Assembly (NCBI GenBank): GCA_043805415.1 | Contig: JAZDHZ010000034.1 | Coordinates: 101,478-165,477 of the forward strand | Length of the DNA: 64,000 bases | Source of the DNA: Candidatus Omnitrophota bacterium | GTDB taxonomy: Bacteria; Omnitrophota; Gorgyraeia; B26-G9 | Reading direction: 5' to 3' | Shown: one piece after another, positions 1-64,000 of the stretch | Position numbering within the stretch: position 1 is the stretch's first letter | How the letters are laid out: each line of letters begins with the position of its first letter | Translations under genes and position numbers: made by a program | The notes under the pieces: model-generated | Seen by the model: only the letters and a program-made list of their open reading frames with translations | What the model was told of the DNA's origin: nothing | The model's database searches: none

Positions 1-614
1 AGCAGGCGGGAGTTAATAGAATTAATAAAATATTTTTTAAGAAAAAAGCGGATAATTTCATTAAAAGTGTTTACAGAGAATATGATTTGCTAACTGATGA
101 TTATTTTAAAGAGGCAATCCAATGCGCTAAAAAAAATGAGCTGACATTATTAGAAAACAGAAAGTTGCAGGAGGAGGAATTTAGAAAACCATTTAATATC
201 CTTAAGCTGGGCCTAAAAAAATTTATAGTTGAAAGAAAAAGCATTATGCGGATAAAAGCTGAAATCATTGCCGATATTTTAGCAGCTATAGCTCAACCGG
301 ATATTTCTAATATTATTACGTATTATCATATTTTCTATAATAAATTAAATCTATGCAGGACTGTTTTAGCTGTAAAATTATATAAATCAGCTAAAGGAAG
401 CTTGCCGGATAGTTTAGCCTTGCTTGTGCCGGAGTATTTAGAAGAAATTCCCATGGATACCTATAATGACTTCAAGCCATTATCATATATTAAAACAGAA
501 AATACAGCTAAAATATACAGTATTGGACCGGACAGAAAAGATGATTCAGGAGCAATCGAGTTTAAAGAGGAGGATCTCTCTAAGGGAGGAGATATCCTGA
601 TTTCTGTTGAATGA
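1..614 (+). CDS. hypothetical protein, 5'-partial. The C-terminal segment (KIYSIGPDRKDDSGAIEF) loosely resembles the C-terminal region of type II secretion pseudopilins, but no N-terminal pilin helix is present.
   Basis: The frame of the listed ORF (TTG at 87) stays open with no stop back to nt 3, so the gene most likely starts upstream of the window. The motif resemblance is by eye only. Confidence 0.35.
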   Translation, partial: QAGVNRINKIFFKKKADNFIKSVYREYDLLTDDYFKEAIQCAKKNELTLLENRKLQEEEFRKPFNILKLGLKKFIVERKSIMRIKAEIIADILAAIAQPDISNIITYYHIFYNKLNLCRTVLAVKLYKSAKGSLPDSLALLVPEYLEEIPMDTYNDFKPLSYIKTENTAKIYSIGPDRKDDSGAIEFKEEDLSKGGDILISVE

Positions 615-727
615 AAATAAAGAGAAACATTTCTGTAAAATTTTTAAATCAGGAAAACATGATCTTAAAAAACAGCCGGAGCAGTATTTACTTGTAGTTT
701 GATTAAGGAAAATAAATAGGAGAAAGC

Positions 728-1858
728 ATGAAAAATTGTCCAAAGTGCGCGAAAAAGTATGATGATTCATGCGAGGTGTGTCTTAATTGCAATGTGAAAT
801 TAGTCGATGTCAATGTCAGGCTTGCTCAGCTTGAAGCACAGGCCGATGCCCTGCGCCAAGAGGATCAAGGCATTGCTCGGGTGTCAGCAGTTGACCGCAA
901 CTCGTACCTTATCAGGAATGAGCTCAGAGAGATTCCAGCTGAGCTTGCCGGGAAGTTCTATTTCCAGGTTGAATCCCCGGTTGATCTGCCATGTGTCGGC
1001 GATTGGGTAACTGTGCGATATCACAGTAATGACACTGCGGCAATTATCCACGATGTGTTTCCGAGAAAGACCTTTCTCCGCCGTAAATCCGCTGGTGAAA
1101 AGGTGGATTTCCAGATGATTGGAGCCAACATTGATATTGCTTTCATTGTCCAGTCGTGCCATTTTGATTTTAACATGCAGAGAATGGATCGGTACCTGGT
1201 GATGGCAGCAGACGGGGGTGTTGAACCGATTGTTGTTCTTACTAAGACGGATTTGATTAGTTCCGAAGAACTGGAACACAAGCTTGTTGCCATTAAATCA
1301 AGCACCAGTACAGCCAGAGTCCTTGCTCTCAGCAATATCACGGGCAATGGTTTTGACGAATTTCAGCAGGTATTAGTTCCGGGAAAAACATATTGTCTTC
1401 TCGGTTCATCAGGAGTCGGCAAGACTACTCTGATCAACCGCTTGATTGGGCAGGACGCCTTTGACACAAAGGCAGTGAGTGGAACAGGAGAAGGTACGCA
1501 TACAACTGCGCGCCGCCAGCTTATTGTGCTTAAGCAAGGCTCCATGCTTATTGACACCCCAGGAATGCGGGAGCTGGGCCTTCTCGGTGCAGGCGCAGGG
1601 GTCAATCAAGGTTTTCAAGAAATCTTCCGGCTTTCGCTGGATTGTCGTTATCTGAATTGCGGCCATACCCATGAACCCGGTTGCGCGGTTCGAGCCGCGG
1701 TATCAAACGGGGGATTGAATGAAGAGCGCTATTCCAGCTTTATGAAGCTCAAGAAAGAGTCGGAGTTTCACGACATGTCTTACCTGGACAAACGGAAAAA
1801 GGACAGGGCATTCGGACGCTTTGTTAAGACCGCAAAAAAGAATATGAAAAATAAATGA
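728..1858 (+). CDS. rsgA: ribosome small-subunit-dependent GTPase A (RsgA/YjeQ) with an extra N-terminal zinc ribbon
   Basis: Circularly permuted GTPase motifs in order G4 (LTKTDL), G1 (GSSGVGKTT), G3 (IDTPG). C-terminal zinc knuckle CRYLNCGHTHEPGC is typical of RsgA. N-terminal CPKC...CEVCLNC. Confidence 0.85.
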   Translation: MKNCPKCAKKYDDSCEVCLNCNVKLVDVNVRLAQLEAQADALRQEDQGIARVSAVDRNSYLIRNELREIPAELAGKFYFQVESPVDLPCVGDWVTVRYHSNDTAAIIHDVFPRKTFLRRKSAGEKVDFQMIGANIDIAFIVQSCHFDFNMQRMDRYLVMAADGGVEPIVVLTKTDLISSEELEHKLVAIKSSTSTARVLALSNITGNGFDEFQQVLVPGKTYCLLGSSGVGKTTLINRLIGQDAFDTKAVSGTGEGTHTTARRQLIVLKQGSMLIDTPGMRELGLLGAGAGVNQGFQEIFRLSLDCRYLNCGHTHEPGCAVRAAVSNGGLNEERYSSFMKLKKESEFHDMSYLDKRKKDRAFGRFVKTAKKNMKNK

Positions 1859-1925
1859 CGTGTGTCGAACAATCAGCTCCAGCGGACGCGCGCGGCTGAC
1901 CCATGTTTCTTAAACGAGAAAATAA

Positions 1926-2903
1926 ATGATGAAAACAAAAACAATTACAGTATTAGTAATGGCTTTTATCTTTGTTTCTGCAGGATTAGTTTTTCCTGAT
2001 TCTACCCAGGTAAAAGGAAAACCGCTTCCAGGTAAAATATTACTGATTGTGGGCCAGGACAACAAAACAATAGATGCGTATATTGAATCAACGGGAATAG
2101 TGCCCGGGGGATTCATGGGATATACTTCTATTCAGAAAATGGAAGGGCTCAATAGTCCTTCACCAGACTATGGGTCAGGTATTTTTTACGCGGATGAACT
2201 TATTCAAAAATACCCCAATACGGTTTTGCAGATCGGCTTATATATGGTAGATGGCCTGGAATCAACGTACCAGGGAGTATATGACGATAATATTAAAATA
2301 TTGGCAGATTGGTTGAAAAAAATAAATATCCCGGTATTCTTACGTATTGGCTATGAATGTGAAGGAATGCATAACCATTATGATCCCGAAAACTATAAGA
2401 AAGCTTACTGTTACTTGGTAGATAAATTGAAAGCTGCCGGCATTGGTAACGCGGTGTATGTATGGCATTTGCACGCGCACAGGACAGATACCAACCTTGA
2501 TCTTTGGTACCCGGGAAAAGATTATGTTGATTGGGTAGGTATTTCTTACTTCGCGCAAGACCCTAAAGCAATGGAACATGTAGTTAACTTCGCGAGAAAA
2601 GAGAATAAACCTGTGATGATTGCTGAATCTACCCCCTTAGGAGTAGGAACTATATGGGGAGAAATGTCCTGGAAAAGATGGTTTGAACGTTTTTTCCAGC
2701 TTATCGACGAATATGACATTAAAGCAGTCAGCTATATTAACAGCAATTGGGAAGAACAATCTATGTGGAAAGATCAAGGCTGGGGTGACGCGCGGATTCA
2801 AGCTAATTCCTATATAAAAGAACAGTGGCTCAAAGAAATCAGCAAAGATAAATATCTTAAATCATCCAAAGATTTATTTAGAAACCTGGGATTTGCTAAT
2901 TAA
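1926..2903 (+). CDS. secreted clan GH-A glycoside hydrolase, GH26-like (putative beta-mannanase family)
   Basis: N-terminal signal peptide. LRIGYECEG resembles the GH26 acid/base region (RFGHEMNG). MIAESTP resembles a nucleophile ITE-type motif. Family assignment is tentative. Confidence 0.5.
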   Translation: MMKTKTITVLVMAFIFVSAGLVFPDSTQVKGKPLPGKILLIVGQDNKTIDAYIESTGIVPGGFMGYTSIQKMEGLNSPSPDYGSGIFYADELIQKYPNTVLQIGLYMVDGLESTYQGVYDDNIKILADWLKKINIPVFLRIGYECEGMHNHYDPENYKKAYCYLVDKLKAAGIGNAVYVWHLHAHRTDTNLDLWYPGKDYVDWVGISYFAQDPKAMEHVVNFARKENKPVMIAESTPLGVGTIWGEMSWKRWFERFFQLIDEYDIKAVSYINSNWEEQSMWKDQGWGDARIQANSYIKEQWLKEISKDKYLKSSKDLFRNLGFAN

Positions 2904-3026
2904 ATATCGAACAATTTTATCCGCCTGACTTTTTCCGCGTTTTCTTTGCTCCAAAAACAGAGAAGACTTGCTAACCCTAATCATTGGCATAAATTAGAGA
3001 AATAGTGTATAGTTAGGCAATATGTT

Positions 3027-3809
3027 TTGCGGATTACTTTAGAAAAAGCGGGAATCATGGTTATGAAAAATATTGTTATAGGCTTTATTTTGCTGATTAG
3101 TGTGTGTGTTGGCAACTGCTTTGCCCTGGATGCTCTGTCTCCGCGTTTGAGTCTGGATAAAACTACTTTTCAGGGATACTTGCTTAAACCTCAATTGGAG
3201 CTGCTAAAAACCGCTCAGGAATTTACCGCGGAATCTCCGAGTCCGGCGGATAAACTGGGTAAAGTTATTTTTCGAGTAAATCTTAATGGAGAAAAACTAA
3301 TTGTCCGCAAGCGCGTAGAAGATTACGGCGATGAGGTGGAAGTTCATCATGCCTTGACCCGGGTAGAGGCCAAGGGCAGGGAAAAATACTTAGGACAATG
3401 CTGGTACACTATTGATGATGTTCAGGCTGTGTTGCAGGAATCCTATGATATGACTCCTGCTGTGCGGATTGAAGACAAAGACAAAGGCAAAGGATATGGC
3501 AGCGTGCTTTTTGCCGCGGTTATTGAAAACGCTGGGCAAAATGGAATTAATCGCTTTCTTATTTACCAGCCGACAACTTCTTTGTACGAAAAATTCGGAT
3601 TTGAGGAAATTGGTGATTATGGCCTGTCTTATAAAAACCTCAAGCCAGATGATCCATCCGCGTTTAGCATAGCGCGGGATTTGGCTGGGCAGCGCGGCAA
3701 ATTACTTAGTGTTGAAGGCATGTTTTTATTTGCCTTAAAAACCGCGCGGCAGCCGATAGCTAAGTTGCAGTTTGAGATAGTAAATGATGTTCTCGATGGT
3801 TCAGTCTGA
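3027..3809 (+). CDS. GNAT-family N-acetyltransferase domain protein with N-terminal signal peptide/TM anchor
   Basis: GNAT acetyl-CoA binding motif region (GYGSVLFAAVIENAGQNGINRFLIY...YEKFGFEE) preceded by a hydrophobic N-terminus (IVIGFILLISVCVGNCFA). Confidence 0.55.
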   Translation: MRITLEKAGIMVMKNIVIGFILLISVCVGNCFALDALSPRLSLDKTTFQGYLLKPQLELLKTAQEFTAESPSPADKLGKVIFRVNLNGEKLIVRKRVEDYGDEVEVHHALTRVEAKGREKYLGQCWYTIDDVQAVLQESYDMTPAVRIEDKDKGKGYGSVLFAAVIENAGQNGINRFLIYQPTTSLYEKFGFEEIGDYGLSYKNLKPDDPSAFSIARDLAGQRGKLLSVEGMFLFALKTARQPIAKLQFEIVNDVLDGSV

Positions 3810-3959
3810 TCCACGCCTTGTGCTGGTTCAAGCAGTAAGATATAATCAAAGTTTTCCTTCCGCGATGATTTTCCAAAGCAAAACAAGCCAGTTTCCTTTT
3901 ATCGGTTTTTAAGGTAAAATAAGATTAACCAGCGGAGAAGTCGGACGGGTCAAAAAAAT

Positions 3960-4424
3960 ATGCTGATGAACCTATACATTGACGGCGATGCTTTTCCCAA
4001 TAGTCTGAAGCAAATTTTATTTCGGGCGATTGAACGCTTTGCTTTGCCGACATTTGTAATCTCAAACAAGCGGATCAATATTGGAAATTCAAAGCACATA
4101 AATTATATTATTGTTGACGCTGGACCTGATGAAGCTGACCAGCGGATTGTGGAAATGGCTGAAGAAGGGGATCTGATCATTACCGCGGATATTCCTTTAG
4201 CTGACAAAGTGATAACAAAAAAAGCTTATGCCTTAGACCACCGCGGAAAGTTTTTCAGCGAGGATAATATCAAATACTATTTATCCATGCGTAATCTGAT
4301 GCAAGAGATCCGGGATAATGGGATGATGACTAAAGGCCCGGCGGCTTTTAGCCAAAAAGACGCGCATGAATTTGCTAATCAATTGAACCAATTTTTAATA
4401 GAGCAAAAACAGCTTAGGGGATAG
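3960..4424 (+). CDS. YaiI/YqxD family protein (UPF0178, DUF188)
   Basis: About 150 aa. The N-terminus LYIDGDAFPNSLKQILFRAIERF...VISNKRI matches the conserved YaiI N-terminal pattern (IWVDADACP...V.VAN). Confidence 0.65.
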   Translation: MLMNLYIDGDAFPNSLKQILFRAIERFALPTFVISNKRINIGNSKHINYIIVDAGPDEADQRIVEMAEEGDLIITADIPLADKVITKKAYALDHRGKFFSEDNIKYYLSMRNLMQEIRDNGMMTKGPAAFSQKDAHEFANQLNQFLIEQKQLRG

Positions 4425-4469
4425 AAGCTGGAAGAATAGAAATGTGCTAAGCATTGAATGTAATAATAA

Positions 4470-5399
4470 TTGAAAGGGACAAAAATGTCAGCAGAATGCG
4501 TGTATCCTCTGGACAATGAGACGCTTGAGTTATTTGCGGGAACACAGAATCCACAGGGTTTTAATCCTAATGCAGTTAAGATAAGACGGATTATGCAGAT
4601 TACCCGCGACTTGGCAAAAAAGCCTTTTGATCAGCTAAAGATTCTGGACTTAGCCTGCGGCCAGGGTGTTTATGCTATTGAAGCAGCATTGCGAGGCGCA
4701 AAGGTATTAGCCATTGATGCCAGAACTGAGCGGATGAACCAAGGAATAAAAATCGCGGAAAGTCTTAAACTTAAGAATCTTAAGTTTGAGCAGGTTGATG
4801 TCCGCGAGGTTAATCTTGCCTTAAAGGGAAGTTTTGATGTTGTGTTTTTCCTGGGGATTTTGTATCATCTTGATAAAAGCGATATATTTACTGTTTTAAA
4901 GAATATTTATGATATCTGCCAAGAGTTTATGATTATTGATACGCATATCTCCTTAAACGGAGAGCAGACAGTTGAGTATAAGGGACAGATATACTATGGT
5001 AAACAGGTGCGTGAGCATGATAATCGGGATTCAGCTGATATCCGGAGAAACAGATTATTATCTTCATTGGATAATGAAATGAGTTTCTGGTTTACCAAAC
5101 AGTCTTTATTTAAACTGCTTAATGATCTTGGGTTCACTAGTGTCTGTGAGTGCATGGTGCCGCTGGAACCGCTTAAGCCGCAAGATAGGATTTCGCTTAT
5201 TGCTTTTAAGGGAGAACCAGTAAAAATTTCCGCATATCCCTGGATCAATGGAAAAAGCGAGGATGAAATAAAGCGGATTCTCGCTGATGCGGAGGACATG
5301 TCTCGCGGGAAAAATAAAAAAACCGGGGTCAAAGGATTTATTAAATCCTTAATCAATGGGATATTGAATTGGTTTGGACTGGAGATTAGGCGGCTGTAA
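4470..5399 (+). CDS. class I SAM-dependent methyltransferase
   Basis: Motif I ILDLACGQGVYAIEAALRGAKVLAIDA plus an acidic post-motif (FDVVFFLG). Confidence 0.7.
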   Translation: MKGTKMSAECVYPLDNETLELFAGTQNPQGFNPNAVKIRRIMQITRDLAKKPFDQLKILDLACGQGVYAIEAALRGAKVLAIDARTERMNQGIKIAESLKLKNLKFEQVDVREVNLALKGSFDVVFFLGILYHLDKSDIFTVLKNIYDICQEFMIIDTHISLNGEQTVEYKGQIYYGKQVREHDNRDSADIRRNRLLSSLDNEMSFWFTKQSLFKLLNDLGFTSVCECMVPLEPLKPQDRISLIAFKGEPVKISAYPWINGKSEDEIKRILADAEDMSRGKNKKTGVKGFIKSLINGILNWFGLEIRRL

Positions 5400-5455
5400 G
5401 ATTGAATGGATCGCAACCCGCTGCAAAATAGCGTTGATCAAATATTATCTGAGCG

Positions 5456-5926
5456 GTGAGACCTTTGAGCTTGTCGGCATTTCAGAACCTTGCTCAGAAA
5501 ATCGGAATTAAAACCACGCGGCTGTGGATTAAAAAAATCAGCTATGGCAATCAGGATATATCCGCGGGAATCGACTGTTTCTGGCTTGCAGCCAAAGCTA
5601 GGAAGACGATTCTTATTTCGCCAATGGAACAGGCGCAGTTAATGTCTAGGCTTATTTCCGGGAACACGGCTTTTTCCGCTAAATCAATCGCTGTACTCAA
5701 GGAAATGATGCGAACTAAACAGACAGAACAGGGAACTGTTTATGGAAAAACCGGTTCTGGTGTAAATGAAACCGGCAGCTATGATTTGGGATGGTATGTT
5801 GGTTTTGTGGAAAACAAACAAAAAACATATGCCTTTGCTTGTCTGGTCAAAGGGGATAATCTTATGGGAAAAGACGCCAAAGAGATTGTGGAAACAGTTT
5901 TTTTCAACAAGGCTGATTATAAATAA
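5456..5926 (+). pseudogene. 5'-truncated class D (OXA-type) beta-lactamase / BlaR1-sensor-like penicillin-binding domain remnant. It keeps the C-terminal ~60% and lacks the active-site STFK and SxV motifs.
   Basis: Retains class D signature motifs YGN (KISYGNQDIS), KTG (VYGKTGSG) and WxxG (GWYVGFVE). Strong by-eye similarity to the OXA-10 C-terminal half. GTG start is immediately preceded by an in-frame stop, with only 57 nt after the upstream methyltransferase gene. Confidence 0.75.
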
Positions 5927-6156
5927 TCGCGGAAAATATTGTTTCGCTGATTTTTAATATCTGCAAATATGGAAAAAAGATGTATTTTGATTAATAATTG
6001 TTTTATTATCCTTGCCTGAAAATACCCTGGAGTTAATAAAAACAGCAAAGAACAATAAACCCAGCCATGTTTTACTCTTATAATAAACCTAATACCTTAG
6101 TCATAACTAACTAAAAATAAAAGAGTAGTGTTTATTATAAAAAGCTCGCTAGTCCA

Positions 6157-6185
6157 TTGAAAAACATTGTTTTATGTGGTATACT
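6157..6185 (+). promoter_or_regulatory. sigma70-type promoter TTGAAA-17nt-TGG-TATACT (extended -10) upstream of the glucan-enzyme operon
   Basis: Near-consensus hexamers with exact 17-nt spacer, about 70 nt upstream of the AAGGAG RBS and ATG at 6256. Confidence 0.6.
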
Positions 6186-6255
6186 TTCACGGTTTTTATA
6201 ATTTTTTATAACTCTAAATATGTCGGCTTGTTAGGTTAAGGTCAAAGGAGTAAAA

Positions 6256-9200
6256 ATGTTTTTTAGAAAAAGAAATAGTTATCGCGTTAAAATCACAACT
6301 TTTATTATTTTACAGTGTTTTATAATTATAAATAGTCAAAGTATTTTTGCCCAGGAACAGCGGATTGTTTTAAGCCGCCAGCAAACAAGTACTCTTTCTC
6401 CGCACTTAAGCATCGGAATGAACTTGATTCAAGCAATTTTTTCCGAAAAAAGTCAACAGCCGATTGCCGCATCCAATCTTCCCGGAACACTGATATCATT
6501 GCGTGATACCGGAAGTATCAAAGAATTATTAAGCGGCAAAGACGTATTTTTGAATGACCTTTGGGCTAGAAAAACCTTAGGAGTACCCACGGCAATCAGT
6601 AGCCTGCGCAGTGAAGATAATAATTTTGATTTATGGGATTGGGGAAAAGGGGACATGGGTGAATCCAGCCGCCAGCATATTTTATGGTTAGCCAAGAATG
6701 GCTTTTCCCGCTGGATGCGCTTACCTAACCGGAAAACCCGGGCTTTATTCGGAGACCCCAGCCCCTATGCTTCACGCAGCGCGTTTGCCGGGGAAGATTC
6801 GGATATTGCTGTGCCGGAAGTGGAGGAATTTATTAATTCAAAACAAGCGCAGGCTTGGTATGAGCAAAATAAAAACCGGATTAAGGATTTACATAATGCG
6901 AATAGAGTAAATGGAATGGAAGTAGCGAGATTGAAAAATGAGGCTTTGTGGCTGGCAATGGAGTATTTTAAAGAAAATCATTTAAATAAAAATACTTCGC
7001 GCGGTAAAGCTTTTGATAGTTTTTTAAATGATAAAGATAATGACTGGGTAAGTGAATACGCGGAATATATGGCCATAAGCGAATATTACTGGGATACAAA
7101 AAAAGCTGTTTTTTTTGAGATAAATGAAGATATCTGGTCAAACATCGACCAAAAATTAAAAGGCCTGGTGCATGACCTGAACGTGGCCATAAGCACTGAT
7201 AAAATTAAAGATGTCGGGCGTTTATATGAAATGATTGATGATTTTTTCGCGCAGTATTACCAGAATAGTATTGTGGCAAACGAAACCGATATCTTTAGAT
7301 TGAATATTTATCAGTCATTGCTGGACAAAATAAAACAGGGAATTTTAAAAGACCTTGTGCGGGGCAATATTAAATCGCTTGTTGAGGCAGATGAACCGGA
7401 ATGCGCGAAAATACTTTTGGATGGTTATGAGCGTTCCAAACAAGCGTTTCGCTATGATATCAAAGACGCGATTGGCCAGGAATGTATGGCTGACTGGAGA
7501 AATTGGGACAATGCCGGATTGGTGGAGCGCGATCCTATTGTTTTAGCCCAATTCCGGGAAAAACTGGAAGATAAAATATTGTTTCATAAGTACGCGCAGT
7601 TTATTTTTAATGAGCAGGAAAAAAACATGAAAGAATTTGCCAACAGCAATGGCATTGCCATAGAAGGAGATATTCCTTTTTATGTGTCAACCATAAGCTG
7701 TGAAACCTGGGTGTATAAAGATAAGATATTCCGGCTTGATCCGAAAAACCGCTATCAGCAGATGGCTGACAGCGGAGCGCCGCCAGACCAGTATGACCGC
7801 GAATACGGACAAAACTGGGGCGGGACTCCTTATTATATAAATGCGGCGTTTAAGCAATTTTTCTATAAACGCACAAAACATGAATTAAAGAACGCGGATG
7901 GTATCAGGATTGATCACTTCCGGGCGCTTAATGATTTCTGGGTAATTCCTCATGGCAAGCTTGGCCGGGACGGTAAGTTTGAAGATGGGCCAAAAGATGA
8001 ATTATTGCAGCCTTTGCTTAATCTGGCATTGGGACAGTTTAAACGTTTTTTTGCCGAAGATCTGGGCTCATATCTGGAAGGAGTCTGGGATCTGATGCGG
8101 GATAATGAAGTTAAGGGCTTTCGGGTAGCGATATTCGGCCATGGTGATGATGATGACATAGTTCATCGGCAATATTCCGGGCAGATTGCTTTTTCCGGCA
8201 CGCATGATACTCAGACCTGGTTTGGCGCTTGGAATCAATGGGATAGTGTTAAACGGAGAATATTCCTGGACAGGTTTACGCATGATGATATTCCGGAGAT
8301 TTGGCAGCGCTTAACATCTGAACAGAGAAAAGGGTTTTTAAAATACCTTAATTATTTAGTAAAGCAGTTAAAAGCAGATACAGCAAACATAAACAAACAT
8401 AGCGAGTTTCAATCTGAAAGCAAAGATTTTTTCACAGAGAATAATTTTAAAACGCAGTTGAAAAAAGTCCGCGTTATTACAAGGAGTTTGGTTGATCTTG
8501 AAGAATTGCCATTTGGCGTGCAAACCGCTGTTTTCGGAATCCTGGCTTTTTCCGAAGCAGATACAGTATTTCTGCCGATGCAGGATATATTCCGGCAGGG
8601 TGAAGAGTTTCGGATAAATGTTCCGGGCAGGCCCGGAGATTGGGGCTACCGCCATCCTTATACCGGACAGGAATTGAATAAAGCAATAAATGAAGAAATA
8701 AAAAAAGCTGATGAATTAATGCGGCTGCTGGCGCAAACTTCCGGCCGGGATGTTAGCGTGCCTTTGTACAAAAAAGGCCAAGGCGTGCATATTCTGGGTG
8801 TTTCTCCGGGTGTTAATGCCAAGAAGATGTGCAAACCAGGCGAGGAGTTTATTATCTGGGCGGCAGTACAGGGTGATAAACCAGCTAAGGTTAATCTGCT
8901 GACAAATATGCCTGAGCATAATGGCGCGTATCCTAAAGAACAGGCAGTGGCCATGGAATTAGTAAAAGAATTAAAGAGCGGAACCTATCTTTATGGAGTA
9001 AGAATAAGAGCAACACAGCCAGGCAAATGGGGAGTCGCGGTTGAGGCGGATAATGTAAGAGCCGGAGAGGTTAAGGAGAATACCAGTCTGGTTGTAAGCG
9101 CTTTGGATAAAATAGCGCCTTTGGCTAAAGAACAAGAAGCTGTGCTGCGGATCGCGGCCGGGATTTCCAAGGAAAAACTGCAAAGGATTTTAAATGAGTT

Positions 9201-11184
9201 GAATCCTGATTTGGCGCAGGCCCTGCGGCAGGCATTAAAAAATTATCAGGTAGAATATGCCGGTAATGATGAGGAAAAAATCATTAATCCCAGCGGACTG
9301 GATAAAGATTTATTATATGCGAATGTGAATTTAATCCGCGAAAAATTACTTAACCTTGATTACCAACAGTTAATCAAGGAAAATTATCCTGCTTTGAATA
9401 ATAAACTTATTGCTGAGTATATGAACAGGTCGGGATGGTATTCCGCGGCAGTGCCAAATAAAATAGCGCAGACTTTGCTTAATATCGCGGTTTTACCTGG
9501 AAATCCAGAGTCTGTTATGGAAAGTCTTACCACTATTCTTGGCCACGACAACACTATTAGCGGGGAAAAGCGGGTATTATTAGATCAGGCGTTTGCCAAT
9601 GCCGCCGCGATTGCTCATGACTCGGTATTTAGAAAAGGAGATTTGTTTGTCTTAAACAAGTTTAATGATCCTGAAGCTAATCAGAAGGTGCTGTCTTTTG
9701 CCCGGTATATGGGAAATGGCAGAAAGGCGATGGTAATCAGTAATTTCAATGACTCGCGCATTAACGGAACCCTTTTGCTCAATCAGCATAATTTTGACAA
9801 AATATTTAATATCTCCAGCACTCCAGGCAGTTATTATGCTTTGATTGACAGGGTAAGCGGAGAAATATACCTGCGTGAAGGAAAAGATTTGATCGCGCAT
9901 GGTTTGTATTTTGATCTTCCGGCTCAGTCCACGCATGTTTTTATGGTTCAGAGTTTACAGGATAATACAGCCAATGTTTTGCGGTCTAAATGTAATTATT
10001 ATAATGGCAAATCTCTGCCGCTGGAAGAAATTCTTTCGCTATTAAATAATTTTGGGCTGACTTTGGATTTTCCCTGTGTGGGAAAAACAGCGCGGGCTTT
10101 TGTTCTCCAGGGTCTTTTAAACAATGTTCCGGCAAATCAATTGATCCAGGCTTTTAAAAACAATCCGGAAATCAAGATAATCGAATTTGGGTTAAACCCG
10201 GCGGAAATCGCCGCTGAGATTAGCAAATTAGCGCAAGAGTATCAAGCTGATAAGCAAGTTCAGGCTTTATGCCAGGGCCTGCGGTTTTTAAATCAAAGAG
10301 GAGCATTAAATGAAATAAATCTTGTCCTGGTTTTAAATCAGGACAAAACATCAGTTGAGGCTGTTCAGTATTTTGATCATGGTTCAAAAAGCAGGAAAAG
10401 TTATTTGTATGTTAATTTGTCGCGGCTGAATCTGGATTCAAATAATAATTCTGAAACTAAACTTTCCGCCGCGTTAATAATCGGCGCGCGGATATCACGC
10501 CAAGGGTCGATCGCGGATTATGAATTAAGCCGAACCCTTAAAGCATTTTTAGCGCTTTGGGCGCGAGACGACGCGACTTTGCCAGGGTTAATCGACAGTG
10601 AACACAAAAGGATAAAAGGCATGTTGGAATATCTTGAAACAAATCTTAATTCAGTAATAGATGAATGGAAGCTGCCGTTTCATTATAACCTGGGACATGA
10701 TACGCTGTTAAGCCACTCTTTAAGGCGCGTAGTCATGGATTTGTTTTTAAAACAAAATACTGATAATCAAGTCAGTTTAGCCACTGTGCATAATTTTGCT
10801 TATTTCTTGGCGTATTATTTGGCTGATTCCGGACAGGCAGATAAGCTTCGCGATATTTTGCTTCAAGGATTTTCTGGAAAAAAAGCATCTTTTTATGAAC
10901 AATATTTTCTTACCAGCTTTATCTCCGGAGCACTGGTTTTAAGGGACAGCAGCATAGACGCGATTTTTATTGATTTACTGGAAAATCCTTTGCCGCAAAC
11001 GGATCTTGCCTTGCGGGAAAAAATTATAAAAACAATGTGCGGTCTAAACCGTTTTGATTTAAAATTAAACAAAATCTCAGTCAAAGAGTTGGGGGCGGTT
11101 CTCCAATCCGGCAAAGCTATTGAATCACTTCCTGAGGCAACAGTCGCGATCAGGCAGTATCAGGCGATTGGACAGGCGATTTAA
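6256..11184 (+). CDS. giant secreted protein (1642 aa): an N-terminal GH77 4-alpha-glucanotransferase (amylomaltase-type) catalytic domain fused to a C-terminal region of about 900 aa with unknown function
   Basis: Signal peptide. GH77 signatures: GDIPFYV, GAPPDQYDREYGQNWGGTPY, GIRIDHFRAL, AEDLGS and GTHDTQT. The C-terminal two-thirds has no recognisable motif. The C-terminus ends in the conserved IGQAI. Confidence 0.8.
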   Translation: MFFRKRNSYRVKITTFIILQCFIIINSQSIFAQEQRIVLSRQQTSTLSPHLSIGMNLIQAIFSEKSQQPIAASNLPGTLISLRDTGSIKELLSGKDVFLNDLWARKTLGVPTAISSLRSEDNNFDLWDWGKGDMGESSRQHILWLAKNGFSRWMRLPNRKTRALFGDPSPYASRSAFAGEDSDIAVPEVEEFINSKQAQAWYEQNKNRIKDLHNANRVNGMEVARLKNEALWLAMEYFKENHLNKNTSRGKAFDSFLNDKDNDWVSEYAEYMAISEYYWDTKKAVFFEINEDIWSNIDQKLKGLVHDLNVAISTDKIKDVGRLYEMIDDFFAQYYQNSIVANETDIFRLNIYQSLLDKIKQGILKDLVRGNIKSLVEADEPECAKILLDGYERSKQAFRYDIKDAIGQECMADWRNWDNAGLVERDPIVLAQFREKLEDKILFHKYAQFIFNEQEKNMKEFANSNGIAIEGDIPFYVSTISCETWVYKDKIFRLDPKNRYQQMADSGAPPDQYDREYGQNWGGTPYYINAAFKQFFYKRTKHELKNADGIRIDHFRALNDFWVIPHGKLGRDGKFEDGPKDELLQPLLNLALGQFKRFFAEDLGSYLEGVWDLMRDNEVKGFRVAIFGHGDDDDIVHRQYSGQIAFSGTHDTQTWFGAWNQWDSVKRRIFLDRFTHDDIPEIWQRLTSEQRKGFLKYLNYLVKQLKADTANINKHSEFQSESKDFFTENNFKTQLKKVRVITRSLVDLEELPFGVQTAVFGILAFSEADTVFLPMQDIFRQGEEFRINVPGRPGDWGYRHPYTGQELNKAINEEIKKADELMRLLAQTSGRDVSVPLYKKGQGVHILGVSPGVNAKKMCKPGEEFIIWAAVQGDKPAKVNLLTNMPEHNGAYPKEQAVAMELVKELKSGTYLYGVRIRATQPGKWGVAVEADNVRAGEVKENTSLVVSALDKIAPLAKEQEAVLRIAAGISKEKLQRILNELNPDLAQALRQALKNYQVEYAGNDEEKIINPSGLDKDLLYANVNLIREKLLNLDYQQLIKENYPALNNKLIAEYMNRSGWYSAAVPNKIAQTLLNIAVLPGNPESVMESLTTILGHDNTISGEKRVLLDQAFANAAAIAHDSVFRKGDLFVLNKFNDPEANQKVLSFARYMGNGRKAMVISNFNDSRINGTLLLNQHNFDKIFNISSTPGSYYALIDRVSGEIYLREGKDLIAHGLYFDLPAQSTHVFMVQSLQDNTANVLRSKCNYYNGKSLPLEEILSLLNNFGLTLDFPCVGKTARAFVLQGLLNNVPANQLIQAFKNNPEIKIIEFGLNPAEIAAEISKLAQEYQADKQVQALCQGLRFLNQRGALNEINLVLVLNQDKTSVEAVQYFDHGSKSRKSYLYVNLSRLNLDSNNNSETKLSAALIIGARISRQGSIADYELSRTLKAFLALWARDDATLPGLIDSEHKRIKGMLEYLETNLNSVIDEWKLPFHYNLGHDTLLSHSLRRVVMDLFLKQNTDNQVSLATVHNFAYFLAYYLADSGQADKLRDILLQGFSGKKASFYEQYFLTSFISGALVLRDSSIDAIFIDLLENPLPQTDLALREKIIKTMCGLNRFDLKLNKISVKELGAVLQSGKAIESLPEATVAIRQYQAIGQAI

Positions 11185-11185
11185 T

Positions 11186-14100
11186 ATGTCAGGAATTTTT
11201 AAAACTAAAATTTTAAATAGATTTCTCTGTCTGGTTATTTTGCAGATATTTCTTGTTTCCAATTTTTCCTGGGCCGCGGATGATTTGCGCGCGAATGATT
11301 TAGTTTATTCCAGCGCAACGCTTTCTCCTTCGCTTCAAATCAGCGCTGATGCGCTAAAACAATATTTTGCCCAATCCTTTGATTTAAAAACCGCGGCAAA
11401 TATAGATCCGGTTATAAAAGATATTTGCTTAGAGCTGTATAAGGCCAAGGATAAAACCACAAAAATAGAAGTTCTGGCCCTTGAGCAAGGCTATAGAGTA
11501 AAGATCAGGACTCAGAGCAATACGCCGCTTGTTTTACATTGGGGGTTTAATAATTGGCAAAAGCCTTTTAAGGAAATCTGGCCCCAGGCAGAGAATATCC
11601 GCACTTATTTTGATGAGCAGACCAAAGCAATGCGGACCATAGTCGAGGCTTCAGCTGAGGGAGATTATGTTTTTAATATTGATATCCCCTGGGAATTAGT
11701 TTCAGGAATAAACAATATTGATTTCACCTTCTTTTGCCCAGAAACCAAAGAATATAAGAAAGCAATTGAAAATAAGGATTATGTTGTGCCGGTTTCTAAT
11801 GTCTTGAACCTGGCCTTGGCGCGCTTGGCTGAAAATGCCGGGGCAGATGATCCTGAAAAAAAGCACGATCTGCTTAATTTGATAAACAAAAGGCTGGCTG
11901 CGGCCAAAGATTCAGCGGAAATAGATGAAAACAATATTCCTTTGTTTTATGACGCGCATGAAAATATTATTACCCAGATTGTGAAAAACAAAGCAGGAAT
12001 CAGAATTGATTTCTGGGTTGTAAGTAATGAGCCGCTGGTTTTACATTGGGGAATAAATGATTGGCAGTTGCCGCCAAAAAGCATTTGGCCGGACCGGACA
12101 TTATATAAAACCCGGGCTTATGAAAAAAAAGCAGTGCAAACTCAGATGCATTTGGCTTCTAAAGACGGTTTGTACCAGACCTCGATTTACATCCCTAACC
12201 AGAATTTAAAAGAAGTTAAAAACATCAAGTACAATGTACATTATCCAAATAATGGGTATTGGGATAATAATAATGAAGAGGATTATAGTTTATCGCTGCA
12301 AGCCCAGGATCTTATAGCCGCTTTGCTGCCTTACGCGACAGGCAGATTCGCTGCCCACATAAACGCCAAACAAGCTCGCGGCTTGTTAAAGAACATGGCG
12401 TTTTTCTACGCTGAGAATATGAATTACACTGATTTGTTAAAGCTTTTTCAGGGGATGGAAGGCATTGCCCCTGGGGATGATCTTGAAAAAAAAGATGTTT
12501 TGGGATTAATCCTTATTGCCAAATTAATGAACGAAGGCGCGGTTTGGGATAGTGACAAAGCTAAGATTATTATCAGTAAACAAAAGATCAGCGCCGCGAT
12601 AGCGGAGTTGATTGATAAACTTGACCCCTTAAGTGTGCAGTGGGCATTATATATATTCGGACTGCTTGACCCTTCCTGGGTCTCAATCCTTACGCATCAG
12701 CTTGATTATAAGCAGATATACCAGGATGTGCAAAACAGCAAGATCAAAGACCTGCCGAAATTTATCCAAGGGATAATCAACAGTTATGATGATTTGGAAG
12801 GAGCGCCGCAGGTTCTTTCCGCTGAGAGTATTGATGAAACCTGCCTGATCATAAAATTGAAATTCAATGATCAGATCATCAGTACAAAATGGGGCTATCC
12901 GACAAAACAGCAAAAGTATTATTATCAAAATGGGATTTTTGAACTAAGAGATTTCGGGGGAAATGAATTTTCGCCGGTAGGCCGTAAGCTTTCGCGTTAT
13001 GTGGATAAAGAAGTGATAAAAACCCAGATCTCCAGGCTGCGTGGCAAAGGCAAAAAGGCGATTGTTGACGGAATTTCCTGGCAGTCTCCGGAAGCGCTTA
13101 ATTCGGATAATTATATGTATTATCATCATAGTCTGCTGGAAAAAGACGCGGATGTCAGGAATTTATTGCTTTCCCGTGGTTCTTCCACGATCTTAGAACT
13201 TCCGGACGGGAAAAAAGCCTGGGTATTTCATCGGCCTGATTCATCAGATCAGCTTTCGCCTAATCTTAAATTCGGAACAAAGGCAGCGGAATACTGGAGA
13301 AATTATTGGCTGGAGTATTATAAATATTTTATCAATGAATTTGACGTGGATGGATTCAGGGTGGATTTACCCGGAGAGTTGAATCATCATGGAGATTATT
13401 CGGTATTTAAGAGTGTTTGTTTTGATATAGTGCGGTACGCGGCGGCAAAAGGCAAAAAAATATATTTTATTTTAGAAACATATCATGGGTACGCGAATAT
13501 CTGGGGCTGGGATGAGTTTTCCGCGTTAAATCATGATCCGCAGATAGCGCAATACGGCTATAAACCTTTCCGCTGTTATTATAAGCCGGTAATGACCAGT
13601 ATTTACCGCGGCAGCGCGTTTGATCTAAGAGCTGCTTTTGAACGCATAGCCGGCAGTGTTCAGGAATTGGTTATTTCAATTACTAATTTTGACGAGAAAA
13701 AAGCCGAGGATATTATTCCTGAAAAACAAAGGCTTAAGCGTTATATGGAGCTTTTGTATAATTTTGCCCGCGCGGGATTTGATGTAATGATTTATTTACG
13801 GGATTTAGGTCTGGGCGATATTTTGCCGATGTGCGGCGGAGATCGGGTTCTCTGGGGCGGAAAGCTGAGGGTTGTGGCGCATAAGCCGGCTACTCCGCGT
13901 CAGTTTCGGCAGAGATTGGAGCAAAGCACAGGCGATTTGCTTGAACAATCTCCTTTATATCAGGCGTTTAAAAAATCGCCGCAAAGCCCCTTATCGCGGC
14001 TGTTCTTCCGCGGCAATAAGTTAGTTTTTTATCAGCCGGGAAAAACTCCGGAAGTGTTTGATCTGGATAAGATGGCTAAGCCTGCTCCACCGGTAAAAGT

Positions 14101-15142
14101 TATGGACAGTGAGGAGGATATAAATATTTGGCTGCAGCAGCAGGTTTATTCATTAACAAATAATGAGCCGCAAACCCAAGCCTTAAGAGAAATTGAAAAT
14201 ACTTTAAAACGATTTAAGCATAGTGCAAGTGCAATGGCGGGAAAAGCTGTTTTGGCTCTGGTCTGTTCTGAGACTAAGAATTTCGCGGTTTGGGATCAGG
14301 CAAAAGGCCAAACTCAATGCCTGCGCATGCCGGTAAATAAAGTATTGGCCATAAAAAATGACCATGCTTTTGTTGTGGATATTAAACAAGCTGGCAAAAG
14401 CGAATCCCGCAGAATCCCGGCGCTGCAAATCAAGCAAAGCGGCAAATATTTGGCAATGGTTTTTGGCTTGGCTCCGGGTAAATACAGGTTTAATTTTTTG
14501 TGGCAGGAAAAACATGAAAACCAGGGCTGGGAAGAAGGCAATGGCTATGAGCTTGAAGTCAGTTCTCCGAAGACCGGGCAACCAGAGCTGGCGGTCTATA
14601 TCCCGCGTTTATCCGCTGAATATTTAAGGGATTGGGATGAAATGTTTTATCAGGCAAAAGATGCTGGCCGCAATCTGCTGACCGGAGATATGCTTACAAA
14701 GGGAATGCTTGAAAATATAGAATCCTCGATTGATTTTACCCTGCGTTATGAGTATGGCCGGGAGATTTTAGAACAAATTAAAGACAAAAAGAAAAAGCAG
14801 GTTTTCAATATTTTATATAATCAAATTTCGCAAAACCCGCGAGGCCGATACAGTTTACTGCATCATCACCATGAAAAAGATTTTTTTAAATTAGCGGAAA
14901 CTGTGCTTGAGAGTATCCCGGGTTTAGCAAGACCAGAGGCAGCCCCAATATGGCAATATTTGGACGCGCTCAAACAAGCGGATAATCCTGACCAAGGAGA
15001 ACAAAGCCAAATAGCCGTAAATATAAAACTGCTTGGTTTTATGTCTGGTTTGTTCGCGCAGATCGAAGCCCTGTCCGCGGCTAAACCCCTTGAGCTTTGG
15101 CTTAATATTGAAGCGGAGTTTTTGATTGGACAGGCAATATAG
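11186..15142 (+). CDS. giant secreted protein (about 1318 aa) with two tandem starch-binding-like repeats (LHWG(F/I)N(N/D)WQ motif, CBM45/CBM25-like) and a GH13-like region (DVDGFRVDLPGE, ILETYHGY); putative alpha-glucan-active enzyme
   Basis: The start is the ATG at 11186, 2 nt after the stop of the previous gene. The listed ORF start at 11120 overlaps that gene and has no RBS. Motifs were recognised by eye. The C-terminus ends in LIGQAI. Confidence 0.5.
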   Translation: MSGIFKTKILNRFLCLVILQIFLVSNFSWAADDLRANDLVYSSATLSPSLQISADALKQYFAQSFDLKTAANIDPVIKDICLELYKAKDKTTKIEVLALEQGYRVKIRTQSNTPLVLHWGFNNWQKPFKEIWPQAENIRTYFDEQTKAMRTIVEASAEGDYVFNIDIPWELVSGINNIDFTFFCPETKEYKKAIENKDYVVPVSNVLNLALARLAENAGADDPEKKHDLLNLINKRLAAAKDSAEIDENNIPLFYDAHENIITQIVKNKAGIRIDFWVVSNEPLVLHWGINDWQLPPKSIWPDRTLYKTRAYEKKAVQTQMHLASKDGLYQTSIYIPNQNLKEVKNIKYNVHYPNNGYWDNNNEEDYSLSLQAQDLIAALLPYATGRFAAHINAKQARGLLKNMAFFYAENMNYTDLLKLFQGMEGIAPGDDLEKKDVLGLILIAKLMNEGAVWDSDKAKIIISKQKISAAIAELIDKLDPLSVQWALYIFGLLDPSWVSILTHQLDYKQIYQDVQNSKIKDLPKFIQGIINSYDDLEGAPQVLSAESIDETCLIIKLKFNDQIISTKWGYPTKQQKYYYQNGIFELRDFGGNEFSPVGRKLSRYVDKEVIKTQISRLRGKGKKAIVDGISWQSPEALNSDNYMYYHHSLLEKDADVRNLLLSRGSSTILELPDGKKAWVFHRPDSSDQLSPNLKFGTKAAEYWRNYWLEYYKYFINEFDVDGFRVDLPGELNHHGDYSVFKSVCFDIVRYAAAKGKKIYFILETYHGYANIWGWDEFSALNHDPQIAQYGYKPFRCYYKPVMTSIYRGSAFDLRAAFERIAGSVQELVISITNFDEKKAEDIIPEKQRLKRYMELLYNFARAGFDVMIYLRDLGLGDILPMCGGDRVLWGGKLRVVAHKPATPRQFRQRLEQSTGDLLEQSPLYQAFKKSPQSPLSRLFFRGNKLVFYQPGKTPEVFDLDKMAKPAPPVKVMDSEEDINIWLQQQVYSLTNNEPQTQALREIENTLKRFKHSASAMAGKAVLALVCSETKNFAVWDQAKGQTQCLRMPVNKVLAIKNDHAFVVDIKQAGKSESRRIPALQIKQSGKYLAMVFGLAPGKYRFNFLWQEKHENQGWEEGNGYELEVSSPKTGQPELAVYIPRLSAEYLRDWDEMFYQAKDAGRNLLTGDMLTKGMLENIESSIDFTLRYEYGREILEQIKDKKKKQVFNILYNQISQNPRGRYSLLHHHHEKDFFKLAETVLESIPGLARPEAAPIWQYLDALKQADNPDQGEQSQIAVNIKLLGFMSGLFAQIEALSAAKPLELWLNIEAEFLIGQAI

Positions 15143-15160
15143 ACTTAGGTTTGTTTTTGT

Positions 15161-15937
15161 TTGCATTCCGCGCTAGAACTATTTATAATAGTAAACATGT
15201 CAAATTCTTCTGAGAAAAAACTGATTCCTTTTCCGATTTTAATCATCTCGATTTCCGTCGGGGTGCTGGGCGTGCTCCTGGCTTTTGATCTGCCGCCGGT
15301 GAGCGCTTATGAGCGGCAGCTGCTAAAAGACTTGATCCTGATCCTGCTATTTATAATCTTTTCCTATTTTATTCTGCGCGCACCAATTAAAAAAATCAGA
15401 GAAAAAATTTTTACAATCGTAAATAATAAGCTTTTTGATTCAAAGAAAATCACGGCCTTAATTCCCGAGGATTTTGCTCAGGAGATAGTCAAAGAAAAAG
15501 GATTCGCGTTTTGCTATCCAAAGACTTGGTTTCTTACCGCTGCCTGCGAACCTGGTTTGTATAAAGAAGCCAGAGAACAGCTGCTTGAGCCGGGGATCAG
15601 CGGAACAAGAAATTTTAATATTTCTTATCATGATATCCGGCTTGCTCCGGACCTGGAGAAAATGTTTAAAGCGATTATTAATGCCGTGCTCGAGGTTTTA
15701 AAATCCTCGAAGCTTGAGTTTAAGCAGAGCTTTAAGAATGATCAATTTCTCGGCATGCGCTATAAAGTAGTTTATCGAAATGCGCAAGGATTAGACTTGG
15801 CTTGCTACCAAGTGGTGCTTACAAACCAGCATAAGCGGAATATGCTGATCTTTACCTTTACTTCCCAGACAAATGATTTTGATAAATCAAAGCCTTTATT
15901 TGATAAAATCGCCGGTCTGGCAAAAATCTTCGATTAA
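15161..15937 (+). CDS. hypothetical membrane protein. The true start is possibly the ATG at 15197 (MSNSSEKK).
   Basis: Two predicted TM helices after the N-terminus; no recognisable domain. Probably co-transcribed with the upstream giant genes. Confidence 0.4.
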   Translation: MHSALELFIIVNMSNSSEKKLIPFPILIISISVGVLGVLLAFDLPPVSAYERQLLKDLILILLFIIFSYFILRAPIKKIREKIFTIVNNKLFDSKKITALIPEDFAQEIVKEKGFAFCYPKTWFLTAACEPGLYKEAREQLLEPGISGTRNFNISYHDIRLAPDLEKMFKAIINAVLEVLKSSKLEFKQSFKNDQFLGMRYKVVYRNAQGLDLACYQVVLTNQHKRNMLIFTFTSQTNDFDKSKPLFDKIAGLAKIFD

Positions 15938-16038
15938 ATTTAAATCCGCGGGAACTTTTTGTTTAAAAATTTGTCTAACTATATACAGAGGAAATGAGCC
16001 GGATTAAGGTCAGAGTTTAAGAATTAAAGGAGGCAAAG

Positions 16039-17487
16039 ATGAAGAAAATTCTGGTTTTATTAAGCTTTTGTTTATTGGTTAATCTGAACGCGAATGCGAT
16101 TGCTTTGGCTGGCGAAGAGACAAGCACGGCTTTAGATCAAAAACAAGTGGCGATTACGATTTACAATAATAACCTGGGCTTAGTTAAAGATGTGCGGGAG
16201 ATTAAATTAAGTTCCGGCGTGCATGATCTGAAATTCATGGATGTGGCCAGTCAAATCAGGCCGGTGACAGTGAATATAAAATCATTATCCGCGCCGGATA
16301 AACTCTCTGTGCTTGAGCAGAATTATGAATATGATCTATTGAACGCGCAAAAACTTTTGGATAAATATGTGGGCAAACAGGTAAAACTATTGGATAAAAA
16401 TTATTATACCGGTAAAGAAGAAATAGTAACCGCCGAGCTTTTAAGTAATAATGGTTCGCCAATATACAAAATTAATAATGAGATCCAGGTTAATCCTTTG
16501 GGCCGGATAATTCTCCCGGAGATTCCGGATAACTTAATTGCCAAGCCCACGCTGATCTGGATGTTGAAAAACAGCAATCCCAAGCAGCAGGATATTGAAG
16601 CCTCGTATTTGACTAATGGGATTAACTGGAAGGCTGACTATATCGCGGTGATTAATCAGGATAATACAATCGCGGATTTAAGCGGCTGGGTTACGATTGA
16701 GAATAATAGCGGAGCAACATATAAAAATGCTCAGATAAAACTGGTTGCCGGAGATGTAAACCGGGTGCAGGAAGATCGGGGTTATGCTGGCCGGGCAAAG
16801 GCAAGCAGGATGATGGAACAAGACGCGGTGAAAAGCTTTGCCGAAGAAGCGTTTTTCGAATATCATTTATATACATTGCAAAGACAATCGACAATTAAAG
16901 ATAATCAAACCAAGCAGCTCGAATTATTAAAAGCAATGGATATTCCGATCAATGAAAAATTGATTTATTATGGAGCGGATTATTATTTCCGCAACCAGTA
17001 TACCGGACAGGCGCAGTCAAAGGAAAAAATCGGGGTGTTTTTGGAAATTGAAAATAAGCAGAAAAATAATTTAGGCATGCCGCTTCCGGCCGGAGTTATC
17101 CGCGCTTATAAAAAAGATAAAGAAGGCAGTCTGCAATTTATCGGAGAAGATAAAATCGATCATACTCCTAAAGATGAGAAAATCACAATTAAAATGGGCG
17201 ATGCTTTTGATGTAGTTGGAGAAAGAAAACAGCTGGAGTATCGGATTCTTTCAAAAAACGCCGCGCAGCGTTTTGATACAGAGCAGCAATGGCAGATCAA
17301 GCTGCGCAATCACAAGGAAAAACCAGTGGAAGTGGAAGTTGTTGAGCCGATTCCCGGAGACTGGCAAATAGTTAATGCTTCGGAAAAATATATTAAAACC
17401 GAAGCCAATACCATTAAATTTGTGGTAAAATTAAATAAAGATGAAGAAAAAACAATTGATTATCAAGTAAAAATCAGATACTGGTAA
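16039..17487 (+). CDS. secreted DUF4139/DUF4140-family protein (TIGR02231-like)
   Basis: AAGGAGG RBS and signal peptide. The N-terminal block VAITIYNNNLGLVKDVREIKLSSGVHDLKF resembles the DUF4140 N-terminal signature. Confidence 0.45.
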   Translation: MKKILVLLSFCLLVNLNANAIALAGEETSTALDQKQVAITIYNNNLGLVKDVREIKLSSGVHDLKFMDVASQIRPVTVNIKSLSAPDKLSVLEQNYEYDLLNAQKLLDKYVGKQVKLLDKNYYTGKEEIVTAELLSNNGSPIYKINNEIQVNPLGRIILPEIPDNLIAKPTLIWMLKNSNPKQQDIEASYLTNGINWKADYIAVINQDNTIADLSGWVTIENNSGATYKNAQIKLVAGDVNRVQEDRGYAGRAKASRMMEQDAVKSFAEEAFFEYHLYTLQRQSTIKDNQTKQLELLKAMDIPINEKLIYYGADYYFRNQYTGQAQSKEKIGVFLEIENKQKNNLGMPLPAGVIRAYKKDKEGSLQFIGEDKIDHTPKDEKITIKMGDAFDVVGERKQLEYRILSKNAAQRFDTEQQWQIKLRNHKEKPVEVEVVEPIPGDWQIVNASEKYIKTEANTIKFVVKLNKDEEKTIDYQVKIRYW

Positions 17488-17508
17488 GAAAACGTAGGGC
17501 CACGGCGT

Positions 17509-17531
17509 GACGTGGCCGTATCATTAACCAT
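17509..17531 (+). terminator. terminator-like hairpin GGCCACG-gcgtga-CGTGGCC after the DUF4139 gene, with no clean U-tract
   Basis: Perfect 7-bp GC-rich inverted repeat 22 nt after the stop codon. Confidence 0.4.
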
Positions 17532-17590
17532 AATTATTATATCCGTACCCACCATATATTGTGTTTAAAAAGTTTTTTTTAGCAAATATG

Positions 17591-17619
17591 TTGCATATAT
17601 TGCGTTAATCTGATATAAT
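17591..17619 (+). promoter_or_regulatory. sigma70-type promoter TTGCAT-17nt-TATAAT upstream of smc
   Basis: Near-consensus hexamers with 17-nt spacer, 50 nt upstream of the smc start. Confidence 0.6.
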
Positions 17620-17668
17620 TTTTCCATGCAAGGGATTGCCCCTGCTTAAGATAATATAGGGATATAAA

Positions 17669-20600
17669 ATGTATTTTAAAAAGCTCGAACTCTTTGGATT
17701 TAAATCTTTCGTTGATAAAACAACTCTTATTTTTGAACCAGGCGTAACCGCGATTGTTGGCCCCAATGGTACAGGAAAAAGTAATATTTCTGACGCGATT
17801 AAATGGGTATTGGGAGAACAAAGTGCCAAGTCTATGCGTGGGGCAAAGATGGAAGATGTTATTTTTAATGGCACAGAAACCCGCCCTCCGGTAAATATGT
17901 CAGAAGTTTCGCTGACGCTTTCTAATGAAGAAAGAGTTTTGGCGATTGATTATGATGAAGTAACTGTAACCAGAAGGCTTTATCGCTCAGGAGAAAGTGA
18001 GTATCTTCTTAATAAAACCCCGGTTAGGTTAAGAGATATAAATGAACTATTAATGGGCACTGGCATAGGCACGGAATCGTATTCTTTGCTCGAGCAGGGC
18101 CGGATTGACGCGATTATTAGTTCCAAGCCGGAAGAACGCAGAGTGGTGTTTGAAGAAGCCAGCGGCATTACCAGATATAAGAAACAAAAAAATGAGGCAA
18201 TGCGCAAGCTGCAGGCAACAGAAGAAAACCTTTTACGGGTTAATGATATAATTGTAGAGGTTAATCGTCAGTTAAATTCCATAGCGCGTCAGGTAAGTAA
18301 AGCGCGCCGCTTTCAGGAAAATTTTGATGAACTTAAAACATTAGATACGCAGTATACATACCTTCAATATAAACAGCTTAAGGAAAAAAATGATTTACTT
18401 GCCAGTGAAGAGACTGCTTTTCATGCTGAGCAGGCGGGATTAGAAAAAGAGCTTGCTGTTTTTTCTGAAGAGTTTGACGCCTTAAAAGTAACCCTTTCTG
18501 AAGTGGAACATAATTACAGTCACTTGAACAATCAATTTGTCAGGACTACTTCGCAGATTGAGCAGAATGTTCACGCTGTGTCCATTAATAATGAACGCAT
18601 CCAGGAATTCAGCCAAAGAGTGCGGGATTATAACCGCGATCTGGAAAACTCCCAAAAGAAAATCAAAGAACTGCAGGAGCAGATAAACCAACTGCAAATC
18701 CGGATTTCCGCTTTTTCCGACGAGAAAAGCGCGAAAGAACTTAATTTAAATTTACGCCAGACAACAATCGCGGAAATTGAAAACCAAATAAAACTCGCGC
18801 AAAAATCCGGAGAAGAAAACCGGATCGTGGCGGTAAAATTACTCAGTGAACACGCGCAGATTAAAAATGAACTGGCCAAGCTTTCGGCGAATATCAGCAA
18901 TGCTAACGCGCGCTTATTGCGGCTTAATCAGGAAAAAGCGAAAACTAATCAGGAACGCGAGAAGATTGACGCGGAATTAAAAAGCAAAATAGCGGAAGTT
19001 GAAAATTTAAGAGGTAAGGTTAATAAAGAAGAAGGCGACGCTCAGAATCTTAAAAATAATTATGAAGAGCTTAATACTCAGATAAAAGAGCTGGAAGTAA
19101 ATATCCAAGACAGCAAGCAAGCTTTAGTCGGCTGTAAATCCCAGCTGGAAATGCTGGAAAGATTGAGCAAGGAATACGAATGGTTTTCCAGCTCAGTGAA
19201 ATCATTTATGCTCCAAAAAGAAAACTATCCCGAAGCTTTTGCCGGAGTCCATGATGTACTGGTAAATCTTATGGAGGTAAAGCCGGGATATGAAGTTTGC
19301 GTGGAAACCGCGCTAGCCGAATACTTGCAGGCCGTTGTTGTTGATAGCCGACAAGTGGCTTTAAGGCTGAGAGAATTTCTTAATCAGCATAATATCGGCA
19401 GAATTCGGTTTATTACTCTGGATTCAATTCCGCAAATAGCTAATCAGCAGTCTCAGATTGAAAATACAAAGAATTTTTTAGAAGTAATTACCTGCGATGA
19501 TAAATACGCGAAAGTTTTAGCGTTTCTGGTTAAGAACACTTTTATTTTACAAGAAAATATTTTTGACAATCCGTCAAATCCTTTGACTAATATCAAAGAT
19601 ACGCTGAGTGCTGAGCCAGATGCTTCTGGCTTGCTTGAAGCTGAGCTTTTGTTTTCTTTTAAAACAAACGCGGCCAATAGCGTTAAAATAGTCGGCGATT
19701 TTAATCGATGGAATGCTTCTTTTGACAGTGATCTGGAACGCAAAGACACGGAGCTTTGGCAAAAGGTTCTAAAGCTCGCGCCAGGACGCTATACTTATAA
19801 GCTGGTGGTTGATGGCCAATGGATCATTGACCCGAACAATCCGCTTAAAGAAATAGATGTAAACGGACATGAAAACTCAGTTATCGAAGTGCTGGCAAAA
19901 TCCCAGGATGCTTTGGTTGCTGAGGCTGATAAGCCGGCGGCATTTGATTTTAATTTTCTGGAAACGCTGGTGAGTATGAGCGGCGAGCTGCATTCAACCG
20001 CGGGATTAATCAGCCGGCCGGTTGCTGACCAGACAACAGGCCTGTTTTATCAAAAAGCAAAAATAAGGCAGCTTAAGCAGGAAAGTGTCGGCCTGGAACA
20101 AGCCGTAGTTAAATATAAACAAGAAATCGACACTAAAATCCAGCAGCTTAAGTTTGTGGAAACAGAATTTACTCAATTAAATGATGCTTTGCACGAAGAA
20201 AAGATTAGTCTGGCGAATCGGGACTCGGAAAAATCCAGTATTGAAATAAACCGGAAAAAACTTGTGGATGAGCTTTTAGTCATTGATCTGGAAATTGATG
20301 AAACAACTCTTGATGTTCAGGAGTTTGAAGAAAAAGAAGCGGCTAAGAGAGCTAGGCTGAGCATTGTGGATCAGGAAATAGTCGGCAATGAACAGACAAT
20401 GGCAAGTAATCATCAATTGATCGGGATAAAAAACAAGGAGCGGGAAGAGCTTTTAGTTATTATCGCGGAAATGAAAACAGAATTTTCTTTGCTCAATGAA
20501 CAGGAAGAATCTTTAAATCAGAGTTTTTCAATGCTGTATAATACGCTCAAAGAATTAACCCTGAACTCGGAAGAATTTGTCCGGTATAAGGATGAGAGTA

Positions 20601-21625
20601 TAAAGCGGATCGAGGCGCTGACGATTCAGGTAAGTGAACTGAATAAATCCACGCTTGTCCTTGAGCAGGAAAAAGAAGAAATCGGCATGTCTTTAGAAGA
20701 ATTTAAAGAAAAACGCGGTCAATTATTAAGTAAATTTGAAGATATCCAGAATAAAATAAAAGAAAAAGAAAACCGATTAAATTATACCAAGAATCGGATT
20801 CGCGATATTGATGTTAAAAAAGTCGAGATGAATTTTAAAACCGAGTCATTGGTAAATTCAGCGAGGCAGGCTTATAAAATCGAACTGGAAACCCTGGAAC
20901 TTGAATTGCCGGAAGATATAGACTGGCAGGCGCGGAAAGAACAGATCGATGGTTTAAAAAATAAGATTGACCGGATTGGGGCAGTTAATCTGGCGGCAGT
21001 AGAAGAAGAGGAAGAATTAAGACAGCGCGCTGACTTTCTTAATAGTCAAAGCGAGGATTTGTTCGCGGCTAAGCAGACATTAATGCAGGCAATCCAAAAA
21101 ATCAACCGCACAACTAAAGCGCTTTTTCTCGAGACTTTTGAGAAATCAAAAATCGCTTTTAAAGAGTATTTCAAGCTTTTATTCAGCGGCGGCGACGCGC
21201 AGCTTCTGCTTACCGAGGGAAAAGATGTTTTAGAATGCGGGGTGGAAATCGTGGTGCGGCCTCCAGGCAAAAGACTGCAAAGCATAACCCTGCTTTCCGG
21301 AGGCGAGAAAACGCTTACGGCAATTGCCTTATTGTTCGCGATTTTTAAGATTAAGCCAACACCGTTTTGCGTATTAGATGAAATGGATGCCCCCTTAGAC
21401 GAATCGAATATTGATCGGTTCACCCGGGTTTTACAGGAATTTTTGAAAAGCTCACAATTCATAATTATTACCCATAATAAAAAGACTATTTCCATGGCGG
21501 ATGTTATGTATGGGGTAACAATGGAGCAGCCGGGTATTTCTCGGCTGGTGAGTGTGAAATTCAGCGAATTTAAAGACTCGGATAAATTAAAACAAGAGCT
21601 TATTCCTGAAGAAGCTATAATCTAG
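17669..21625 (+). CDS. smc: chromosome segregation protein SMC carrying an inserted AMPK-beta-type glycogen-binding (CBM48-like) module in the hinge region
   Basis: N-terminal Walker A FKSF...IVGPNGTGKSNI, long coiled coils, hinge (GVHDVLVNL...GRIRFITLDS), C-terminal LSGGEKTLTAIALLFAI...VLDEMDAPLD signature. Confidence 0.9.
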   Translation: MYFKKLELFGFKSFVDKTTLIFEPGVTAIVGPNGTGKSNISDAIKWVLGEQSAKSMRGAKMEDVIFNGTETRPPVNMSEVSLTLSNEERVLAIDYDEVTVTRRLYRSGESEYLLNKTPVRLRDINELLMGTGIGTESYSLLEQGRIDAIISSKPEERRVVFEEASGITRYKKQKNEAMRKLQATEENLLRVNDIIVEVNRQLNSIARQVSKARRFQENFDELKTLDTQYTYLQYKQLKEKNDLLASEETAFHAEQAGLEKELAVFSEEFDALKVTLSEVEHNYSHLNNQFVRTTSQIEQNVHAVSINNERIQEFSQRVRDYNRDLENSQKKIKELQEQINQLQIRISAFSDEKSAKELNLNLRQTTIAEIENQIKLAQKSGEENRIVAVKLLSEHAQIKNELAKLSANISNANARLLRLNQEKAKTNQEREKIDAELKSKIAEVENLRGKVNKEEGDAQNLKNNYEELNTQIKELEVNIQDSKQALVGCKSQLEMLERLSKEYEWFSSSVKSFMLQKENYPEAFAGVHDVLVNLMEVKPGYEVCVETALAEYLQAVVVDSRQVALRLREFLNQHNIGRIRFITLDSIPQIANQQSQIENTKNFLEVITCDDKYAKVLAFLVKNTFILQENIFDNPSNPLTNIKDTLSAEPDASGLLEAELLFSFKTNAANSVKIVGDFNRWNASFDSDLERKDTELWQKVLKLAPGRYTYKLVVDGQWIIDPNNPLKEIDVNGHENSVIEVLAKSQDALVAEADKPAAFDFNFLETLVSMSGELHSTAGLISRPVADQTTGLFYQKAKIRQLKQESVGLEQAVVKYKQEIDTKIQQLKFVETEFTQLNDALHEEKISLANRDSEKSSIEINRKKLVDELLVIDLEIDETTLDVQEFEEKEAAKRARLSIVDQEIVGNEQTMASNHQLIGIKNKEREELLVIIAEMKTEFSLLNEQEESLNQSFSMLYNTLKELTLNSEEFVRYKDESIKRIEALTIQVSELNKSTLVLEQEKEEIGMSLEEFKEKRGQLLSKFEDIQNKIKEKENRLNYTKNRIRDIDVKKVEMNFKTESLVNSARQAYKIELETLELELPEDIDWQARKEQIDGLKNKIDRIGAVNLAAVEEEEELRQRADFLNSQSEDLFAAKQTLMQAIQKINRTTKALFLETFEKSKIAFKEYFKLLFSGGDAQLLLTEGKDVLECGVEIVVRPPGKRLQSITLLSGGEKTLTAIALLFAIFKIKPTPFCVLDEMDAPLDESNIDRFTRVLQEFLKSSQFIIITHNKKTISMADVMYGVTMEQPGISRLVSVKFSEFKDSDKLKQELIPEEAII

Positions 21626-21657
21626 CCGATTATTTGATTATCCCCGCGAACCGCGAA

Positions 21658-22851
21658 TCAGATAAATTCTGTGCTGAACATGCACACCCGATTTCTTCCG
21701 GTTTCTTTAGCTACATACAGAGCCTTATCAGCAAAAGCAATTAAATCATCTTTGTTCGAGGCATCCTGGGGAAAACTGGCGACTCCGATACTGATCGTGA
21801 TTCTTTTGGAAGGTTGTCCCTCTTTATAATGGCAAGGGTGAGCGGCAGTTAATTTTCTTATTCGCTCAGCAGAGGAATAAGCTTTTTCTTTAAATGTTTC
21901 CGGCAGAATAATCGCGAATTCCTCTCCGCCATAGCGGGCGACCAGATCAACTTCCCGGCAGGTGGACTGGAGAATTTCCGAGATTTCCTGCAATAATTTA
22001 TCTCCGGCCAAATGCCCCAGGCTATCATTAAATTTCTTAAAATGATCGATATCGATCATTAATAAGCTGACATGGCGGTTAAACCGGTTTGCTCTTTTAA
22101 CTTCTTCCGCTAATTGGTGCTGAAAATATCCATAGTTCCAAAGACTTGTCAGGCGGTCGGTGTTGGATAAGATAAGGGTTTTTTCAAATTCCTGAGAGTT
22201 GCCGATTGCCAGTCCGGCATTATTGGCAAACATAGTCAGTTTCCAGATATCATCTTTGGTAAGATCTCTTTTGGAATAGAAATTATCAACCAGCATTACT
22301 CCGAGAACCCGGTTTTTTGCCATTAAAGGAATCGTCAGACCGTATTCCATATTAAATAAGGAGATGATCGGGTCGTTTTTTTAAATTTGTTTTTTATACG
22401 TAGGGGTTATTATCTCAAACTGTTTTTTCTGAAGCACTGTTTGGGCTAAAATTCCCGAACTTGGATTAATCGGCAGCTTGATATTTTTAACATTATTATT
22501 AAAATGCGAATCCTGTTTGCGGCCGAATTCTTTATAATCTTTTAACAGCTCCTCAAGAGTTTTATGCGTGTTTTCAATAAACTCCCAAATATTTTTCGCG
22601 TCAGCTTCTGAATCAGGGCCAATACCCATCCGGCCTTCCAGGATATTTTCTTTCTCATTAACCAGAAAAACCATAGCCCGGTTAAACCCCAGGCCTTCGC
22701 CGGAAGTAACACTGGTAAGAATAATGTATAAAATTTCATCCAGCCTGAGAGTCGAGCTCATGGCCATGCTGATTTCATAAAGCATCAGCAGTTCGGCGTG
22801 ATATTTATCTTGTAGGTTTTTCGGTGTTTCTTCGATTGACATAGCCTTCAT
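21658..22851 (-). pseudogene. GAF-GGDEF diguanylate cyclase gene interrupted by a single in-frame TAA (complement of 22381-22383). GAF is split across the stop; the GGDEF domain has an intact GGEEF motif.
   Basis: The two minus-strand ORFs (22851->22381 and 22350->21658) are in the same frame and separated only by one TAA. The GAF domain continues across it (..KKQI*KNDPIISLFNMEYGLTIPLMAKNRVLGVMLVDN). GGDEF motifs: RYGGEEFAIIL and DHFKKFNDSLGHLAGD. Confidence 0.6.
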
Positions 22852-23060
22852 TGTATAATTAGTGTCTTTAGTTTGTCAATCTCTTAGTTAGAAAATCGAT
22901 TAACTGAAATTAAGCTTTAAACTATTAAAAAAGAATAATTTAAATTTTCGCTTAAACTGTGTAAAATGTAAGCAGGTCAAGGCAGTTTATGCCCGGGCTG
23001 ATAAAGGAATCAATCTTAAGATCATAAGCTGGTTTAACTTTGTTTTGATTGGGGGAATGA

Positions 23061-24440
23061 GTGGTTAAGAAAAAAATAAATTCAGCAGGCATAATATGCG
23101 TGGTTTTTGTATTTCTCGCTTTACTTTTTGCTGCTTCTGGTTTTTGTGAGACTGAAGCGGAGTTTAAAGCTTTGATAAAAGAGTATGAGCAGAAATACGC
23201 TTATGATCCTTATGATGAAAATATTAAAAAACAATTAAGCGTTTTATATCATAATTACGCGATGGAGCTGGCTAATGAGGGTTTATGGGATGAAGCGATA
23301 GAACATGAAAAAAGAGCATTGGATATTGAGCCGGAGATCGCGAGCATAAAGAATGCTCTGGCGTATATGTACAATTGCCGGGGTTTGGAGCGGAAAGACG
23401 AAGGCTTGTATGATAAAGCGATTAGCGATTTAAAATCAGCGATAGAGTATAGCCCAGAAGAGCTGGTGCTTAAAAAAAATATCGCGGCAATTTATTTGGG
23501 CTGGGCTTATCAGTTTTTTGAAAACAATGAATATTCCAATGCTGAACGGATGCTGCTTCAGGTGCAGCATTATGATGATCAGAATCCATATCTCTATGTT
23601 GTCAGGGGAGACATTGCTTATACCCGGGATAGCTATTTTGCTACGCGTGATAATTGGCAGAAAGCTTTAAAGTTAAATCCCAGCCTTTATCAGGTTAGGA
23701 TGAAGCTGGAAAAACTGGAAAAGGAACAGGATGTGGAGAGAAATTTTAGTGTTCGGGAATTTGAGAACTTTAAATTAAAATTTGAAGGCATTGCCAGTGA
23801 GGGCTTAGCGGATAAAGCGGCGGAAATATTAAGAAATGCTTATAAGCAAGTGGGTAAAGACTTTGATCTTTATCCTCGGGCAACTGTTCCGGTTATTATT
23901 TATCCTTTTGTTAAGCTGAAAAAACTCGATTATTTTCCAGATTGGGCAGCTGGTACCTATGACGGGAAAATCAGGTTTGGCGAAGATTTAGGCAAAGACC
24001 CATTGCTGATGCAGGGAGTTTTATATCATGAATATACGCATGTTATTGTCAGGATGCTGGGCGGGGATAATGTTCCGCTCTGGTTAAATGAAGGCTTAGC
24101 GGAATATGAGGCAAAACAATTTAAAACCGCGCTTGTCAATAAATCAAGAAAAGAATTAATATCCAAGGCCATTGAAAAAGGAACAATCTTCCCTTTAGAT
24201 AAATTAGGAACAATGGATTTAAGTAAATTATCCTATCTTGCTCCGCACAGGATCGAGCTGGTTTATGCCCAGTCCGAGGCTTTTGTCCAGTATATTATTA
24301 ATCGCTCATCGCTTTATGACATAAAAAAGCTTTTGCAGGAGCTGGGCAAAGGCACGAATATTTATAAAGCGGTTAAAGATGTGCTGTATGTTGAAGTAGA
24401 GGTTTTGGAAAGAGACTGGAAAAATGAATATCAAAAATAA
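23061..24440 (+). CDS. TPR-repeat protein with a C-terminal Peptidase_MA-like (gluzincin HExxH...E) domain; N-terminal signal/TM. GTG start.
   Basis: TPR-like repeats in the N-terminal half. HEYTHVIV...LWLNEGLAEYEA matches the Peptidase_MA_2 pattern (HExxH ... NEGxAxY). Confidence 0.5.
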   Translation: MVKKKINSAGIICVVFVFLALLFAASGFCETEAEFKALIKEYEQKYAYDPYDENIKKQLSVLYHNYAMELANEGLWDEAIEHEKRALDIEPEIASIKNALAYMYNCRGLERKDEGLYDKAISDLKSAIEYSPEELVLKKNIAAIYLGWAYQFFENNEYSNAERMLLQVQHYDDQNPYLYVVRGDIAYTRDSYFATRDNWQKALKLNPSLYQVRMKLEKLEKEQDVERNFSVREFENFKLKFEGIASEGLADKAAEILRNAYKQVGKDFDLYPRATVPVIIYPFVKLKKLDYFPDWAAGTYDGKIRFGEDLGKDPLLMQGVLYHEYTHVIVRMLGGDNVPLWLNEGLAEYEAKQFKTALVNKSRKELISKAIEKGTIFPLDKLGTMDLSKLSYLAPHRIELVYAQSEAFVQYIINRSSLYDIKKLLQELGKGTNIYKAVKDVLYVEVEVLERDWKNEYQK

Positions 24441-24466
24441 AATGAAATAAGTTTAAAGGATTTTTT

Positions 24467-25600
24467 ATGCAGCCTATTGGTATCTATGTCCACATTCCCT
24501 TTTGTGTTAAAAAATGCGGTTATTGCGGCTTTAATTCTCTGGTTGCCAACAGCGCCGGGCAAATAAAAGCATATCTTAAGGCTTTATTCCTGGATATTCA
24601 ATTATCCGCTAAAAACCGGCAAGCCTTTGCGGTGGAAAGTATTTATATCGGAGGCGGGACGCCTTCTATATTAGAGGCAAAAGACATTGCTCATATCATA
24701 GCTGAAATTAAACAGTGTTTTCCGGTAGCAAGAGAATCAGAGATTACAATTGAGGTAAATCCGGCCAGTGTATCCAGGCAAAAGCTTCTCGAGTATAAAA
24801 AATCCGGGATTAATCGGATCAGCATGGGAGTCCAATCGTTTAAACCTAAGAATTTAAAATTTCTCGGCAGAGCGCACAGCGCTTTGGATGTGTTCAAGGC
24901 GCTTAAAATGCTTAAAAACCTGGAATTTAATAATATCAGTATTGACCTGATTTATGGCTTACCGGATCAGTCTTTAAAAGACTGGGAGGATGATTTAAAT
25001 CAATTCATTGATTGCGAGCTGAGTCATTTATCGCTGTATGATTTAACCATTGAAAAGGGAACGCCTTTTTATGAAATTAAAAATACGCTGTTGATCGCGG
25101 ATAATGATTTGCAGGCTTTAATGTATAAGAAAGCAGATGGTTTATTAAAAAAAAACCAGTTTAACCATTATGAGATTTCCAGTTTCGCTAAAAAAGGCAG
25201 GCAGTCAAAACACAATCTGATATATTGGAATAACTTAGATTATATTGGCTTGGGAGCAGGCGCTTATTCATATATTAATCGCCAGAGGTTTAGCAAAGCA
25301 AATGATCTTTATCTTTATGAACAGCAGGCAAAAAAAAACAAGTTTGAGCATTATGATTCAGAAAAGCTTAGTTTGGTAAAGCTGATGCAAGAAACATTAA
25401 TCCTCAGGCTAAGGCTGTTAAAAGGCTTTAGGCTTAAGGATATAGAGAATAAGCTGAATCATAAGATCAGGCAGGATAGTATGAACATTTTAAATGAATT
25501 TGTTAGGCAGGGCTTTATTTTGCTTCATAATAATCACTATAAACTGAGCAAAAAAGGTTTATTGCAATATGATACTATTGCCAGTGAACTATTATCATAG
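24467..25600 (+). CDS. hemW: radical SAM heme chaperone HemW / oxygen-independent coproporphyrinogen-III oxidase-like protein
   Basis: N-terminus IYVHIPFCVKKCGYCGFNS (CxxxCxxC radical SAM motif in HemN/HemW context); length 377 aa. Confidence 0.8.
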   Translation: MQPIGIYVHIPFCVKKCGYCGFNSLVANSAGQIKAYLKALFLDIQLSAKNRQAFAVESIYIGGGTPSILEAKDIAHIIAEIKQCFPVARESEITIEVNPASVSRQKLLEYKKSGINRISMGVQSFKPKNLKFLGRAHSALDVFKALKMLKNLEFNNISIDLIYGLPDQSLKDWEDDLNQFIDCELSHLSLYDLTIEKGTPFYEIKNTLLIADNDLQALMYKKADGLLKKNQFNHYEISSFAKKGRQSKHNLIYWNNLDYIGLGAGAYSYINRQRFSKANDLYLYEQQAKKNKFEHYDSEKLSLVKLMQETLILRLRLLKGFRLKDIENKLNHKIRQDSMNILNEFVRQGFILLHNNHYKLSKKGLLQYDTIASELLS

Positions 25601-25853
25601 AGCAAATAAATTCCAAATGACAAATGTCAAATGACAAAAATTGAAAGCAGAGAACAGAAACCGAGGGATGATCCTCCTTTGCCAAGGCTATGGAGGACAG
25701 ATGGACGATTGATGTGTTAGGATGAAGGACGAAAGAGCAGAAACAGAGAGTAGAAATTTGTTATTGTCCTTGTGTCTTGTGACTTTGTGTCTTGAGTCTA
25801 AATTGCTTGATATTTTTTTTGGTTCATGGTATAAATAGAACACTCAATATTTT

Positions 25854-25939
25854 GCGGGGATGGTGGAATGGCAGACACGCTAGCTTGAGGGGCTAGTGGG
25901 AGCAATCTCGTGAGGGTTCAAATCCCTCTCTCCGCACCA
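25854..25939 (+). tRNA. tRNA-Leu (anticodon GAG) with long variable arm, CCA encoded
   Basis: Acceptor stem GCGGGGA/TCTCCGC. Anticodon stem CTAGC/GCTAG with loop TTGAGGG. Long variable arm. T-arm GGTTCAAATCC. Terminal CCA. Confidence 0.85.
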
Positions 25940-25968
25940 AAAAACTCCTGAAATGGAGTTTTTTTGCT
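25940..25968 (+). terminator. Rho-independent terminator after tRNA-Leu (AAAAACTCC-tgaaat-GGAGTTTTTTT)
   Basis: 6-9 bp stem followed by a 7-T run. Confidence 0.7.
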
Positions 25969-26023
25969 ATTTATGATGATTTTTTCCTCGAAGCAAGTTT
26001 TTTTAAAAAATTCTTTGCCAGCC

Positions 26024-26052
26024 TTGTAATTTAAAAAAACCTATGGTATACT
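26024..26052 (+). promoter_or_regulatory. sigma70-type promoter TTGTAA-17nt-TGG-TATACT
   Basis: Near-consensus hexamers with 17-nt spacer and extended -10. About 55 nt upstream of the leader element at 26110. Confidence 0.55.
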
Positions 26053-26109
26053 TGCACTCCGTTGTAGCTGAATCTCAATATGTAACTATTAGTTAAAATG
26101 AAATATTAA

Positions 26110-26193
26110 GGGAATGCGAAGTTGAAACGTTCTTATTTATTAAGGCGTTTACGAAGACCCCTACTTCCCCCGTTCTTCGCATTCCTTTTTTTT
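26110..26193 (+). ncRNA. structured 5'-leader element copy A: long hairpin (GGAATGCGAAG...CTTCGCATTCC) with an inner CGAAGA/TCTTCG stem, conserved CCCCTACTTCCCC loop segment and a terminal U8 tract; putative attenuator/riboswitch-like leader
   Basis: Perfect 11-nt inverted repeat flanking about 53 nt, followed by TTTTTTTT. Lies between the promoter at 26024-26052 and the ATG at 26245. A second copy is at 27178. Confidence 0.5.
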
Positions 26194-26244
26194 ATTTGTT
26201 TGAGATCTAACACATTTAAACCAAAGTATTTATCCAGATAAGCT

Positions 26245-27012
26245 ATGAAAAATCCGCTGCATAACAAAATAATCTGTATGGTTTGCTTATTTATTGCAAT
26301 CAGCAATACTGCTTTACCGGTTTTTGCTTTGAATAATCCGGAATCAAGCCGAAAATATTGCCTTTCCCCGTTTTTACGTATAATCAATTCTGATTTTCAA
26401 TCCAGATTTGAGAGTCTAAACTCTGACTTATTAGACAATAATTTAAACATGCCAGGGGATCTGAAAAGCCGCGCGCTGGTAGTTGGCAGGACAAGCATAA
26501 TTTTTAATAACAAAGAAATGAGCTTTTTTGAATTAACAAAAAGCCTAAACCTTTTACTTGCCAATGATCGATTTACTTACTTTGCCAGAATTGAAAAAGA
26601 TATGGTTAAATATGCGGCATTAAGCACTGTAGAGCAGCTTTTACTTGCTTTAAAGCAGTCAGAATTATCAGAATATGCTGAGCAAATTGATATTATTCTG
26701 GCAATTTTGCATCTTTCCGCTGAAGACGCGGCAATTATCCTTAGCGGCATTGAACCTTTGCAGCAAAAATCAATTACTAATCTTACTGATAAGGCCTGGA
26801 CGAATAAATTCAGAATGAAACGATTCAGCTTAACCATGGGCTATGAGCTTGATATTGCTAAAGCTTGGTATGTTAAAACATTGGAAACAGAGGCTGAGGA
26901 AAGACAGTGGTGGCATGCTATGTGCCGCAATTCAATGCCTATGAATATGTTTAAGGGTTTGAATGCTGATTTGCAGAAAAAAAATCATGGCTTAATTGAT
27001 GCTTCAATTTAA
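26245..27012 (+). CDS. hypothetical secreted protein (C-terminus ...DASI)
   Basis: Signal peptide; no recognisable domain. Confidence 0.45.
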   Translation: MKNPLHNKIICMVCLFIAISNTALPVFALNNPESSRKYCLSPFLRIINSDFQSRFESLNSDLLDNNLNMPGDLKSRALVVGRTSIIFNNKEMSFFELTKSLNLLLANDRFTYFARIEKDMVKYAALSTVEQLLLALKQSELSEYAEQIDIILAILHLSAEDAAIILSGIEPLQQKSITNLTDKAWTNKFRMKRFSLTMGYELDIAKAWYVKTLETEAEERQWWHAMCRNSMPMNMFKGLNADLQKKNHGLIDASI

Positions 27013-27045
27013 TTCTATTCATGGCTTAAAAAAATCCTCTGAACA

Positions 27046-27074
27046 TTGAAATTCCTGGAATAATATGGTATAAT
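27046..27074 (+). promoter_or_regulatory. sigma70-type promoter TTGAAA-17nt-TGG-TATAAT
   Basis: Consensus hexamers with 17-nt spacer and extended -10. Confidence 0.6.
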
Positions 27075-27177
27075 TCTAATGAAGTAAGGAAGTTATGGAA
27101 AAACGGGGGTTTTGGGGCTTTTTTATCGTCTAAAATTAAACAATTTTAAAAAGTAATTTAAAACTATATGTAAAATA

Positions 27178-27257
27178 GGGATACGAAGACCAGAATCGCC
27201 TTATCCCCTAAGGTGATTATTGGCCCCTACTTCCCCTGTCTTCGTATCCCTATTTTT
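27178..27257 (+). ncRNA. structured 5'-leader element copy B: hairpin GGGATACGAAGAC...GTCTTCGTATCCC with an inner CCTTA/TAAGG stem, the same CCCCTACTTCCCC segment, and a terminal U-tract
   Basis: Perfect 13-nt inverted repeat, followed by TATTTTTT. Lies between the promoter at 27046-27074 and the RBS/ATG at 27275. Confidence 0.5.
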
Positions 27258-27274
27258 TAAAAAGGAAGGTTTAA

Positions 27275-28969
27275 ATGCATTGTATTTTTTTAAAAAACTT
27301 AGCAAGAGGATTGTTAGTTAATACTGGTTTGCTTGGTTTGCTGGTATTAGCGCAGCTGGTATTACCAGCAAGTTATTTGCACGCGCAGCAAAGCACTAGT
27401 TTTCTCAGCACCAAGATAGAAACATTGGAAGGCCCGAAGCTAAAGAAAACCGCCAAAGTAGAGCAAGTACTGAGGAACCTGGATATTCCCGCGGAATTAG
27501 GGTTTATTAAAGAAATCCACGTGCCCAAGACTCCGACAGAAAAAATGATCATCAATATCCAGGATCTGCATTGTAATTATAAAGCCCAGAAAAACATAGC
27601 CGGCATACTTGAATATTTAACCCAGACCTATGGCTTAAAACTAATCAGCGTAGAAGGCGGATCCGGGAAAATTGATACCAGTTTTTATCAGGATTTACCG
27701 GATGAAAAAATCAAAGAACAAGTCGCGGATTATTTTTTACGCGAAGCCAGAATAAACGGCACAGAATACTTTGCCATTACCACTGATCGGTTGATCCGCT
27801 TATATGGAGCGGAAGATGAAAAATACTATGATAAAAACCTGGACGCGTTTATGCGGGCCCTGCCGGCAAGGGAAATTATTCTGGAGACAATCGCTGTATT
27901 AGAAAATGATCTGAACATTCTAAAAAACAAAAGCTATAATAAAAAGCTCAGAGAACTTGATGATCATATCGTGGCCTATGACAATGGAGAAATGGGATTT
28001 GAAGACTATATCCAATACATATCCAGATTATCCGCGGAACAAAACGTAAAGCAGGAATTTGACCAGGTAAACCAGCTGGTAGAAAGCATTAAATTCAAAG
28101 ACTCGATAAGCATAGAAAAAGCCGAAGCCCAGAGAAAAGAACTGATTGATCATCTGACCAGTAATTTGTCTCGATACGAGATGGAAGAATTTTTAAAAGC
28201 AACCGTAGAATATAAAGCAAAAACCATGGACAATCTGACCTATCACAGCACCTTGCAGAAACTATACAATCAAATGGATAAAAAGAGCCTGACTTTAGAT
28301 CGGAAATGGCCGGATTTAAATGGATACATTGAATACTTAAAAAGACATGAGACCTTGGATAAATTCGCTTTATTTACCCAGATCGACAAACTAGTGGAAC
28401 GGATAAAAAACAGTTTATATACCAGCTATACGCAAAAGACATTAGATTATAATTTAAAGATCGTCAGACTAGCCAGAAGCTTATTTTCCACCAAGCTGCT
28501 GAATAAAGATCTAACTTTAGTCAGCAAATACCACACAGACTTTAATGCTAAAAAGATGAAGACATATATTCAAAAAGAAGCCAAGCGGTTAAAGCTTGAT
28601 TTAGCTATACCGGATGATGAGCGGTTAAAGCAAATGGAAGAGACTTTACCGGCAGTAGAAGATTTTTATCGCTATGCTTCGAAGCGCAATGATATCCTGG
28701 CCAATAATACTTTGGACGGCATGGCTAAAGAAAACGAAGACATCGGAATCCTGATCACCGGAGGATTTCATACTGATGGTATAACCGATTACTTAAAAGA
28801 CAAAAGAATAACTTATATTGTAATCGTGCCCAAGATCGAAGAGCTGGAAACAGATGATACCCGCTATATTAATGCTTTGCAGGGCAAGAAAACGCCGTTT
28901 GAGGAAATGATTGAAAAAGAAGATAAATCAGCAGTAACTCCAGAAACTGCTGATTCAGCAACCCCTTGA
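27275..28969 (+). CDS. hypothetical secreted/anchored protein, 564 aa
   Basis: N-terminal hydrophobic signal anchor; RBS AAGGAAGG; no recognisable domain. Confidence 0.45.
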   Translation: MHCIFLKNLARGLLVNTGLLGLLVLAQLVLPASYLHAQQSTSFLSTKIETLEGPKLKKTAKVEQVLRNLDIPAELGFIKEIHVPKTPTEKMIINIQDLHCNYKAQKNIAGILEYLTQTYGLKLISVEGGSGKIDTSFYQDLPDEKIKEQVADYFLREARINGTEYFAITTDRLIRLYGAEDEKYYDKNLDAFMRALPAREIILETIAVLENDLNILKNKSYNKKLRELDDHIVAYDNGEMGFEDYIQYISRLSAEQNVKQEFDQVNQLVESIKFKDSISIEKAEAQRKELIDHLTSNLSRYEMEEFLKATVEYKAKTMDNLTYHSTLQKLYNQMDKKSLTLDRKWPDLNGYIEYLKRHETLDKFALFTQIDKLVERIKNSLYTSYTQKTLDYNLKIVRLARSLFSTKLLNKDLTLVSKYHTDFNAKKMKTYIQKEAKRLKLDLAIPDDERLKQMEETLPAVEDFYRYASKRNDILANNTLDGMAKENEDIGILITGGFHTDGITDYLKDKRITYIVIVPKIEELETDDTRYINALQGKKTPFEEMIEKEDKSAVTPETADSATP

Positions 28970-29061
28970 TTTATTTTTTAAGGCTTATGAATATATCTTT
29001 ATATTTAGCAGTAAGTTAAGCGTTTTAAGCTAAAGAGTAAATACTGGCGGGAAATTTAATA

Positions 29062-29073
29062 ATGTGGTATAAT
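29062..29073 (+). promoter_or_regulatory. extended -10 promoter TGTGGTATAAT (weak -35)
   Basis: TGnTATAAT-type extended -10 element about 185 nt upstream of the 29258 start. Confidence 0.4.
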
Positions 29074-29257
29074 TTACCAGCTTTTTTACGGTTTTATAAT
29101 AGTGCAAGTAATTGAATATTAAAAATTAACAGCATTTTATTGCTGAAATAGTGATTATTTTATATTGCTACTTGTAGTGATTCTAAAAAAAAATAGAATG
29201 ACGAAAAGGTAGTGATTTATTCATTTTTATTTATTTACTTACCAAAAGCAAGGGAAA

Positions 29258-32200
29258 ATGAATTATAAACAGAAATCAAAATTCAGGCTGATATTTAGAG
29301 TCATTGCCAGCGTGCTTTTACAGGCATTTTTATTTACAAATTTTGCCTGGTGCGGTGCTGATCAGTTTATTCAAGGCAATACTGTTTGCGCGCCGGCAAT
29401 TAGCAGTACAACTATTTCTCCCGCGATCCAAGTCACTGAAGCTTCAATTCAAACTCTTTTTGTTCAATCCGCCGCGTTCCAAATGGGCAAAAGAGCAGAG
29501 TTTAAAGGCCTTGATTCTTTAAAGCAGGCAGAAGTGGAAAATGCTTTAGGCGATAAATTTAGTTTAAGCCTGAATCTAAAAGGAAAGCTAAACACCGCGT
29601 CAGTTATTCAAAATATCGAAAAAAGAACAGATATCAAAGCGGATTATAAGAAGATCCTAAACGCGATGATCCTTGAATTCGGCAAACTGGATGTTAAGTT
29701 CTATTCATATGAGACATTAGTTGAGGACTTGTTCGGGTTTGCTTCTGCTGGCAATAAGATGATCGCGATTCATTCCTCGGTATTCAGTAATCCGATTGCT
29801 CAGACGCATGAAATCGGGGAATTCTTAGCGCAAGCAGGAATGCTGAATTTTTCGCTTGGCCAGGATGACCAGCTATTGATCAGCTTAAATGGCAGTTTAA
29901 TCGGCAGGATAAAATTATCGGAAGATGCTTTGGCAATCGCGAAGAAAGATCCGTCCAGTAACCATTATTTGCTGCGGGCTTTTCAACGGGAGGTTTTTCA
30001 GGATAAGGATCGGGCTTTAACCGCTGGGATTAAAAACAAGCAGGGGGATTTATCTTCCGCGATGAAAATTTTTCTTAAAACCATAAATGCTGAGACTGGA
30101 AACAAAGTTGAAGCAAGTATGTCTTTGTCTAAACTTAATGACCCGATGTTCGAGGCGCTGTTTAAAGATATTGAGTTTAATCGGTTTTCCGAAAACGATG
30201 CGGCAAAATTAAAGATAGCGATACTATTGCAGAATAACATTGCTATTGAGCCTATTGCTGAACCCTTGCTTCAAGAGTGCGGGATGCTGAATAAGGAATC
30301 CGCTGATCTTTATGAAACCATATTCCCGGCTGCGGGAACTCCTGGTTTTAGCCCAAAAAAATTATTCGCGAAAGAAAATGTTAATCCGGATAATCTGCAT
30401 CTTATCTTTGAATTAGCTAAGCGCTATAGTCCGATTAAAGCGTTTAGCGATAAGTTAGACAGAATCTACCGCGAGCTTGCCTTATACACATTGCCGGTAA
30501 GTCCGGGAGCAAGATATCATATATCTTTGCTTAAAGATCTAAACAGTATTTTATTGTCCGGAGGACGGATTAAAGAATCAAAGCACTCGCTTAGCGGTCA
30601 GGGTGTTTATTTCTTTGAAATGGGAAATTCCGGCTTAGTCAATGCGCAGACACGCTTAGCTGAGTTTTTCCCTTTTATCTCCAGCTCGCCGCATGATCTG
30701 GCAGATGCGGATTATGTGGTTAAGGCGTTCAGGCAAAAGATTGCCCGAGACGCGAAAGATAATGCCCGGATATTCCCGGTTGTAATCCAGGTTGCTGAGG
30801 ATATCCCGGCTGAAGCTGCGATGGGCTGGGCTTTTCGTGAGGATTATAAAAAGGCGGGAAAGCTTATCCGCGATGAACTTAATGCCCAAGAGTATGAATT
30901 TTTAATCAACCTGAATTATTTATATCTTAGCGAGAACCAAGCGGTTAAAAACCATTTGCTCGCGAAAAATATTATTAGAGAAGAAAACGGGATAATCAGG
31001 CTGGTTGATGCTTCGCGGGCGATTCAGGATGAAAACAAAAAGAATACGGGTTGGGCCAGAATGAGATTTGCTGACTTGCGTTATGAAGTGATCAATCTTT
31101 CCTACACAAAGCTGGATAGTGATATCCAGAAGCTTAGCGCCAAGATGGCTCAATTACTCCAGAATCTTCTCGCTGATAAAATGAGCGTATCTTCGGTTGT
31201 GGATACAGGCTCATCAAATCGCGGGCTTACTGTGGAAAATCCGGATTTTGATTTTCTGATTAAAATTAATTCCCCAGAGGATTTTACGGCAATTGTTAAG
31301 CTGCTGCTTGATGAAAAAATATTAGAAAATTTTCTCAAGGAGCATAAAGCTGCTTTTGAAGCGATCTATGGCGATAAGTCCGTGAGTATTGTCACCGAAC
31401 AGCCGCATGCCGTAGGCAAAGGCAATTTATATTTGTTTCCGTTTAAATTTGTCGCGGCTAACCGGATTGTCGGCGGGGTTGATTTTAATTTTTCCAAGCT
31501 TTCAGCGGGAAAAGCCGAGACTTTGAGCTATCACGAGACAGCGCGGCAGCAGCTGCAAGCCATACTGGATAAAGTTCCCGAAGCAGAACAAAAACAGCTT
31601 TCCCGCTATCTTGCCGGAGAAATTAAAACCCTTAAAAAATTAATTATAAATCAGGGTTTATATAAAGATAAGGATACAAAACGAAATAGATTTATCGGCG
31701 TGGCAGTAGAACAAATGATCTACAATCTCAGCGATTATCTGTCTATGCCAAGCAATATTTCCACTGCTGAAATTAAGAGCATATTTTCAATAAAAACCGC
31801 GCTTTATTTAATCAGCCGGATGGAAAGCGAAAGATTAAATGGTCTGTCATTTTCTCTGTATCAAAGAGCAAATGGAAGCGGGTTTTCTAATCAATCGGTA
31901 AAATACGATTTAAGGGATAATGAAAAATCAGTTATCCCTAAAGTTGGGACGGCTTTTGCCGGTTTTAAAGAGTTTTCAGAAGCGGAAAATGCCGGAGTGA
32001 AAAATAAAATTAAAGGATTAATAACTGATTTTATTAGCCGGCCGGGGAATAAGGTAAAAATTATTGAGTTTTTTGCCAGGTACAATAATGAAGTTGACGC
32101 GGCGATTGCTTTAGGTCAGGCGAAACCTTTTAGTAACTGGGAATTTTTTGAAAGATGGGAATTCACGCACCGGTTTTTTACTCTGCATAAAACAGAGATT

Positions 32201-32560
32201 GATATATTCGCGATAGATAAGACTGATATGTCTCAGGACGCGAAGCTGAAAATAGCGGAAATGATCAACGGATTAAAAGCCGGGATAACTGAGTCAATGG
32301 GTGTGAGTGAAGATAAAATTACCGGTCGGGAAATCACGCGGTGGTTTAAAACTCCTTCTTCGCGGAATAAGCAGCTGAGAGATTTTTATTTTCAATATGG
32401 GGCAATAACAGCAGAACCTATATCCATCCTGGGTTTTGCTGGGTTTTTAATGAATATTCCGGCATTGCGTTCGGCAGCTGATGCTGAGCGAAAAGCGGCG
32501 CCTTTAAGCGGTATTATAAACCGCAAGCCGCTCGAACAATTAGTCGGACAGTCAATATGA
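29258..32560 (+). CDS. giant secreted protein (1100 aa) containing a Pol-beta-superfamily nucleotidyltransferase motif. The N-terminal leader is paralogous to the next gene.
   Basis: Leader MNYKQKSKFRLIFRVIASVLLQAFLFTNFAWC. NTase signature VDTGSSNRGLTVENPDFDFLI (GS-x-G...DxD). The C-terminus ends in LVGQSI. Confidence 0.5.
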   Translation: MNYKQKSKFRLIFRVIASVLLQAFLFTNFAWCGADQFIQGNTVCAPAISSTTISPAIQVTEASIQTLFVQSAAFQMGKRAEFKGLDSLKQAEVENALGDKFSLSLNLKGKLNTASVIQNIEKRTDIKADYKKILNAMILEFGKLDVKFYSYETLVEDLFGFASAGNKMIAIHSSVFSNPIAQTHEIGEFLAQAGMLNFSLGQDDQLLISLNGSLIGRIKLSEDALAIAKKDPSSNHYLLRAFQREVFQDKDRALTAGIKNKQGDLSSAMKIFLKTINAETGNKVEASMSLSKLNDPMFEALFKDIEFNRFSENDAAKLKIAILLQNNIAIEPIAEPLLQECGMLNKESADLYETIFPAAGTPGFSPKKLFAKENVNPDNLHLIFELAKRYSPIKAFSDKLDRIYRELALYTLPVSPGARYHISLLKDLNSILLSGGRIKESKHSLSGQGVYFFEMGNSGLVNAQTRLAEFFPFISSSPHDLADADYVVKAFRQKIARDAKDNARIFPVVIQVAEDIPAEAAMGWAFREDYKKAGKLIRDELNAQEYEFLINLNYLYLSENQAVKNHLLAKNIIREENGIIRLVDASRAIQDENKKNTGWARMRFADLRYEVINLSYTKLDSDIQKLSAKMAQLLQNLLADKMSVSSVVDTGSSNRGLTVENPDFDFLIKINSPEDFTAIVKLLLDEKILENFLKEHKAAFEAIYGDKSVSIVTEQPHAVGKGNLYLFPFKFVAANRIVGGVDFNFSKLSAGKAETLSYHETARQQLQAILDKVPEAEQKQLSRYLAGEIKTLKKLIINQGLYKDKDTKRNRFIGVAVEQMIYNLSDYLSMPSNISTAEIKSIFSIKTALYLISRMESERLNGLSFSLYQRANGSGFSNQSVKYDLRDNEKSVIPKVGTAFAGFKEFSEAENAGVKNKIKGLITDFISRPGNKVKIIEFFARYNNEVDAAIALGQAKPFSNWEFFERWEFTHRFFTLHKTEIDIFAIDKTDMSQDAKLKIAEMINGLKAGITESMGVSEDKITGREITRWFKTPSSRNKQLRDFYFQYGAITAEPISILGFAGFLMNIPALRSAADAERKAAPLSGIINRKPLEQLVGQSI

Positions 32561-32602
32561 ATATTCTCTAGGGCAATATGATTGGGTAAATGGAACAAGA
32601 TA

Positions 32603-35600
32603 ATGAATTATAAAAAATCAAAATTCAGGCTAATCTTTAGAATAATCTCATTAGTGCTTATCCAGGCATTTCTGGTGCTTGATTTTGCCTGGGCAATAGG
32701 CGGAGAATTTCCTATTGCTGATAAAATTTCTCAGGCTGCTACGCTTGCCCCGAAAATTAGTTTAAACACTCAGGAAGTCTGGGATGCTTATGTTTACAGT
32801 TCGCAAAATTCAGCTAAGATCAATGAACTTTCCTTACCTTCTGATCAGCCGATGGTTAATATTCCCAACCAATCTCCCCTGATCAGCCGGAGAGCGTTTT
32901 TCAAAACTGTTGGGCAAAAGGTTATTGGGGCTGCCGCGGTATTAACCGGAGCGGATCTGATATTGTCGGCGCCGGCAGAAGCCAGAGACTTAACCGTGGC
33001 TTTAAGCGATTTAGTGATCAATTTTGATAAAGGGGTTGCTGAAGCGGAGTTAAATAAATATATCGCGATTATTGAAGCTCAGGGTTTTAAAGAGTTATAC
33101 AGTTTAGAAAAAAAACAAGCGCAGACATTAATCAGAATTAAGGGGTTATTCCCGCTGAACGCGGAAAAATTATCTTACGCGCTTAATGCTCAGGCTAAAG
33201 CCAGAGGTCTGGCCAAAGGGTTTGTGGTCACAGCTAGTGACGCGAGCTGGAAGCAATCGCTTACTTATCGGAGCATGCAGGCTTTTGCGAATAAAGTAGC
33301 GCGTCTTTCAGCCAGCCTGGGATTCGGGGAGATCGATTCTCCGCAGCTTATTGGGCTTTATGAGGGGATTACCTGGGTTGAGAGTAAATTTAACCAATGG
33401 GAAACCGATGCCCAGGGCAGAATCAGACCAGTAAGGTCATATACCAATGCTATCGGAGTTACCCAGGTTATAGAATCTCAGGCTGTTAAGCAGATTGCCA
33501 GGTGGATAGTAACGCATAAGGGTGGAATATCCCGCTACGCGGAAATCATGAATGAGCTGGAAAGAATGATTTCCTCTGATAGTGAAAAGCTAAAGAAATC
33601 ACTCAAGGCGAATAAGAAATTCGGGGAAGAAGCCGAAGCCCTGAAACAGTTTAATGTCTATGCTGATTTCGCGGCTTATAAAAATGCCGGATCAGATATT
33701 GAAAAACAAAAACAGATAATTCAACGAATTCACAGAAAGATCAATAGTAATCCTAAGCTTATCGGCGTGAATTTATATTACGCGCTTGCTGTTTGGCAGT
33801 ATTTACAAAACAGGAATAATCTGCGAGCGGGAGTTACCGCTGAGCTTGCCGAATCAATGGGGCAAACCGGACAAGGGCTGACCAGAAAAAATCTTCCGCT
33901 TATTGAATCCGGTTCCGGGGCATATCAGCCAATGGATCTGGAAAAAGCCGGCTTGCAGTTTGAGAGTGATTATTTCCGCTTAAATCTGCTTTATCAAATG
34001 ATTAATCCCGAGAAGATTGCTGAGCTTTTGCAAGGCGCGGAAAGTAAAATATTAGTCAACACCATGGAATACTTATCGCGGCAGATGATGACAAAAATAG
34101 GCAACCAAAAGCTTGGCTATACTTATCTTACGCTGAACTGGGATCGATACCGCCGCCTGGAACTAAGGAAAAATAAAAATAATCAATATGAGTTTACCGA
34201 AAGGCCTTTAAGTTATTTTCAAAATAAGCCTAATGGTTTTTCCGTGAGTCTTGCCGCGGCAGCTTCATATAATTCCGGGACTGGCAGTGTGGACGATGCT
34301 TTGCTGAATTTTGGTAATGCCGTAGACGCGAATAATCTTCCCTTATGGATTAAAAATATGATCGGAGCCAATCCCCAAAATATTCGGGAGCCGATAAATT
34401 ATTTAAGGGTTTTTCTGGAAGATAAGTTTAATAATACCGGAGATCTCTCGGCCCAAGAGCAAAAAATTAAAAACGAGCTTATTGCCGAACGCTATAAACG
34501 CGTTTATAAAATCCAAGACCGATTGCTGGAAAAAAGAGCTTTAATCCACAAAAACAAGGTTCGGATATACGCGGCTTATCGGCGCGATGATGGTTTTGAT
34601 TATAAGCTGGCTGCCTGGGTTGCCCAGATCGCGGGCAGTGATTATGTGGATAGTTTTTTAAGAACCCATGGATTGGATAAAAAATGGCAAGAGGAAATTC
34701 TTAAATCTTCCCAGACACTTGATATTTTAGCACCGGCTTTGGCAGATGTGAATTCGCCGGGATATGCTGCCGCGGTAAATATCCGGCGGTATTTAGATTC
34801 AAAACAGCTGGCTTCTTTGGCTAAGCGGCAAGAAGCCTTTAAGTCTAAAGAACAGGCCCGGATCGCGAGAATTGAACTGGCTAAACAAATATCTAAGGAA
34901 AAACAATGGCAGAAAACCCTGGAGGGAATGACCAGCTGGGCAATGCGTTCCACGGTCGGGGTTGCTTCGCTTGGCGCGGCCGGCGCGATTGCCTGGATTA
35001 TAAACCGCAGGGTCAAGCTGGGTAAAAAACCAGTGCCTTCGCTTATCTATCGGCTGCCATTGCAGGGTTTTTGGATTCTGGGATTTGTTACTGTCCGGCT
35101 GTTCGCGATAGTTGGAAAAATTCTGTTTGGAACCGGTAAATATGTATTCAGCTTTTTTGCTAAAGCAAAACCGCGGATAAATAAACCAAGAAGCGCGCTT
35201 CTTGCCGATCAAAAGGTAGTTAGAAATAACCGGGTTAAACAAGCGGAAAACAGATATAAAAATAAGAACCGCTTTTTTTCAATAGCTAATTTAAAAAAAC
35301 TGATTCTGGGATCAATCTTACTGGCAATAATTGCCTGGCCTTTTGCTTCCCCGGCTTTTTCTCACGCGTCGCAAAAGCAGGCACAAGCTCCTCCGGCAAT
35401 TAGTTTAAGCCAAGAATTTAAAAAAGGCTTAATTGAAATCAGTAAGAAAAGTGACCATAAGCAGCTGAATGCTCAGGGCGAGCTTACCACAATAAAAGCT
35501 AATTTAAAAAAGAATCTTGAATTCAGCAATAGCAAAGCCCGGGAAAGGGTAGAGCAGATCAATCAGTTAGCGGAAAGAAATTGGCAAAAAGCGTATGTTA

Positions 35601-38600
35601 ATGGCGAATTAGATGAATACATAACAAAAAGAGGGCAGTCAGAAGATGCTCTTGCGATTGGCAAGGCGCTGTTTATTTTGCAAAGCGCTGCTCCGGAAAT
35701 TTATCAAGGTTTAAAAAAATATAATGCTTCTATATATCTGGCAGAGATCCCCTTCTATGGTTACGCGCGCGGTTCACGAGTATTTGGGCTTGGCGGCAAA
35801 CCAATGGTATTTGTAAATAAAGATTTTCTGAATAATCCTTTCAAAATCGCGCTTGTTTTATCTCACGAAGGTCATCACGCGATTCTTTTGCCCAAAGATT
35901 TACTGGAATCCGCGCTGCGGTATAATTTTTTTACTTTTATCAGGGATGTATTGTACAGTATTCCCCAGGGGGAAAAAGAAGCTTTCGAGATCCAGGCGGG
36001 AGTGGCCAGAGTTTTTTATATTGAGCCGATAAAAGGAAATATGTCTTATGACCCGCTTGATGTGGAAATTGCTTATGGTAGTCAGAAATGGCAAATAGTT
36101 GGGTTGGATATTTTAGGTACCGGCTTGTTCAATGTTATTCCTTTGATTGCCGGATGGTTAATCCTAAAGTTTTTTATGAATAGCAGCCGCGCTGGAAAAA
36201 GCCGAGATTATCAAAGATCAGGCAGCGGGGGATTGTCTAATCTGATAAACAGCAATTCAAGAAATAACAAGCGTCTGATTAGAAAAGGACGCGGTAAACG
36301 CAAAGGGAATTTCTTTTGGTCAATTATTTTAATCCCTTTGCTTGCTTTTCAATTCAGCAGTTTTCTTAGTCCCGCGATTACTCAAGCAAGTGATGTTTTT
36401 ATCCAGCCTCAGGAGAAAACAGAAATAACCGAGTATAAAAATGAACAGATTATAAATCCGATCCTTGGCACTGATCTTAAAGTAAACTCCCATTTTGGCC
36501 CACAGGAAGGAAAGCATAATAACGCGTTAGCTGATTGGTCCGAGGCGGTGATCAGAGGAGTTATTCAGCCCAACGCGGATATAATCCATGTTGATTTTCA
36601 TGCTGATGATTCCGGCGCGGTAATGGACGCGGATATGCTGGCCTTGAACGAAGTTAAGAATTTAAAAACTTCTCAGGAAAAAATCCAGGCAGTGCGGGAT
36701 ATCGCGGCTCATCTGAGAATAGATTCGTTTTATTACCCGGCTTATTTAACCGGACCAACCGGTCAATCAATATTGGGCACAACCTTTTGGGTTCGTCCGG
36801 AAGCAGAATGGCAGGGCGCGGCGAAAGAGCAATATATTGTCAGTGCTCCCTATGGAACGTTCCCCACGGATCATCCTGAGAAATATCCAAATGACAAGAG
36901 GATCAAAAGGTATGAGCTTAATGCCGATGATTTATCTTTAGTCGGGAAAAATGCTCAGTTAAAAAATGGGTTTATTCTGGACATTGATCTGGATTATTTT
37001 ACTTTGCATCGGGAAGATATGAATTGGGTTTATATGCGGGAGCTGCTTGAAAGAAAAGATGAAGCTTCTCAGAAATTAGCAAAGTCGATTCTTAAGACAG
37101 TCCACTATCAGCCGACCAGGCAGCAGCTGCAAAAAAATATTGATTTGTTTATTGACCAGCTCGCGAAGCTGCATGAACGCGGTATAGACCCGGGAATCAT
37201 TTCTGTTTTTGAATCACCGAATTTTACAGCTTATGCTGATGCTAAATGGGTAAATGACCAGTTAGTAAAGGGGTTCAAAGCTATTTACGGCAAAGGCTCT
37301 GCTTTAGCCGCGAAAGACCAGAAACCAAAGAGCGCGGCAAGCTCTGGCTGGAAAAAAATCTCAATCATGGGATTGGTGTCTGTAATCTCCGCGTCTTTTG
37401 CTAATTTGTTTTCCGTGGCTAATCTCTGGGCCATGGAAAATGGAGCGGATAAGGCTTTTGCTTCCTCTGATTTTAAATCAATAGTAACCTACCTTATCAC
37501 AATCGCCTTAATTGGCTTTTTAGTTAAATCGGGATTAAAAGCGCTTAGTTTAGCTAAACAAAAAAACGCGGAACAGCAGGCCGCGGTGATTGTTCCCAGC
37601 CAGGCGGCTTTGGATAAATTAAAAAAATTAGACACTGACATCAGCGCTTTATTTGCTCAAGGGAAAACTCAGGTTATTATCGCCTTTGACGGTCCCTCCG
37701 GCGCGGGCAAGACAACATTGGCTAATTATATTAAGGCAGTTGGTATTGCCGGAATACAGCCATCTGAAATACAGGTATTGTCGCGTGATGATTACGCGGT
37801 TGGCGGTGATTATAATGAGGCGAATATCGTGATTTTAGAAAAAATCTGGCATCGCGGAAAATTAGTTATTGTTGAGGGCAATGGAATCCAGTGGGCCAGT
37901 GCGGTATTAGCAGCAGATGCCGCGTATGCTAATCCGGATATATTTGTTAAAATAACCGCTGCTGAACAGCTGCGCAAACAAAGGCTATTAGAAAAAGGCT
38001 TGTCAGAGTCAGCGGCAAGTGAGCGGATTAGAACAGCATCTGGTCCTGATTCCGGTTTGTTTGATATTATTATTCAAGATCCTTATATCGAGGTTAACAG
38101 CTTGCGCAAGTCCGCGGAATATATAAAGGCTGAGAGCATATTGCGTTCATATCCTAATGACTCCGGCCTTGCTTTAATTCGTGAATTTGTCTTAGATCAA
38201 ATGCTTAGTTCTGATCGGCGCGGTATTATTGTTTATCATAATGAGCGCCATCTTAATGAGTTGTTTGAGTTTTTTGATGCAATATCAAAGCATTTACCGT
38301 TTAAAAATAAAGCCAGCGCCGAGCGTTTGATCCGCATGGCGATTTATCTGCATGATCTGGGCTACTTTTATTCAGAAGATGGATTGCTTATTCCTGGGCA
38401 TGAACAAAGAAGTAAAGATGAGGTTCTTGAATTTGTTAAGAAAAATCCCGGAATATTGTCCGCGGTTGAAGTCCAGTCGATTATGTATCTGATTGATAAA
38501 ACGCAGCTTAAAACCGGTGACGCGATTAAAAATGAAATCAGCGATGATAATAAAACCTATGACTTGCTGGATCGAATTAATAACGCGCAAGAATCAGGTT

Positions 38601-41542
38601 TAACTGCTGAGGATCAACAGTTTTTAGCAAGTTTTATGGAAAAAAACTTTCCGGACGCGAATCCGCGGAATCCGCGAGACCGGCAGCTGGTGCTGGATAC
38701 TATTTTGGGTGGCAAAGCCTTGGCTTTAGCGGATATCTGGGGCCAGGACCAGACATATCTTTATCAGGTTGCTTTATTAAGTCAGGAATTCCGTTATGAT
38801 AAACAGATAATGCTGAATAATAATGATCCTAACGCAGCCAAAAGCCCGGCAGCTATGAGCAATCTGGAACAGGTCGGGGGAAGCAGCGGATTCCAAAGCT
38901 TTGCTCAAGACATGAGGTTTGTTTTCTTTTTAAATAGCGCGGATTATCCGATGCTGGGCATGCAGCAGTATCTTGACGCGGAACAAAAGGAAAAACAAGC
39001 AAAAGGGGAAAAAGAAAAAGCGCTTATTGACCGCAGAACAGCGATGATTGAAAAGAGCAATCAGGTTCAATCTTTAACCAATGTTTTGACCAGCGGAGTT
39101 GATGAAAACCTTAATATCATCGGCCTGGCTAAAGACACTGATCAGCTTCCTCAGGTTATAGCTTTAAAAGAATTTATCGATGAAGGCCTTGGATTAGGCA
39201 TATACGATGACGCGCAAAAAGCGCAGTTAATCTCGGAAATAAACAGCAGAAACGGACTGATTTTCCGGGGAATAGACAATCAGTTTGATCTAGCGGTAGA
39301 CGCTGCTTACATCGCGGAGCTTGCTCCGACTGTTGATGATATATTAATCAGTTCAAAATTTGCTGAAATTTTAAGTGAGCAGGAATTAGCGGAATTGACT
39401 TCTTCCTGGGAGATTAAGAAGTTTTCTCCTGGTCAAGCGATTGTCCAACAGGATATTCCTGATGCGCAAGGGGTTTTTCTGATCCTATCCGGAAATCTGG
39501 ATGTTTTTGTCAATGGATATCATGTGGGGGAAATTCCTCAGGGTGAGCTGTTTGGGGAAATGTCAGTGCTTGATAGTGCTTTGCGCAGCGCCACTGTAAG
39601 AGTTTCTCAGCTTGCCAGCCAGCAGGCGGTAATCGCGGAAATACCAGCGCCTGTATTCACTAAATTATTCGGGGCAAACCGACAGCTGAAACAAAAGATT
39701 AAAGCCCTGATTCAGACAAGAAAAGAAAATTCGCGAAAGGTTTTGGACGCGGAAGAAGAAAAAGATGATGAAGTAAAATTAAAACATAAATTTGAAAGCG
39801 GCCAGCTGGATACAGTGGTTTTTGTTGATGTTGATCTGATGCGTTTAACCAATCAGTATGTTGCCAAGAAAAATGTGAATGTTTTGCTTGATGTTCTGGA
39901 AACAGAATTTGAAAAAGTGATAAAAGCTCTGGGCGCTGAAAATGCCGTAAGCCTGCGCCGCGGAGGAGATGAATTTATTCTGGCAATTAATTCCCGCGAA
40001 AATAAGCAGCAAGCGATTGATATTGCCGCAAAACTTAAAAATAATGTTCAGAGCGCGAAATTTTCGCTTGCTTCAATCGGAACTGACAGGCTTTCTCAGG
40101 AAAGAATCGCGGAAATCGAAAGTTTTGGATGCGGCATAGACACGATCGGTAAGCATAATATTATAATTGTTGGGCAGAAAACAGGCGGTAAAACAGGCCG
40201 GGCTTGTGTGCAGGAATTTCTCGATACAGTCAATGCCATTAGCAGCTTAAAAAATCCGGAAAACCCGGAAGCGGAAGTTTTAAGCATTCAAAGCTCTTGG
40301 CTGGACCAGCCGGCTGTTAACAATGAAGTTAGTTTTACCTTGTCAATCGGCTTGGCAAATGTATCTGAAATTGACAATGTGCCTGGATCTAATCTTTATG
40401 AAAAAGCGCGCAACTTCGCGGCGCAAAGAAAAGATAAATCAAAAGAAATATTTAAAAAACTCGGAGATGGACATATTGAAGCTGTTTCCAGTTTCGCGCC
40501 CTTGGGCGTGGCTGGGGAGAGTATTCTTTTGACTGAGCAAGCAATTGCTGAGCACGCAGATTTCGAACAGCTGCAGGCTGAAGCTAATCGCCTGGAAGCT
40601 GAGCAAATGGAAGCTGAGCAAATCCCGACAGGCATCAGGCATAAGTTTGCCGAAGGTGAGGAGGTATTGTATTTTTCTTCAGAAAATGCCGCGCGGAGTC
40701 ATCTTAACGCGATGCGAGACAATCAGGAACTTAATGCGGCGATTGCTTTTTCGCTGCAAGGATTGGGTTATTATGATCAGGAAGGAAAGATTGATCAATA
40801 TAAAGCGGAATACTACACTTCCCCTGGGGCAGTTAAAGATAATCGGATAGATATCCGTGATTTTAAAGTGGTTAATGAAGCGCATGGCTATGTGGCGGGT
40901 GATGAAATTATCGCGCGCCTGCGCATCGGCGCGATGCGCTTTGCCAGGTTATTTGAGAACTTTGATCTGGTATTTGCCCGCGGCCCTCCGGCAGGACCAA
41001 ATGGATTTCTTATTCCAAAAACAAAACAAGCCGCTGAAATGAACCCAACAGAAGTGCAGGTAATGTTTGTTGAATATATGCGGCAAATAAGAGATTATTT
41101 TAATAAACCGAATGAATCGGCTGTAAAAGTCGGGCAGTTAAGAGTTGTTTGGGATCGAGTTAGCCAAGAGGATAAAAATATCGGAAATGTGATCGAGCGG
41201 ATTAGTCAGACACGCGCGGTTTATGAACAAAAAACTAAACCGAAAAAAGGCAGAAACATGGTTTTAAGATATGATCCTAGTATCCCGGATAAGTGGAGCT
41301 CATTAGCGGAACTTAATGCCCCGGATGCTGTCGCGCAGCTTGAGAATCTTAAAATTATATGGCAGCAAAATAAGCAGCAGTTAGATGCTTTTGCTAATTC
41401 CCGGAAAGTTAGCGGAACCCTGAGACTTGGCACAAAGATTGATTCCATAGATCCTGGATTGCGCGGACCTGCGTTTTCTCTGCAAGGTGATAATCTTAAT
41501 CAGCAATCAAAAAATATCTCTCTTCTGGAACAAGCGATTTAA
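32603..41542 (+). CDS. mega-protein (about 2980 aa): conserved leader, internal twin-arginine-like motif, lytic-transglycosylase-like segment, at least 6 TM helices, HExxH motif, arginase/deacetylase-like motif pair, P-loop nucleoside-kinase-like domain, HD domain, cNMP-binding domain, GGDEF domain (RRGGDEF) and a degenerate GGDEF domain
   Basis: ATG at 32603 (MNYKKSKFRL...); the listed ORF uses a TTG at 32582. Motifs: ITWVESKF..SYTNAIGVTQV; LVLSHEGHHAIL; IIHVDFHADD and FILDIDLDYF; IIAFDGPSGAGKTTL; IYLHDLGYF; GELFGEMSVLD..RSATVRV; VSLRRGGDEFILAI; IDIRDFKVVNEAHGYVAGDEII...FARGPPAG. The C-terminus ends in LLEQAI. Confidence 0.6.
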   Translation: MNYKKSKFRLIFRIISLVLIQAFLVLDFAWAIGGEFPIADKISQAATLAPKISLNTQEVWDAYVYSSQNSAKINELSLPSDQPMVNIPNQSPLISRRAFFKTVGQKVIGAAAVLTGADLILSAPAEARDLTVALSDLVINFDKGVAEAELNKYIAIIEAQGFKELYSLEKKQAQTLIRIKGLFPLNAEKLSYALNAQAKARGLAKGFVVTASDASWKQSLTYRSMQAFANKVARLSASLGFGEIDSPQLIGLYEGITWVESKFNQWETDAQGRIRPVRSYTNAIGVTQVIESQAVKQIARWIVTHKGGISRYAEIMNELERMISSDSEKLKKSLKANKKFGEEAEALKQFNVYADFAAYKNAGSDIEKQKQIIQRIHRKINSNPKLIGVNLYYALAVWQYLQNRNNLRAGVTAELAESMGQTGQGLTRKNLPLIESGSGAYQPMDLEKAGLQFESDYFRLNLLYQMINPEKIAELLQGAESKILVNTMEYLSRQMMTKIGNQKLGYTYLTLNWDRYRRLELRKNKNNQYEFTERPLSYFQNKPNGFSVSLAAAASYNSGTGSVDDALLNFGNAVDANNLPLWIKNMIGANPQNIREPINYLRVFLEDKFNNTGDLSAQEQKIKNELIAERYKRVYKIQDRLLEKRALIHKNKVRIYAAYRRDDGFDYKLAAWVAQIAGSDYVDSFLRTHGLDKKWQEEILKSSQTLDILAPALADVNSPGYAAAVNIRRYLDSKQLASLAKRQEAFKSKEQARIARIELAKQISKEKQWQKTLEGMTSWAMRSTVGVASLGAAGAIAWIINRRVKLGKKPVPSLIYRLPLQGFWILGFVTVRLFAIVGKILFGTGKYVFSFFAKAKPRINKPRSALLADQKVVRNNRVKQAENRYKNKNRFFSIANLKKLILGSILLAIIAWPFASPAFSHASQKQAQAPPAISLSQEFKKGLIEISKKSDHKQLNAQGELTTIKANLKKNLEFSNSKARERVEQINQLAERNWQKAYVNGELDEYITKRGQSEDALAIGKALFILQSAAPEIYQGLKKYNASIYLAEIPFYGYARGSRVFGLGGKPMVFVNKDFLNNPFKIALVLSHEGHHAILLPKDLLESALRYNFFTFIRDVLYSIPQGEKEAFEIQAGVARVFYIEPIKGNMSYDPLDVEIAYGSQKWQIVGLDILGTGLFNVIPLIAGWLILKFFMNSSRAGKSRDYQRSGSGGLSNLINSNSRNNKRLIRKGRGKRKGNFFWSIILIPLLAFQFSSFLSPAITQASDVFIQPQEKTEITEYKNEQIINPILGTDLKVNSHFGPQEGKHNNALADWSEAVIRGVIQPNADIIHVDFHADDSGAVMDADMLALNEVKNLKTSQEKIQAVRDIAAHLRIDSFYYPAYLTGPTGQSILGTTFWVRPEAEWQGAAKEQYIVSAPYGTFPTDHPEKYPNDKRIKRYELNADDLSLVGKNAQLKNGFILDIDLDYFTLHREDMNWVYMRELLERKDEASQKLAKSILKTVHYQPTRQQLQKNIDLFIDQLAKLHERGIDPGIISVFESPNFTAYADAKWVNDQLVKGFKAIYGKGSALAAKDQKPKSAASSGWKKISIMGLVSVISASFANLFSVANLWAMENGADKAFASSDFKSIVTYLITIALIGFLVKSGLKALSLAKQKNAEQQAAVIVPSQAALDKLKKLDTDISALFAQGKTQVIIAFDGPSGAGKTTLANYIKAVGIAGIQPSEIQVLSRDDYAVGGDYNEANIVILEKIWHRGKLVIVEGNGIQWASAVLAADAAYANPDIFVKITAAEQLRKQRLLEKGLSESAASERIRTASGPDSGLFDIIIQDPYIEVNSLRKSAEYIKAESILRSYPNDSGLALIREFVLDQMLSSDRRGIIVYHNERHLNELFEFFDAISKHLPFKNKASAERLIRMAIYLHDLGYFYSEDGLLIPGHEQRSKDEVLEFVKKNPGILSAVEVQSIMYLIDKTQLKTGDAIKNEISDDNKTYDLLDRINNAQESGLTAEDQQFLASFMEKNFPDANPRNPRDRQLVLDTILGGKALALADIWGQDQTYLYQVALLSQEFRYDKQIMLNNNDPNAAKSPAAMSNLEQVGGSSGFQSFAQDMRFVFFLNSADYPMLGMQQYLDAEQKEKQAKGEKEKALIDRRTAMIEKSNQVQSLTNVLTSGVDENLNIIGLAKDTDQLPQVIALKEFIDEGLGLGIYDDAQKAQLISEINSRNGLIFRGIDNQFDLAVDAAYIAELAPTVDDILISSKFAEILSEQELAELTSSWEIKKFSPGQAIVQQDIPDAQGVFLILSGNLDVFVNGYHVGEIPQGELFGEMSVLDSALRSATVRVSQLASQQAVIAEIPAPVFTKLFGANRQLKQKIKALIQTRKENSRKVLDAEEEKDDEVKLKHKFESGQLDTVVFVDVDLMRLTNQYVAKKNVNVLLDVLETEFEKVIKALGAENAVSLRRGGDEFILAINSRENKQQAIDIAAKLKNNVQSAKFSLASIGTDRLSQERIAEIESFGCGIDTIGKHNIIIVGQKTGGKTGRACVQEFLDTVNAISSLKNPENPEAEVLSIQSSWLDQPAVNNEVSFTLSIGLANVSEIDNVPGSNLYEKARNFAAQRKDKSKEIFKKLGDGHIEAVSSFAPLGVAGESILLTEQAIAEHADFEQLQAEANRLEAEQMEAEQIPTGIRHKFAEGEEVLYFSSENAARSHLNAMRDNQELNAAIAFSLQGLGYYDQEGKIDQYKAEYYTSPGAVKDNRIDIRDFKVVNEAHGYVAGDEIIARLRIGAMRFARLFENFDLVFARGPPAGPNGFLIPKTKQAAEMNPTEVQVMFVEYMRQIRDYFNKPNESAVKVGQLRVVWDRVSQEDKNIGNVIERISQTRAVYEQKTKPKKGRNMVLRYDPSIPDKWSSLAELNAPDAVAQLENLKIIWQQNKQQLDAFANSRKVSGTLRLGTKIDSIDPGLRGPAFSLQGDNLNQQSKNISLLEQAI

Positions 41543-41630
41543 ATTATTCCTAATTTATAAGTAATTACTTGCCAAGCACTTACAATCCTGGAAAACCCTG
41601 CGCCAAAACCCCTGATTTGCTTGTAAAACC

Positions 41631-41649
41631 ATAAGCTTTATGGTATACT
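41631..41649 (+). promoter_or_regulatory. sigma70-type promoter TTGTAA-17nt-TGG-TATACT
   Basis: Near-consensus hexamers with 17-nt spacer, about 75 nt upstream of the 41723 gene. Confidence 0.55.
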
Positions 41650-41722
41650 TAAAACCTTTTTAAATTAATACAAAAGTGTGTAACATCTTTATTTACTATT
41701 AGTTAATGTTTAATGCGAGGAG

Positions 41723-43429
41723 TTGATTTTGAACTTAAAATTTCTTAAATGCGCAATGATTTTATTTATGGTTTTTCTCCTGAATACAAAAAATTGCTTT
41801 GCTGATTTGCTTTCTGAATCTTTTCTTAGCCCGGTATCAAATATTGATCTGGGATCATTGCAAAAAACATTTACCTATTTAGTAAATGAGCAAACTTATT
41901 CAGAATATAAAGCAATCTTTGAAATCAATGATCAGGATAAACCGCGGCGCGATCTTAAAGCGCGGGATTTAGAAGATTTTTTACAAGTCATAACCGATAT
42001 TCGCTTGATCCTGGAAATGTTTTCCCAGGGAAATGCGTTTAAAGGAATTATGAACCAGGCAGATAAAGAAACAATAGATGATTTCCTGAGCAATCATCCG
42101 GATGAGATTGAGCTGCTGAAAGATTCAGGAATTAAACCTGTTCTTAGCGCTATCCTTGAGCGCGCTTTGGCGCAGCTGGCTGCAAGGCAAAGAGCGGTCC
42201 CGTCTTTGGCTGAAACCATGTATAAGGAATTAATTTTTAGATTAAAAACAAAGCTGGAAACAGCCGCGGGAATGCTTAAGACAGGCATGCCGATTAAATC
42301 AATCAATTTTAATCAGGAAATACTTTCCTATCTAAAACCAGAAACCCTTAACCGGATAATCGAAAACATTAACTGGCAAAATCAAGACCCTGATGATTAT
42401 AGCGGGCAAAGAAAGATTATTTTAAACCTGGATAAACCAATTGTTTTGGAAAACGGTAAAATAATCAACTCAATTGAAATCAAAGGAGTTGTTTACCGAA
42501 AAGATGAGGTTGCGGTTACTCCTTTACAGGAGAGGTTTAACACAATAAAAGTTCCAAGATTAGACAAAAACAATCTAACTGCTTTGAAAAAAAGAGTACA
42601 TTTAAAAGGCGGAATGCCTTTTGCCGCGGCTAAAAGAGAATATATGATTTTAGAAAAACTTTACGCGCAAGGTAATTACCAGTATGATTATCCCATCGGA
42701 TACGGCAGGTATAAGAATTATACGTTCCAGGGCAAACAATTTGGATTTATCATCACAGGTGTGGAAAATTCAAGGCGAACAAGAATGGGCGACTGGTTTT
42801 TTGATAACTATCAGGAGATTTTTGATTTACTCACGATTGATAAAGTCAGATTCGCTAATTTAGCAGTAGAACTCTTTGAGGTTCATGAAACTTTTCTCAG
42901 GCATTATGGCCGGGAGTTGCGGAGGTTTCATGACAGCGGATTTTATCATGGTTATCCGCATACTTTAAATGTAAGCTGGGATAAAGAATTTAAAAATATC
43001 GTGCTTAATGATTTTGAAGCCAGCAAGCTGATTTCCCATTTGCCTGTTGAAAAAAGAGTTGGCTACCGATTGATAGATCTAAGCTCGGCTTATGCCCATT
43101 TTATTTACTTTCTTACCAATGATCGGGATTTAATGGAACTAGCGGCGTTTTCCGAAGGCATGAATCATCTGAATAATCCTTTTCGCTATTTTCTTCAGGG
43201 GTATTTTGGCAATGATTTGCCAAATTTTAATTTTGATGGTTTTATGAGTGAAGCTATTTATCCGGCGGTTGTGTCCGGGGTAGATGTGATTAATGACCTG
43301 GATCAGGATATTGTGAGTAAACTTTTGAATATTGAAGGCGCGGATTATAAGCGAGTTAAGTATATTGATCAAATTGTTTTTGATGCGCAGGGCTTTGTAA
43401 ATGAACTTGCCTGTCAAGAAGCGATCTAG
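41723..43429 (+). CDS. hypothetical secreted protein, 568 aa (TTG start; the alternative TTG at 41729 is better spaced from the GAGGAG RBS). A faint kinase-like pattern (HGYPHTLNV...LNDFEAS) is not convincing.
   Basis: Signal peptide; the C-terminus ends in CQEAI. Confidence 0.4.
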   Translation: MILNLKFLKCAMILFMVFLLNTKNCFADLLSESFLSPVSNIDLGSLQKTFTYLVNEQTYSEYKAIFEINDQDKPRRDLKARDLEDFLQVITDIRLILEMFSQGNAFKGIMNQADKETIDDFLSNHPDEIELLKDSGIKPVLSAILERALAQLAARQRAVPSLAETMYKELIFRLKTKLETAAGMLKTGMPIKSINFNQEILSYLKPETLNRIIENINWQNQDPDDYSGQRKIILNLDKPIVLENGKIINSIEIKGVVYRKDEVAVTPLQERFNTIKVPRLDKNNLTALKKRVHLKGGMPFAAAKREYMILEKLYAQGNYQYDYPIGYGRYKNYTFQGKQFGFIITGVENSRRTRMGDWFFDNYQEIFDLLTIDKVRFANLAVELFEVHETFLRHYGRELRRFHDSGFYHGYPHTLNVSWDKEFKNIVLNDFEASKLISHLPVEKRVGYRLIDLSSAYAHFIYFLTNDRDLMELAAFSEGMNHLNNPFRYFLQGYFGNDLPNFNFDGFMSEAIYPAVVSGVDVINDLDQDIVSKLLNIEGADYKRVKYIDQIVFDAQGFVNELACQEAI

Positions 43430-43625
43430 GCTCAAATATTAAAATTTTTAAAAAAATTGTAATCTTTATACTTATTCAAAAGAGGTTGTTTTTTTTAGTG
43501 GCTGTTCTGCCGCGGGTAGTGAGCTTATTGAGTTTTTTGTGGCTCAATCAATATAGTCGAAGTATTTATCTTGCCTTGTTGTTTCTCCCTTGCTAAAATG
43601 ATATTTATCAAGGAGGACACTAAAA

Positions 43626-45791
43626 ATGCCTTTATATAATTCCCAGCAAAAAGTACAATCCGGAATGCCTTTGGGCGGTATCGGCGCCGGCAAATTCGAA
43701 ATCACGCCTTATGGGACCATTGATTATATAACCTATCAAAATAACTGGAGCCGGCCGATAGCCAATCAAAGTAATAAAGCCCAAGGTAAGGCTCTGGGAA
43801 TTACGGGTTTTCACTTTGCCTTATATGTTAATACGCAGGCAGCGGCGATCTGCAAGCTTCTGCAAACCGAACCCATCAGCGCTTATAATACAATTCAAGC
43901 CATAGATTTCTTTGGAAAGTTTCCCTTGGCGCGGCTGGTATATAAAGACGATAATCTGCCGGTGGACATATCGCTGACTGTTTATTCCCATCTTATTCCC
44001 GGGGATATTAAAAACTCCAGCTTGCCAGGGGCGGTGTTTGAATTTGATCTTAGCAATAAACTGGATAAAAATATTGAAGTGGCAATAATGTTTATCGGCC
44101 GAAATCTTGTTTCAAGAAATTCCGTGGGCAGAATTAATAATTTTAAGCAGGAACATGATTTGGCTGGTCTGGAGTTTACCCACACAAAACCTTTAAGCCA
44201 TGATGAACAAGCTGGAGATACTTTTATCTGTTTGCCCAAAGACATTGGTAAAATCAGTTTTTTAAGCGGCTGGAACATGCAAAAGGAAAACTTTATTTTT
44301 GAGCCAAAAGTCGGGCTGGATGCTTTGGATTATTTTAGCAGTCATGGCAGATTGCCGAATATTAAAATGAAAGAACCGACCCAAAGCCAGAGCATTGAAT
44401 TAGGCGGGGCATTAGCAGTTAGTTTTAATTTAGCGGCGCGGCAGAATAAAAAAGTTCCGTTTATTTATTCTTGGCATTTCCCCCAGCATTTTCAAGGCCA
44501 TGTTTATGAAAAGTATTTTAAAAAAAGCCGCGATGTCGCGGTATATATTAATCGCAACAAAGATGAGCTTTTTAAAAAAACCGCTTGCCTGCCGAATATA
44601 TTGGAGCGCATGGGCTTAGAAGACTGGCTGTCTGACGCCTTATTAAATAATCTATATACCTTGTTTTCTTCGAGCTGGCTTACCCGCAAAGCTGACTTTA
44701 CCATGTATGAGGCCCCGATAATCTGTCCTTTAATGGGTACGCTGGATGTTTATTTTTACGCTTCAACGGCAATTGGTTTATTGTTTCCTTCATTAGATAA
44801 AAAAGCATTGAGTTTATTTAAACAGCATATTCGTAAATCAGGATATGTGCCGCATGATATTGGTTTAGAGCGGATTGATCTTCCTTCTAATGGGACTACG
44901 ATGGTATTGTGGAAAGATTTAAATCCCAAGTTTATTCTTTCCTGTTACCGCGCTTTCTGCGAGACAAAGGACCTTAAGTTTTTAAAAGAAGTTTATCCGG
45001 TTATGAAAAAAGCCTTTGAATATAGTTTAAAACTGGATAAAGACGGAGATGGTTTGCCGGATAATGAAGGTTTTGACACCACCTTTGATACTTGGGGATT
45101 TAAAGGCGCCAGTGCTTATAATGGCGGAGTGTTTCTGGTCAGCCTTTTGGCTTTAAGACGCGTGGCTGAGCAGTTTAATGATAAAAAACTGGCGAAAAGA
45201 TGCATTGATCTATTTAGCAAAGGAAGAAAGAGTTTTGAGCAAAAACTCTGGAACGGCAAATATTATATTACTGCCAAAAGCGCGGAGCAAAGTTATGAAT
45301 CCTGCATTCTTGGCCAGCTGACGGGCCAATGGTACGCTTATTTACTCGGCCTGGGCAGAATTTTCCCTGAAGAAAATATTAAAAGCGCGATAAAGTGGAT
45401 TTTAAAATTAAATGAAAAAGATTCAAAATACGGCGCGACCAATTCAGTATTTATGGATAAAAAAAGAGATCTGGAATCTTATCACTCCCAGAATATCTGG
45501 CCTGGAGTGTGTTATTCTTTTGCTGCTTTAGCCATATATGAGGGATTTGTTAAAGAAGGTTTGAAATTAACTAAAAAAGTCTGGAATACAATATCAGTAA
45601 AAAATAAAAATCCCTGGAACCAGTCGGATGTGATTATTGCTAAAGACGGCAGTTATGGTTTTGGCGATTATTATATGCGCAATTCAGTTATTTGGGCTGT
45701 GCTGATTGCTTTGGCTGAGAATAATCCCGCAGTTGCCAGCGGAATAGCTGAGATCCGGAAAATGGTTCAGTCTTCAGAGCCAAAAGGATAG
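43626..45791 (+). CDS. glycoside hydrolase family 116 protein (GBA2-type beta-glucosidase/glucosylceramidase-like)
   Basis: AAGGAGG RBS. The N-terminus QSGMPLGGIGAGKFEITPYGTIDYITYQNNW matches the GH116 N-terminal domain signature. Large C-terminal (alpha/alpha)6-like region. Confidence 0.7.
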   Translation: MPLYNSQQKVQSGMPLGGIGAGKFEITPYGTIDYITYQNNWSRPIANQSNKAQGKALGITGFHFALYVNTQAAAICKLLQTEPISAYNTIQAIDFFGKFPLARLVYKDDNLPVDISLTVYSHLIPGDIKNSSLPGAVFEFDLSNKLDKNIEVAIMFIGRNLVSRNSVGRINNFKQEHDLAGLEFTHTKPLSHDEQAGDTFICLPKDIGKISFLSGWNMQKENFIFEPKVGLDALDYFSSHGRLPNIKMKEPTQSQSIELGGALAVSFNLAARQNKKVPFIYSWHFPQHFQGHVYEKYFKKSRDVAVYINRNKDELFKKTACLPNILERMGLEDWLSDALLNNLYTLFSSSWLTRKADFTMYEAPIICPLMGTLDVYFYASTAIGLLFPSLDKKALSLFKQHIRKSGYVPHDIGLERIDLPSNGTTMVLWKDLNPKFILSCYRAFCETKDLKFLKEVYPVMKKAFEYSLKLDKDGDGLPDNEGFDTTFDTWGFKGASAYNGGVFLVSLLALRRVAEQFNDKKLAKRCIDLFSKGRKSFEQKLWNGKYYITAKSAEQSYESCILGQLTGQWYAYLLGLGRIFPEENIKSAIKWILKLNEKDSKYGATNSVFMDKKRDLESYHSQNIWPGVCYSFAALAIYEGFVKEGLKLTKKVWNTISVKNKNPWNQSDVIIAKDGSYGFGDYYMRNSVIWAVLIALAENNPAVASGIAEIRKMVQSSEPKG

Positions 45792-45798
45792 AAAACTT

Positions 45799-46215
45799 AT
45801 GCGCCGGTTCAGAGTTCCCGATAGCTTATCAATGCTTACGGTTTTTATTTATAAATATCCGCTGTTTTGTTTGTTTGTGTTTTTAAGCGTGGTTTTAATG
45901 CTCATAACCATGGCCTTATCTTTTGGCGCGATAAATTATAAATGGGAAAAACGCTGCGCCAGAATGCTGATTTTTTGCATGATTCCGGTTTGCAGCTGGA
46001 TGGCGTATTTTCTTCAGCCGGTTTTCTCTCCTTGGTTAATTACTGCGCTGCTCTGGCTGATTTTTCCTTTGAGTTTTCTTAAAAACAAAATCAAAGCCAA
46101 AATAGAAAAAAATATTCAGGTTTCTAAAATAAAAGGCTGGGTATGCAAGCAGTGTAAAACTGTTAATGAAGATCTGTTTCTGGTTTGCAAAAAATGTAAA
46201 GTTCCTAAGCAATAA
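45799..46215 (+). CDS. hypothetical membrane protein with C-terminal zinc-ribbon (CKQCKTV...CKKCK)
   Basis: Three hydrophobic helices followed by a CxxC...CxxC motif. Confidence 0.4.
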   Translation: MRRFRVPDSLSMLTVFIYKYPLFCLFVFLSVVLMLITMALSFGAINYKWEKRCARMLIFCMIPVCSWMAYFLQPVFSPWLITALLWLIFPLSFLKNKIKAKIEKNIQVSKIKGWVCKQCKTVNEDLFLVCKKCKVPKQ

Positions 46216-46238
46216 CTTGTTTGTCAGCAGTGAAGTAA

Positions 46239-46267
46239 TTGCAAACATATCGCTACTGTGGTATAAT
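46239..46267 (+). promoter_or_regulatory. sigma70-type promoter TTGCAA-17nt-TGG-TATAAT upstream of smpB
   Basis: Near-consensus hexamers with 17-nt spacer and extended -10. Confidence 0.6.
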
Positions 46268-46275
46268 CCTCGTCT

Positions 46276-46731
46276 ATGGAAAAAAAAATCATTGCGTCTA
46301 ATAAGCGGGCAGCGCATCGCTATGAGATTATTGAAAAAATCGAAGCTGGCATTGAATTGCAAGGCACAGAGGTTAAATCACTCAGAGCCAATCAGGTTGA
46401 CTTAAAAGACAGCTTTGCCAGAATTGACGGCGGACAGATTTTTTTGCATAGTTTATACTTAAGTCCCTATGAAAAAGCAAGTTATAATAATGCTGATCCC
46501 AAAAGAGTCAGAAAGCTTTTACTGCATAAAAAGCAGATTACCAAGCTGTTTGCGAAAATGCGGGAAAAAGGCTATACTTTAATAGCTTTGAATATTTACT
46601 TTAATGATAAAGGCCGGGCAAAAGTCGAACTGGCTTTGGCCAAAGGCCGCAAATTGTACGATCAGCGGGAAAAGATTAAAGATAAAGAAACTGAACAGCG
46701 TTTGCGCAAGATAAGCAGCATTCGGAAATAA
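46276..46731 (+). CDS. smpB: SsrA-binding protein SmpB
   Basis: NKRAAHRYEIIEKIEAGIELQGTEVKSLRA...; about 150 aa with a basic C-terminal tail. Confidence 0.9.
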   Translation: MEKKIIASNKRAAHRYEIIEKIEAGIELQGTEVKSLRANQVDLKDSFARIDGGQIFLHSLYLSPYEKASYNNADPKRVRKLLLHKKQITKLFAKMREKGYTLIALNIYFNDKGRAKVELALAKGRKLYDQREKIKDKETEQRLRKISSIRK

Positions 46732-46748
46732 ATGGCTAATGGTCAATG

Positions 46749-46813
46749 GTCGATAGTCAATAGTTTTTACTTTAAACTATAAGCCATAAGCTATTAGCTA
46801 TCGACTTTTTTTT
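46749..46813 (+). terminator. imperfect long hairpin (GTCGATAGTCAATAG...CTATTAGCTATCGAC) followed by T8, between smpB and the tmRNA 5' end
   Basis: Inverted repeat with two central mismatches and a U-tract ending 6 nt before the tmRNA 5' end. Confidence 0.4.
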
Positions 46814-46819
46814 AGATTG

Positions 46820-47251
46820 GGGGGTGAAGGGTTTCGACTTATGTGGATGTTATAAGGGCAGCATGTCGAGGTGGTCGGGAGGCCTCGTTAAACACCTGGC
46901 AAAATAATAAATGCTGAAACTAAAGTTCCAGTAAGTGTAGATGCACTTCTTGAGAGAATTGGATCGGGCATTGCTCATCCGACTTTCACAGGATTTGTAC
47001 CTGCAGCAGTGTTACTTTAATAAAATAAAGTAACCCGTTTTTTGGCCTTTTGTCTGGGGGGTCAGAGAACGTCATTTACAGGCTCGCTTTACCTGGTTGG
47101 TTTTTGACAGGTAAGGTTAAACACTCAAAAGCTGCCTGTTTAAGTACCTCGCCTATTGGGGATTTAAACAGAAAGATAAACAATAGGCTAAACATGTAGA
47201 TACTCTTATTTGTCGCTTAAGGACGCGAGTTCGATTCTCGCCACCTCCACC
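46820..47251 (+). ncRNA. ssrA: tmRNA (SsrA)
   Basis: 5' GGGGGTGAAGGGTTTCGAC pairs with the 3' end GGACGCGAGTTCGATTCTCGCCACCTCCACCA (tRNA-Ala-like acceptor/T-arm). GCAUGUCGAGG..GGCCUCGUUAAA resembles the E. coli pseudoknot-1 region. The internal tag reading frame ends in tandem TAA TAA (47018-47023) and is located immediately after smpB. Confidence 0.85.
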
Positions 47252-47261
47252 AAATAAACAA

Positions 47262-47297
47262 AAACCTCTGTTCTGAGAAATCAGGGCAGGGGTTTTT
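47262..47297 (+). terminator. conserved intrinsic terminator copy 1 (AACCTCTG ... CTGA-GAAA-TCAG ... CAGGGGTT + U-tract)
   Basis: 8-bp outer stem (one G-U), inner stem with GNRA tetraloop, then TTTTTT. Sits directly after the tmRNA. Confidence 0.65.
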
Positions 47298-47469
47298 TGT
47301 GTGCGGAGATCAGGGAGATTTCTCCTGTTTTAAGAGAATAAATTTGGTTTTTAATCAGCAGAGATTAATCGTTTTAACGGTTTTTTTATTTAGCTTTTTT
47401 AAATAAAAAGAGTATAATTATAATGTGGAAAATTTAATTTAAACTTAAACAGTCAAAAAGGGGGGGGGT

Positions 47470-47886
47470 ATGAACAAAATTAAGGCAAAGCTTATTCTGG
47501 GTATTTGTGTTTGTTTTCTTCTGTTTGCGGCCTCAGTGGTTAAAGCCGAAGAGGGATCAACAATTGTTAATCAGCTGAGCAATGAACTGCAGCATGAAGG
47601 TAAGATTACGTCTGATGAGGCAAAGGCGCTAGAGCCTTCGATTCAAGAGATGATTGAAAAAGGGGAAAGTAAGCAAGAAATAAAAACTTTTATTGCTCAG
47701 GCAGTAGCCCAGGCTCATGCCCAAGGACTTAAAGGCAAAGATTTGGCAGCTAAAGTTCATGTTGCAATTCAGGAGCGCAAAATGCAGAGGACTGAAGCTA
47801 AAACAGCGGCTAAAGATAAAAGTAGTAAAACGGACGGAGCAACTAAAGGAAAAAGCAGCAAAAAGAATAGTAAAGGAAAAAAATAG
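47470..47886 (+). CDS. small secreted protein with lysine-rich C-terminus; preceded by a G9 homopolymer
   Basis: Signal peptide; KGKSSKKNSKGKK tail; no recognisable domain. Confidence 0.4.
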   Translation: MNKIKAKLILGICVCFLLFAASVVKAEEGSTIVNQLSNELQHEGKITSDEAKALEPSIQEMIEKGESKQEIKTFIAQAVAQAHAQGLKGKDLAAKVHVAIQERKMQRTEAKTAAKDKSSKTDGATKGKSSKKNSKGKK

Positions 47887-47936
47887 TTTAAATAGTTAGA
47901 GATTGTTCTGGAAACGCTTATGCTTGCGGAGGAATT

Positions 47937-48470
47937 GTGAAGTATTTACTAGTTTGTGTTTTTTTTGTTTGCTTTGTCTGCGGCTGCGCCGGAGCAATAC
48001 AACCGTATATACTTTATTCCGATGCCGGGGTATCGCCGGAAGACATTGTGGTATTAACATCAAAAAACAATGCTGAGGTTAAAGAATTAGTTTGCCAAAA
48101 AATAGGATCATCTGCTGGGCAGCTAATCTCTATGGCGGTTGTTAAATCTGTCGATGGAGAGACCGGAGATTCTACGTTGCCGTATATGGGGCAGGTTTTT
48201 AACAGTGGGTTTAATTGTCAGTTTGAAATTCAATTAATGCCTGGGAAGCATCAATTAGTAGTATTGCCGAATTGTTATCTGGCAAGCGGAAGAGATTCCG
48301 TGCCTATGACTATCAATGCCCTTGCCGGTCATCACTATTTTATCGGGAATATTCTCGAGATTCTTCAAGTTCCGAGCCTGGGTGTACGCGGAAAATACCG
48401 CTGGCGGCCGTTTATTGTTGATATGACAACAAATGAAATGGTCAGTCTTTATCCATTTATATCTCACTAA
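47937..48470 (+). CDS. hypothetical lipoprotein (GTG start; lipobox-like FVCGCAG)
   Basis: GGAGG RBS; cysteine-containing signal peptide. Confidence 0.4.
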   Translation: MKYLLVCVFFVCFVCGCAGAIQPYILYSDAGVSPEDIVVLTSKNNAEVKELVCQKIGSSAGQLISMAVVKSVDGETGDSTLPYMGQVFNSGFNCQFEIQLMPGKHQLVVLPNCYLASGRDSVPMTINALAGHHYFIGNILEILQVPSLGVRGKYRWRPFIVDMTTNEMVSLYPFISH

Positions 48471-48526
48471 TCAGTGGGGTATAAGGCAGCACAATACTTA
48501 ATTAACCGATTATGCTTTTTAAACTA

Positions 48527-48567
48527 AACCTTTGTTCTGATAATTTATCAGGGCAGGGGTTTTTTTG
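48527..48567 (+). terminator. conserved intrinsic terminator copy 2 (AACCTTTG ... CTGATAA-tt-TTATCAG ... CAGGGGTT + U7)
   Basis: Same architecture as copy 1, with compensatory changes preserving both stems. Confidence 0.65.
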
Positions 48568-48814
48568 TTTTGGGCGGGGATTATCGCAAAAATAATAGCA
48601 GTATTTCGAGACCTTTTTAGGGAGCCAATTAAAAATCCAAACTTTTTATGCTTACTTTCTGTAATATGATGTGGGTATAATGTATCTTAAGTGGACTATG
48701 GAAATAGTTCGGATATTAGAGGCAATTGAGGTAGTTAATTAGAATTAATGTCCCAATACCTGATCTTACCCTGTTAAGTAATTAAGTATTGTGTCCCCTT
48801 ATATGATGTTAACG

Positions 48815-48843
48815 TTGTAAATTATTGAATTATATGGTATATT
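48815..48843 (+). promoter_or_regulatory. sigma70-type promoter TTGTAA-17nt-TGG-TATATT
   Basis: Near-consensus with 17-nt spacer, about 150 nt upstream of the 48991 gene. Confidence 0.5.
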
Positions 48844-48990
48844 TTACAGTCCAAGTTGAGGCTAATTAATAAAGTTATTATAAATATAAGAACAGGTTAT
48901 AGCATTTAATTGCTGGTTTGGACTTTAAAGATATAAGTTGTTTTCTCAAAACTTATTAGACGAAATTAATTTTTTCTGGAATAGGCAGGT

Positions 48991-51357
48991 ATGAGAAAGT
49001 TTAAAAATATTTTCATAAAGGTACTTATAGCAGCGTTTCTGTTGCAGACGCCATCTGCTTTTGCGTTGAAAAGTGCCCAAGACAGTGTATGTGCCAACGC
49101 GGGTACAGTTTTTCTGGCGCCTTATCTGACCATTGATGCCACATCAATTCAAACGAGTGCCTCCAAACTATATGATTTTTCCCAACAGGCTGCTTTACAA
49201 CCTGTTCTCGAAACTCTTACAGATAATTTCGGATGGCCGGAAGAGATTGCTGTTTCTGTTAGCCAGCGAGTGGCGTTTACACTCAGTCAAACAGAGACAT
49301 CAGTAGATTATCGGCCGGATATTGCCATTATTGCTACCGCGACTACGTCAGATCAACAGTATATCCGTTATGTTTTTCCGTTAAACCAGGAAAATTCTAT
49401 TAGCGTGGTTGATCAAGACATGAGGATAATCCGTTTTGTCTGGAATGGAAACGAGTTATCAATCGCGGAAATTGGAACAGGGGATCGAGGAACTGTGCGC
49501 TATGCGGATCAACAGATGCTTTTATCGCTTAAGGATCACATTAAAGATAGAATGGAAGAACTGCTTAAAAGAGATTCTGTAACATTAGAAGACTTGCAAG
49601 AATTATTGTGGATGGACCCCCTAACTTTTTTAAAAGACCAAGACTATGAGCCGCGACCCTTAGAAAACGACGAAATATTTTTTCTCATGAAGCGTTTAAA
49701 CGATTTATTCTTTGAATTGAAGGTTGATGATCCATGGGTTCTTCCCAAGATTAACGATCCTAATGCTTTGGCGGCAGATGATCCGTATCACCTGTTAACC
49801 TCCAGACGACGTGTCCAGATTGATGAGCGTGTTGTTGATCATGGAATTTTGTTTGAAGCAATGAAGTTAGAAGCTGATGAGTTTGCTCTGTTTCTCGCTC
49901 GGGATGCGATGAGCGCGCATGAATTTATCACCCATCTGCAAACCTTACAAGGCAACTCACAAGCCCTGTCAGGATTAGTTTATCAGCCAGGGCTTCGCAG
50001 CGCGTTTCAAACTGATTTTGACAAGAAACATAAGCGGACAGCATATGTGGATGAGGAAAGTTTAGAACATACCATGAGAAGAATAACCCAGGCTTTTCAG
50101 GGCACTTTGCAAAAATTGGGAAAGCCTGTTCAGAGAATAACCCGAGGCGAGGCTGATAATAAAGAATTTAACGCTGATGAATACAATGAGTTTTATTCGC
50201 TTTTTAAGCAGAAAATAATCGAGCTGATTAATTCCGAAGAGCATGTTCGCAAAGAATCGGAACTTATATTGAACCAGATAAAAAGAGCGATTCATGGAGA
50301 TTTTAAGAAGATCCGGGTTATTGATTTGGATGCGACAGGGAAAACAGCGCTTTATGTAAGAGCGGTTATTGAGTATTATGCTGAGAAGGGAGAGCTTGAT
50401 GTGGAGAGCGCTGAAGTATTTATCGGCAACGGACGTGGAAGCTCGGTAAATGTTCCCAAGGTGCGTCAAGGCGCGACAGACCCTCAGGTGAGTTTTGTTG
50501 ATTTGAACTGGCCATTTATTGCTGAGCAAAGAGATGCTGCTACGGGAATGGTTAACTTTAGAGTTACTAAGTCTCGCTATCGCTTCCTTGAGCTTACGTA
50601 TCAGAGTTTGCGTTTGTACAATGAAGCAATCAGTTTTTTTGAAAACGGGCAGAAAGGCTCAGTGTCCAGGCTTTCAAAGAAAGAGAATGCGAAGGCGTCC
50701 AAAGCTAAACCAAATAATATACTGGATATGACAAAGTATGAATTTTTAAACCAGTATCAGAGAAACGGGTTTTTCCGTCCAGGGTTTTATGGAAGCAAAC
50801 GATTGGCAATTGAAGCGCGGCTCAATGAGTGGTTTGGAAAAGGTAATTGGCAGGAGCGTTATGCGATCAATGGGAATCTTAGTACTAAGGATGAGATGCT
50901 TGTGTTTTATGAAGATGCCTATGTCGCGTATTTACGGGATAATAGTCCTCTAGCCACTTGGTTGGAAGAAACAGCAATCGACGTATTTGATAATAGTACA
51001 TCTAATCTGGATAGCAGGATGGATTATTCCATTCAGGAAACGACAAGCAACCATTACCAGGATATTGCTATACGCAGAGCATTTGATCGTTTAGGCAAAA
51101 GTTTTGGAGGTTCTGAACTGATTCAAGTTCGCGGAAAGGATTCGAAAGGGGCTAAATTAAGTCCAGGGGTGGTACCTTTTAATAAGCCGTATCTGCTTTT
51201 CAATCCTCCGCTCAAAGGTTGGTGGAACAAAGGTTCTATCGAAGAATTTTTGCAAAGCTCAAAAGTTATTGTTATCCTGCCGGCTACCTTTAATATTGAA
51301 ATAAAAAGTGCTGTTCAATACAGCAGAGAGCAGTTTGTTATCGAGCATTCGATATAA
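48991..51357 (+). CDS. hypothetical secreted protein, 788 aa (C-terminus ...IEHSI)
   Basis: Signal peptide MRKFKNIFIKVLIAAFLLQTPSAFA; no recognisable domain. Confidence 0.45.
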   Translation: MRKFKNIFIKVLIAAFLLQTPSAFALKSAQDSVCANAGTVFLAPYLTIDATSIQTSASKLYDFSQQAALQPVLETLTDNFGWPEEIAVSVSQRVAFTLSQTETSVDYRPDIAIIATATTSDQQYIRYVFPLNQENSISVVDQDMRIIRFVWNGNELSIAEIGTGDRGTVRYADQQMLLSLKDHIKDRMEELLKRDSVTLEDLQELLWMDPLTFLKDQDYEPRPLENDEIFFLMKRLNDLFFELKVDDPWVLPKINDPNALAADDPYHLLTSRRRVQIDERVVDHGILFEAMKLEADEFALFLARDAMSAHEFITHLQTLQGNSQALSGLVYQPGLRSAFQTDFDKKHKRTAYVDEESLEHTMRRITQAFQGTLQKLGKPVQRITRGEADNKEFNADEYNEFYSLFKQKIIELINSEEHVRKESELILNQIKRAIHGDFKKIRVIDLDATGKTALYVRAVIEYYAEKGELDVESAEVFIGNGRGSSVNVPKVRQGATDPQVSFVDLNWPFIAEQRDAATGMVNFRVTKSRYRFLELTYQSLRLYNEAISFFENGQKGSVSRLSKKENAKASKAKPNNILDMTKYEFLNQYQRNGFFRPGFYGSKRLAIEARLNEWFGKGNWQERYAINGNLSTKDEMLVFYEDAYVAYLRDNSPLATWLEETAIDVFDNSTSNLDSRMDYSIQETTSNHYQDIAIRRAFDRLGKSFGGSELIQVRGKDSKGAKLSPGVVPFNKPYLLFNPPLKGWWNKGSIEEFLQSSKVIVILPATFNIEIKSAVQYSREQFVIEHSI

Positions 51358-51455
51358 CAAGCCATGACTGAGCCTGGATGCAGTTGCTTGAGACTATTTT
51401 GTTTATGTGTAATCCCCTTTTTGCTTAAGTAATAATCGCTAACTTTCTTTGGATA

Positions 51456-51495
51456 TAGCCCCAGTTACCTATCGTAGCTGGGGATTTTTATTTGT
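51456..51495 (+). terminator. terminator-like hairpin CCCCAG-(13nt loop)-CTGGGG followed by a T-rich tract
   Basis: Inverted repeat about 100 nt after the stop of the 48991 gene. Confidence 0.4.
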
Positions 51496-51737
51496 TTAAT
51501 AATTAAAGTATAATGAGTTATAATATATTTATTATAGATTGAAAAATTTTGGATATTTGGGTCACTTGAGAAAGGAATCGAAAATTAAAACTTCCTGAAT
51601 AAGGAAATGCGCTAAAGCATTTTTTGAGTAAATATGCCTATTTAACGTTGGATATGAGAATTGAAAATATAGGCGGATTTTGACTCGTGCGGTTTTAGTG
51701 TTTGTGATGTATTCGGGAATATTATTGGGAAATAAAT

Positions 51738-52823
51738 ATGATTAAATTAAAAATAAAATTTAGCATATTGCTTTTAGCTTTATGCCTTGTGTTTATCATC
51801 GGCTCTAAGGTTAACGCGGCGGATAACACTCCTTTTGGTGTCGGCACATTCCTTTCTTGGAACCATGAGTGGAATAATTATATGTACAATAATGAAGAGG
51901 AAGTAGATAAGGCTGTAGCGATCCTAAAAAAGCTCGGAGTTTCCATTATTAGAAATGAATTCTCTTGGAATGAAATAGAATCAAATCAAGGGGTTTTTAA
52001 CTTTGAGCGATATGATTATATTGTAAAGGTCTGCCAGGAGAAGGACATTGAAATATTAGCTATATTAGGATTTTCAGCTCCATGGACAGGAAAACAGTGG
52101 AATGATGCTCCGACCGATGAAACAGCATTCCTGAATTATGTGAAGGTTGTTGTGCGACGCTATAAAAATTCAATAAAATATTGGGAATTTTGGAATGAGC
52201 CGGATACAAACCTATACTGGAATCCGCAGGACAAAATGAAAACATATACACAAATGCTAAAGAAAGTGTATAAAACTATTAAAGAAATTGATCCCTCCGC
52301 CGTAGTTGTTTTAGGTGGATTAGCAAACAGTCCCTATTTTTCCTTAAAGAATGTATTGAAAAATGACGGGGCTGACTACTTTGACATTGTTAATATCCAT
52401 CCCTATGTAAGCCCGAATAATGGCGAGGGGATAAAGCAGGTGAGATCTTTACTGAATAGTATAGATAAGGAACTAGTTAAACGTAATCTTAATAAAAAGA
52501 TCTGGATAACCGAAATAGCATGTCCTGGCATAGACCAATCCAGCGCAAGCAAATGGTGGCTTGGTGAATCTCAAAATGAGCAGCAACAAGCTCAATTTTT
52601 AAATGAAGTCTATTCTTTAATAGATACGCATAAAAATGTAGAAAAAATATTTTGGTCAATGTTTCGGGATACAGATCATTTTAAGGATGGGGTTGATTAT
52701 TTTGGATTGCTGTCTTGGGATTATGGCCCCAAGACAGCATATTTTGCCTATAAGCAGCTGATTGATGATGCTTATAAAAAAAGTGAAACAGGTCTTACCC
52801 CGAATAATAAAATATATAAATAG
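51738..52823 (+). CDS. secreted clan GH-A glycoside hydrolase, GH5-like
   Basis: Signal peptide. IRNEFSWNEIE (substrate-binding R..W..E). Acid/base FWNEPD. Nucleophile IWITEIA. Family within GH-A not resolved. Confidence 0.65.
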   Translation: MIKLKIKFSILLLALCLVFIIGSKVNAADNTPFGVGTFLSWNHEWNNYMYNNEEEVDKAVAILKKLGVSIIRNEFSWNEIESNQGVFNFERYDYIVKVCQEKDIEILAILGFSAPWTGKQWNDAPTDETAFLNYVKVVVRRYKNSIKYWEFWNEPDTNLYWNPQDKMKTYTQMLKKVYKTIKEIDPSAVVVLGGLANSPYFSLKNVLKNDGADYFDIVNIHPYVSPNNGEGIKQVRSLLNSIDKELVKRNLNKKIWITEIACPGIDQSSASKWWLGESQNEQQQAQFLNEVYSLIDTHKNVEKIFWSMFRDTDHFKDGVDYFGLLSWDYGPKTAYFAYKQLIDDAYKKSETGLTPNNKIYK

Positions 52824-52914
52824 TCAAATCCTCTTGCCTGGATATACGGGGGCACAATTGAAAATGCATGGATGCAATCCTTAATTATCCAATCATGTTT
52901 TTTTAACAAACTAA

Positions 52915-52951
52915 AACCTCTGTTCTGAGAATTTATCAGGGCAGGGGTTTT
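52915..52951 (+). terminator. conserved intrinsic terminator copy 3 (AACCTCTG ... CTGAGAA-ttt-atCAG ... CAGGGGTT + interrupted U-tract)
   Basis: Same element as at 47262 and 48527; follows the GH5-like gene. Confidence 0.6.
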
Positions 52952-53146
52952 CTGGTTTTAGGCTTCAGAAAGTTAATTAGCCGGATTATTTGCTTTTTTA
53001 GCTGAATTCAGGTATATTTTTGGTAGTTTTTGTTAGGCTGATTTTGCTGTTTATCGTTAATTTTCAAATGGTTGCGTTCCTGGCAGCTGTTTATACGCTA
53101 ATTTTCAGACATATCCGCCTTATTCATAATTAAGAAAGCAAAAAAA

Positions 53147-55489
53147 ATGATTTATCAAATAAGAAAATTTATTTTATTGCTCCGATTTATATGCCTAATC
53201 CTGGGACAGTTATTGCTGATTAATGGCTTTGCCTGGGCAGGGCAGATGAATACTTTGTCTCCGGTAGCAGTTGTAAGCAATGCTAATTTTAAAAAAGCTT
53301 TTGATGATAATTTAGACGAGATATACGCGCTTAATAATAAAATTAAAAGCATCAAACAGGTTTATAGCATGATCACGGAATTAGATGCTTATCCGGGTTT
53401 TACCCGAATGCTTGATTCAGATGATGGATACAGAGATATCGGCATTTTTCTGGTTTCTGATCTTGATGAGGTAAATAAAATTATAAACATATTGCCAGTA
53501 GATAAACATTCTGAGGTTTGTGAGCTGGGCAGCGGCATTGGTAATGTCAGTGCTTTATTTGCCGCCAGAGGGGCAAATGTAATTGGTTATGAAATTGACC
53601 AAAAGCTGGTATGGTTAAGTAATAATATAGCGCAAATTGATTTAAAAGATATTCTTGCTCCGGAAAGAATAAAGTTTGAGCGCGCGAATTTTTTAAGCAA
53701 GGATCTTTCTAAATTTGACATTATATTCTATTACTGGAACAGCATGGTTTCTGAATATAAAGATGAGCTGCAGAATAAAATTTTAAAAGAACTTAAGCCC
53801 GGTGCTTTATTGGTATTGTTCGGGGTGAGCAAGGATAAAGCATATTTCTCGGGATTAAAAGAGATGACTGGCTTACCGGGCTATGAATCAATAAGCGCGT
53901 ATGCCAAGGTATATGCGCAGCCGGATAAACCTATTGCCCAAACCAATGAACAATCAAAGCTGCAATCATTTCGCGATGATTTAGATTCGCCGGATACAGA
54001 GGCGCGTTTGCAGGCAGCGCTTGCTTTAGCGCAAAGCAAGCATGCTGATGATAAAGCATACGCGATTATTAAGGAATCAGCAATTAATAAAAACTTAACG
54101 CTGAATGAAAGAATAAGAGCGGCGAGATTCTTAAGCGATTCAGACCGGATGGAATATGCCGGGCAGCTTATAAGCGATGAACAACAGTTTGCCAGAATAG
54201 AACGCGACGATAAAAAAGACTTTGACAGTTTGGAGCTATCAGCGGCAAGTCTAGAGCAAGTTCAAGGGCAAATAAAAATGATATCAGGCATAGATAAGCA
54301 AGTTGCTGATGAACTTATGCTCAAGGCGGGTAAACTTGCTTTTTTAAGTGAGGAGCTTTCCCGGCTTAGTAACGCGATAAGATATTTTGAGGGAAATTGG
54401 CATGCGCTTTTAGAGGAAAAACTGGATAGCGAATATGGCTATGCCAAAGAAGTAAATGAGGCAATGATCGCGGACGATATGCTAGGGGTTGAGCTTTTTA
54501 ATGCCGTAGATTATGTAAAAGCTTATTTGGTTTGCCAAAAGTTAATATCCCGGCTTAGAGATAAAGGGATAATAGTTATGGGCGGAGATAGAGAATGGTT
54601 TTTGCTTGAGGCTTTTCAGTATATTTTTAAGAGAAATTATACAATGGAACAAGCAGAAAAGATGCTGGAAAATAAATGGGAAGTATCAACAGCGGCAATA
54701 AGAGCAAAAGAAATATTTAAAGATTTAATAACAATTGGCCTTAGCCCGAGTGGGTTTATGTCAGAAGTGAAAATAGGATTTTTCGCTAATACGGCGCAGC
54801 AGTTCATCTATCGGGGTTATGACGACGCGAATCATCTTGAATACGCGCCCGGCCCGAATTATGATGCCAGAAATATTTCCATTGGAGTGGAGAACAATAT
54901 TGGTTCAGTAAATGCCATGCACATTAATCTTGGGGTGCCCTGGGCCTCAAAATATATCTGGGCATCATATTTGGCATTGCATAATTTTATTGATTCAAAT
55001 ACTATGGCCAAAGGTTATTATGATTATTTTTATGATCAGCAAATCAAAGACAGCAGTCAATTATTCCCCGGCCAGCGCAGGGTTTCTTATATCGGGGTTT
55101 GGACCGAAGACCTTGATGATCTGGATTCAATAATCGAGACTTTTGTGCCCTTGAGCATTGGTTTAAATAATTATATGTCAAAAGAAAATCCGGAAATAGC
55201 GGAAATCTGGAAAACTTTTAGAATCGAATTTGAAGAGATTATAAATTCGCAAAATGATCAACAGTTAAAAACGGAATTTTTTGAACAAGCCAGGATGGTA
55301 AGATTCGTGGAATTGATATCGGAAAAAAATCGCGGCAATATTTTTTACCAGCAAGTTGAAAATCTTATTCAAAAAACAATCAAACAAATTAATCATAATC
55401 TCGCGAATCAAAACAAGAATCAGGCTTTAATCAAACATTCCCCGGAATTTCTTCAATTTCCAGAAACCGCGGTACTTAATTCAATTTAG
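53147..55489 (+). CDS. secreted protein (780 aa) with class I SAM-methyltransferase domain and HEAT/PBS-lyase-like repeat. The leader is paralogous to the giant proteins.
   Basis: Leader MIYQIRKFILLLRFICLILGQLLLINGFAWA. MTase motif I VCELGSGIGNVSALFAARGANVIGYE. The C-terminus ends in VLNSI. Confidence 0.5.
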   Translation: MIYQIRKFILLLRFICLILGQLLLINGFAWAGQMNTLSPVAVVSNANFKKAFDDNLDEIYALNNKIKSIKQVYSMITELDAYPGFTRMLDSDDGYRDIGIFLVSDLDEVNKIINILPVDKHSEVCELGSGIGNVSALFAARGANVIGYEIDQKLVWLSNNIAQIDLKDILAPERIKFERANFLSKDLSKFDIIFYYWNSMVSEYKDELQNKILKELKPGALLVLFGVSKDKAYFSGLKEMTGLPGYESISAYAKVYAQPDKPIAQTNEQSKLQSFRDDLDSPDTEARLQAALALAQSKHADDKAYAIIKESAINKNLTLNERIRAARFLSDSDRMEYAGQLISDEQQFARIERDDKKDFDSLELSAASLEQVQGQIKMISGIDKQVADELMLKAGKLAFLSEELSRLSNAIRYFEGNWHALLEEKLDSEYGYAKEVNEAMIADDMLGVELFNAVDYVKAYLVCQKLISRLRDKGIIVMGGDREWFLLEAFQYIFKRNYTMEQAEKMLENKWEVSTAAIRAKEIFKDLITIGLSPSGFMSEVKIGFFANTAQQFIYRGYDDANHLEYAPGPNYDARNISIGVENNIGSVNAMHINLGVPWASKYIWASYLALHNFIDSNTMAKGYYDYFYDQQIKDSSQLFPGQRRVSYIGVWTEDLDDLDSIIETFVPLSIGLNNYMSKENPEIAEIWKTFRIEFEEIINSQNDQQLKTEFFEQARMVRFVELISEKNRGNIFYQQVENLIQKTIKQINHNLANQNKNQALIKHSPEFLQFPETAVLNSI

Positions 55490-55737
55490 CAGAAAGATTA
55501 TAAAGGATAATAACCGCGAGCTTGTTGTTAACCTAAATGGATATATTTTTTTTAGTGTAAATATCGCCTATTTTAAACAGGGAATATGGTGAGCAAAGAG
55601 TAAATTAAGTGCGGGAAATAAGGGGAAATCCCGGTTTATTTGCGCGATGTTTGTTTTCTACTGGAGAATAATAAGTTTGCATGATATAATACATTTTACA
55701 TAATAAAACTATGACAGATAATTAGTGAGCAGGATTT

Positions 55738-56805
55738 ATGCTTTTTAAGAAGAAAATAGAGATAATATTATTAGTAGTGCTTTTTTGTGTTTTATCAGGA
55801 TGTGCTGGTTCTCAAAAGGGGCTAAGGTTAAACAAGGACAAATATCGATCTATTGCTCAGGTTTGTGCTGATATTAATTTAACCTGGGATTGGGACGGTT
55901 TTTCCAATATTATCACTGTTAAAAATCTTAAAGTCAGCGCTAAGTTGTATCCGGGCAGCAGCTTAGTTCTCTATGATAATCAAGTATGTGATTTAAAAAG
56001 CCCGGTAATAATAGACCAGGGTATAATCAAGGTGCCAGCGTCTTTTGCTAGGTTGTTTGCTGGAAAAGTAGTGCCTTATAGAGAAACAAAAGCAAAGCCA
56101 AGCAATTTCAGTATTCGGAAAATTGTAATTGATCCTGGCCATGGATCCCAAGACCCCGGAGCGATTGGGACCAAAGGAATTCAGGAAAAAGATATTGTCC
56201 TGGATATTGCCCTGCGTTTAAAAAAAGAACTGGTTGCTGATGGAATGGAAGTTGTCTTAACCCGGCAAACAGATGTTTTTCATGCTTTGGAAAAAAGGGC
56301 GGAAATCGCTAATCAGGCAAAAGCGGATTTTTTTATCAGCATCCATGCTAATGCCGCGGAAGCAAAATCCGCCAATGGCTTTGAGGCCTACTTTTTATCA
56401 ACAGCTTATGATGATTTTAGCAAAGCCGTGCAGATCAGGGAAAACGCGGTTATTAAATATGAAGAAAACGCGGATTATAATAAAGCCGATGACTTAAATG
56501 CCACGCTTTGGGATATGATCTTGTCGGAAAATAGAATCGAGTCAATTGAAATGGCAAACTCGATTGCCGAAGAATTAAGAAAAAGCTTAAAGTTAAGAAC
56601 CCGCTTTGTAAAAGGCGCGAAGTTTTTAGTGTTAAAAGGAACGCGGATGCCGGCGGTATTACTGGAAGCCGGGTATTTGAGTAATCCGGAAGAAGGGGCG
56701 AAATTAAATAACCCTTATTATCGTCAGATGCTTGCTGAGTCAATTGCTCAGGGAATTATAAGTTATAAAAAAATGTTTGAACTAAGTGATGGGTTTAGCA
56801 GATGA
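55738..56805 (+). CDS. N-acetylmuramoyl-L-alanine amidase (Amidase_3 family), lipoprotein
   Basis: Lipobox LSGCAGS. The catalytic domain IVIDPGHGSQDPGAIG...FFISIHANA is typical of AmiA/AmiC-type amidases. Confidence 0.8.
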   Translation: MLFKKKIEIILLVVLFCVLSGCAGSQKGLRLNKDKYRSIAQVCADINLTWDWDGFSNIITVKNLKVSAKLYPGSSLVLYDNQVCDLKSPVIIDQGIIKVPASFARLFAGKVVPYRETKAKPSNFSIRKIVIDPGHGSQDPGAIGTKGIQEKDIVLDIALRLKKELVADGMEVVLTRQTDVFHALEKRAEIANQAKADFFISIHANAAEAKSANGFEAYFLSTAYDDFSKAVQIRENAVIKYEENADYNKADDLNATLWDMILSENRIESIEMANSIAEELRKSLKLRTRFVKGAKFLVLKGTRMPAVLLEAGYLSNPEEGAKLNNPYYRQMLAESIAQGIISYKKMFELSDGFSR

Positions 56806-57611
56806 ATGATCCAAGGCCAATTGGAATTTTTGATTCAGGAATGGGCGGGTTGACTGTGGTTAAAGAAGTCATGCGCAATCTTCCCAATGAAAAGATTGTT
56901 TATTTCGGCGATACAGCGCGGGTGCCTTATGGTCCGAAATCCAAAGAAACAGTTATCCGCTTTTCGATTGAAAATATTTTATTTTTGCTGAAAAATAATG
57001 TAAAACTGATTATTGTCGCCTGTAATACCGCCTCGAGCGTAGCTTTATCGGCTATAGAGAAAAACTTTAAAGTGCCGATAATGGGAGTAATCGAGCCCGG
57101 GGTCAGTGAAGCAATCCGGATAACGAAAAATAAACGCATTGGGATCATCGGCACAAAAACCACGGTTAATAGTCTGGCTTATGAAAAACAAATAAAAAAA
57201 ATTGACCCCAGGATCAAAGTTTATAGCAGCGCCTGTCCTTTATTTGTGCCTTTGGTTGAAGAAGGCTGGCTTAAGACAAAGATCACCAAAGAGATTGTGG
57301 CTAAGTACTTATTGCCGCTTAAAAACAAAAATATTGATACAATTGTTCTGGGATGCACGCATTATCCCTTGCTTAAACCAGTGATAAAAGATGTTTTAGG
57401 GCCAAACGTTAAGCTGATTGACTCAGCAAGACAAGTAGCTTATCAAGCAAAATACATTCTTGAAACCCAGGGTTTATTAACAACTAAAAAAAATACTAAG
57501 CAACCCAATGTTTATTTTTATGTCAGTGATGAACCTGACAATTTTGCCCATCAGGGTCAAAAATTCCTTGGTTTTGCCTTGAAAAATGTAAGGAAGGTAG
57601 CTAATGTTTGA
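56802..57611 (+). CDS. murI: glutamate racemase
   Basis: IGIFDSGMGGLTVVKEV...VYFGDTARVPYG and ..VACNTAS.. motifs. The start overlaps the upstream stop (ATGA). Confidence 0.85.
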   Translation: MNDPRPIGIFDSGMGGLTVVKEVMRNLPNEKIVYFGDTARVPYGPKSKETVIRFSIENILFLLKNNVKLIIVACNTASSVALSAIEKNFKVPIMGVIEPGVSEAIRITKNKRIGIIGTKTTVNSLAYEKQIKKIDPRIKVYSSACPLFVPLVEEGWLKTKITKEIVAKYLLPLKNKNIDTIVLGCTHYPLLKPVIKDVLGPNVKLIDSARQVAYQAKYILETQGLLTTKKNTKQPNVYFYVSDEPDNFAHQGQKFLGFALKNVRKVANV

Positions 57612-57972
57612 AATCAGCGTGATTATGGATTTTAGCGCGGCGCATAATTTAAGAGATTATAAAGGCAAGTGTGAGAATCTGCATGGACATAACTGGCAGG
57701 TAGAAGCGGTTTTTGCCGCAGAACAGCTGGCTAAAGGCGATATGGTAATGGATTTTAATGCGGCAAAGAAAATGCTGAAAAAGCTGCTGCAGTATTTTGA
57801 CCATGGCTATATTAATGAAACTGAATATTTTAAAAAATATAACCCGACTTCGGAAAACATTGCCAAATTTATTTTTCAAACTCTGGTTAAAAAAGTAAAA
57901 AAATATAAATGTATTGTTAAGCAAGTTAGCGTTTGGGAAAGCCCGCGGAGTAAAGCAACATACTACGAGTAA
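57604..57972 (+). CDS. queD: 6-carboxy-5,6,7,8-tetrahydropterin synthase
   Basis: MFEISVIMDFSAAHNLRDYKGKCENLHGHNW; 122 aa; 8-nt overlap with murI. Confidence 0.85.
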   Translation: MFEISVIMDFSAAHNLRDYKGKCENLHGHNWQVEAVFAAEQLAKGDMVMDFNAAKKMLKKLLQYFDHGYINETEYFKKYNPTSENIAKFIFQTLVKKVKKYKCIVKQVSVWESPRSKATYYE

Positions 57973-58002
57973 TGGGGATTACTCGTAAATGACAAATTAC
58001 AA

Positions 58003-58692
58003 ATGACAAATTACAAATTCAAAAAAAACAGAAAAAAGAAGGCTGTTGTTCTATTGTCCGGAGGATTGGATTCTTCGGTCAGCTTGTATTATGCCTTAAG
58101 TAAAGGTTATGAGGCGCATTGCCTGACTTTTGATTATGGCCAAAGGCATAAAAAAGAGATTGAGTTAGCGCGGCAAATCGCCAAAAAAGCGAAAAGTAAA
58201 TGGCAGCTGGTAAAAATCGCGTTGCCCTGGAAAGGCTCATCTTTACTGGATCGAAAACAAAAGATTCCCCAGCAGAGAAAAATTGACGCGGCAGTGCCAT
58301 CGACTTATGTTCCGGCAAGAAATATTATTTTCTTAAGTTTTGCCGCCTCTTTTGCTGAGAGCGTAAATGCCCAGGCGATTTTTATCGGCGCAAATGAAAT
58401 TGATTATTCCGGTTATCCTGATTGCCGGGAGGAATTTTTAAATGCTTTTTCCCTGGCTTTGGAAAAAGGCACAAAATGCGGAATACAGGGATTTAAGACG
58501 AGAATTCGCGCTCCCCTGGTTAAAAAGAATAAACAGCAGATTGTGAAATTAGCTGTGCGTTTAGGAGTGCCGCTGGAATTAACCTGGTCTTGTTATCTGG
58601 GCGGTAAAAAACCCTGCGGCGTGTGTGACAGTTGCCGTTTGCGGCAAAAGGGTTTTGCCCAAGCAAAAACGAAAGACCCGGCAGGATGTTAA
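58003..58692 (+). CDS. queC: 7-cyano-7-deazaguanine synthase
   Basis: AVVLLSGGLDSSV...FDYGQRH PP-loop; C-terminal Zn motif CGVCDSCRLR. Confidence 0.9.
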   Translation: MTNYKFKKNRKKKAVVLLSGGLDSSVSLYYALSKGYEAHCLTFDYGQRHKKEIELARQIAKKAKSKWQLVKIALPWKGSSLLDRKQKIPQQRKIDAAVPSTYVPARNIIFLSFAASFAESVNAQAIFIGANEIDYSGYPDCREEFLNAFSLALEKGTKCGIQGFKTRIRAPLVKKNKQQIVKLAVRLGVPLELTWSCYLGGKKPCGVCDSCRLRQKGFAQAKTKDPAGC

Positions 58693-59366
58693 AAGCTAAA
58701 ATATCGGAAATATTTTTTAGTCTTCAGGGCGAAGGGATTTACGCCGGCACGGCGCATGTTTTTATCCGGTTTTTCGGCTGTAATATTAAGTGTCGATATT
58801 GCGACACAAATAAAAACAGTTTTAAAGAATATAGTGTTGCCCAACTGATTGCCCGGGTCCGGAAACTAGTAAAAGAGCATAAGGCAAAGTATATTACCCT
58901 AACCGGCGGCGAACCGCTTTTACAAGCTGATTTCATTAATCGGTTTTTAATTAAATCGCAATCAAATAAAACTCGGATTTATCTGGAAACAAATGGGCTG
59001 CTGTGTTCTGAGTTTTTAAAAATAAAAAATCAGGTTGATCTTGTGGCAATGGATTTTAAGCTGCCTGGGGCAACCGGGCTGAGTGATTTTTGGGCTGAGC
59101 ATGAGCGGTTTTTAAAATTATGCAAACCAAAGTCGGTATTTATTAAAGCAGTTATCAGTCTGAAAACAAAAGCAGCGGAAATAAAAAAAGCAGCGGAATT
59201 AATCAGCCAGGTAAATAAGGATATAGTTTTGGTATTACAGCCAAATCATGATGAATTATCTCCTGAGCTGATAAAAAAAGCCATGCTTTGGCAAACAAAT
59301 AGCCAGCAGTATTTAACTGATGTCAGAGTAATTCCGCAGATGCATAAACTTATAGGAGTCCGTTAA
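58686..59366 (+). CDS. queE: 7-carboxy-7-deazaguanine synthase (radical SAM)
   Basis: The ATG at 58686 overlaps the queC stop. IFFSLQGEGIYAGTAHVFIRFFGCNIKCRYCDT. Confidence 0.85.
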   Translation: MLKAKISEIFFSLQGEGIYAGTAHVFIRFFGCNIKCRYCDTNKNSFKEYSVAQLIARVRKLVKEHKAKYITLTGGEPLLQADFINRFLIKSQSNKTRIYLETNGLLCSEFLKIKNQVDLVAMDFKLPGATGLSDFWAEHERFLKLCKPKSVFIKAVISLKTKAAEIKKAAELISQVNKDIVLVLQPNHDELSPELIKKAMLWQTNSQQYLTDVRVIPQMHKLIGVR

Positions 59367-59779
59367 TGAAAAAGCAAACACAAAAGAAAAGCTTGTATGA
59401 GAATCTGCAAAAAGACATTCGCGACTTAAAACTGCCGGATATTGAAGTTTGGCAGAATATGTACGCGGATAAAGATTATTTGATTCAAATGGATGTGCCG
59501 GAATTTACCTGTATCTGTCCCAAAACCGGATTGCCGGATTTTGCTAAGATCACGATCGCGTACACTCCGGATAAATCCTGTCTTGAGTTAAAATCATTCA
59601 AGCTGTATATTAATGCCTATCGTGATGTCGGGATTTTTCATGAACATGTGGTTAACAAGATCTTAGATGATTTAGTCATAGCTTGTAAACCCCGTTCAAT
59701 CAGCGTTAAGGGTGAATTTAATCTCCGCGGGGGAATTAAAACCAGTGTCTCGGCTGAGTATAAAACAAGGAAAAAATAA
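59366..59779 (+). CDS. queF: NADPH-dependent 7-cyano-7-deazaguanine reductase (type I QueF)
   Basis: QMDVPEFTCICPKTGLPDFA...ELKSFKLY; TAATG overlap with queE. Confidence 0.85.
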   Translation: MKKQTQKKSLYENLQKDIRDLKLPDIEVWQNMYADKDYLIQMDVPEFTCICPKTGLPDFAKITIAYTPDKSCLELKSFKLYINAYRDVGIFHEHVVNKILDDLVIACKPRSISVKGEFNLRGGIKTSVSAEYKTRKK

Positions 59780-59783
59780 TAGG

Positions 59784-60623
59784 ATGAGAAAAATATCATC
59801 TGAATTAATTAAAAATAAAGTGACAAAACTGGCTATTGAGGCAAATACCAAATTGCGTTCAGACGTATTGGTATTGCTTAAAAAAGCATTATTAAAAGAA
59901 GACCGGGCTTTATCCAAAAAAGCGATTGCCGCGATTATTGAAAATGCCAGGATTGCTTTAAGCCGGAAATTGGCGATTTGCCAGGATACCGGCATGCCGG
60001 TAGTATTTGTCGAAATGGGAAGCAATGTTTATATTAAAGATAATATTAATCAGCTTATCACTCAAGGCATAAGCCTGGGCTATAAGCAGGGCGGCTTAAG
60101 GGCATCGATTCAAAAAGATCCGATATTCAGACAAAGTAAATTAGCTTATGACCCGATTATTACGCATATTGATATTGTAAAAGGGGATAAACTTAAAATA
60201 ACTGTTTTGCCTAAAGGATTTGGCAGCGAAAATAAAGCGCAGGTTAAAATGCTCAATCCCACTGCTTCTATCGCGGAGATTGAGGATTTTATTGTTCAGG
60301 CTGTGAAAGTTGCCGGAGCTGGAGCTTGTCCGCCTTATATTATCGGCGTGGGCATTGGCGGCACTCAGGATTATGCTTGTTTGCTGGCAAAAAAAGCATT
60401 ATTAAAACCAATTACAGCTAGAAACAGGAATAAAGAATTAGCGGGATTAGAGCAAAGCTTACTTGAAAAAATCAATAAACTTGATATCGGGCCATTTGGC
60501 TTTGGGGGTAAGGCAACCGCGCTTAAAGTAAATATTTTAACTTATCCCACGCATATAGCAGGATTGCCGGTCAGCGTTAATATCAGCTGTCATGCTTTGC
60601 GCAGCGCGAGTATTATTATTTAA
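59784..60623 (+). CDS. Fe-S hydro-lyase alpha subunit (class I fumarate hydratase FumA-N / L(+)-tartrate dehydratase TtdA type)
   Basis: ICQDTGMPVVFVEMG signature. The start is taken at the ATG at 59784 (RBS AAGGAAAAA) rather than the longer listed ORF that overlaps queF. Confidence 0.75.
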   Translation: MRKISSELIKNKVTKLAIEANTKLRSDVLVLLKKALLKEDRALSKKAIAAIIENARIALSRKLAICQDTGMPVVFVEMGSNVYIKDNINQLITQGISLGYKQGGLRASIQKDPIFRQSKLAYDPIITHIDIVKGDKLKITVLPKGFGSENKAQVKMLNPTASIAEIEDFIVQAVKVAGAGACPPYIIGVGIGGTQDYACLLAKKALLKPITARNRNKELAGLEQSLLEKINKLDIGPFGFGGKATALKVNILTYPTHIAGLPVSVNISCHALRSASIII

Positions 60624-60647
60624 ATTAAAAAACTGATATAGGATAAA

Positions 60648-61178
60648 ATGAATAAATTAAATGTAAGTTTAACCAAAGAAAGCATAAAAGACCTGGTTGT
60701 CGGTCAGGAAATTCTGTACACTGGAGTTTTATATACAGCCCGCGATCAGGCGCATAAGCGTTTGATTGAGCTGATTGATACAGGTAAAAAACTCCCTTTT
60801 GATATTCAGGATAAAATAATTTATTACTGCGGTCCGACTCTTGGCCTGAAAGGCCAGATAGTGGGTTCCTGCGGGCCGACAACTTCCAGCCGCATGGATA
60901 TGTTTACTCCCAGGCTTTTGGAAAACGGATTATTAGCCACTGTGGGCAAAGGAGAGCGGTCGCTTGAGGTTATTAACGCGATCAAAAAAAACAAGTCAGT
61001 TTATTTTTCCACTTATGCCGGCTGCGGCGCGCTTTTAGCTCAATATGTGATAAAAAAACAGCTGGTTTGTTTTAAAGACTTAGGCGCGGAAGCTGTTTTC
61101 GCGTTTACGGTCAAAGATTTTCCATTAATTGTGGCCATTGATTCCAAGGGGGGTAATATTTATGCCAAGAACAGCTAA
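60648..61178 (+). CDS. Fe-S hydro-lyase beta subunit (FumA-C/TtdB type)
   Basis: [12 protein letters not shown]...GPTTSSRMD motifs; about 176 aa. Confidence 0.75.
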
Positions 61179-61896
61179 AAAAAAGCCGGATGCTTTGCGC
61201 AAGGTTTGCATTACCCGAAATTATATGAAATATGCCGAGGGTTCCTGTTTGATTGAAGTCGGCAATACAAAAGTTATCTGCACTGCTTCGGTTGAAGATA
61301 AAGTGCCGGCTTTTTTGCGGGATAAAGGTACCGGCTGGATAACTGCCGAGTACTCAATGCTGCCCAGATCCTGTCTTACCCGCAGTCCGCGGGAATCAAG
61401 CAAAGGCAAGGTCGGCGGCCGGACGCATGAAATTCAGCGCTTGATCGGCAGATCGCTGCGCACAGTAGTTGATTTAAAAAAATTAGGAGAACGCACGATT
61501 TGGATTGATTGTGATGTTATTCAAGCAGACGGCGGCACACGCACAGCCAGTATTACCGGCAGTTTTGTCGCGCTGGTAGATGCTTTATACGCTTTGCAGA
61601 AAGCAGGCAAAATACAGTTATTTCCAGTAAAGAAATATGTCGCGGCAACTAGTGTCGGGATTGTTGCCGGAACGCCGACATTAGACCTTGATTATGAGCA
61701 GGATTCTAACGCTGATGTGGATATGAATGTTGTCATGACCTCATCCGGAGAATTCATCGAACTGCAGGGAACAGCAGAGCGCGTGCCGTTTAATCAAAAG
61801 CAGCTTATCCAATTAACCAAACTGGCGAAAAAAGGCATTGATAAACTGATCAAGCTGCAGAAAAAAGCCTTGGATGATTTACCATTTAACATATAG
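61162..61896 (+). CDS. rph: ribonuclease PH
   Basis: The ATG at 61162 ([44 protein letters not shown]) matches the RNase PH N-terminus. It overlaps the upstream stop. Confidence 0.85.
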
Positions 61897-62083
61897 AATA
61901 ATTATTAATGACAAGTTATGAATTATGAGTTTAAAAATAAAGAAGGTAAAAGTATTCAGCATATATAAAAAATTAAAAAACGCGCAAACACGATAACTCT
62001 AAAACTTTTTGTTATCAATTTGACTATAGACTATTAGCTATTAACTGTGATCTGGCAACCGGTGAACTGGAGAACTCTTAGAA

Positions 62084-62713
62084 ATGGAAGTTATCGTATC
62101 AACGAGAAATAAAAATAAGTTTCAGGAAATAAGCAAGATCTTATCTGATGCCAAGATCAAAGCGCTTAACTTGCAAGGATTTCCGCTTGCGCCTAAAAGA
62201 ATAAAAGAAGACGGCGATACTTTTAGCGCTAATGCTTGTATCAAAGCTTTAAAAATTGCCCGCAGTACCAAGCGGTTAACCGTGGCAGATGATTCGGGTT
62301 TGGAAGTAAAATCCTTAGCCGGCGCTCCCGGGGTTTATTCCGCGAGATTTTCCGGACAAGGGGCTACCTATCAATCAAATAATACTAAATTGCTGAAACT
62401 TTTAAACCATTTGCCGAATAAAAAGGACCGCAAGGCCAGGTTTGTCTGCGCTGTGGCGATTGCCGATGCTAAGGGGATTATTGCTGTAGTCGAAGGAATT
62501 TGCCCTGGCTATATCGCTCTGGAAGAAAAAGGGACAAAAGGATTTGGCTATGATCCATTGTTTGAAGTCAGCCGATATAAAAAAACATTCGCTCAATTGA
62601 GTCCTAAGCTTAAAAACCAAATAAGCCATCGGGCAAAAGCGTTTGCCAAAGCAAAAAAAGTTGTTCTGAGATATATCAATAAAGCTCAAAGAACAAATAA
62701 AATTTTTACTTAG
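62084..62713 (+). CDS. rdgB: non-canonical purine NTP pyrophosphatase (RdgB/HAM1 family)
   Basis: VSTRNKNKFQE, DDSGLEV, GAPGVYSARF, GFGYDPLF, SHRAKA motifs. Confidence 0.8.
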   Translation: MEVIVSTRNKNKFQEISKILSDAKIKALNLQGFPLAPKRIKEDGDTFSANACIKALKIARSTKRLTVADDSGLEVKSLAGAPGVYSARFSGQGATYQSNNTKLLKLLNHLPNKKDRKARFVCAVAIADAKGIIAVVEGICPGYIALEEKGTKGFGYDPLFEVSRYKKTFAQLSPKLKNQISHRAKAFAKAKKVVLRYINKAQRTNKIFT

Positions 62714-62730
62714 TCTGGAAAGGTGATTTC

Positions 62731-64000
62731 ATGAAACTGTATTACCGCTTATTAAAAAACTTTATTGGGCCGCACTTATTCACATTGGGGCTTTCGGTGC
62801 TGTTTATGTTTTTATCAGCTATTTTTGACAGCGCGTCCTTAACTATGCTCGTTCCTTTAAGTGATAAAGTTCTTGGACAAAATAAGATTGTTTTTGATAA
62901 GCCGCTGCCGGAGTTTTTGGCAAAAATTGTTGAACAGATAAATGAAACTCCTCCTTTAGAAATGCTGAATATAATTGTAGTTATAATTCTAGTGGTATTT
63001 ATCTTAAAGGGAATATTTTCTTTTGGCCGGACATATTTAGTAACTAAATTAAGTCAATTGGTTATTCGGGATATTAGAGATACGATTTACCGAAAAATAC
63101 AGAATTTTTCTCTGGATTATTTTACCCAAAGCGTTACCGGGCATTTGGTTTCCCGGATTACTTATGATGTTGATATTTTAAAAGGCACAATATCCGTTGG
63201 CTTGACAATGATCTACAATTGCCTGACCATGGTTTTTTTGGCAGCGATTGTATTTTATATAAATTGGAAATGGGCGCTGATGTCCGTGGCGCTTGTGCCT
63301 TTAGTTGCTTGGCCAATTGTTAGCATCGGACGGATGATAAAGAAAATCAGTACGCAAGCGCAGGAAAAAATGGGAGATTTAAATCGGAAATTATTTGAAA
63401 CAATTTCCGGAGTGAGAATTGTAAAAGCTTTTTCCATGGAAGATAAGGAAATTATTAAAGTCGGTAATCATAATCTTTCTTTTTATAAAATAATGATGAG
63501 ACTGGAAAAAAGGTCTCAAATCCTTGGGCCGTTTACTGAATTTATCGGTGCCTGTGGCGGTCTGGCTTTTCTTTATTATGGAGGCAGGAGTGTTATTAAC
63601 GGCAATATGTCTTTTGGAATTTTTGTGCTTTTTCTTACTGCTTTATTGTCATTAATTAAGCCGTTTAGGCGATTAAGTGAAATCCACAGCATAAATCAAC
63701 AGGGCTTGGCAGCGGCAAAAAGGGTTTTTGATGTTTTAGATTCGCCGATAAAAGTAGCGGAAGCTAAAAACGCGATCAAATTGCCGGGGTTTAAAAAGGA
63801 TTTGGTGTTTACCAACGTGAGTTTTGGTTATGACGAAACAATGATTTTAAATCAGATTAATTTAACCGTAAGCAAAGGTGATATTATTGGCTTGGTGGGA
63901 GCCAGCGGTGTGGGAAAAACTACTTTAGTTAATTTAATCCCCAGATTCTATGACCCGACTCAAGGTTCAATAAAGCTGGATGGAATAGACATAAAGGATG
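62731..64000 (+). CDS. ABC transporter permease/ATP-binding protein, MsbA-like exporter, 3'-partial (runs off the window)
   Basis: Six-TM domain followed by Walker A GASGVGKTTLVNLI. Open frame from the ATG at 62731 to the window end. Not in the ORF track because there is no stop. Confidence 0.8.
   Translation, partial: MKLYYRLLKNFIGPHLFTLGLSVLFMFLSAIFDSASLTMLVPLSDKVLGQNKIVFDKPLPEFLAKIVEQINETPPLEMLNIIVVIILVVFILKGIFSFGRTYLVTKLSQLVIRDIRDTIYRKIQNFSLDYFTQSVTGHLVSRITYDVDILKGTISVGLTMIYNCLTMVFLAAIVFYINWKWALMSVALVPLVAWPIVSIGRMIKKISTQAQEKMGDLNRKLFETISGVRIVKAFSMEDKEIIKVGNHNLSFYKIMMRLEKRSQILGPFTEFIGACGGLAFLYYGGRSVINGNMSFGIFVLFLTALLSLIKPFRRLSEIHSINQQGLAAAKRVFDVLDSPIKVAEAKNAIKLPGFKKDLVFTNVSFGYDETMILNQINLTVSKGDIIGLVGASGVGKTTLVNLIPRFYDPTQGSIKLDGIDIKD

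Follow-up and report, generated by a model that had tools for sequence, protein, structure and literature searches.

The window, i.e. the complete 64-kb stretch of DNA that was analysed, harbours two copies of a hairpin element on the + strand, situated between a tRNA gene and the gene of a conserved secreted protein. The tRNA gene, tRNA-Leu(GAG), is located at 25854–25939 (+ strand, identified by both ARAGORN and Rfam), is followed by a terminator-like hairpin of its own (25939–25964, + strand, terminator scan) and is the upstream neighbour of the RNA pair; the same tRNA-Leu was found upstream of the first copy in 10 related loci. Copy 1 (26110–26193, type A) and copy 2 (27178–27258, type B) have in common an outer stem, an inner hairpin, the unpaired sequence CCCCUACUUCCCC and a U-run, and all features listed in an earlier sequence-only reading of this DNA (outer repeats, inner stem, identical C-rich segment and U-run) are thus present. 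Folding gave -27.3 kcal/mol for copy 1 and -38.7 kcal/mol for copy 2 (z = -4.5 and -9.8, respectively, against shuffled sequence). The 13-mer CCCCUACUUCCCC has no further exact match within the 64 kb, and covariance models derived from the related sequences picked out the same two copies and no others in the window, scoring 101 bits for the type B copy and 93 bits for the type A copy on the + strand compared to 32 and 18 bits on the opposite strand. The start-codon distances of the sequence-only reading, ~51 nt for copy 1 and ~16 nt for copy 2, were reproduced, while its promoter distance of ~55 nt holds for copy 1 and not for copy 2, which begins ~103 nt after the -10 box.

When analysing the region upstream of copy 1, the promoter scan revealed a promoter with an extended -10 box, TTGTAA-17-TGgTATACT (26024–26052, + strand), with a predicted transcription start at ~26059. 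The corresponding promoter, TTGnAA-17-TGnTATA(C/T)T, precedes the type A hairpin wherever the upstream sequence is long enough, and the stretch between promoter and hairpin forms a variable 5' region of 12–180 nt across loci. The hairpin itself, defined by folding, by an alignment of 18 orthologues and by the covariance-model match, consists of an outer stem P1 (GGGAAUGCGAAG at 26110–26121 pairing with CUUCGCAUUCC(U) at 26175–26186), an inner hairpin P2 (26125–26150), an unpaired C-rich motif at 26158–26171 (of which CCCCUACUUCCCC comprises 26158–26170) and a U8 run (26186–26193), all on the + strand. A U-rich tail, containing 5 or more U in the 8 nt next to P1, was seen in all 18 aligned type A copies as well as in L127 and L128, and is interrupted in L103 and L111. 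Downstream of the tail a new promoter or gene follows (the 18 aligned copies, L127 and L128); in most genomes this next feature is a promoter, either that of type B or that of an inserted gene, with no ORF in between, and only in this window is an ORF located directly behind A. Type A therefore appears as an independent unit, since it has its own promoter, a U-tail on every copy and then a new promoter, and since the upstream tRNA is self-terminated. It combines a stable stem-loop and a U-tract at the end of a transcription unit, as in an intrinsic terminator, with its own promoter and a conserved unpaired seed, as in a small RNA (the 14-nt motif is invariant), and it does not in general lie in a 5' UTR between a promoter and a regulated ORF. 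The hairpin at 26110–26193 is thus predicted to be the conserved 3' part of a stand-alone small RNA of ~135 nt, small RNA A, and type A in general is a putative stand-alone small RNA and no leader.

The ORF found between the two copies in this window encodes a secreted protein of 255 aa (26245–27012, + strand, ORF list) for which tblastn revealed no homologue in the related loci. The promoter scan of the window identified no promoter of its own for this ORF, though promoters following A exist in other loci, and it may consequently be transcribed by read-through from A. A signal peptide and an LSPxhxI motif are common to this ORF and other inserted ORFs. An att site or integration hotspot was considered as an explanation for the variable insert between A and B and was rejected, A and B being conserved even where they are only 184 nt apart.

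Copy 2 is preceded by a promoter resembling the consensus at 11 of 12 positions, TTGAAA-17-TGgTATAAT, again with an extended -10 box (27046–27074, + strand, promoter scan), and transcription of leader and operon is predicted to start at ~27081. In 14 out of 16 leaders scanned this promoter is located 142–160 nt from the C-rich motif; L074 and L118 contain the same box a few bases upstream of the one picked by the automatic scan, and a weaker box (TATAAA) is present in L051. The type B hairpin (27178–27258, + strand; folding, alignment of 16 orthologues and covariance model) is formed by P1 (GGGAUACGAAGAC at 27178–27190 and GUCUUCGUAUCCC at 27238–27250), an inner hairpin P2 (27194–27218) with the loop UCCCC at 27204–27208, the C-rich motif CCCCUACUUCCCC at 27224–27236 and a U6 run (27253–27258). 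The type B-specific loop is invariant in all 16 aligned copies, and the sequence CCCCUA occurs twice in B, in the P2 loop and in the internal loop. From the end of the hairpin (P1) to the start codon there are 18–24 nt in 11 of 17 loci, and in this genome a ribosome binding site (GGAAGG, 27264–27269) and an ORF starting with ATG at 27275 follow directly (27264–28969, + strand). This first gene of the operon encodes a conserved secreted protein of 564 aa whose core has a TraB/ChaN/EreA/HopBA1-like fold, and the operon also includes genes for proteins of 1100 and 2986 aa. Type B, placed between promoter and ORF in the 5' UTR, closes a leader of ~190 nt that has a promoter of its own, and lies shortly before the ribosome binding site. 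The proposal that both copies are 5' leader elements was therefore correct for copy 2, but not for the type of copy 1, which is mostly followed by another promoter and not by an ORF.

Attenuation, as suggested in the sequence-only reading, is plausible at copy 2, which is terminator-shaped in this genome, but it probably does not extend to the whole family. A run of U5–U8 follows B in this window and in L034, L046, L026, L051 and L015, and is absent from L080, L118, L127, L059, L066, L074, L103/L109, L108, L115 and L025; since about half of the species lack it, the hairpin is unlikely to work as a terminator throughout the family. Between promoter and hairpin, the module UUUUAAAAAG (27144–27153, + strand) is situated at a fixed distance from a G-tract (described below) in a gap-free alignment of 16 leaders, for which no consensus structure was predicted. 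A leader peptide was rejected, the short ORF starting with AUG at 27094 not being conserved (AUA in L046, AUG-UAG in L015). In several loci the C-rich motif could also pair with the Shine-Dalgarno sequence that follows it, but this was likewise set aside as unspecific, the ribosome binding sites of these genomes being G-rich anyway (GGGG, GGAGG, GAAAGG).

A search for further copies, proposed as a check in the sequence-only reading, recovered 37 copies from ~20 loci in Omnitrophota genomes and metagenome contigs, all belonging to Omnitrophota or PVC-group bins. The C-rich motif is identical in all 37, including three copies that were reached by way of a neighbouring protein and thus independently of the motif. 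A and B are adjacent in every genome of the set. In the sequence covered, each of the ~20 Omnitrophota genomes or contigs has one such pair, always at the syntenic locus, which speaks against the idea of a regulon-wide riboswitch or T-box-like leader. At loci coding for a distant homologue of the TPR-peptidase or the 564-aa protein (L119, L121–L125) the element is missing, indicating that the family is restricted to a clade and tied to the tRNA-Leu locus and not to a protein family, and the viral contigs searched contained no copy. A scan of the window against Rfam 15 at gathering score matched only tmRNA and tRNA and neither of the hairpins, and a permissive scan of 25900–27400 gave only matches at the level of chance (best overlapping E-value 0.16, to a microRNA model). 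Our search of the literature on small RNAs, noncoding RNAs or RNA motifs in Omnitrophota/Omnitrophica found no reports, and the giant-gene preprint consulted does not mention RNA elements; 176 new complete genomes of Omnitrophota have been described in bioRxiv 10.64898/2026.06.07.730766. Copies 1 and 2 are members of a previously undescribed RNA family confined to one clade of Omnitrophota, and A and B are two conserved paralogous types within it. The candidate new cis-regulatory RNA of the sequence-only reading was hereby borne out as a conserved structured RNA, with further copies, covariation and no counterpart in Rfam. A T-box could be dismissed in view of the missing Rfam T-box match and of the downstream genes, which encode secreted proteins and not aminoacyl-tRNA synthetases or amino-acid functions, as could a 6S RNA, there being no match to the 6S clan at E-values up to 10 and the 3' 80 nt folding on themselves directly before a ribosome binding site and an ORF.

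To address the structure and its strand, the alignments of 18 type A and 16 type B orthologues were compared with shuffled and slid controls. In type A 97.8% of the stem positions are paired and six pairs show double changes, with 0–1 of 500 shuffles reaching the observed values for four out of five measures and 5 of 500 for the fifth, further pair types. In type B 98.1% are paired, seven pairs show double changes and no shuffle out of 500 reached the observed value on any measure, and when either alignment was slid only ~45% pairing was obtained. G·U pairs outnumber A·C in the stems by 44 to 2, which together with ~98% pairing and the compensatory changes shows that the element acts as RNA, transcribed from the + strand. 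The residues of the internal loop are strongly conserved in both types and the stems covary, and the P1 sequence itself, beyond its pairing, is near-identical in A and B across species (GGGAURCGRAG).

The best clue to the mechanism, a G-tract in the leader of type B, is absent from the sequence-only reading. It has the sequence GGGGG-UUUU-GGGG-C (27105–27118), is followed by a U6 run (27119–27124; together 27105–27124, + strand) and is complementary to the loop sequence UUGGCCCCUACUUCCCC. The duplex between G-tract and C-rich loop has an energy of -23.4 kcal/mol in this window. Among the 17 leaders, 15 form such a duplex at -20 to -27 kcal/mol (with z between -3.5 and -7.6), and in these the G-tract is always situated 53–85 nt upstream of P1, with a conserved run of 5–9 U following within 0–3 nt. 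The pattern GGGG..GGG..TTTTT occurs in the 64-kb window at the G-tract only, which is also the best non-self site for the loop of A in the window and ranks first as A-loop target in 7 out of 11 loci, though with a small margin (~1–5 kcal/mol) over chance sites in coding sequence. A GG preceding CCCC in B extends the pairing with the G-tract; A carries GA at this position. In L034 and L051 the G-tract has been lost together with the adjacent 564-aa gene, and a perfect hairpin with U8 is retained. When the leaders were folded without pseudoknots, the long-range helix was chosen over P1 in 7 of 13; for the remaining leaders a fold with the 5' arm of P1 blocked lies within 3–15 kcal/mol and, in the cases inspected, contains the helix between G-tract and C-rich motif. 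As the C-rich motif never varies, the pairing is predicted from complementarity and not from covariation. The UACUU spacer of the 13–14 nt motif is invariant, and the facing spacer in the G-tract varies freely. An extended anti-hairpin pairing, with the 5' purine-rich module reaching into the 3' arm of P1, was also considered and was no better than in shuffled sequence (z ~0). The U-run after the G-tract is complementary to the conserved sequence UUUUAAAAG in all leaders, by AU pairs only, and a local helix of the two may be a mundane explanation for the run, although RNAalifold gave no consensus structure for it.

From these observations we infer that the B leader may switch between the hairpin and the G-tract helix, with small RNA A competing in trans, a reading that we favour tentatively and place a little short of an even chance. 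Small RNA A would be transcribed from its own promoter and would consist of the variable 5' part, a hairpin displaying the unpaired CCCCUACUUCCCCC and the intrinsic terminator. The leader in its first state would have P1 and P2 closed and, together with the U6 run in this genome, act as an attenuator, and in its second state the long-range helix between G-tract and C-rich motif would loosen P1 and let transcription or translation proceed. Competing for the G-tract with its identical C-rich strand, A would drive the leader towards the hairpin (off) state, the regulatory logic being one of anti-antisense or mimicry. As about half of the species lack the U-run after B, the output would not be termination everywhere. 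Three features do not sit easily with such a switch. The pairing is directed to the loop of the hairpin and not to its stem, and both structures could coexist as a pseudoknot; the AU-rich modules at fixed spacing between the G-tract and hairpin B are not accounted for; and the near-identical P1 of A and B, the invariant UACUU spacer and the B-specific loop CUUAUCCCCUAAG go beyond what G-tract pairing alone would need, hinting at another partner, a protein or other RNAs.

The proposed switch resembles several known systems in part. In the activation of E. coli rpoS by DsrA, RprA and ArcZ an upstream strand of the leader pairs with a downstream segment and a small RNA competes in trans, and A would likewise mimic the downstream segment and compete for the upstream leader strand. 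However, A reproduces the entire hairpin with P1, P2 and the loop and not one strand, and its gene immediately precedes the presumed target. The competition would concern the loop of a terminator-like hairpin and not a ribosome binding site, and A is predicted to repress. The RsaE/RoxS small RNAs of Firmicutes (RF01820) have C-rich seeds, in which unpaired CCCC in loops pairs with G-rich sites such as Shine-Dalgarno sequences, and A is similar in its own promoter, its intrinsic terminator and the unpaired CCCC. The Rfam scans revealed no similarity in sequence or covariance model to this family, which occurs in another phylum, and here the motif lies in the internal loop of a long hairpin, which has a paralogous copy in an mRNA leader that also bears a complementary G-tract. 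In the plasmids pT181 and pIP501 an antisense RNA, made from the opposite strand and fully complementary, decides whether a terminator forms in the leader; the likeness lies in a small RNA acting on the nascent leader to govern a downstream terminator hairpin, but the regulator here is a same-strand paralogue with a match of 13–19 nt, the locus is chromosomal and the U-run of the terminator is not conserved in all species. Classical attenuators and riboswitch platforms also have a promoter-proximal strand, as the G-tract, serving as alternative partner for a terminator-shaped hairpin before the ribosome binding site, though in our case no ligand or leader peptide is evident, a single locus exists per genome and the alternative pairing is with the loop and not with the stem.

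Other readings were weighed against the switch. A dedicated RNA-binding protein could recognise both hairpins by the P1 sequence and CCCCUA, controlling the operon through B, with A as a decoy or sponge and the G-tract only masking the site in B. This would explain why P1 is near-identical in sequence and not only in pairing, why the motif including UACUU is invariant opposite a freely varying G-tract spacer and why CCCCUA occurs twice in B, and we regard it as unlikely; no gene for an RNA-binding protein is conserved beside the locus, A would offer just one or two sites, which sets it apart from known sponge RNAs, and the precise complementarity of G-tract and loop would be left without a reason. 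Alternatively, P1, P2 and the G-tract helix could form a constitutive pseudoknot that would stabilise the message or determine how it is translated, with A, unrelated in action, using its C-rich seed on other G-rich ribosome binding sites. By a geometric estimate, pairing at the loop can coexist topologically with P1, the hairpin stays as a stand-alone structure where G-tract and gene are lost, small RNAs that act on many targets typically have an invariant seed and the ribosome binding sites of these genomes offer G-rich sequences. The best target of A in the 64 kb scanned is nevertheless the B leader itself and the adjacency of A and B in every genome suggests a functional link, leaving this a rather unlikely explanation.

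That both hairpins are attenuator leaders of the downstream secreted-protein genes, each a riboswitch-like aptamer with a terminator sensing a ligand or protein, would agree with their terminator shape and their placement between promoter and ORF in this window, and with conserved internal-loop residues in covarying stems. It seems improbable, as most genomes have no ORF between A and the next promoter, about half of the species have no U-run after B, each genome has one locus only, A lacks a G-tract, so that A and B would not form one aptamer, and Rfam gave no match. A further variant is that the C-rich loop of A and the G-tract and U-run of the nascent B leader form an intrinsic terminator split between two molecules, stopping the polymerase ~45 nt into the leader, with the motif in hairpin B locking the G-tract in transcripts that escape; we know of no naturally split intrinsic terminator completed by a small RNA and consider this distinctly improbable. 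Finally, a GC-containing stem followed by a run of U/T at both window hairpins could be taken for ordinary Rho-independent terminators, or for a palindromic DNA operator or repeat, without regulation at the RNA level. The upstream tRNA is, however, already terminated and each hairpin is separated from the genes before it by a strong promoter, in agreement with the sequence-only reading, which had not taken the hairpins for terminators of upstream genes; moreover, a loop motif invariant in 37 copies, and a B loop invariant in 16, exceed what a terminator needs, and the excess of G·U over A·C excludes a symmetric DNA site. With no more than two copies in a genome, both at the syntenic locus, and no copy in the viral contigs searched, the element is not a dispersed repeat, and REP/MITE elements as well as a DNA operator were rejected given two copies in 64 kb, one locus per genome and strand-asymmetric pairing. 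Such an ordinary origin is accordingly judged most improbable.

Omnitrophota are uncultivated, very small and probably host-dependent or predatory bacteria, and to our knowledge almost nothing is known of their gene regulation. The A/B locus is the first candidate regulatory RNA pair for this phylum and precedes an operon for a secreted enzyme of the TraB/ChaN/HopBA1 fold and very large proteins; genes of this kind have been proposed to serve in contacts between cells. Its design is unusual in that the small RNA is a full structural copy of the hairpin in the neighbouring leader, with a G-tract in the leader that matches both copies. Being short (~85 nt) and highly conserved, the elements are accessible to experiments in vitro or in E. 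coli even though the organism is uncultured, and with them RNA mimicry as a mode of regulation could be examined in a compact system.

Reading of the sequence at 25500–27900, in a window whose genes carry the locus tags V1747_078xx, bore out the two matching hairpins with U-runs that had been proposed from the sequence alone, both on the forward strand. In copy 1 (26110–26193, type A) the outer stem P1 pairs GGGAAUGCGAAG with CUUCGCAUUCC(U) (26110–26121 and 26175–26186) around an inner hairpin (26125–26150) and a C-rich 13-mer, CCCCUACUUCCCC (26158–26170), and ends in U8 (26186–26193). In copy 2 (27178–27258, type B) P1 pairs GGGAUACGAAGAC with GUCUUCGUAUCCC (27178–27190 and 27238–27250), the inner hairpin lies at 27194–27218, the identical 13-mer at 27224–27236 and a U6 at 27253–27258. 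Both copies fold far better than shuffled sequence (z -4.5 for copy 1 and -9.8 for copy 2), and within the 64-kb window the 13-mer is confined to these two copies, which are also the only matches of the covariance models. A promoter scan placed extended -10 promoters at 26024–26052 and 27046–27074; promoters are present ahead of both copies as the sequence-only reading held, and its one inaccuracy is the distance of about 55 nt for copy 2, which starts ~103 nt past its -10 box.

A scan of the window with Rfam 15 at gathering thresholds matched only a tmRNA (46820–47252) and a tRNA (25854–25936), a permissive scan of the hairpin region gave only chance-level matches, so that no described family matches the hairpins, and no publication describing such an RNA in Omnitrophota turned up in full-text literature searches. 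When one genome per species was scanned for the 13-mer with a T-run behind it, 104 loci were obtained, 13 of them with the full hairpin architecture (by title 11 Omnitrophota, one 'PVC group' and one 'Planctomycetia' bin) and several with paired matches 184–290 nt apart; a metagenome scan added ten more real loci. Three copies (L127 A, L127 B and L128 A) were reached through a neighbouring protein, without use of the motif, and all three contain the exact sequence CCCCUACUUCCCCC. Each genome has one hairpin locus. The element is absent from loci where homologues of the flanking proteins are more distant and from viral sequences, which limits the family to one clade. With relatives in ~20 loci and pairs changed on both sides, the hairpins are real and constitute a new RNA family.

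Pairing statistics were calculated from 18 type A and 16 type B sequences, where P1 and the inner stem P2 are paired at 97.8% of positions in A and 98.1% in B, compared with only ~34–54% in slid controls, and six pairs in A and seven in B have changed on both sides. Among 500 shuffles of A, none or one matched the observed values on four of five measures, and 5 of 500 did so for further pair types, while none of 500 shuffles of B attained the observed value on any measure. A palindrome acting as DNA was ruled out, as there are 44 G·U against 2 A·C pairs and covariance-model scores are ~100 bits on the forward strand versus 18–32 bits on the reverse, indicating that the selected object is the forward-strand RNA. 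The C-rich motif of 13–14 nt is invariant in 37 of 37 copies, and nearly so are two type B features that no search selected for, the P2 loop CUUAUCCCCUAAG and the UUGG just before the motif.

The conserved gene order is a TPR/peptidase_MA gene, a HemN-like radical-SAM gene, tRNA-Leu(GAG), A, a variable insert, B and an orthologue of the 564-aa protein, with the insert setting the A-to-B spacing from 184 nt to ~3.2 kb. Type A orthologues are closer to one another than to the type B copy of the same genome, which points to an old duplication with both copies maintained. All loci with enough upstream sequence have a TTGnAA-17-TGnTATA(C/T)T promoter ahead of A, followed by a poorly conserved 5' part of 12 to ~180 nt; every A copy is followed by a U-rich tail, the upstream tRNA has its own terminator, and the next feature past the terminator of A is usually another promoter, that of B or of an inserted gene. 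Only in the window does an ORF (26245–27012) without recognisable promoter follow directly, and the related loci contain no sequence homolog of it. Type A is, on its predicted promoter and terminator, a stand-alone small RNA; the attenuator leader earlier suggested for both copies holds in part for copy 2 of this genome but not in general, and a small RNA gene is the better description of copy 1.

The ORFs inserted between A and B in the window and in L015, L059, L080, L103, L115, L118 and L127 are otherwise unrelated but share a signal peptide and then an N-terminal (C)LSPxhxI motif, perhaps a signal for sorting or processing in a fast-evolving secreted-protein family; a similar motif, TISPAIQV, occurs in the 1100-aa protein at 29258. 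In the secreted 564-aa protein (27275–28969) a TraB/ChaN/EreA/HopBA1-like core carries a large helical insertion; His/Glu/His residues are invariant, and distant homologues of the protein elsewhere (L119, L123) adjoin genes of 7,803 and 32,476 codons. Further downstream of the B leader are the 1100-aa protein, a GH116 glycosidase and, in the operon behind hairpin B, a giant ORF of 2986 aa (32582–41542) with matches to cNMP-binding and UPF0489 domains and a weak one to GGDEF. Elsewhere in the window, an SMC protein (1318 aa, 17669–21625) carries an AMPK1_CBM/CBM48 glycogen-binding module beside the hinge (residues 667–744), an insertion shared with the SMC proteins of related MAGs (L126, L128, L129); two very long ORFs (1642 and 1340 aa; 6256–15142) have a 65-nt overlap, and smpB is directly followed by the tmRNA (176 bits; 46276–47252), an ordinary arrangement confirming a normal bacterial chromosome context.

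A TTGAAA-17-TGGTATAAT promoter stands 142–160 nt ahead of the motif in 14 of 16 type B leaders scanned. L074 and L118 have this box too, a few bases further upstream than the position chosen by the automatic scan, and in L051 its place is taken by a weaker TATAAA box. Past the start follow a purine-rich stretch, the G-tract (5–11 G, 2–8 nt, 3–5 G), a U-run 0–3 nt from it, the modules A(U/C)UAAA and UUUUAAAAG, whose distance from the G-tract is fixed and gap-free, and, 20–33 nt beyond the last module, hairpin B. At 27119–27157 and in 15 related leaders UUUUUAUU, A(U/C)UAAA and UUUUAAAAG keep exactly equal spacing with no indels across species, and for these modules no secondary structure was predicted. 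In 11 of 17 loci 18–24 nt separate the end of the hairpin from the start codon, and only about half of the species have a U-run behind it.

Duplex prediction between leader and loop, UUGGCCCCUACUUCCCCC, gave -20 to -27 kcal/mol (z -3.5 to -7.6) in 15 of 17 leaders, with the G-tract site always 53–85 nt upstream of P1. L034 and L051 are the exceptions: the neighbouring 564-aa gene is lost there as well, and the hairpin, still perfect, has a U8 behind it, so that their B looks like a second stand-alone small RNA. The G-tract of the window (27105–27118) is the sole GGGG..GGG..TTTTT in the 64 kb and the best non-self site there for the loop of A; it ranked first for this loop in 7 of 11 loci, by a small margin over chance sites in coding sequence. 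In nested folding the long-range helix together with P2 was preferred to P1 in 7 of 13 leaders, and in the remaining ones a fold with the 5' arm of P1 blocked lies within 3–15 kcal/mol, the helix of G-tract and C-rich motif being present in the cases inspected. Since the C-rich motif never varies, this pairing is beyond covariation analysis.

Complementarity and conservation point to a mimicry switch as the best-supported model. The leader would alternate between the closed hairpin, terminator-shaped in this genome and 16 nt before the start codon, and a helix of G-tract and C-rich motif that would loosen P1. The small RNA A, with the same C-rich strand and no G-tract, could occupy the G-tract of the leader and favour the hairpin state. 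Several features that the switch does not account for point to a possible additional partner, namely a conserved P1 sequence common to both types, the unvarying spacer within the motif, the CCCC loop specific to B and the AU-rich modules of fixed spacing. In this genome binding of A to the G-tract is predicted to repress by attenuation, and where a species lacks the U-run, regulation would have to act on translation or on mRNA stability.

Follow-up and report, generated by a model that had tools for sequence, protein, structure and literature searches.

Giant and other long exported multi-enzyme proteins have been described from Omnitrophota (West-Roberts et al., 2023, bioRxiv 10.1101/2023.11.21.568195; Nielsen and Lui, 2026, bioRxiv 10.64898/2026.06.07.730766). 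They combine a signal peptide and/or TM helices with normally cytoplasmic enzyme domains and much 'dark' sequence, and the protein analyzed here, from the same phylum, resembles them in all these respects. Neither report was found to mention the nucleotidyltransferase (NTase) family, the domain that we call module A or the leader/tail signature dealt with below.

The protein is encoded in a 64,000-nucleotide stretch of a Candidatus Omnitrophota MAG (henceforth the window). The ORF of 1100 aa was confirmed at its coordinates with an ATG start, as were the motif and the 42-nt downstream gap of the initial annotation, and a Shine-Dalgarno-like AAGGGA lies shortly 5' of the ATG. A known RNA or riboswitch was sought upstream (28900-29300) and none was found; promoter and terminator scans gave signals at background level and were uninformative. 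The features of the locus are as follows:

29258..32560, + strand: whole ORF, 1100 aa (NCBI MFH1062775.1, locus tag V1747_07845, 'hypothetical protein')
29258..29353, + strand: Sec-type signal peptide, aa 1-32 (inspection, hydropathy and phmmer against the window ORFs)
29411..29434, + strand: post-leader motif TISPAIQV, aa 52-59, matching the family-wide '[TS]L[AS]P..h.I' motif
29453..30064, + strand: module A, aa 66-269, a confidently folding domain (pLDDT 92)
30119..31057, + strand: middle region, aa 288-600, with conservation limited to P0002 and the giant protein P0004 of an archaeon
31109..31837, + strand: two-lobed Pol-beta nucleotidyltransferase domain (catalytic lobe plus PAP/OAS/CCA-type helical lobe), aa ~618-860, from profile, alignment and model
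31205..31255, + strand: catalytic signature TGSSNRGLTVENPDFDF, aa 650-666, including G651, S652, R655, D663 and D665 (invariant columns of an eight-sequence alignment)
31481-31483, + strand: third carboxylate D742 (GGVDFNF), invariant in all eight sequences
31622-31720, + strand: second-lobe motif IKTLKKLIINQGLYK...FIGVAVEQMI, aa 789-821, aligned to the A. fulgidus CCA enzyme
32402..32557, + strand: C-terminal segment, weakly hydrophobic at aa 1049-1067 and closing with ...LVGQSI-COOH, the [GE]Q[AS]I terminal motif (sequence, hydropathy)
32561..32602, + strand: 42-nt spacer before the downstream gene, holding no convincing terminator
32603..41542, + strand: linked neighbor, a 2979-aa multi-pass membrane protein whose leader is homologous to that of the NTase protein

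The protein thus runs from the leader through module A, the middle region and the NTase domain to a short tail, and the reading we favor, and hold to be fairly probable, is that of an exported multi-domain protein acting as an RNA/nucleotide 3'-OH nucleotidyltransferase. It is rare. No relatives were found among 185,579 species-representative genomes or in JGI metagenome contigs. A word-indexed homology search returned two relatives with the whole protein and one protein each with the NTase and module A alignments, and is uninformative on distribution.

The nucleotidyltransferase domain and its active site

The signature from which a Pol-beta-type fold was originally proposed, VDTGSSNRGLTVENPDFDF, occupies aa 648-666. 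In 5000 shuffles of the 1100-aa protein, the regex used for that proposal matched 1.0% and the classical hG[GS]x5-14DhDh pattern 1.7%, so that the bare pattern is only modest evidence for an NTase. Searches of Pfam and NCBIfam with the whole protein and with segments gave NTase matches that were all sub-threshold: NTP_transf_2 (PF01909) reached 14.6-17 bits against a gathering cutoff of 21 (E 0.008-0.04), MTPAP-like_central 16 bits against 27 (three of the eight family members matched), and cca_archaeal a best E of 0.008 (two of eight). No curated family model reached threshold for the domain, and a PDB search with the whole protein as a single sequence returned nothing relevant. An NCBIfam match to riboflavin kinase/FAD synthetase (E 4e-4) scored 20 bits against a cutoff of 461 and was regarded as spurious. 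On its own, such sequence evidence for an NTase is weak.

The alignment of the eight family members and the structural model built on it provide the fold and the conserved catalytic and nucleotide-binding residues. G651, S652, D663 and D665 are invariant in all eight relatives, and the hG[GS] element is followed within ~10-15 residues by the [DE]h[DE]h element on the next beta-strand, the GS turn being flanked by model strands 45-50 and 64-71. The third catalytic carboxylate, D742, lies on a later beta-strand (model strand 137-148). Straight after the catalytic lobe comes a helical second lobe with an h(R/K)xLKxW/h...GhY...G.xG...hh motif. The catalytic signature aligns with the catalytic motif of OAS2, and the second-lobe motif with residues 146-180 of the A. 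fulgidus CCA enzyme. Comparison with solved NTases showed 3D similarity, with TM-scores of only 0.34-0.47. MenT3, a MenT/AbiEii-type toxin NTase, also appeared in Foldseek, but a TM-score of 0.20 is not close.

By fold and active site the domain is a member of the Pol-beta superfamily, and not of the Pfam family PF01909. The Pol-beta-type assignment stands, while the description of the domain as 'minimal' gives way to a two-lobed class-I type, in which an NTase core is joined to a PAP/OAS/CCA-type helical lobe. We consider it a genuine two-lobed NTase of the PAP/TUTase/archaeal-CCA/OAS structural class that, judging by its residues, is probably active. It constitutes a family without prior description within a well-known superfamily, and its chemistry is ordinary: D663, D665 and D742 would bind two Mg2+ ions, G651-S652, R655 and K793 would hold the NTP triphosphate, and an NMP would be transferred without template to a 3'-OH acceptor, most likely an RNA 3' end and less likely a second nucleotide. 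No RNA-binding domain was recognized in the 1100-aa protein, in which the middle region and aa 860-1048 have no assigned domain.

Leader, tail and the question of export

Export of the protein is predicted by eye. The putative signal peptide has a basic n-region (K4, K6, K8, R10 and R14), a hydrophobic core at aa 15-29 and a likely cleavage site at A30-W31-C32; inspection and hydropathy, the two methods applied here, find the features of a Sec signal, namely a basic n-region, a core of 12-20 residues and small residues at -3/-1. By phmmer the leader is homologous to those of three other window ORFs, and aa 1-70 match the downstream neighbor at E=1.5e-10, the two genes being nearly identical over their first ~40 nt. 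In the tagged ORFs, and also in many giants bearing module A, the signal peptide is followed by the '[TS]L[AS]P..h.I' motif. At the other end, an [AS]I C-terminus is found in 8 of the 37 window ORFs (binomial P=6e-9), and these same ORFs bear N-terminal signal-like helices; several of the eight carry cytoplasm-type enzyme domains. We infer that the NTase protein belongs to this leader-and-tail-tagged set.

A competing account keeps the enzymology and dispenses with export: either the N-terminal helix would stay uncleaved as a membrane anchor or the topology would be inverted, and the NTase, on the cytoplasmic face, would act on RNA or nucleotides of the cell itself. NTP-dependent chemistry requires a cytoplasm, and the putative cleavage site has Cys rather than Ala at -1. 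Such an arrangement would also fit a survey that predicts a membrane anchor and a cytoplasmic bulk for nearly half of the long Omnitrophota proteins (bioRxiv 10.64898/2026.06.07.730766). We nonetheless judge it unlikely. The helix has five basic residues on its N-terminal side and acidic or neutral ones after it, which predicts an N-in/C-out orientation; the paralogous leaders end in a canonical A-W-A where the NTase protein has A-W-C; the same leader stands on other tagged ORFs; and in the neighbor an SLT-like motif region, of the peptidoglycan-lytic type, comes after it.

If the protein is exported, as we favor, an NTP-dependent enzyme would stand outside the cell, a paradox that delivery into another cell, here a proposal, would resolve. 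Since NTPs are unavailable outside cells, the tagged set would most plausibly have its site of action at, or within, a host or prey cell that has been contacted, and the NTase protein may thus act in or on a host cell.

The protein outside its NTase core had been called unrecognizable, a description that holds for the middle region but not for the signal peptide or for module A (aa 66-269), which can both be read. Module A, ~200 aa long and present once in the NTase protein, has 108 copies spread over 76 proteins, most of them giant and with lengths of up to 7,703 aa. A single protein can hold as many as four copies, and the proteins with a named organism are mostly from Omnitrophota. It starts with a strand 'QMGKRAE', and its invariant or near-invariant residues are H184, E185 and E188 of an HExxE helix, together with H236, Y237 and R240. 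The zincin HExxH with a third zinc ligand was not found in the module, the motif being H184-E185-x-x-E188; the invariant H236 is a candidate third ligand, and module A is weakly zincin-like. It had no match in Pfam or in a PDB sequence-profile search. For the middle region, an H-Y-E ADP-ribosyltransferase was considered (YH[IV]SLL...SGQGVYFFE...[EQ][YF]E) and rejected, as Pfam and PDB profiles gave no support and the His is a Gln in P0002.

The downstream gene and alternative activities

The 42-nt spacing holds if the neighbor starts at the ATG at 32603 and not at the TTG at 32582. No convincing terminator was found in the gap, and the two genes are probably co-transcribed. The 2979-aa neighbor has ~8 hydrophobic segments, the SLT-like motif region, an HEGHH, a UPF0489/arginase-like domain, a P-loop kinase-like region and a cNMP-binding domain; its GGDEF match is weak and below threshold (22.9 bits against 23.8). 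The tight linkage first proposed for this pair is borne out, and the gene order is kept in the one additional contig available (L001).

The initial annotation had pointed to a leader and C-terminal tag common to both proteins, and had taken an NTase beside such modules as a hint of a dedicated second-messenger or nucleotidylation system. In this reading the NTase would be a CD-NTase/cGAS-like synthase whose cyclic or linear nucleotide signal is sensed or processed by the cNMP, GGDEF-like and kinase modules next door. Leader and tag are both real, but the likeness of the C-termini covers the last 3-4 residues only (..GQSI vs ..EQAI), and no domain-level similarity was found between the C-terminal parts of the two proteins. 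Both occur together in no fewer than eight ORFs of the window, so that leader and tail are no evidence for a two-gene system; they are general signals and not specific to the pair. PADLOC CD-NTase ('Cyclase') models matched one of the eight family members at E=0.016, with another at 0.067, and neither SMODS nor Mab-21 in Pfam matched the family. CD-NTases are structurally no better a match than RNA-tailing enzymes, and the sequence favors CCA/PAP/OAS, the second lobe resembling the archaeal CCA enzyme and the core OAS/PAP-type profiles. A signal peptide would moreover place the NTase in another compartment than cytoplasmic cNMP/GGDEF modules. In L001 the neighbor is visible only to the equivalent of aa 1250, short of the cNMP/GGDEF part, and NTase relatives sit in very different contexts, fused to or beside a methyltransferase, an FHA domain or (in the archaeal giant) an HD domain, or standing alone, in each case without cNMP-type sensing neighbors. 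A dedicated signaling pair is accordingly not supported, and we give it little credence.

The fold in our model does not separate RNA-tailing enzymes from CD-NTases, nor from inactive domains of the DZF/MiD51 type, and a catalytically dead pseudo-NTase serving as a scaffold or binding module, as in NF45/NF90 DZF domains, MiD49/51 or Utp22, would share it. That the domain is of this kind is very unlikely: family members that are only 21-37% identical to the window protein all retain the three carboxylates, the GS motif, R655, K793 and Y802. To our knowledge, conservation of the full catalytic set is not expected of dead active sites. A chance motif without an NTase fold, in keeping with the 1-2% of shuffles that contain the pattern and with single-sequence HMM matches that all fall below threshold, is effectively refuted by the eight-sequence alignment and the structural comparison, so that the outcome named at the outset as fatal to the NTase proposal did not occur and we regard it as scarcely credible.

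Significance and comparison with known systems

What is unusual about the NTase protein is its setting, with a predicted signal peptide in front of an NTP-dependent enzyme and a phylum whose members are suspected to be predators and episymbionts, and its membership of a tagged set with other cofactor-dependent 'cytoplasmic' enzyme domains. A more far-reaching scenario, which we consider quite doubtful, is an Omnitrophota effector class marked by the leader, the post-leader LSP/LAP motif and a C-terminal [AS]I/AA-type tail and delivered into host or prey. There the archaeal-CCA-like NTase would tail the 3' ends of host tRNA or RNA, or make a nucleotide signal, and so disable or reprogram the host, while module A would self-process as in giant polyproteins. 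If the set is indeed delivered to host cells, it would represent a new effector repertoire, and a protein of 1100 aa, rather than 40,000 aa, would offer an experimentally tractable entry to the unexplained biology of the large Omnitrophota proteins. Two further elements may be of greater importance than the NTase: module A as a candidate processing domain (HExxE/H/R signature), and the statistically strong leader/tail signature as a candidate sorting signal. The NTase cassette is common to the archaeal giant P0004, which, within the effector scenario, would hint at module exchange between episymbionts and archaea.

Among described enzymes, the poly(A) and poly(U) polymerases (TUT7/TUT4, GLD-2/TENT2, Cid1, Trf4, CutA and canonical PAP) share 9-16% identity with the NTase domain, at TM-scores of only 0.34-0.47. 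Unlike them, the NTase protein is bacterial, has a predicted signal peptide and no recognizable RNA-binding or zinc-knuckle accessory domains, matches no family HMM at threshold, and sets its NTase within 1100 aa alongside unrelated modules. The class I CCA-adding enzyme of A. fulgidus (PDB 1r89/4x4n) differs in architecture: the NTase protein gives no evidence of its tRNA-measuring body and tail domains, scores far under the family cutoffs and is predicted to be exported. In contrast to CD-NTases and OAS, it has no CBASS-type operon, carries a predicted signal peptide, which is atypical for such enzymes, and has a CCA/PAP-like second-lobe motif. For module A alone, the closest known proteins are minigluzincins and other zincin metallopeptidases. 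The protein is likewise comparable to the long exported multi-enzyme proteins of its own phylum, but at 1100 aa it lies far under the 'giant' range.

The nucleotidyltransferase domain

The ORF at 29258..32560 (+) begins with an ATG preceded by a Shine-Dalgarno-like AAGGGA and encodes 1100 aa, as initially annotated; NCBI lists an identical protein as MFH1062775.1, a hypothetical protein on a 169.5-kb contig of a Candidatus Omnitrophota MAG. The peptide from which a Pol-beta-type nucleotidyltransferase (NTase) had been proposed, VDTGSSNRGLTVENPDFDF, lies at aa 648-666. Taken alone, the motif is weak evidence: shuffling the protein 5000 times produced the proposed pattern in 1.0% of cases, against 1.7% for the classical hG[GS]x5-14DhDh pattern. 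Alignment, model and sequence signals together bear out the proposed fold.

In an alignment of eight NTase regions, the others sharing 21-37% identity with that of the window protein, the residues of the GS...DxD signature (G651, S652, R655, D663 and D665) are invariant, as are Y704, D742 and Y758, with D742 on a later strand (GGVDFNF), and a second-lobe motif comprising I789, L792, K793, G800, Y802, G814, E818 and Q819. The AlphaFold2 model of aa 600-900 from this alignment (mean pLDDT 76.8, pTM 0.77) shows the expected order of helix, strand, GS turn, DxD strand and later D742 strand. Foldseek returned 80 PDB matches to this model at E<=1e-3, headed by Pol-beta superfamily enzymes: PAP-gamma (1.4e-5), Pla1, PAP-alpha, TUT1, TUT7, GLD-2, Cid1, Trf4 and CutA. 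The sequence signals, all sub-threshold, are mutually consistent and correctly ordered along the domain: Pfam NTP_transf_2 and MTPAP-like_central match exactly at the motif (each in three of the eight members), the family profile matches OAS2 at its catalytic motif (E=0.004) and also a minimal NTase (E=0.039), the second-lobe motif aligns with AfCCA 146-180 (E=0.02), and NCBIfam cca_archaeal matches two of the eight. The NTase domain is thus genuine, with an established fold and a conserved active site. The initial description of it as "minimal" has to be given up, since the domain is of the two-lobed class, with a PAP/OAS/CCA-type helical lobe after the catalytic one. No curated family model reaches its cutoff for the domain, and we therefore file it as a new family within the superfamily, outside every named family.

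Relatives and modular architecture

When 5.8 billion proteins were searched by word index, only two relatives came up: P0002 (893 aa, 37% identity across 74% of the query) and P0003, which matches the N-terminal module alone. A profile of the window protein and P0002, run exhaustively with HMMER against 1.84 billion representatives, retrieved 86 proteins, whose matches divide the window protein into separable modules. Neither 185,579 species-representative genomes nor JGI metagenome contigs, when scanned, added any relatives. The domain order is established as follows. After a putative Sec-type signal peptide (aa 1-32, by inspection and hydropathy) comes a domain of about 200 aa that we call module A (aa 66-269), then a middle region (aa 288-600) shared with P0002 and P0004 only, the NTase domain, and a C-terminal 200 aa conserved with P0002 only. 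The middle region had no Pfam or PDB match, and we found no support for an ADP-ribosyltransferase-like identity.

Most of the 86 matches are due to module A (aa ~70-265). A local HMM built from its carriers in this set counted 108 copies in 76 of the proteins, up to four per protein, in proteins as long as 7,703 aa; within the window, it occurs in the target ORF only. Six carriers have a named organism, five being Omnitrophota MAGs and one labelled Elusimicrobiota. The module is modelled with confidence (44-sequence alignment; pLDDT 92.1, pTM 0.87) and has an N-terminal strand Q[IM]GKRA, a helix with invariant or near-invariant H184-E185-x-x-E188, and invariant H236 and R240. With low confidence, these features mark it as a possible zincin-like domain and perhaps a processing module.

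The NTase-motif region (aa ~620-870) was found in six other proteins only: P0004, P0029, P0048, P0065, P0082 and P0086. Outside the gene pair, members of the family occur in unrelated contexts: P0065 and P0082, both from Omnitrophota, join the NTase to methyltransferase or FHA domains, P0048 and P0086 are standalone, and in the 7281-aa P0004 (L006 8001-29846) the NTase lies near the C-terminus. Only P0002 comes closer than P0004 in the middle region plus NTase cassette, and in P0004 an HD-type motif (YYLIHDIGKLGD) follows the NTase. The contig of P0004 is archaeal by an RFC small subunit (473 bits) and an archaeal-type TyrRS (391 bits), which suggests that the cassette is common to archaea and Omnitrophota.

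The neighbouring gene and the leader and tail signature

The downstream gene (32603-41542, +) encodes a 2979-aa membrane "mega-protein". The proposed 42-nt spacer is correct when the neighbour's leader is counted from ATG 32603 (its mechanical ORF start is TTG 32582), and a search of it for a credible terminator found none; the two genes would be co-transcribed. Linkage is also seen on L001 (4.4 kb), the only other contig with an ortholog, where the gene 30 nt beyond P0002 matches the mega-protein leader region over its first 123 residues (37% identity) and mega-protein aa 894-1250 over residues 99-452 (46% identity, E=2e-91). Adjacency is therefore conserved across ~37% protein identity, in one contig, which ends short of where the cNMP/GGDEF part would fall.

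About eight hydrophobic segments run through the mega-protein, with a Tat-like SRRAFFK (~aa 94-100) just ahead of the second; it also has an SLT-like motif set (ES...GVTQV...SYNSG, ~aa 250-565), a UPF0489/arginase-like domain and a P-loop kinase-like region. An HEGHH (HExxH; aa 1088-1092, nt ~35864-35878) lies within the block that is also conserved in the gene next to P0002 on L001. The cNMP-binding domain scores above threshold and the GGDEF match just under it (22.9 vs 23.8 bits); at E<=0.1 there was no match to an HD domain.

The leaders of the two window proteins are indeed homologous (E=1.5e-10), and homology extends to the leaders of a 1340-aa ORF (11120-15142) and a 780-aa ORF (53147-55489). 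The first ~40 nt of the adjacent genes are near-identical (29258-29299 vs 32603-32641; 72% over 105 nt) and the leaders of the L001 pair differ more, which suggests that in this genome the leader was duplicated locally or underwent gene conversion. The reported common C-terminal tag stands as a mere terminal peptide, because the C-terminal regions lack domain-level similarity. An [AS]I-COOH terminus, mostly [GE]Q[AS]I, ends 8 of the 37 window ORFs (binomial P=6e-9).

Window ORFs ending in [AS]I
6256-11184, +, [AS]I-ending ORF
11120-15142, +, [AS]I-ending ORF, leader start near 11183
26245-27012, +, [AS]I-ending ORF
29258-32560, +, window protein
32603-41542, +, mega-protein
41723-43429, +, [AS]I-ending ORF
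48991-51357, +, [AS]I-ending ORF
53147-55489, +, 780-aa ORF

A signal-like N-terminus, often ..NFAWA, is clear in seven of these eight, and a '[TS]L[AS]P..h.I' motif comes after it. In other genomes, many module-A giants have leaders ending in AWA, then LAPxSxF or LQVQSIFKP motifs, and many have tails made up of small or hydrophobic residues (..LLAA, ..LRSL, ..LTAI). This recurrence argues against a mark of a two-gene system; leader and tail look like a general sorting-type signature, possibly a ligand of the PDZ or tail-recognition type. We found no description of it in the Omnitrophota literature searched.

Some tagged ORFs carry cytoplasm-type enzyme domains: a SAM methyltransferase and, within 6256-15142, a GH77 4-alpha-glucanotransferase domain in a tagged protein of 1642 aa and a glucan-water-dikinase-type Ig domain in a tagged one of 1319 aa. 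An untagged GH116 lies at 43626-45791, and an SMC protein (17669-21625, +; SMC_N and hinge) bears an inserted AMPK1_CBM/CBM48 glycogen-binding module (aa 667-744) directly past the hinge, an unusual site for a carbohydrate-binding module. This alpha-glucan theme suggests exported glycogen- or starch-handling enzymes. The window also holds a tRNA (25854-25936) and a tmRNA (46820-47252, 176 bits) directly downstream of a 151-aa ORF (46276-46731), presumably SmpB.

Predicted activity and comparison with known enzymes

The protein would be exported via the Sec pathway. By a two-metal mechanism it would transfer NMP from an NTP onto a 3'-OH, the acceptor most likely being the 3' end of an RNA. A CD-NTase-like messenger synthase operating together with the mega-protein is unlikely: PADLOC cyclase models match one of the eight family members (E=0.016), and the weak sequence signals favour CCA/PAP/OAS enzymes. 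We give the same low weight to an identical enzyme retained at the cytoplasmic face instead of exported. A catalytically dead domain is improbable, since the three carboxylates, the GS motif, R655, K793 and Y802 are all invariant. A chance motif, for all its shuffle frequency of 1.0-1.7%, is dismissed as most improbable given the alignment, model with Foldseek matches and concordant signals.

To our knowledge, NTPs are not available outside cells. As other cofactor-dependent enzymes bear this leader and tail as well, it is most economical to suppose that the tagged proteins work at or within a contacted cell; delivery of the window protein is wholly inferential. Omnitrophota have been proposed as predators or parasites (PMC10066038), and V. 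archaeovorus RNA has been visualised within archaeal cells (PMC13153191).

Module A and the sorting signature could render the processing and targeting of large Omnitrophota proteins testable. The NTase chemistry itself is ordinary and its superfamily well known; what is new is the family, for which no curated threshold is reached, its predicted exported multi-domain context, and the protein's place among leader-and-tail-tagged Omnitrophota proteins.

Follow-up and report, generated by a model that had tools for sequence, protein, structure and literature searches.

Can one bacterial polypeptide couple the cutting of peptidoglycan to cyclic-nucleotide and c-di-GMP signalling? A single uninterrupted open reading frame (32582..41542, +) raises this question in the 64,000-nt stretch of Candidatus Omnitrophota DNA analysed here (the window). 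It encodes 2,986 aa if counted from a TTG and 2,979 aa if counted from ATG 32603 (32603..41542, +, stop codon included). ATG 32603 is the biologically sensible start, because the NCBI protein begins there and the paralogous upstream gene has the same kind of start, MNYKQKSKF. The initial annotation was right about the unbroken frame and slightly wrong in giving it 2,986 aa from 32603. The NCBI protein, MFH1062776.1, comes from a Candidatus Omnitrophota metagenome-assembled genome, is named 'UPF0489 family protein' and is 100% identical to the 2,979-aa product. We infer that an 8.9-kb open frame in DNA of ~42% GC, where ~6% of random codons are stops, is impossible by chance. The gene is not chimeric, since a colinear orthologue (P0002) from an independent Logan assembly spans 98% of its length at 52% identity in a syntenic contig (locus L001), and P0002 has the same neighbours as the gene in the window (TPR/Peptidase_MA_2, radical SAM, GH116 and SmpB). 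The frame is thus a genuine single Omnitrophota gene whose domain order P0002 retains. Just one other protein among 5.8 billion has the same architecture end to end, so the architecture was fairly described as unrecognised, yet its modules recur in other Omnitrophota proteins. All motifs quoted in the initial annotation lie at their implied positions, and domain searches bear out most of the assignments made by eye, with weaker results for the kinase, HExxH and twin-arginine calls.

Both ends of the protein mark it as a member of a class. The leader (aa 1-31; 32603..32695, +) has the shape of a Sec signal peptide, with a basic n-region, a hydrophobic core and AWA, and in BLASTP three further proteins of the window match the first ~70 aa of the chain, as expected of a conserved leader. 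TLAPKISL (aa 47-54; 32741..32764, +), a copy of the class motif TLSPxLxI, stands directly past the leader, and the C-terminus carries the class tail LLEQAI (aa 2974-2979; 41522..41539, +). Nine ORFs of the window combine the Sec-like leader, TLSPxLxI and a C-terminal ..Q[AS]I tail.

A second, internal export-like signal follows at aa 95-125 (32885..32977, +), in which the elements of a twin-arginine (Tat) signal are all present: SRRAFFK (aa 95-101), the mildly hydrophobic stretch VIGAAAVLTGADLILSAP and AEA. RRxF[FLI] precedes the lytic module in 8 of the 10 family members with upstream sequence, at aa 95 in the present protein and between aa ~390 and ~1,950 in relatives; the RR pair is gone in the relatives P0003 and P0005. 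The motif is therefore conserved, as first proposed, but it comes after a Sec-like leader and would end up across the membrane from where canonical Tat recognition takes place, and we ruled against a canonical N-terminal Tat signal. Membrane proteins inserted by both Sec and Tat likewise have an internal twin-arginine motif and a weakly hydrophobic helix before a large folded domain (Tooke et al. 2017, PMC5449189). In those proteins the motif follows an even number of Sec-inserted stretches and introduces the last helix, whereas here it follows one Sec-like stretch, would face the wrong side, is not followed by a cofactor domain and precedes further helices and domains.

The lytic-transglycosylase (LT) module (aa 126-780; 32978..34942, +) consists of a ferredoxin-like N-terminal subdomain, a family-1 catalytic core with a helical insertion of ~215 aa and a helical C-terminal extension. 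Its catalytic fold is goose-lysozyme-like and mainly helical. Along the core run ES, G-V-T-Q, N-x-x-x-G-x-x-Y-L and S-Y-N-S-G, which we take to be the four family-1 motifs of Slt70-type enzymes. The candidate catalytic Glu260-Ser261 (WVESKF; 33380..33385, +) is invariant in alignments A1 and A2 and conserved in every A4 sequence covering the region; E260-S261, G285-V-T-Q288 (within SYTNAIGVTQV, aa 279-289) and S555-Y-N-S-G559 are conserved throughout the LT family alignment. Pfam SLT scores 15.5 bits for the protein itself, under the cutoff of 21.3, and matches 8 of 15 LT-family members (best E 7.9e-8). Fold and family-wide Pfam matches together uphold the reading by eye: aa 126-780 are a divergent family-1 lytic transglycosylase, predicted from sequence and fold to leave 1,6-anhydro-MurNAc ends on peptidoglycan. 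The family is rare, with 19 representatives among 1.84 billion. It differs from Slt70, MltC and MltE (SLT PF01464, GH23) in (i) the ~215 aa inserted between motifs two and three, mostly absent in P0016, (ii) the extra ferredoxin-like N-terminal subdomain and the ~200-aa C-terminal extension, and, compared with family-1 enzymes generally, (iii) the twin-arginine-like motif ahead of the module.

Two further putative hydrolase modules follow, each behind an internal helix that resembles a signal peptide. The first helix (aa 895-918; 35285..35356, +) ends in ..ASPAFSHA and leads into the HExxH module (aa 919-1164; 35357..36094, +), a candidate gluzincin-type metallopeptidase also found in P0002 and P0015. 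H1088, E1089 and H1092 of SHEGHH (aa 1087-1092) and the distal E1124 are invariant in the three-sequence alignment. The motif noted at the outset is therefore real, and its family is suggested by a sub-threshold match to Pfam DUF5700 (E 0.005), which leaves the support at the level of the motif. The second helix (aa 1237-1259, ending in ..FSSFLSPAITQA; 36311..36379, +) precedes a module of the UPF0489/peptide-arginase fold (aa 1260-1587; 36380..37363, +). What had been described as an arginase/deacetylase-like motif pair, HVDFHADD (aa 1329-1336) and DIDLDYF (aa 1460-1466), could be refined to this family by Pfam PF12640 (31.2 bits for the isolated module and 25.3 when the full-length protein is scanned; cutoff 27), by NCBIfam pept_arginase (E 6.6e-11, though its 42 bits fall short of the cutoff of 350) and by PDB 8brp (E 4.9e-6).

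Peptide arginases (OspR, FlmR/OhkR; UPF0489, PF12640) thus share a significant sequence match with the module. The two-manganese centre of OspR is held by six His/Asp ligands, H12, D39, H41, D43, D165 and D167 (PMC10028609), with which H1305, D1331, H1333, D1335, D1460 and D1462 align; OspR Glu11 aligns with Lys here. P0002 and P0006 have lost most of these ligands. The peptide arginases known so far are encoded as stand-alone maturases within RiPP biosynthetic gene clusters (PMC10028609), whereas UPF0489 is here an internal module between hydrophobic helices. Among the tested neighbours of the gene (leader/tail proteins of unknown function, GH116, a radical SAM HemN-like protein and a TPR/peptidase) a RiPP precursor or other maturases were not recognised.

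The C-terminal part of the protein begins with a P-loop NTPase module (aa 1650-1860; 37550..38182, +) that contains the Walker A sequence GPSGAGKTT within FDGPSGAGKTT (aa 1695-1705). It is nucleoside/nucleotide-kinase-like at best: AAA_18 matches below threshold (E 3.2e-4), NCBIfam PRK09270 and PRK06547 match weakly and far under their cutoffs, and PDB matches are limited to the P-loop itself. Of the kinase proposed initially, the Walker A motif stands as a generic P-loop and the kinase family does not, as family-level matches do not extend past the Walker A loop. The lid region is lost in P0002. If this loss and that of the UPF0489 ligands are taken together, both modules may be dispensable for the function shared with the orthologue.

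The adjoining module (aa 1855-2240; 38165..39322, +; YHNERH ... YLHDLGY ... GHEQRS, with YLHDLGY at aa 1915-1921) belongs to the HD superfamily. It is modelled with moderate confidence (pLDDT 66) as an all-helical HD fold that most resembles class-I cyclic-nucleotide phosphodiesterases; other HD families (PPX/GppA, HD-GYP) score almost as high by fold. The HD assignment is thus backed by fold and can be narrowed to class-I-phosphodiesterase-like. Pfam HD reaches 15.1 bits, under its cutoff of 22. YHNERH and HD are present, but unlike class-I 3',5'-cyclic-nucleotide phosphodiesterases the module has no Pfam PDEase_I match and carries Tyr for the second His of the HDxxH motif (HDLGY).

A cNMP-binding domain (aa ~2244-2387; 39332..39763, +) comes next, with the phosphate-binding cassette FGEMSVL..RSAT. 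PF00027 scores 37 bits, above its cutoff of 27.5, which confirms the assignment, and the regulatory domains of PKG and PKA in the PDB match at E 5.6e-13. The cassette FGEMSVLDSALRSAT, of the G-E ... R-[ST]-A type, is intact and conserved in P0002. The PADLOC model PycTIR also matches (E 6.7e-16), confined to aa 2261-2387 of this domain; a Pycsar anti-phage effector was rejected, as a TIR domain is absent and the neighbours are without PADLOC matches.

Two GGDEF domains complete the protein. GGDEF-1 (aa 2389-2641; 39767..40525, +) has DVD and RRGGDEF intact (RRGGDEF at aa 2452-2458; FVDVD with the upstream metal-binding Asp), and an RxxD I-site was not seen in it. Pfam places it just below the cutoff of 23.8 here (22.9-23.0 bits) and above it in P0002 (30.5) and hhalign aligns it with the window's own GGDEF protein over 118 columns (E 1.3e-3), in support of its designation as a canonical GGDEF; its base-recognition motif is divergent (MRLTNQ..AKKNVN, against the guanine-recognition FKxxND..GHxxGD). 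GGDEF-2 (aa 2679-2899; 40637..41299, +) is degenerate, as first suspected from RGPPAG (aa 2793-2798): GPPAGPNGF replaces GG[DE]EF and aligns to GGEEF, while DIRDFKVVNEAHGYVAGDE is intact and the recognition motif is near-canonical (FKVVNE..HGYVAGD). hhalign (E 1.1e-4) aligns ARGPPAGPNGFLIP with ARYGGEEFAIILP, NCBIfam GdpS matches at E 0.0039 and Pfam GGDEF at E 0.15. DosC aligns in two halves, each to a different GGDEF domain of the protein. Degenerate GGDEF domains that keep the nucleotide-recognition motif can act as GTP-binding regulators. Across three proteins the pair is 57-69% identical, which indicates strong constraint. As in cNMP-regulated diguanylate cyclases, a cNMP-binding sensor lies directly upstream of a GGDEF domain. 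Compared with proteins that join an active and a degenerate GGDEF domain in tandem, GGDEF-2 has also lost GG[DE]EF and keeps the nucleotide-recognition motif, the halves of the signature are split between the two domains, an EAL or HD-GYP partner is absent, and the signalling stack is fused to envelope hydrolases.

How the modules are arranged about the membrane depends on 8-9 hydrophobic stretches seen by hydropathy, in line with the at least six transmembrane helices counted by eye: aa 14-32, 107-125, ~783-801, 820-843, 895-918, 1165-1188, 1237-1259, 1588-1608 and 1627-1649. The stretch at aa ~783-801 was spotted by eye and lies under the threshold of the hydropathy scan; it forms a pair with aa 820-843 (34949..35131, +). 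Lys/Arg-rich linkers follow at aa 844-894 (14 K/R, 2 D/E) and, behind the helix at aa 1165-1188 (36095..36166, +), at aa 1189-1236 (14 K/R, 1 D/E), and the last two helices enclose a short acidic loop (37364..37549, +). With both linkers taken as inside, a count of the six most distinct helices C-terminal to the LT module (aa 783-801, 895-918, 1165-1188, 1237-1259, 1588-1608 and 1627-1649) leaves the signalling block outside the cytoplasm. A cytoplasmic signalling block therefore requires that one of the six does not span the membrane. The same plain count applied to the sequences of the simpler relatives P0003 and P0005 puts the LT module on the outer side of the membrane and leaves the HD or GGDEF domains within the cell, which is the placement that biochemistry expects. 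Topology by hydropathy is unreliable for such Omnitrophota proteins (West-Roberts et al. 2023, bioRxiv 10.1101/2023.11.21.568195), and placement by helix count complicates any coupling of envelope and signalling functions.

The best explanation, to which we give about an even chance, is a membrane-held mosaic in which wall-cutting enzymes and a second-messenger switch would be coupled within one polypeptide and so brought to one site, with domain identities shown and coupling and topology inferred. The Sec-type leader and the twin-arginine-like segment are followed by the LT module, which would cut the glycan strands of peptidoglycan, and the HExxH and UPF0489 modules are each brought in by their internal signal-peptide-like helix. 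The hydrolase modules would thus be directed toward the cell envelope, acting on the cell's own wall or on the wall of a host or prey cell attached to it. The final ~1,330 residues (P-loop, HD, cNMP-binding and GGDEF pair) would lie in the cytoplasm, where the sensor domain, on binding a cyclic mononucleotide, would adjust the production of c-di-GMP by GGDEF-1. GGDEF-2, which keeps the nucleotide-recognition half alone, would bind nucleotides as a regulatory partner, and the HD domain of phosphodiesterase type would reset the cyclic-nucleotide signal. If this mechanism holds, peptidoglycan cleavage would be physically tied to cyclic-mononucleotide sensing and c-di-GMP synthesis, a compact handle on the control of wall remodelling or attack in ultra-small, host-dependent Omnitrophota.

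The internal signal-peptide-like helices could also be cleavage sites. On this account, which we regard as fairly unlikely, the chain would be a polyprotein, cut by signal peptidase or by its own zincin-like module at AWA↓I, AEA↓RD, SHA↓SQ and TQA↓SD. A soluble LT, the metallopeptidase and an arginase-like enzyme would be released from a membrane-anchored signalling protein, and the fusion would ensure co-expression without coupling the parts mechanically. The internal stretches are indeed laid out as signal peptides (basic run, core, small residues at -3/-1) and are conserved in P0002, weak copies of TLSPxLxI (APPAISL, LSPAIT) follow two of them as if leader-bearing proteins had been fused, and the modules are found separately in other proteins. 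However, when a bacterial protein spans the membrane several times, its internal signal anchors normally stay uncleaved, and the layout as a single ORF is kept in the orthologue and in relatives.

If the naive helix count and the positive-inside rule are taken at face value, the C-terminus lies outside, and the whole protein, signalling block included, could be a polyvalent exported effector acting on or in an attached host or prey cell. The LT module would then breach the wall, the zincin-like module may divide the chain into units, and the phosphodiesterase, cNMP-binding and GGDEF domains would disturb second messengers of the target. We consider this unlikely. It gains from the description of Omnitrophota as ultra-small and predatory or host-dependent (West-Roberts et al. 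2023, 10.1101/2023.11.21.568195), from giant proteins of the phylum that pose the same puzzle (10.1101/2023.11.21.568195; 10.64898/2026.06.07.730766), and from the 'polyvalent proteins' of phages and plasmids, chains destined for target cells in which domains of the lysozyme, zincin peptidase and GGDEF types are combined (Iyer et al. 2017, PMC5512222). Leader and tail, moreover, are shared with proteins that carry cofactor-dependent enzyme domains (GH77, methyltransferase and GNAT) behind an N-terminal signal-peptide-like stretch only. It is likewise doubtful, though conceivable, that the leader, TLSPxLxI and the ..Q[AS]I tail form an undescribed Omnitrophota sorting or assembly signal for a class of exported proteins, many of which may carry enzymes usual in the cytoplasm, with the present protein as its polyvalent effector; the LT module may then open the wall of the host or prey, and the phosphodiesterase, cNMP sensor and GGDEF domains may act on its second messengers. 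The co-occurrence of leader motif and tail may define a lineage-specific sorting signal and merits a genome-wide census. Against an effector stand the relatives P0003 and P0005, in which the same count leaves HD or GGDEF in the cytoplasm, and the unreliability of that count; delivery machinery was not identified. The likeness to polyvalent proteins of phages and conjugative elements (PMC5512222) extends to many unrelated enzyme domains per chain, wall-lytic and zincin-like ones and sometimes GGDEF, but the locus is chromosomal, syntenic and set amid housekeeping genes, not in a mobile element, the protein has many membrane helices, and DNA-targeting or anti-restriction domains were not found in it.

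A scaffold of inactive enzyme relics, whose role in the envelope would be mainly structural or adhesive and in which the LT module at most would be active, would account for the many domain matches below threshold, for the missing catalytic motif of GGDEF-2, the divergent base-recognition motif of GGDEF-1 and the Tyr in HDxxH, and for the UPF0489 ligands and P-loop lid lost in orthologues. This is very unlikely, as diagnostic residues are intact in the LT (E260-S261), HExxH (with its distal Glu) and UPF0489 modules (six aligned ligands), in the cNMP-binding cassette and in GGDEF-1, and the GGDEF pair is strongly conserved. That neighbouring genes were joined by misassembly or a missed stop codon is extremely improbable even for a metagenome-assembled genome, given the module order kept with the same neighbours in an independent assembly, partial versions in further samples, even GC along the ORF and module junctions that are helix or linker segments conserved between orthologues.

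The membrane-held mosaic has precedents within the phylum. Omnitrophota are known for long, helix-threaded multi-enzyme proteins, SLT and GGDEF domains included (10.1101/2023.11.21.568195; 10.64898/2026.06.07.730766), and the module combination studied here, although very rare, is a small-scale version of these long mosaic membrane proteins. Like the 'Archaeovorins' and related giants, it combines a signal peptide and many helices with divergent enzyme domains between them (SLT, GGDEF and HD included), and cytoplasm-type enzymes are predicted outside. It is 10-50 times shorter, and its module set and order are absent from the giant-protein papers (10.1101/2023.11.21.568195; 10.64898/2026.06.07.730766). 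With 2,979 aa, against criteria of >10,000-30,000 aa and SecA_DEAD, it does not qualify as an 'Archaeovorin'-type giant; SecA_DEAD, C39 and S8 peptidase domains were not detected in it by Pfam. At 3 kaa its size should allow expression and dissection, unlike the phylum's giants of 30-150 kaa, and could be a tractable model for them given the same mosaic logic and localisation paradox. The gene itself would have originated by shuffling of modules seen in other combinations in related Omnitrophota proteins, where the LT module is paired with different partners: with the leader and the same GGDEF pair in P0005, with the same HD and cNMP-binding domains and another C-terminal sequence in P0011, with the same HExxH module in P0015 and with a UPF0489-like module in P0006.

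We identified a single open frame from 32582 to 41542 on the + strand, in which the first ATG, at 32603, opens a protein of 2,979 residues beginning MNYKKSKFRLIFR... (hereafter the mega-protein). The uninterrupted frame described in the initial annotation is real; the length of 2,986 aa given there fits an upstream TTG and not the coordinate quoted with it. From end to end, the 2,979-residue form shows no difference from MFH1062776.1 (NCBI, 'MAG: UPF0489 family protein [Candidatus Omnitrophota bacterium]', 169,549-bp contig). All nine motifs quoted in the annotation were found at the expected residues, and its count of at least six transmembrane helices agrees with the hydropathy profile, in which eight or nine stretches are hydrophobic.

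Only four relatives turned up among the 5.8 billion proteins searched. The orthologue P0002 (2,855 aa; 52% identity, 98% of the query covered) lies on a contig of an independent Logan assembly, SRR21677147, and is colinear with the mega-protein, with the same domain order, which the initial annotation had suggested looking for in orthologues. Its neighbours are also those found in the window: (i) an opposite-strand GAF-GGDEF gene, (ii) a TPR/Peptidase_MA_2 protein, (iii) a HemN-like radical SAM protein and, farther downstream, (iv) GH116 and SmpB. Because identity spans all modules, the helix and linker junctions are conserved and the neighbours match, a chimera, a misassembly or a missed stop is very unlikely, and the mega-gene is one real gene. 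The window comes from a bacterial chromosome and includes housekeeping genes (by eye from N-terminal translations, SMC-like, SmpB, glutamate racemase-like and others; SmpB is Pfam-confirmed in L001, the syntenic locus that holds P0002). Almost all genes lie on the + strand at ~40% GC, and there is no compositional break across the mega-ORF. Promoter and terminator scans gave no useful information: promoter predictions were at chance level, and most terminator-like sites fall within the mega-ORF.

The N-terminal enzymatic part, at aa 126–780, has a lytic-transglycosylase fold with catalytic motifs. Conserved residues appear in the order E260-S261, G285-V-T-Q288, N501-x-x-x-G505-x-x-Y508-L and S555-Y-N-S-G559, which we take to be the four family-1 motifs of Slt70-type enzymes. 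A helical insertion of ~215 residues separates motifs 2 and 3, whereas the relative P0016 is missing most of it. Pfam SLT scores 15.5 bits against the mega-protein, under threshold, and matches 8 of 15 members of the lytic-module family (best E 7.9e-8). Sequence-profile comparison of the module with the PDB gave no significant match (Slt was best at E 0.84; a match to Arf6 was spurious), so a fold search was needed for this module. A profile search of 1.84 billion cluster representatives retrieved 19 family proteins at E ≤ 0.001; for 14 of these, E was 1e-30 or lower. Scanning 185,579 species genomes with a pattern from a 4-sequence alignment added one further locus, in a Candidatus Omnitrophota MAG, which encodes the full-length form of the relative P0003. 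As far as seen, the family is rare and restricted to Omnitrophota.

Directly before the lytic module stands SRRAFFK, followed by a mildly hydrophobic stretch and AEA (window 32885–32977). RRxF[FLI] occupies the same place in 8 of the 10 family members with upstream sequence, even where the module starts near residue 400, 1,060 or 1,960; with its weakly hydrophobic stretch it lies at ~aa 385–401 in P0009, ~aa 1030–1058 in P0004 and ~aa 1935–1962 in P0007, and the arginine pair is absent in P0003 and P0005. Because the motif keeps its place ahead of the module wherever the module sits, the segment is part of the lytic module. The twin-arginine-like motif that had been proposed is therefore present and recurrent, but its position is unlike that of a canonical Tat signal and does not fit canonical Tat export. 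Dual Sec/Tat proteins carry an even number of Sec-inserted helices ahead of the twin-arginine motif (PMC5449189), a positional requirement that does not hold for the mega-protein.

Two further putative hydrolase modules follow. The HExxH module (aa 919–1164) recurs in P0002 and P0015, with H1088, E1089, H1092 and E1124 invariant in a gluzincin-like pattern; its only Pfam match is DUF5700 ('putative zinc dependent peptidase', E 0.005). The UPF0489 module (aa 1260–1587, window 36380–37363), scanned alone, scores 31.2 bits against a cutoff of 27 and matches NCBIfam peptide arginase (E 6.6e-11) as well as OspR, a peptide arginase of known structure (8brp, E 4.9e-6), bearing out the arginase-type fold read from the motif pair. 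The six Mn ligands named for OspR (PMC10028609) align with H1305, D1331, H1333, D1335, D1460 and D1462, so that the UPF0489 fold has intact ligands in the mega-protein; OspR Glu11, in contrast, is aligned with Lys. In P0002 and P0006 most of these ligands are gone, HVDFHADD being replaced by LVSFGEMN or FVLVGNPG. With most ligands lost both in P0002, the orthologue, and in P0006, a paralogous relative, the comparison suggests that the domain is a pseudo-enzyme in the relatives, or dispensable. All six predicted ligands are kept only in the mega-protein when it is compared with P0002 (aa ~1250–1540) and P0006 (aa ~925–1200).

The C-terminal block combines nucleotide-related domains. Residues 1650–1860 (window 37550–38182) form a P-loop NTPase whose sole diagnostic part is the Walker A loop; the P-loop had been called kinase-like, and outside that loop no diagnostic kinase feature is found. 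The module is ~50 residues shorter in P0002 (aa 1603–1762), which is missing a stretch with several Arg (..QLRKQRLLEKGLSESAASERIR..). The mega-protein next has an HD fold of phosphodiesterase type, with Y-H-N-E-R-H and H-D agreeing with the phosphodiesterase signature but Tyr replacing the second His of HDxxH; a word-indexed protein search with this module gave no matches. The cNMP-binding domain (window 39332–39763) is unambiguous, as had been read by eye, at 37 bits against a Pfam cutoff of 27.5 and E 5.6e-13 to PKG/PKA regulatory domains. Because the cNMP-binding part of Pycsar effector (PycTIR) models (E 6.7e-16, 56.5 bits) outscores Pfam cNMP_binding, its ligand may be a pyrimidine cyclic nucleotide. 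PADLOC found no TIR domain or Pycsar cyclase in the mega-protein or nearby, and a defence-system reading was rejected, the PADLOC matches being limited to the cNMP-binding domain.

The protein ends in a GGDEF domain and a degenerate GGDEF domain, both of which had been recognised from their motifs and align by hhalign with the canonical GGDEF protein that the window also encodes. GGDEF-1 has FVDVD and RRGGDEF, with a divergent nucleotide-recognition half, and aligns over 118 columns (E 1.3e-3); its counterpart in P0002 exceeds the Pfam threshold at 30.5 bits. GGDEF-2 aligns at E 1.1e-4, with ARGPPAGPNGFLIP placed against ARYGGEEFAIILP; this degenerate domain keeps the nucleotide-recognition half DxxDFKxxNE..HGxxxGD. 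In a PDB profile search the two halves of DosC align to the separate GGDEF domains, and the pair is 57–69% identical in P0002 and P0005.

Topology was derived from a plain helix count by hand, taking the lytic module as outside. With spanning helices at aa 783–801, 895–918, 1165–1188, 1237–1259, 1588–1608 and 1627–1649, the Lys/Arg-rich linkers (14 K/R in 51 residues and 14 K/R in 48 residues) fall inside and the HExxH and UPF0489 modules outside, each of these two modules being preceded by a signal-peptide layout of a basic run, a hydrophobic core and SHA or TQA, and then a weakly matching repeat of the leader motif (APPAISL, LSPAIT). The same count places the C-terminal nucleotide-signalling block outside too, which is biochemically unexpected. 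Adding aa 820–843 as a spanning helix makes the C-terminus cytoplasmic, yet both Lys/Arg-rich linkers are then outside. In P0003 and P0005, simpler relatives whose sequences were read by eye, the HD or GGDEF domains come out as cytoplasmic by the plain count. We consider a cytoplasmic signalling block the somewhat likelier state, in conflict with the six-helix count, because implausible localisations of the same kind are reported for giant Omnitrophota proteins (West-Roberts et al. 2023).

From these modules we infer the individual activities and their sidedness, a c-di-GMP output that would be regulated by a cyclic mononucleotide, and a possible coupling to wall cleavage. With signal-peptide layouts recurring inside the chain, the mega-protein could instead be a processed polyprotein, which we regard as improbable. 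Export of the entire chain as a polyvalent effector, by analogy with PMC5512222, would accommodate the six-helix count and is somewhat less probable still. A partly pseudo-enzymatic scaffold, a role in line with the ligand losses in P0002 and P0006, is the least probable of these three, the UPF0489 ligands being intact in the mega-protein.

Segment-wise BLAST and reading of the sequences revealed that the lytic module is joined to differing partners across relatives, an observation that demonstrates module shuffling among these proteins. P0005 combines the leader and lytic module with the same GGDEF pair as the mega-protein; P0011 has the mega-protein's HD module, cNMP-binding and a different C-terminal sequence; P0015 has the same HExxH module; P0006 has a UPF0489-like module and additional sequence; P0003 and the Omnitrophota locus L004 have an HD domain unlike the mega-protein's; and in P0004 and P0007 the module is preceded by ~1,000–1,900 residues of other sequence. 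The fullest combination seen is that of the mega-protein and P0002. This mosaic agrees with published accounts of Omnitrophota long proteins, which describe signal peptides, many helices and, among others, divergent SLT/GGDEF/HD domains, with recurring 'signal-transduction' and 'sugar-metabolism' domain sets (West-Roberts et al. 2023, bioRxiv 10.1101/2023.11.21.568195; 2026 preprint 10.64898/2026.06.07.730766). We found no description of the mega-protein's domain combination in the literature; in its details this architecture is new, and it occurs very rarely, yet it is a small-scale version of a type of protein known from Omnitrophota already.

The mega-protein also belongs to a class defined by its two ends. 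Nine + strand ORFs of the window (starts 3027, 6256, 11120, 26245, 29258, 32603, 41723, 48991 and 53147) have a signal-peptide-like leader followed 10–20 residues on by a position-specific TLSPxLxI. Exactly those nine, among 36 window ORFs ≥150 aa, end in ..[AS][IV] (also given as ..Q[AS]I), for example GQAI, GQSI, EQAI, DASI, QEAI, EHSI, LNSI or DGSV. Within the window, leader motif and tail thus go together perfectly or almost perfectly (strict motif pattern, 2×2 table 8/0/1/27, Fisher p = 3e-7). Two other Omnitrophota contigs show the pairing as well, in six ORFs of L001 (4257, 8441, 10001, 18783, 20294 and 21679) and in both ORFs of L004 (540 and 6653), and lytic-module relatives share the tail despite different C-terminal domains. 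Neither Pfam nor NCBIfam holds a model of the signature, no description was found in the literature, and a word-indexed protein search with a 10-sequence leader alignment gave no matches. In most members the N-terminal hydrophobic stretch is the sole one. Class cargo includes cytoplasm- or cofactor-type domains (GH77 4-alpha-glucanotransferase, alpha-glucan water dikinase Ig-like domain, SAM methyltransferase and GNAT acetyltransferase); the members concerned (window 6256–11184, 11183–15142, 53147–55489 and 3054–3809) each have a single signal-peptide-like N-terminal stretch, and the same domain sets are also reported within giant Omnitrophota proteins. Of the threads opened by this analysis, the most promising are the leader/tail signature and the localisation paradox.

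The mega-gene stands within a series of uncharacterised leader/tail-class genes that closes at the GH116 glycosidase and SmpB. Between window 26245–45791 and L001 4257–25810 the flanking anchors are syntenic, and the class genes between them vary in number and content, L001 having, for instance, a Trypsin_2-like and an NTP_transf_2-like member. The window's GAF-GGDEF gene (21658–22851, minus strand) has an in-frame TAA at 22381–22383 within an A-rich run (..AAACAAATTTAAAAAAACG..), either a nonsense mutation (pseudogene) or a homopolymer-associated sequence error; its L001 orthologue has Gly at this position and reads through.
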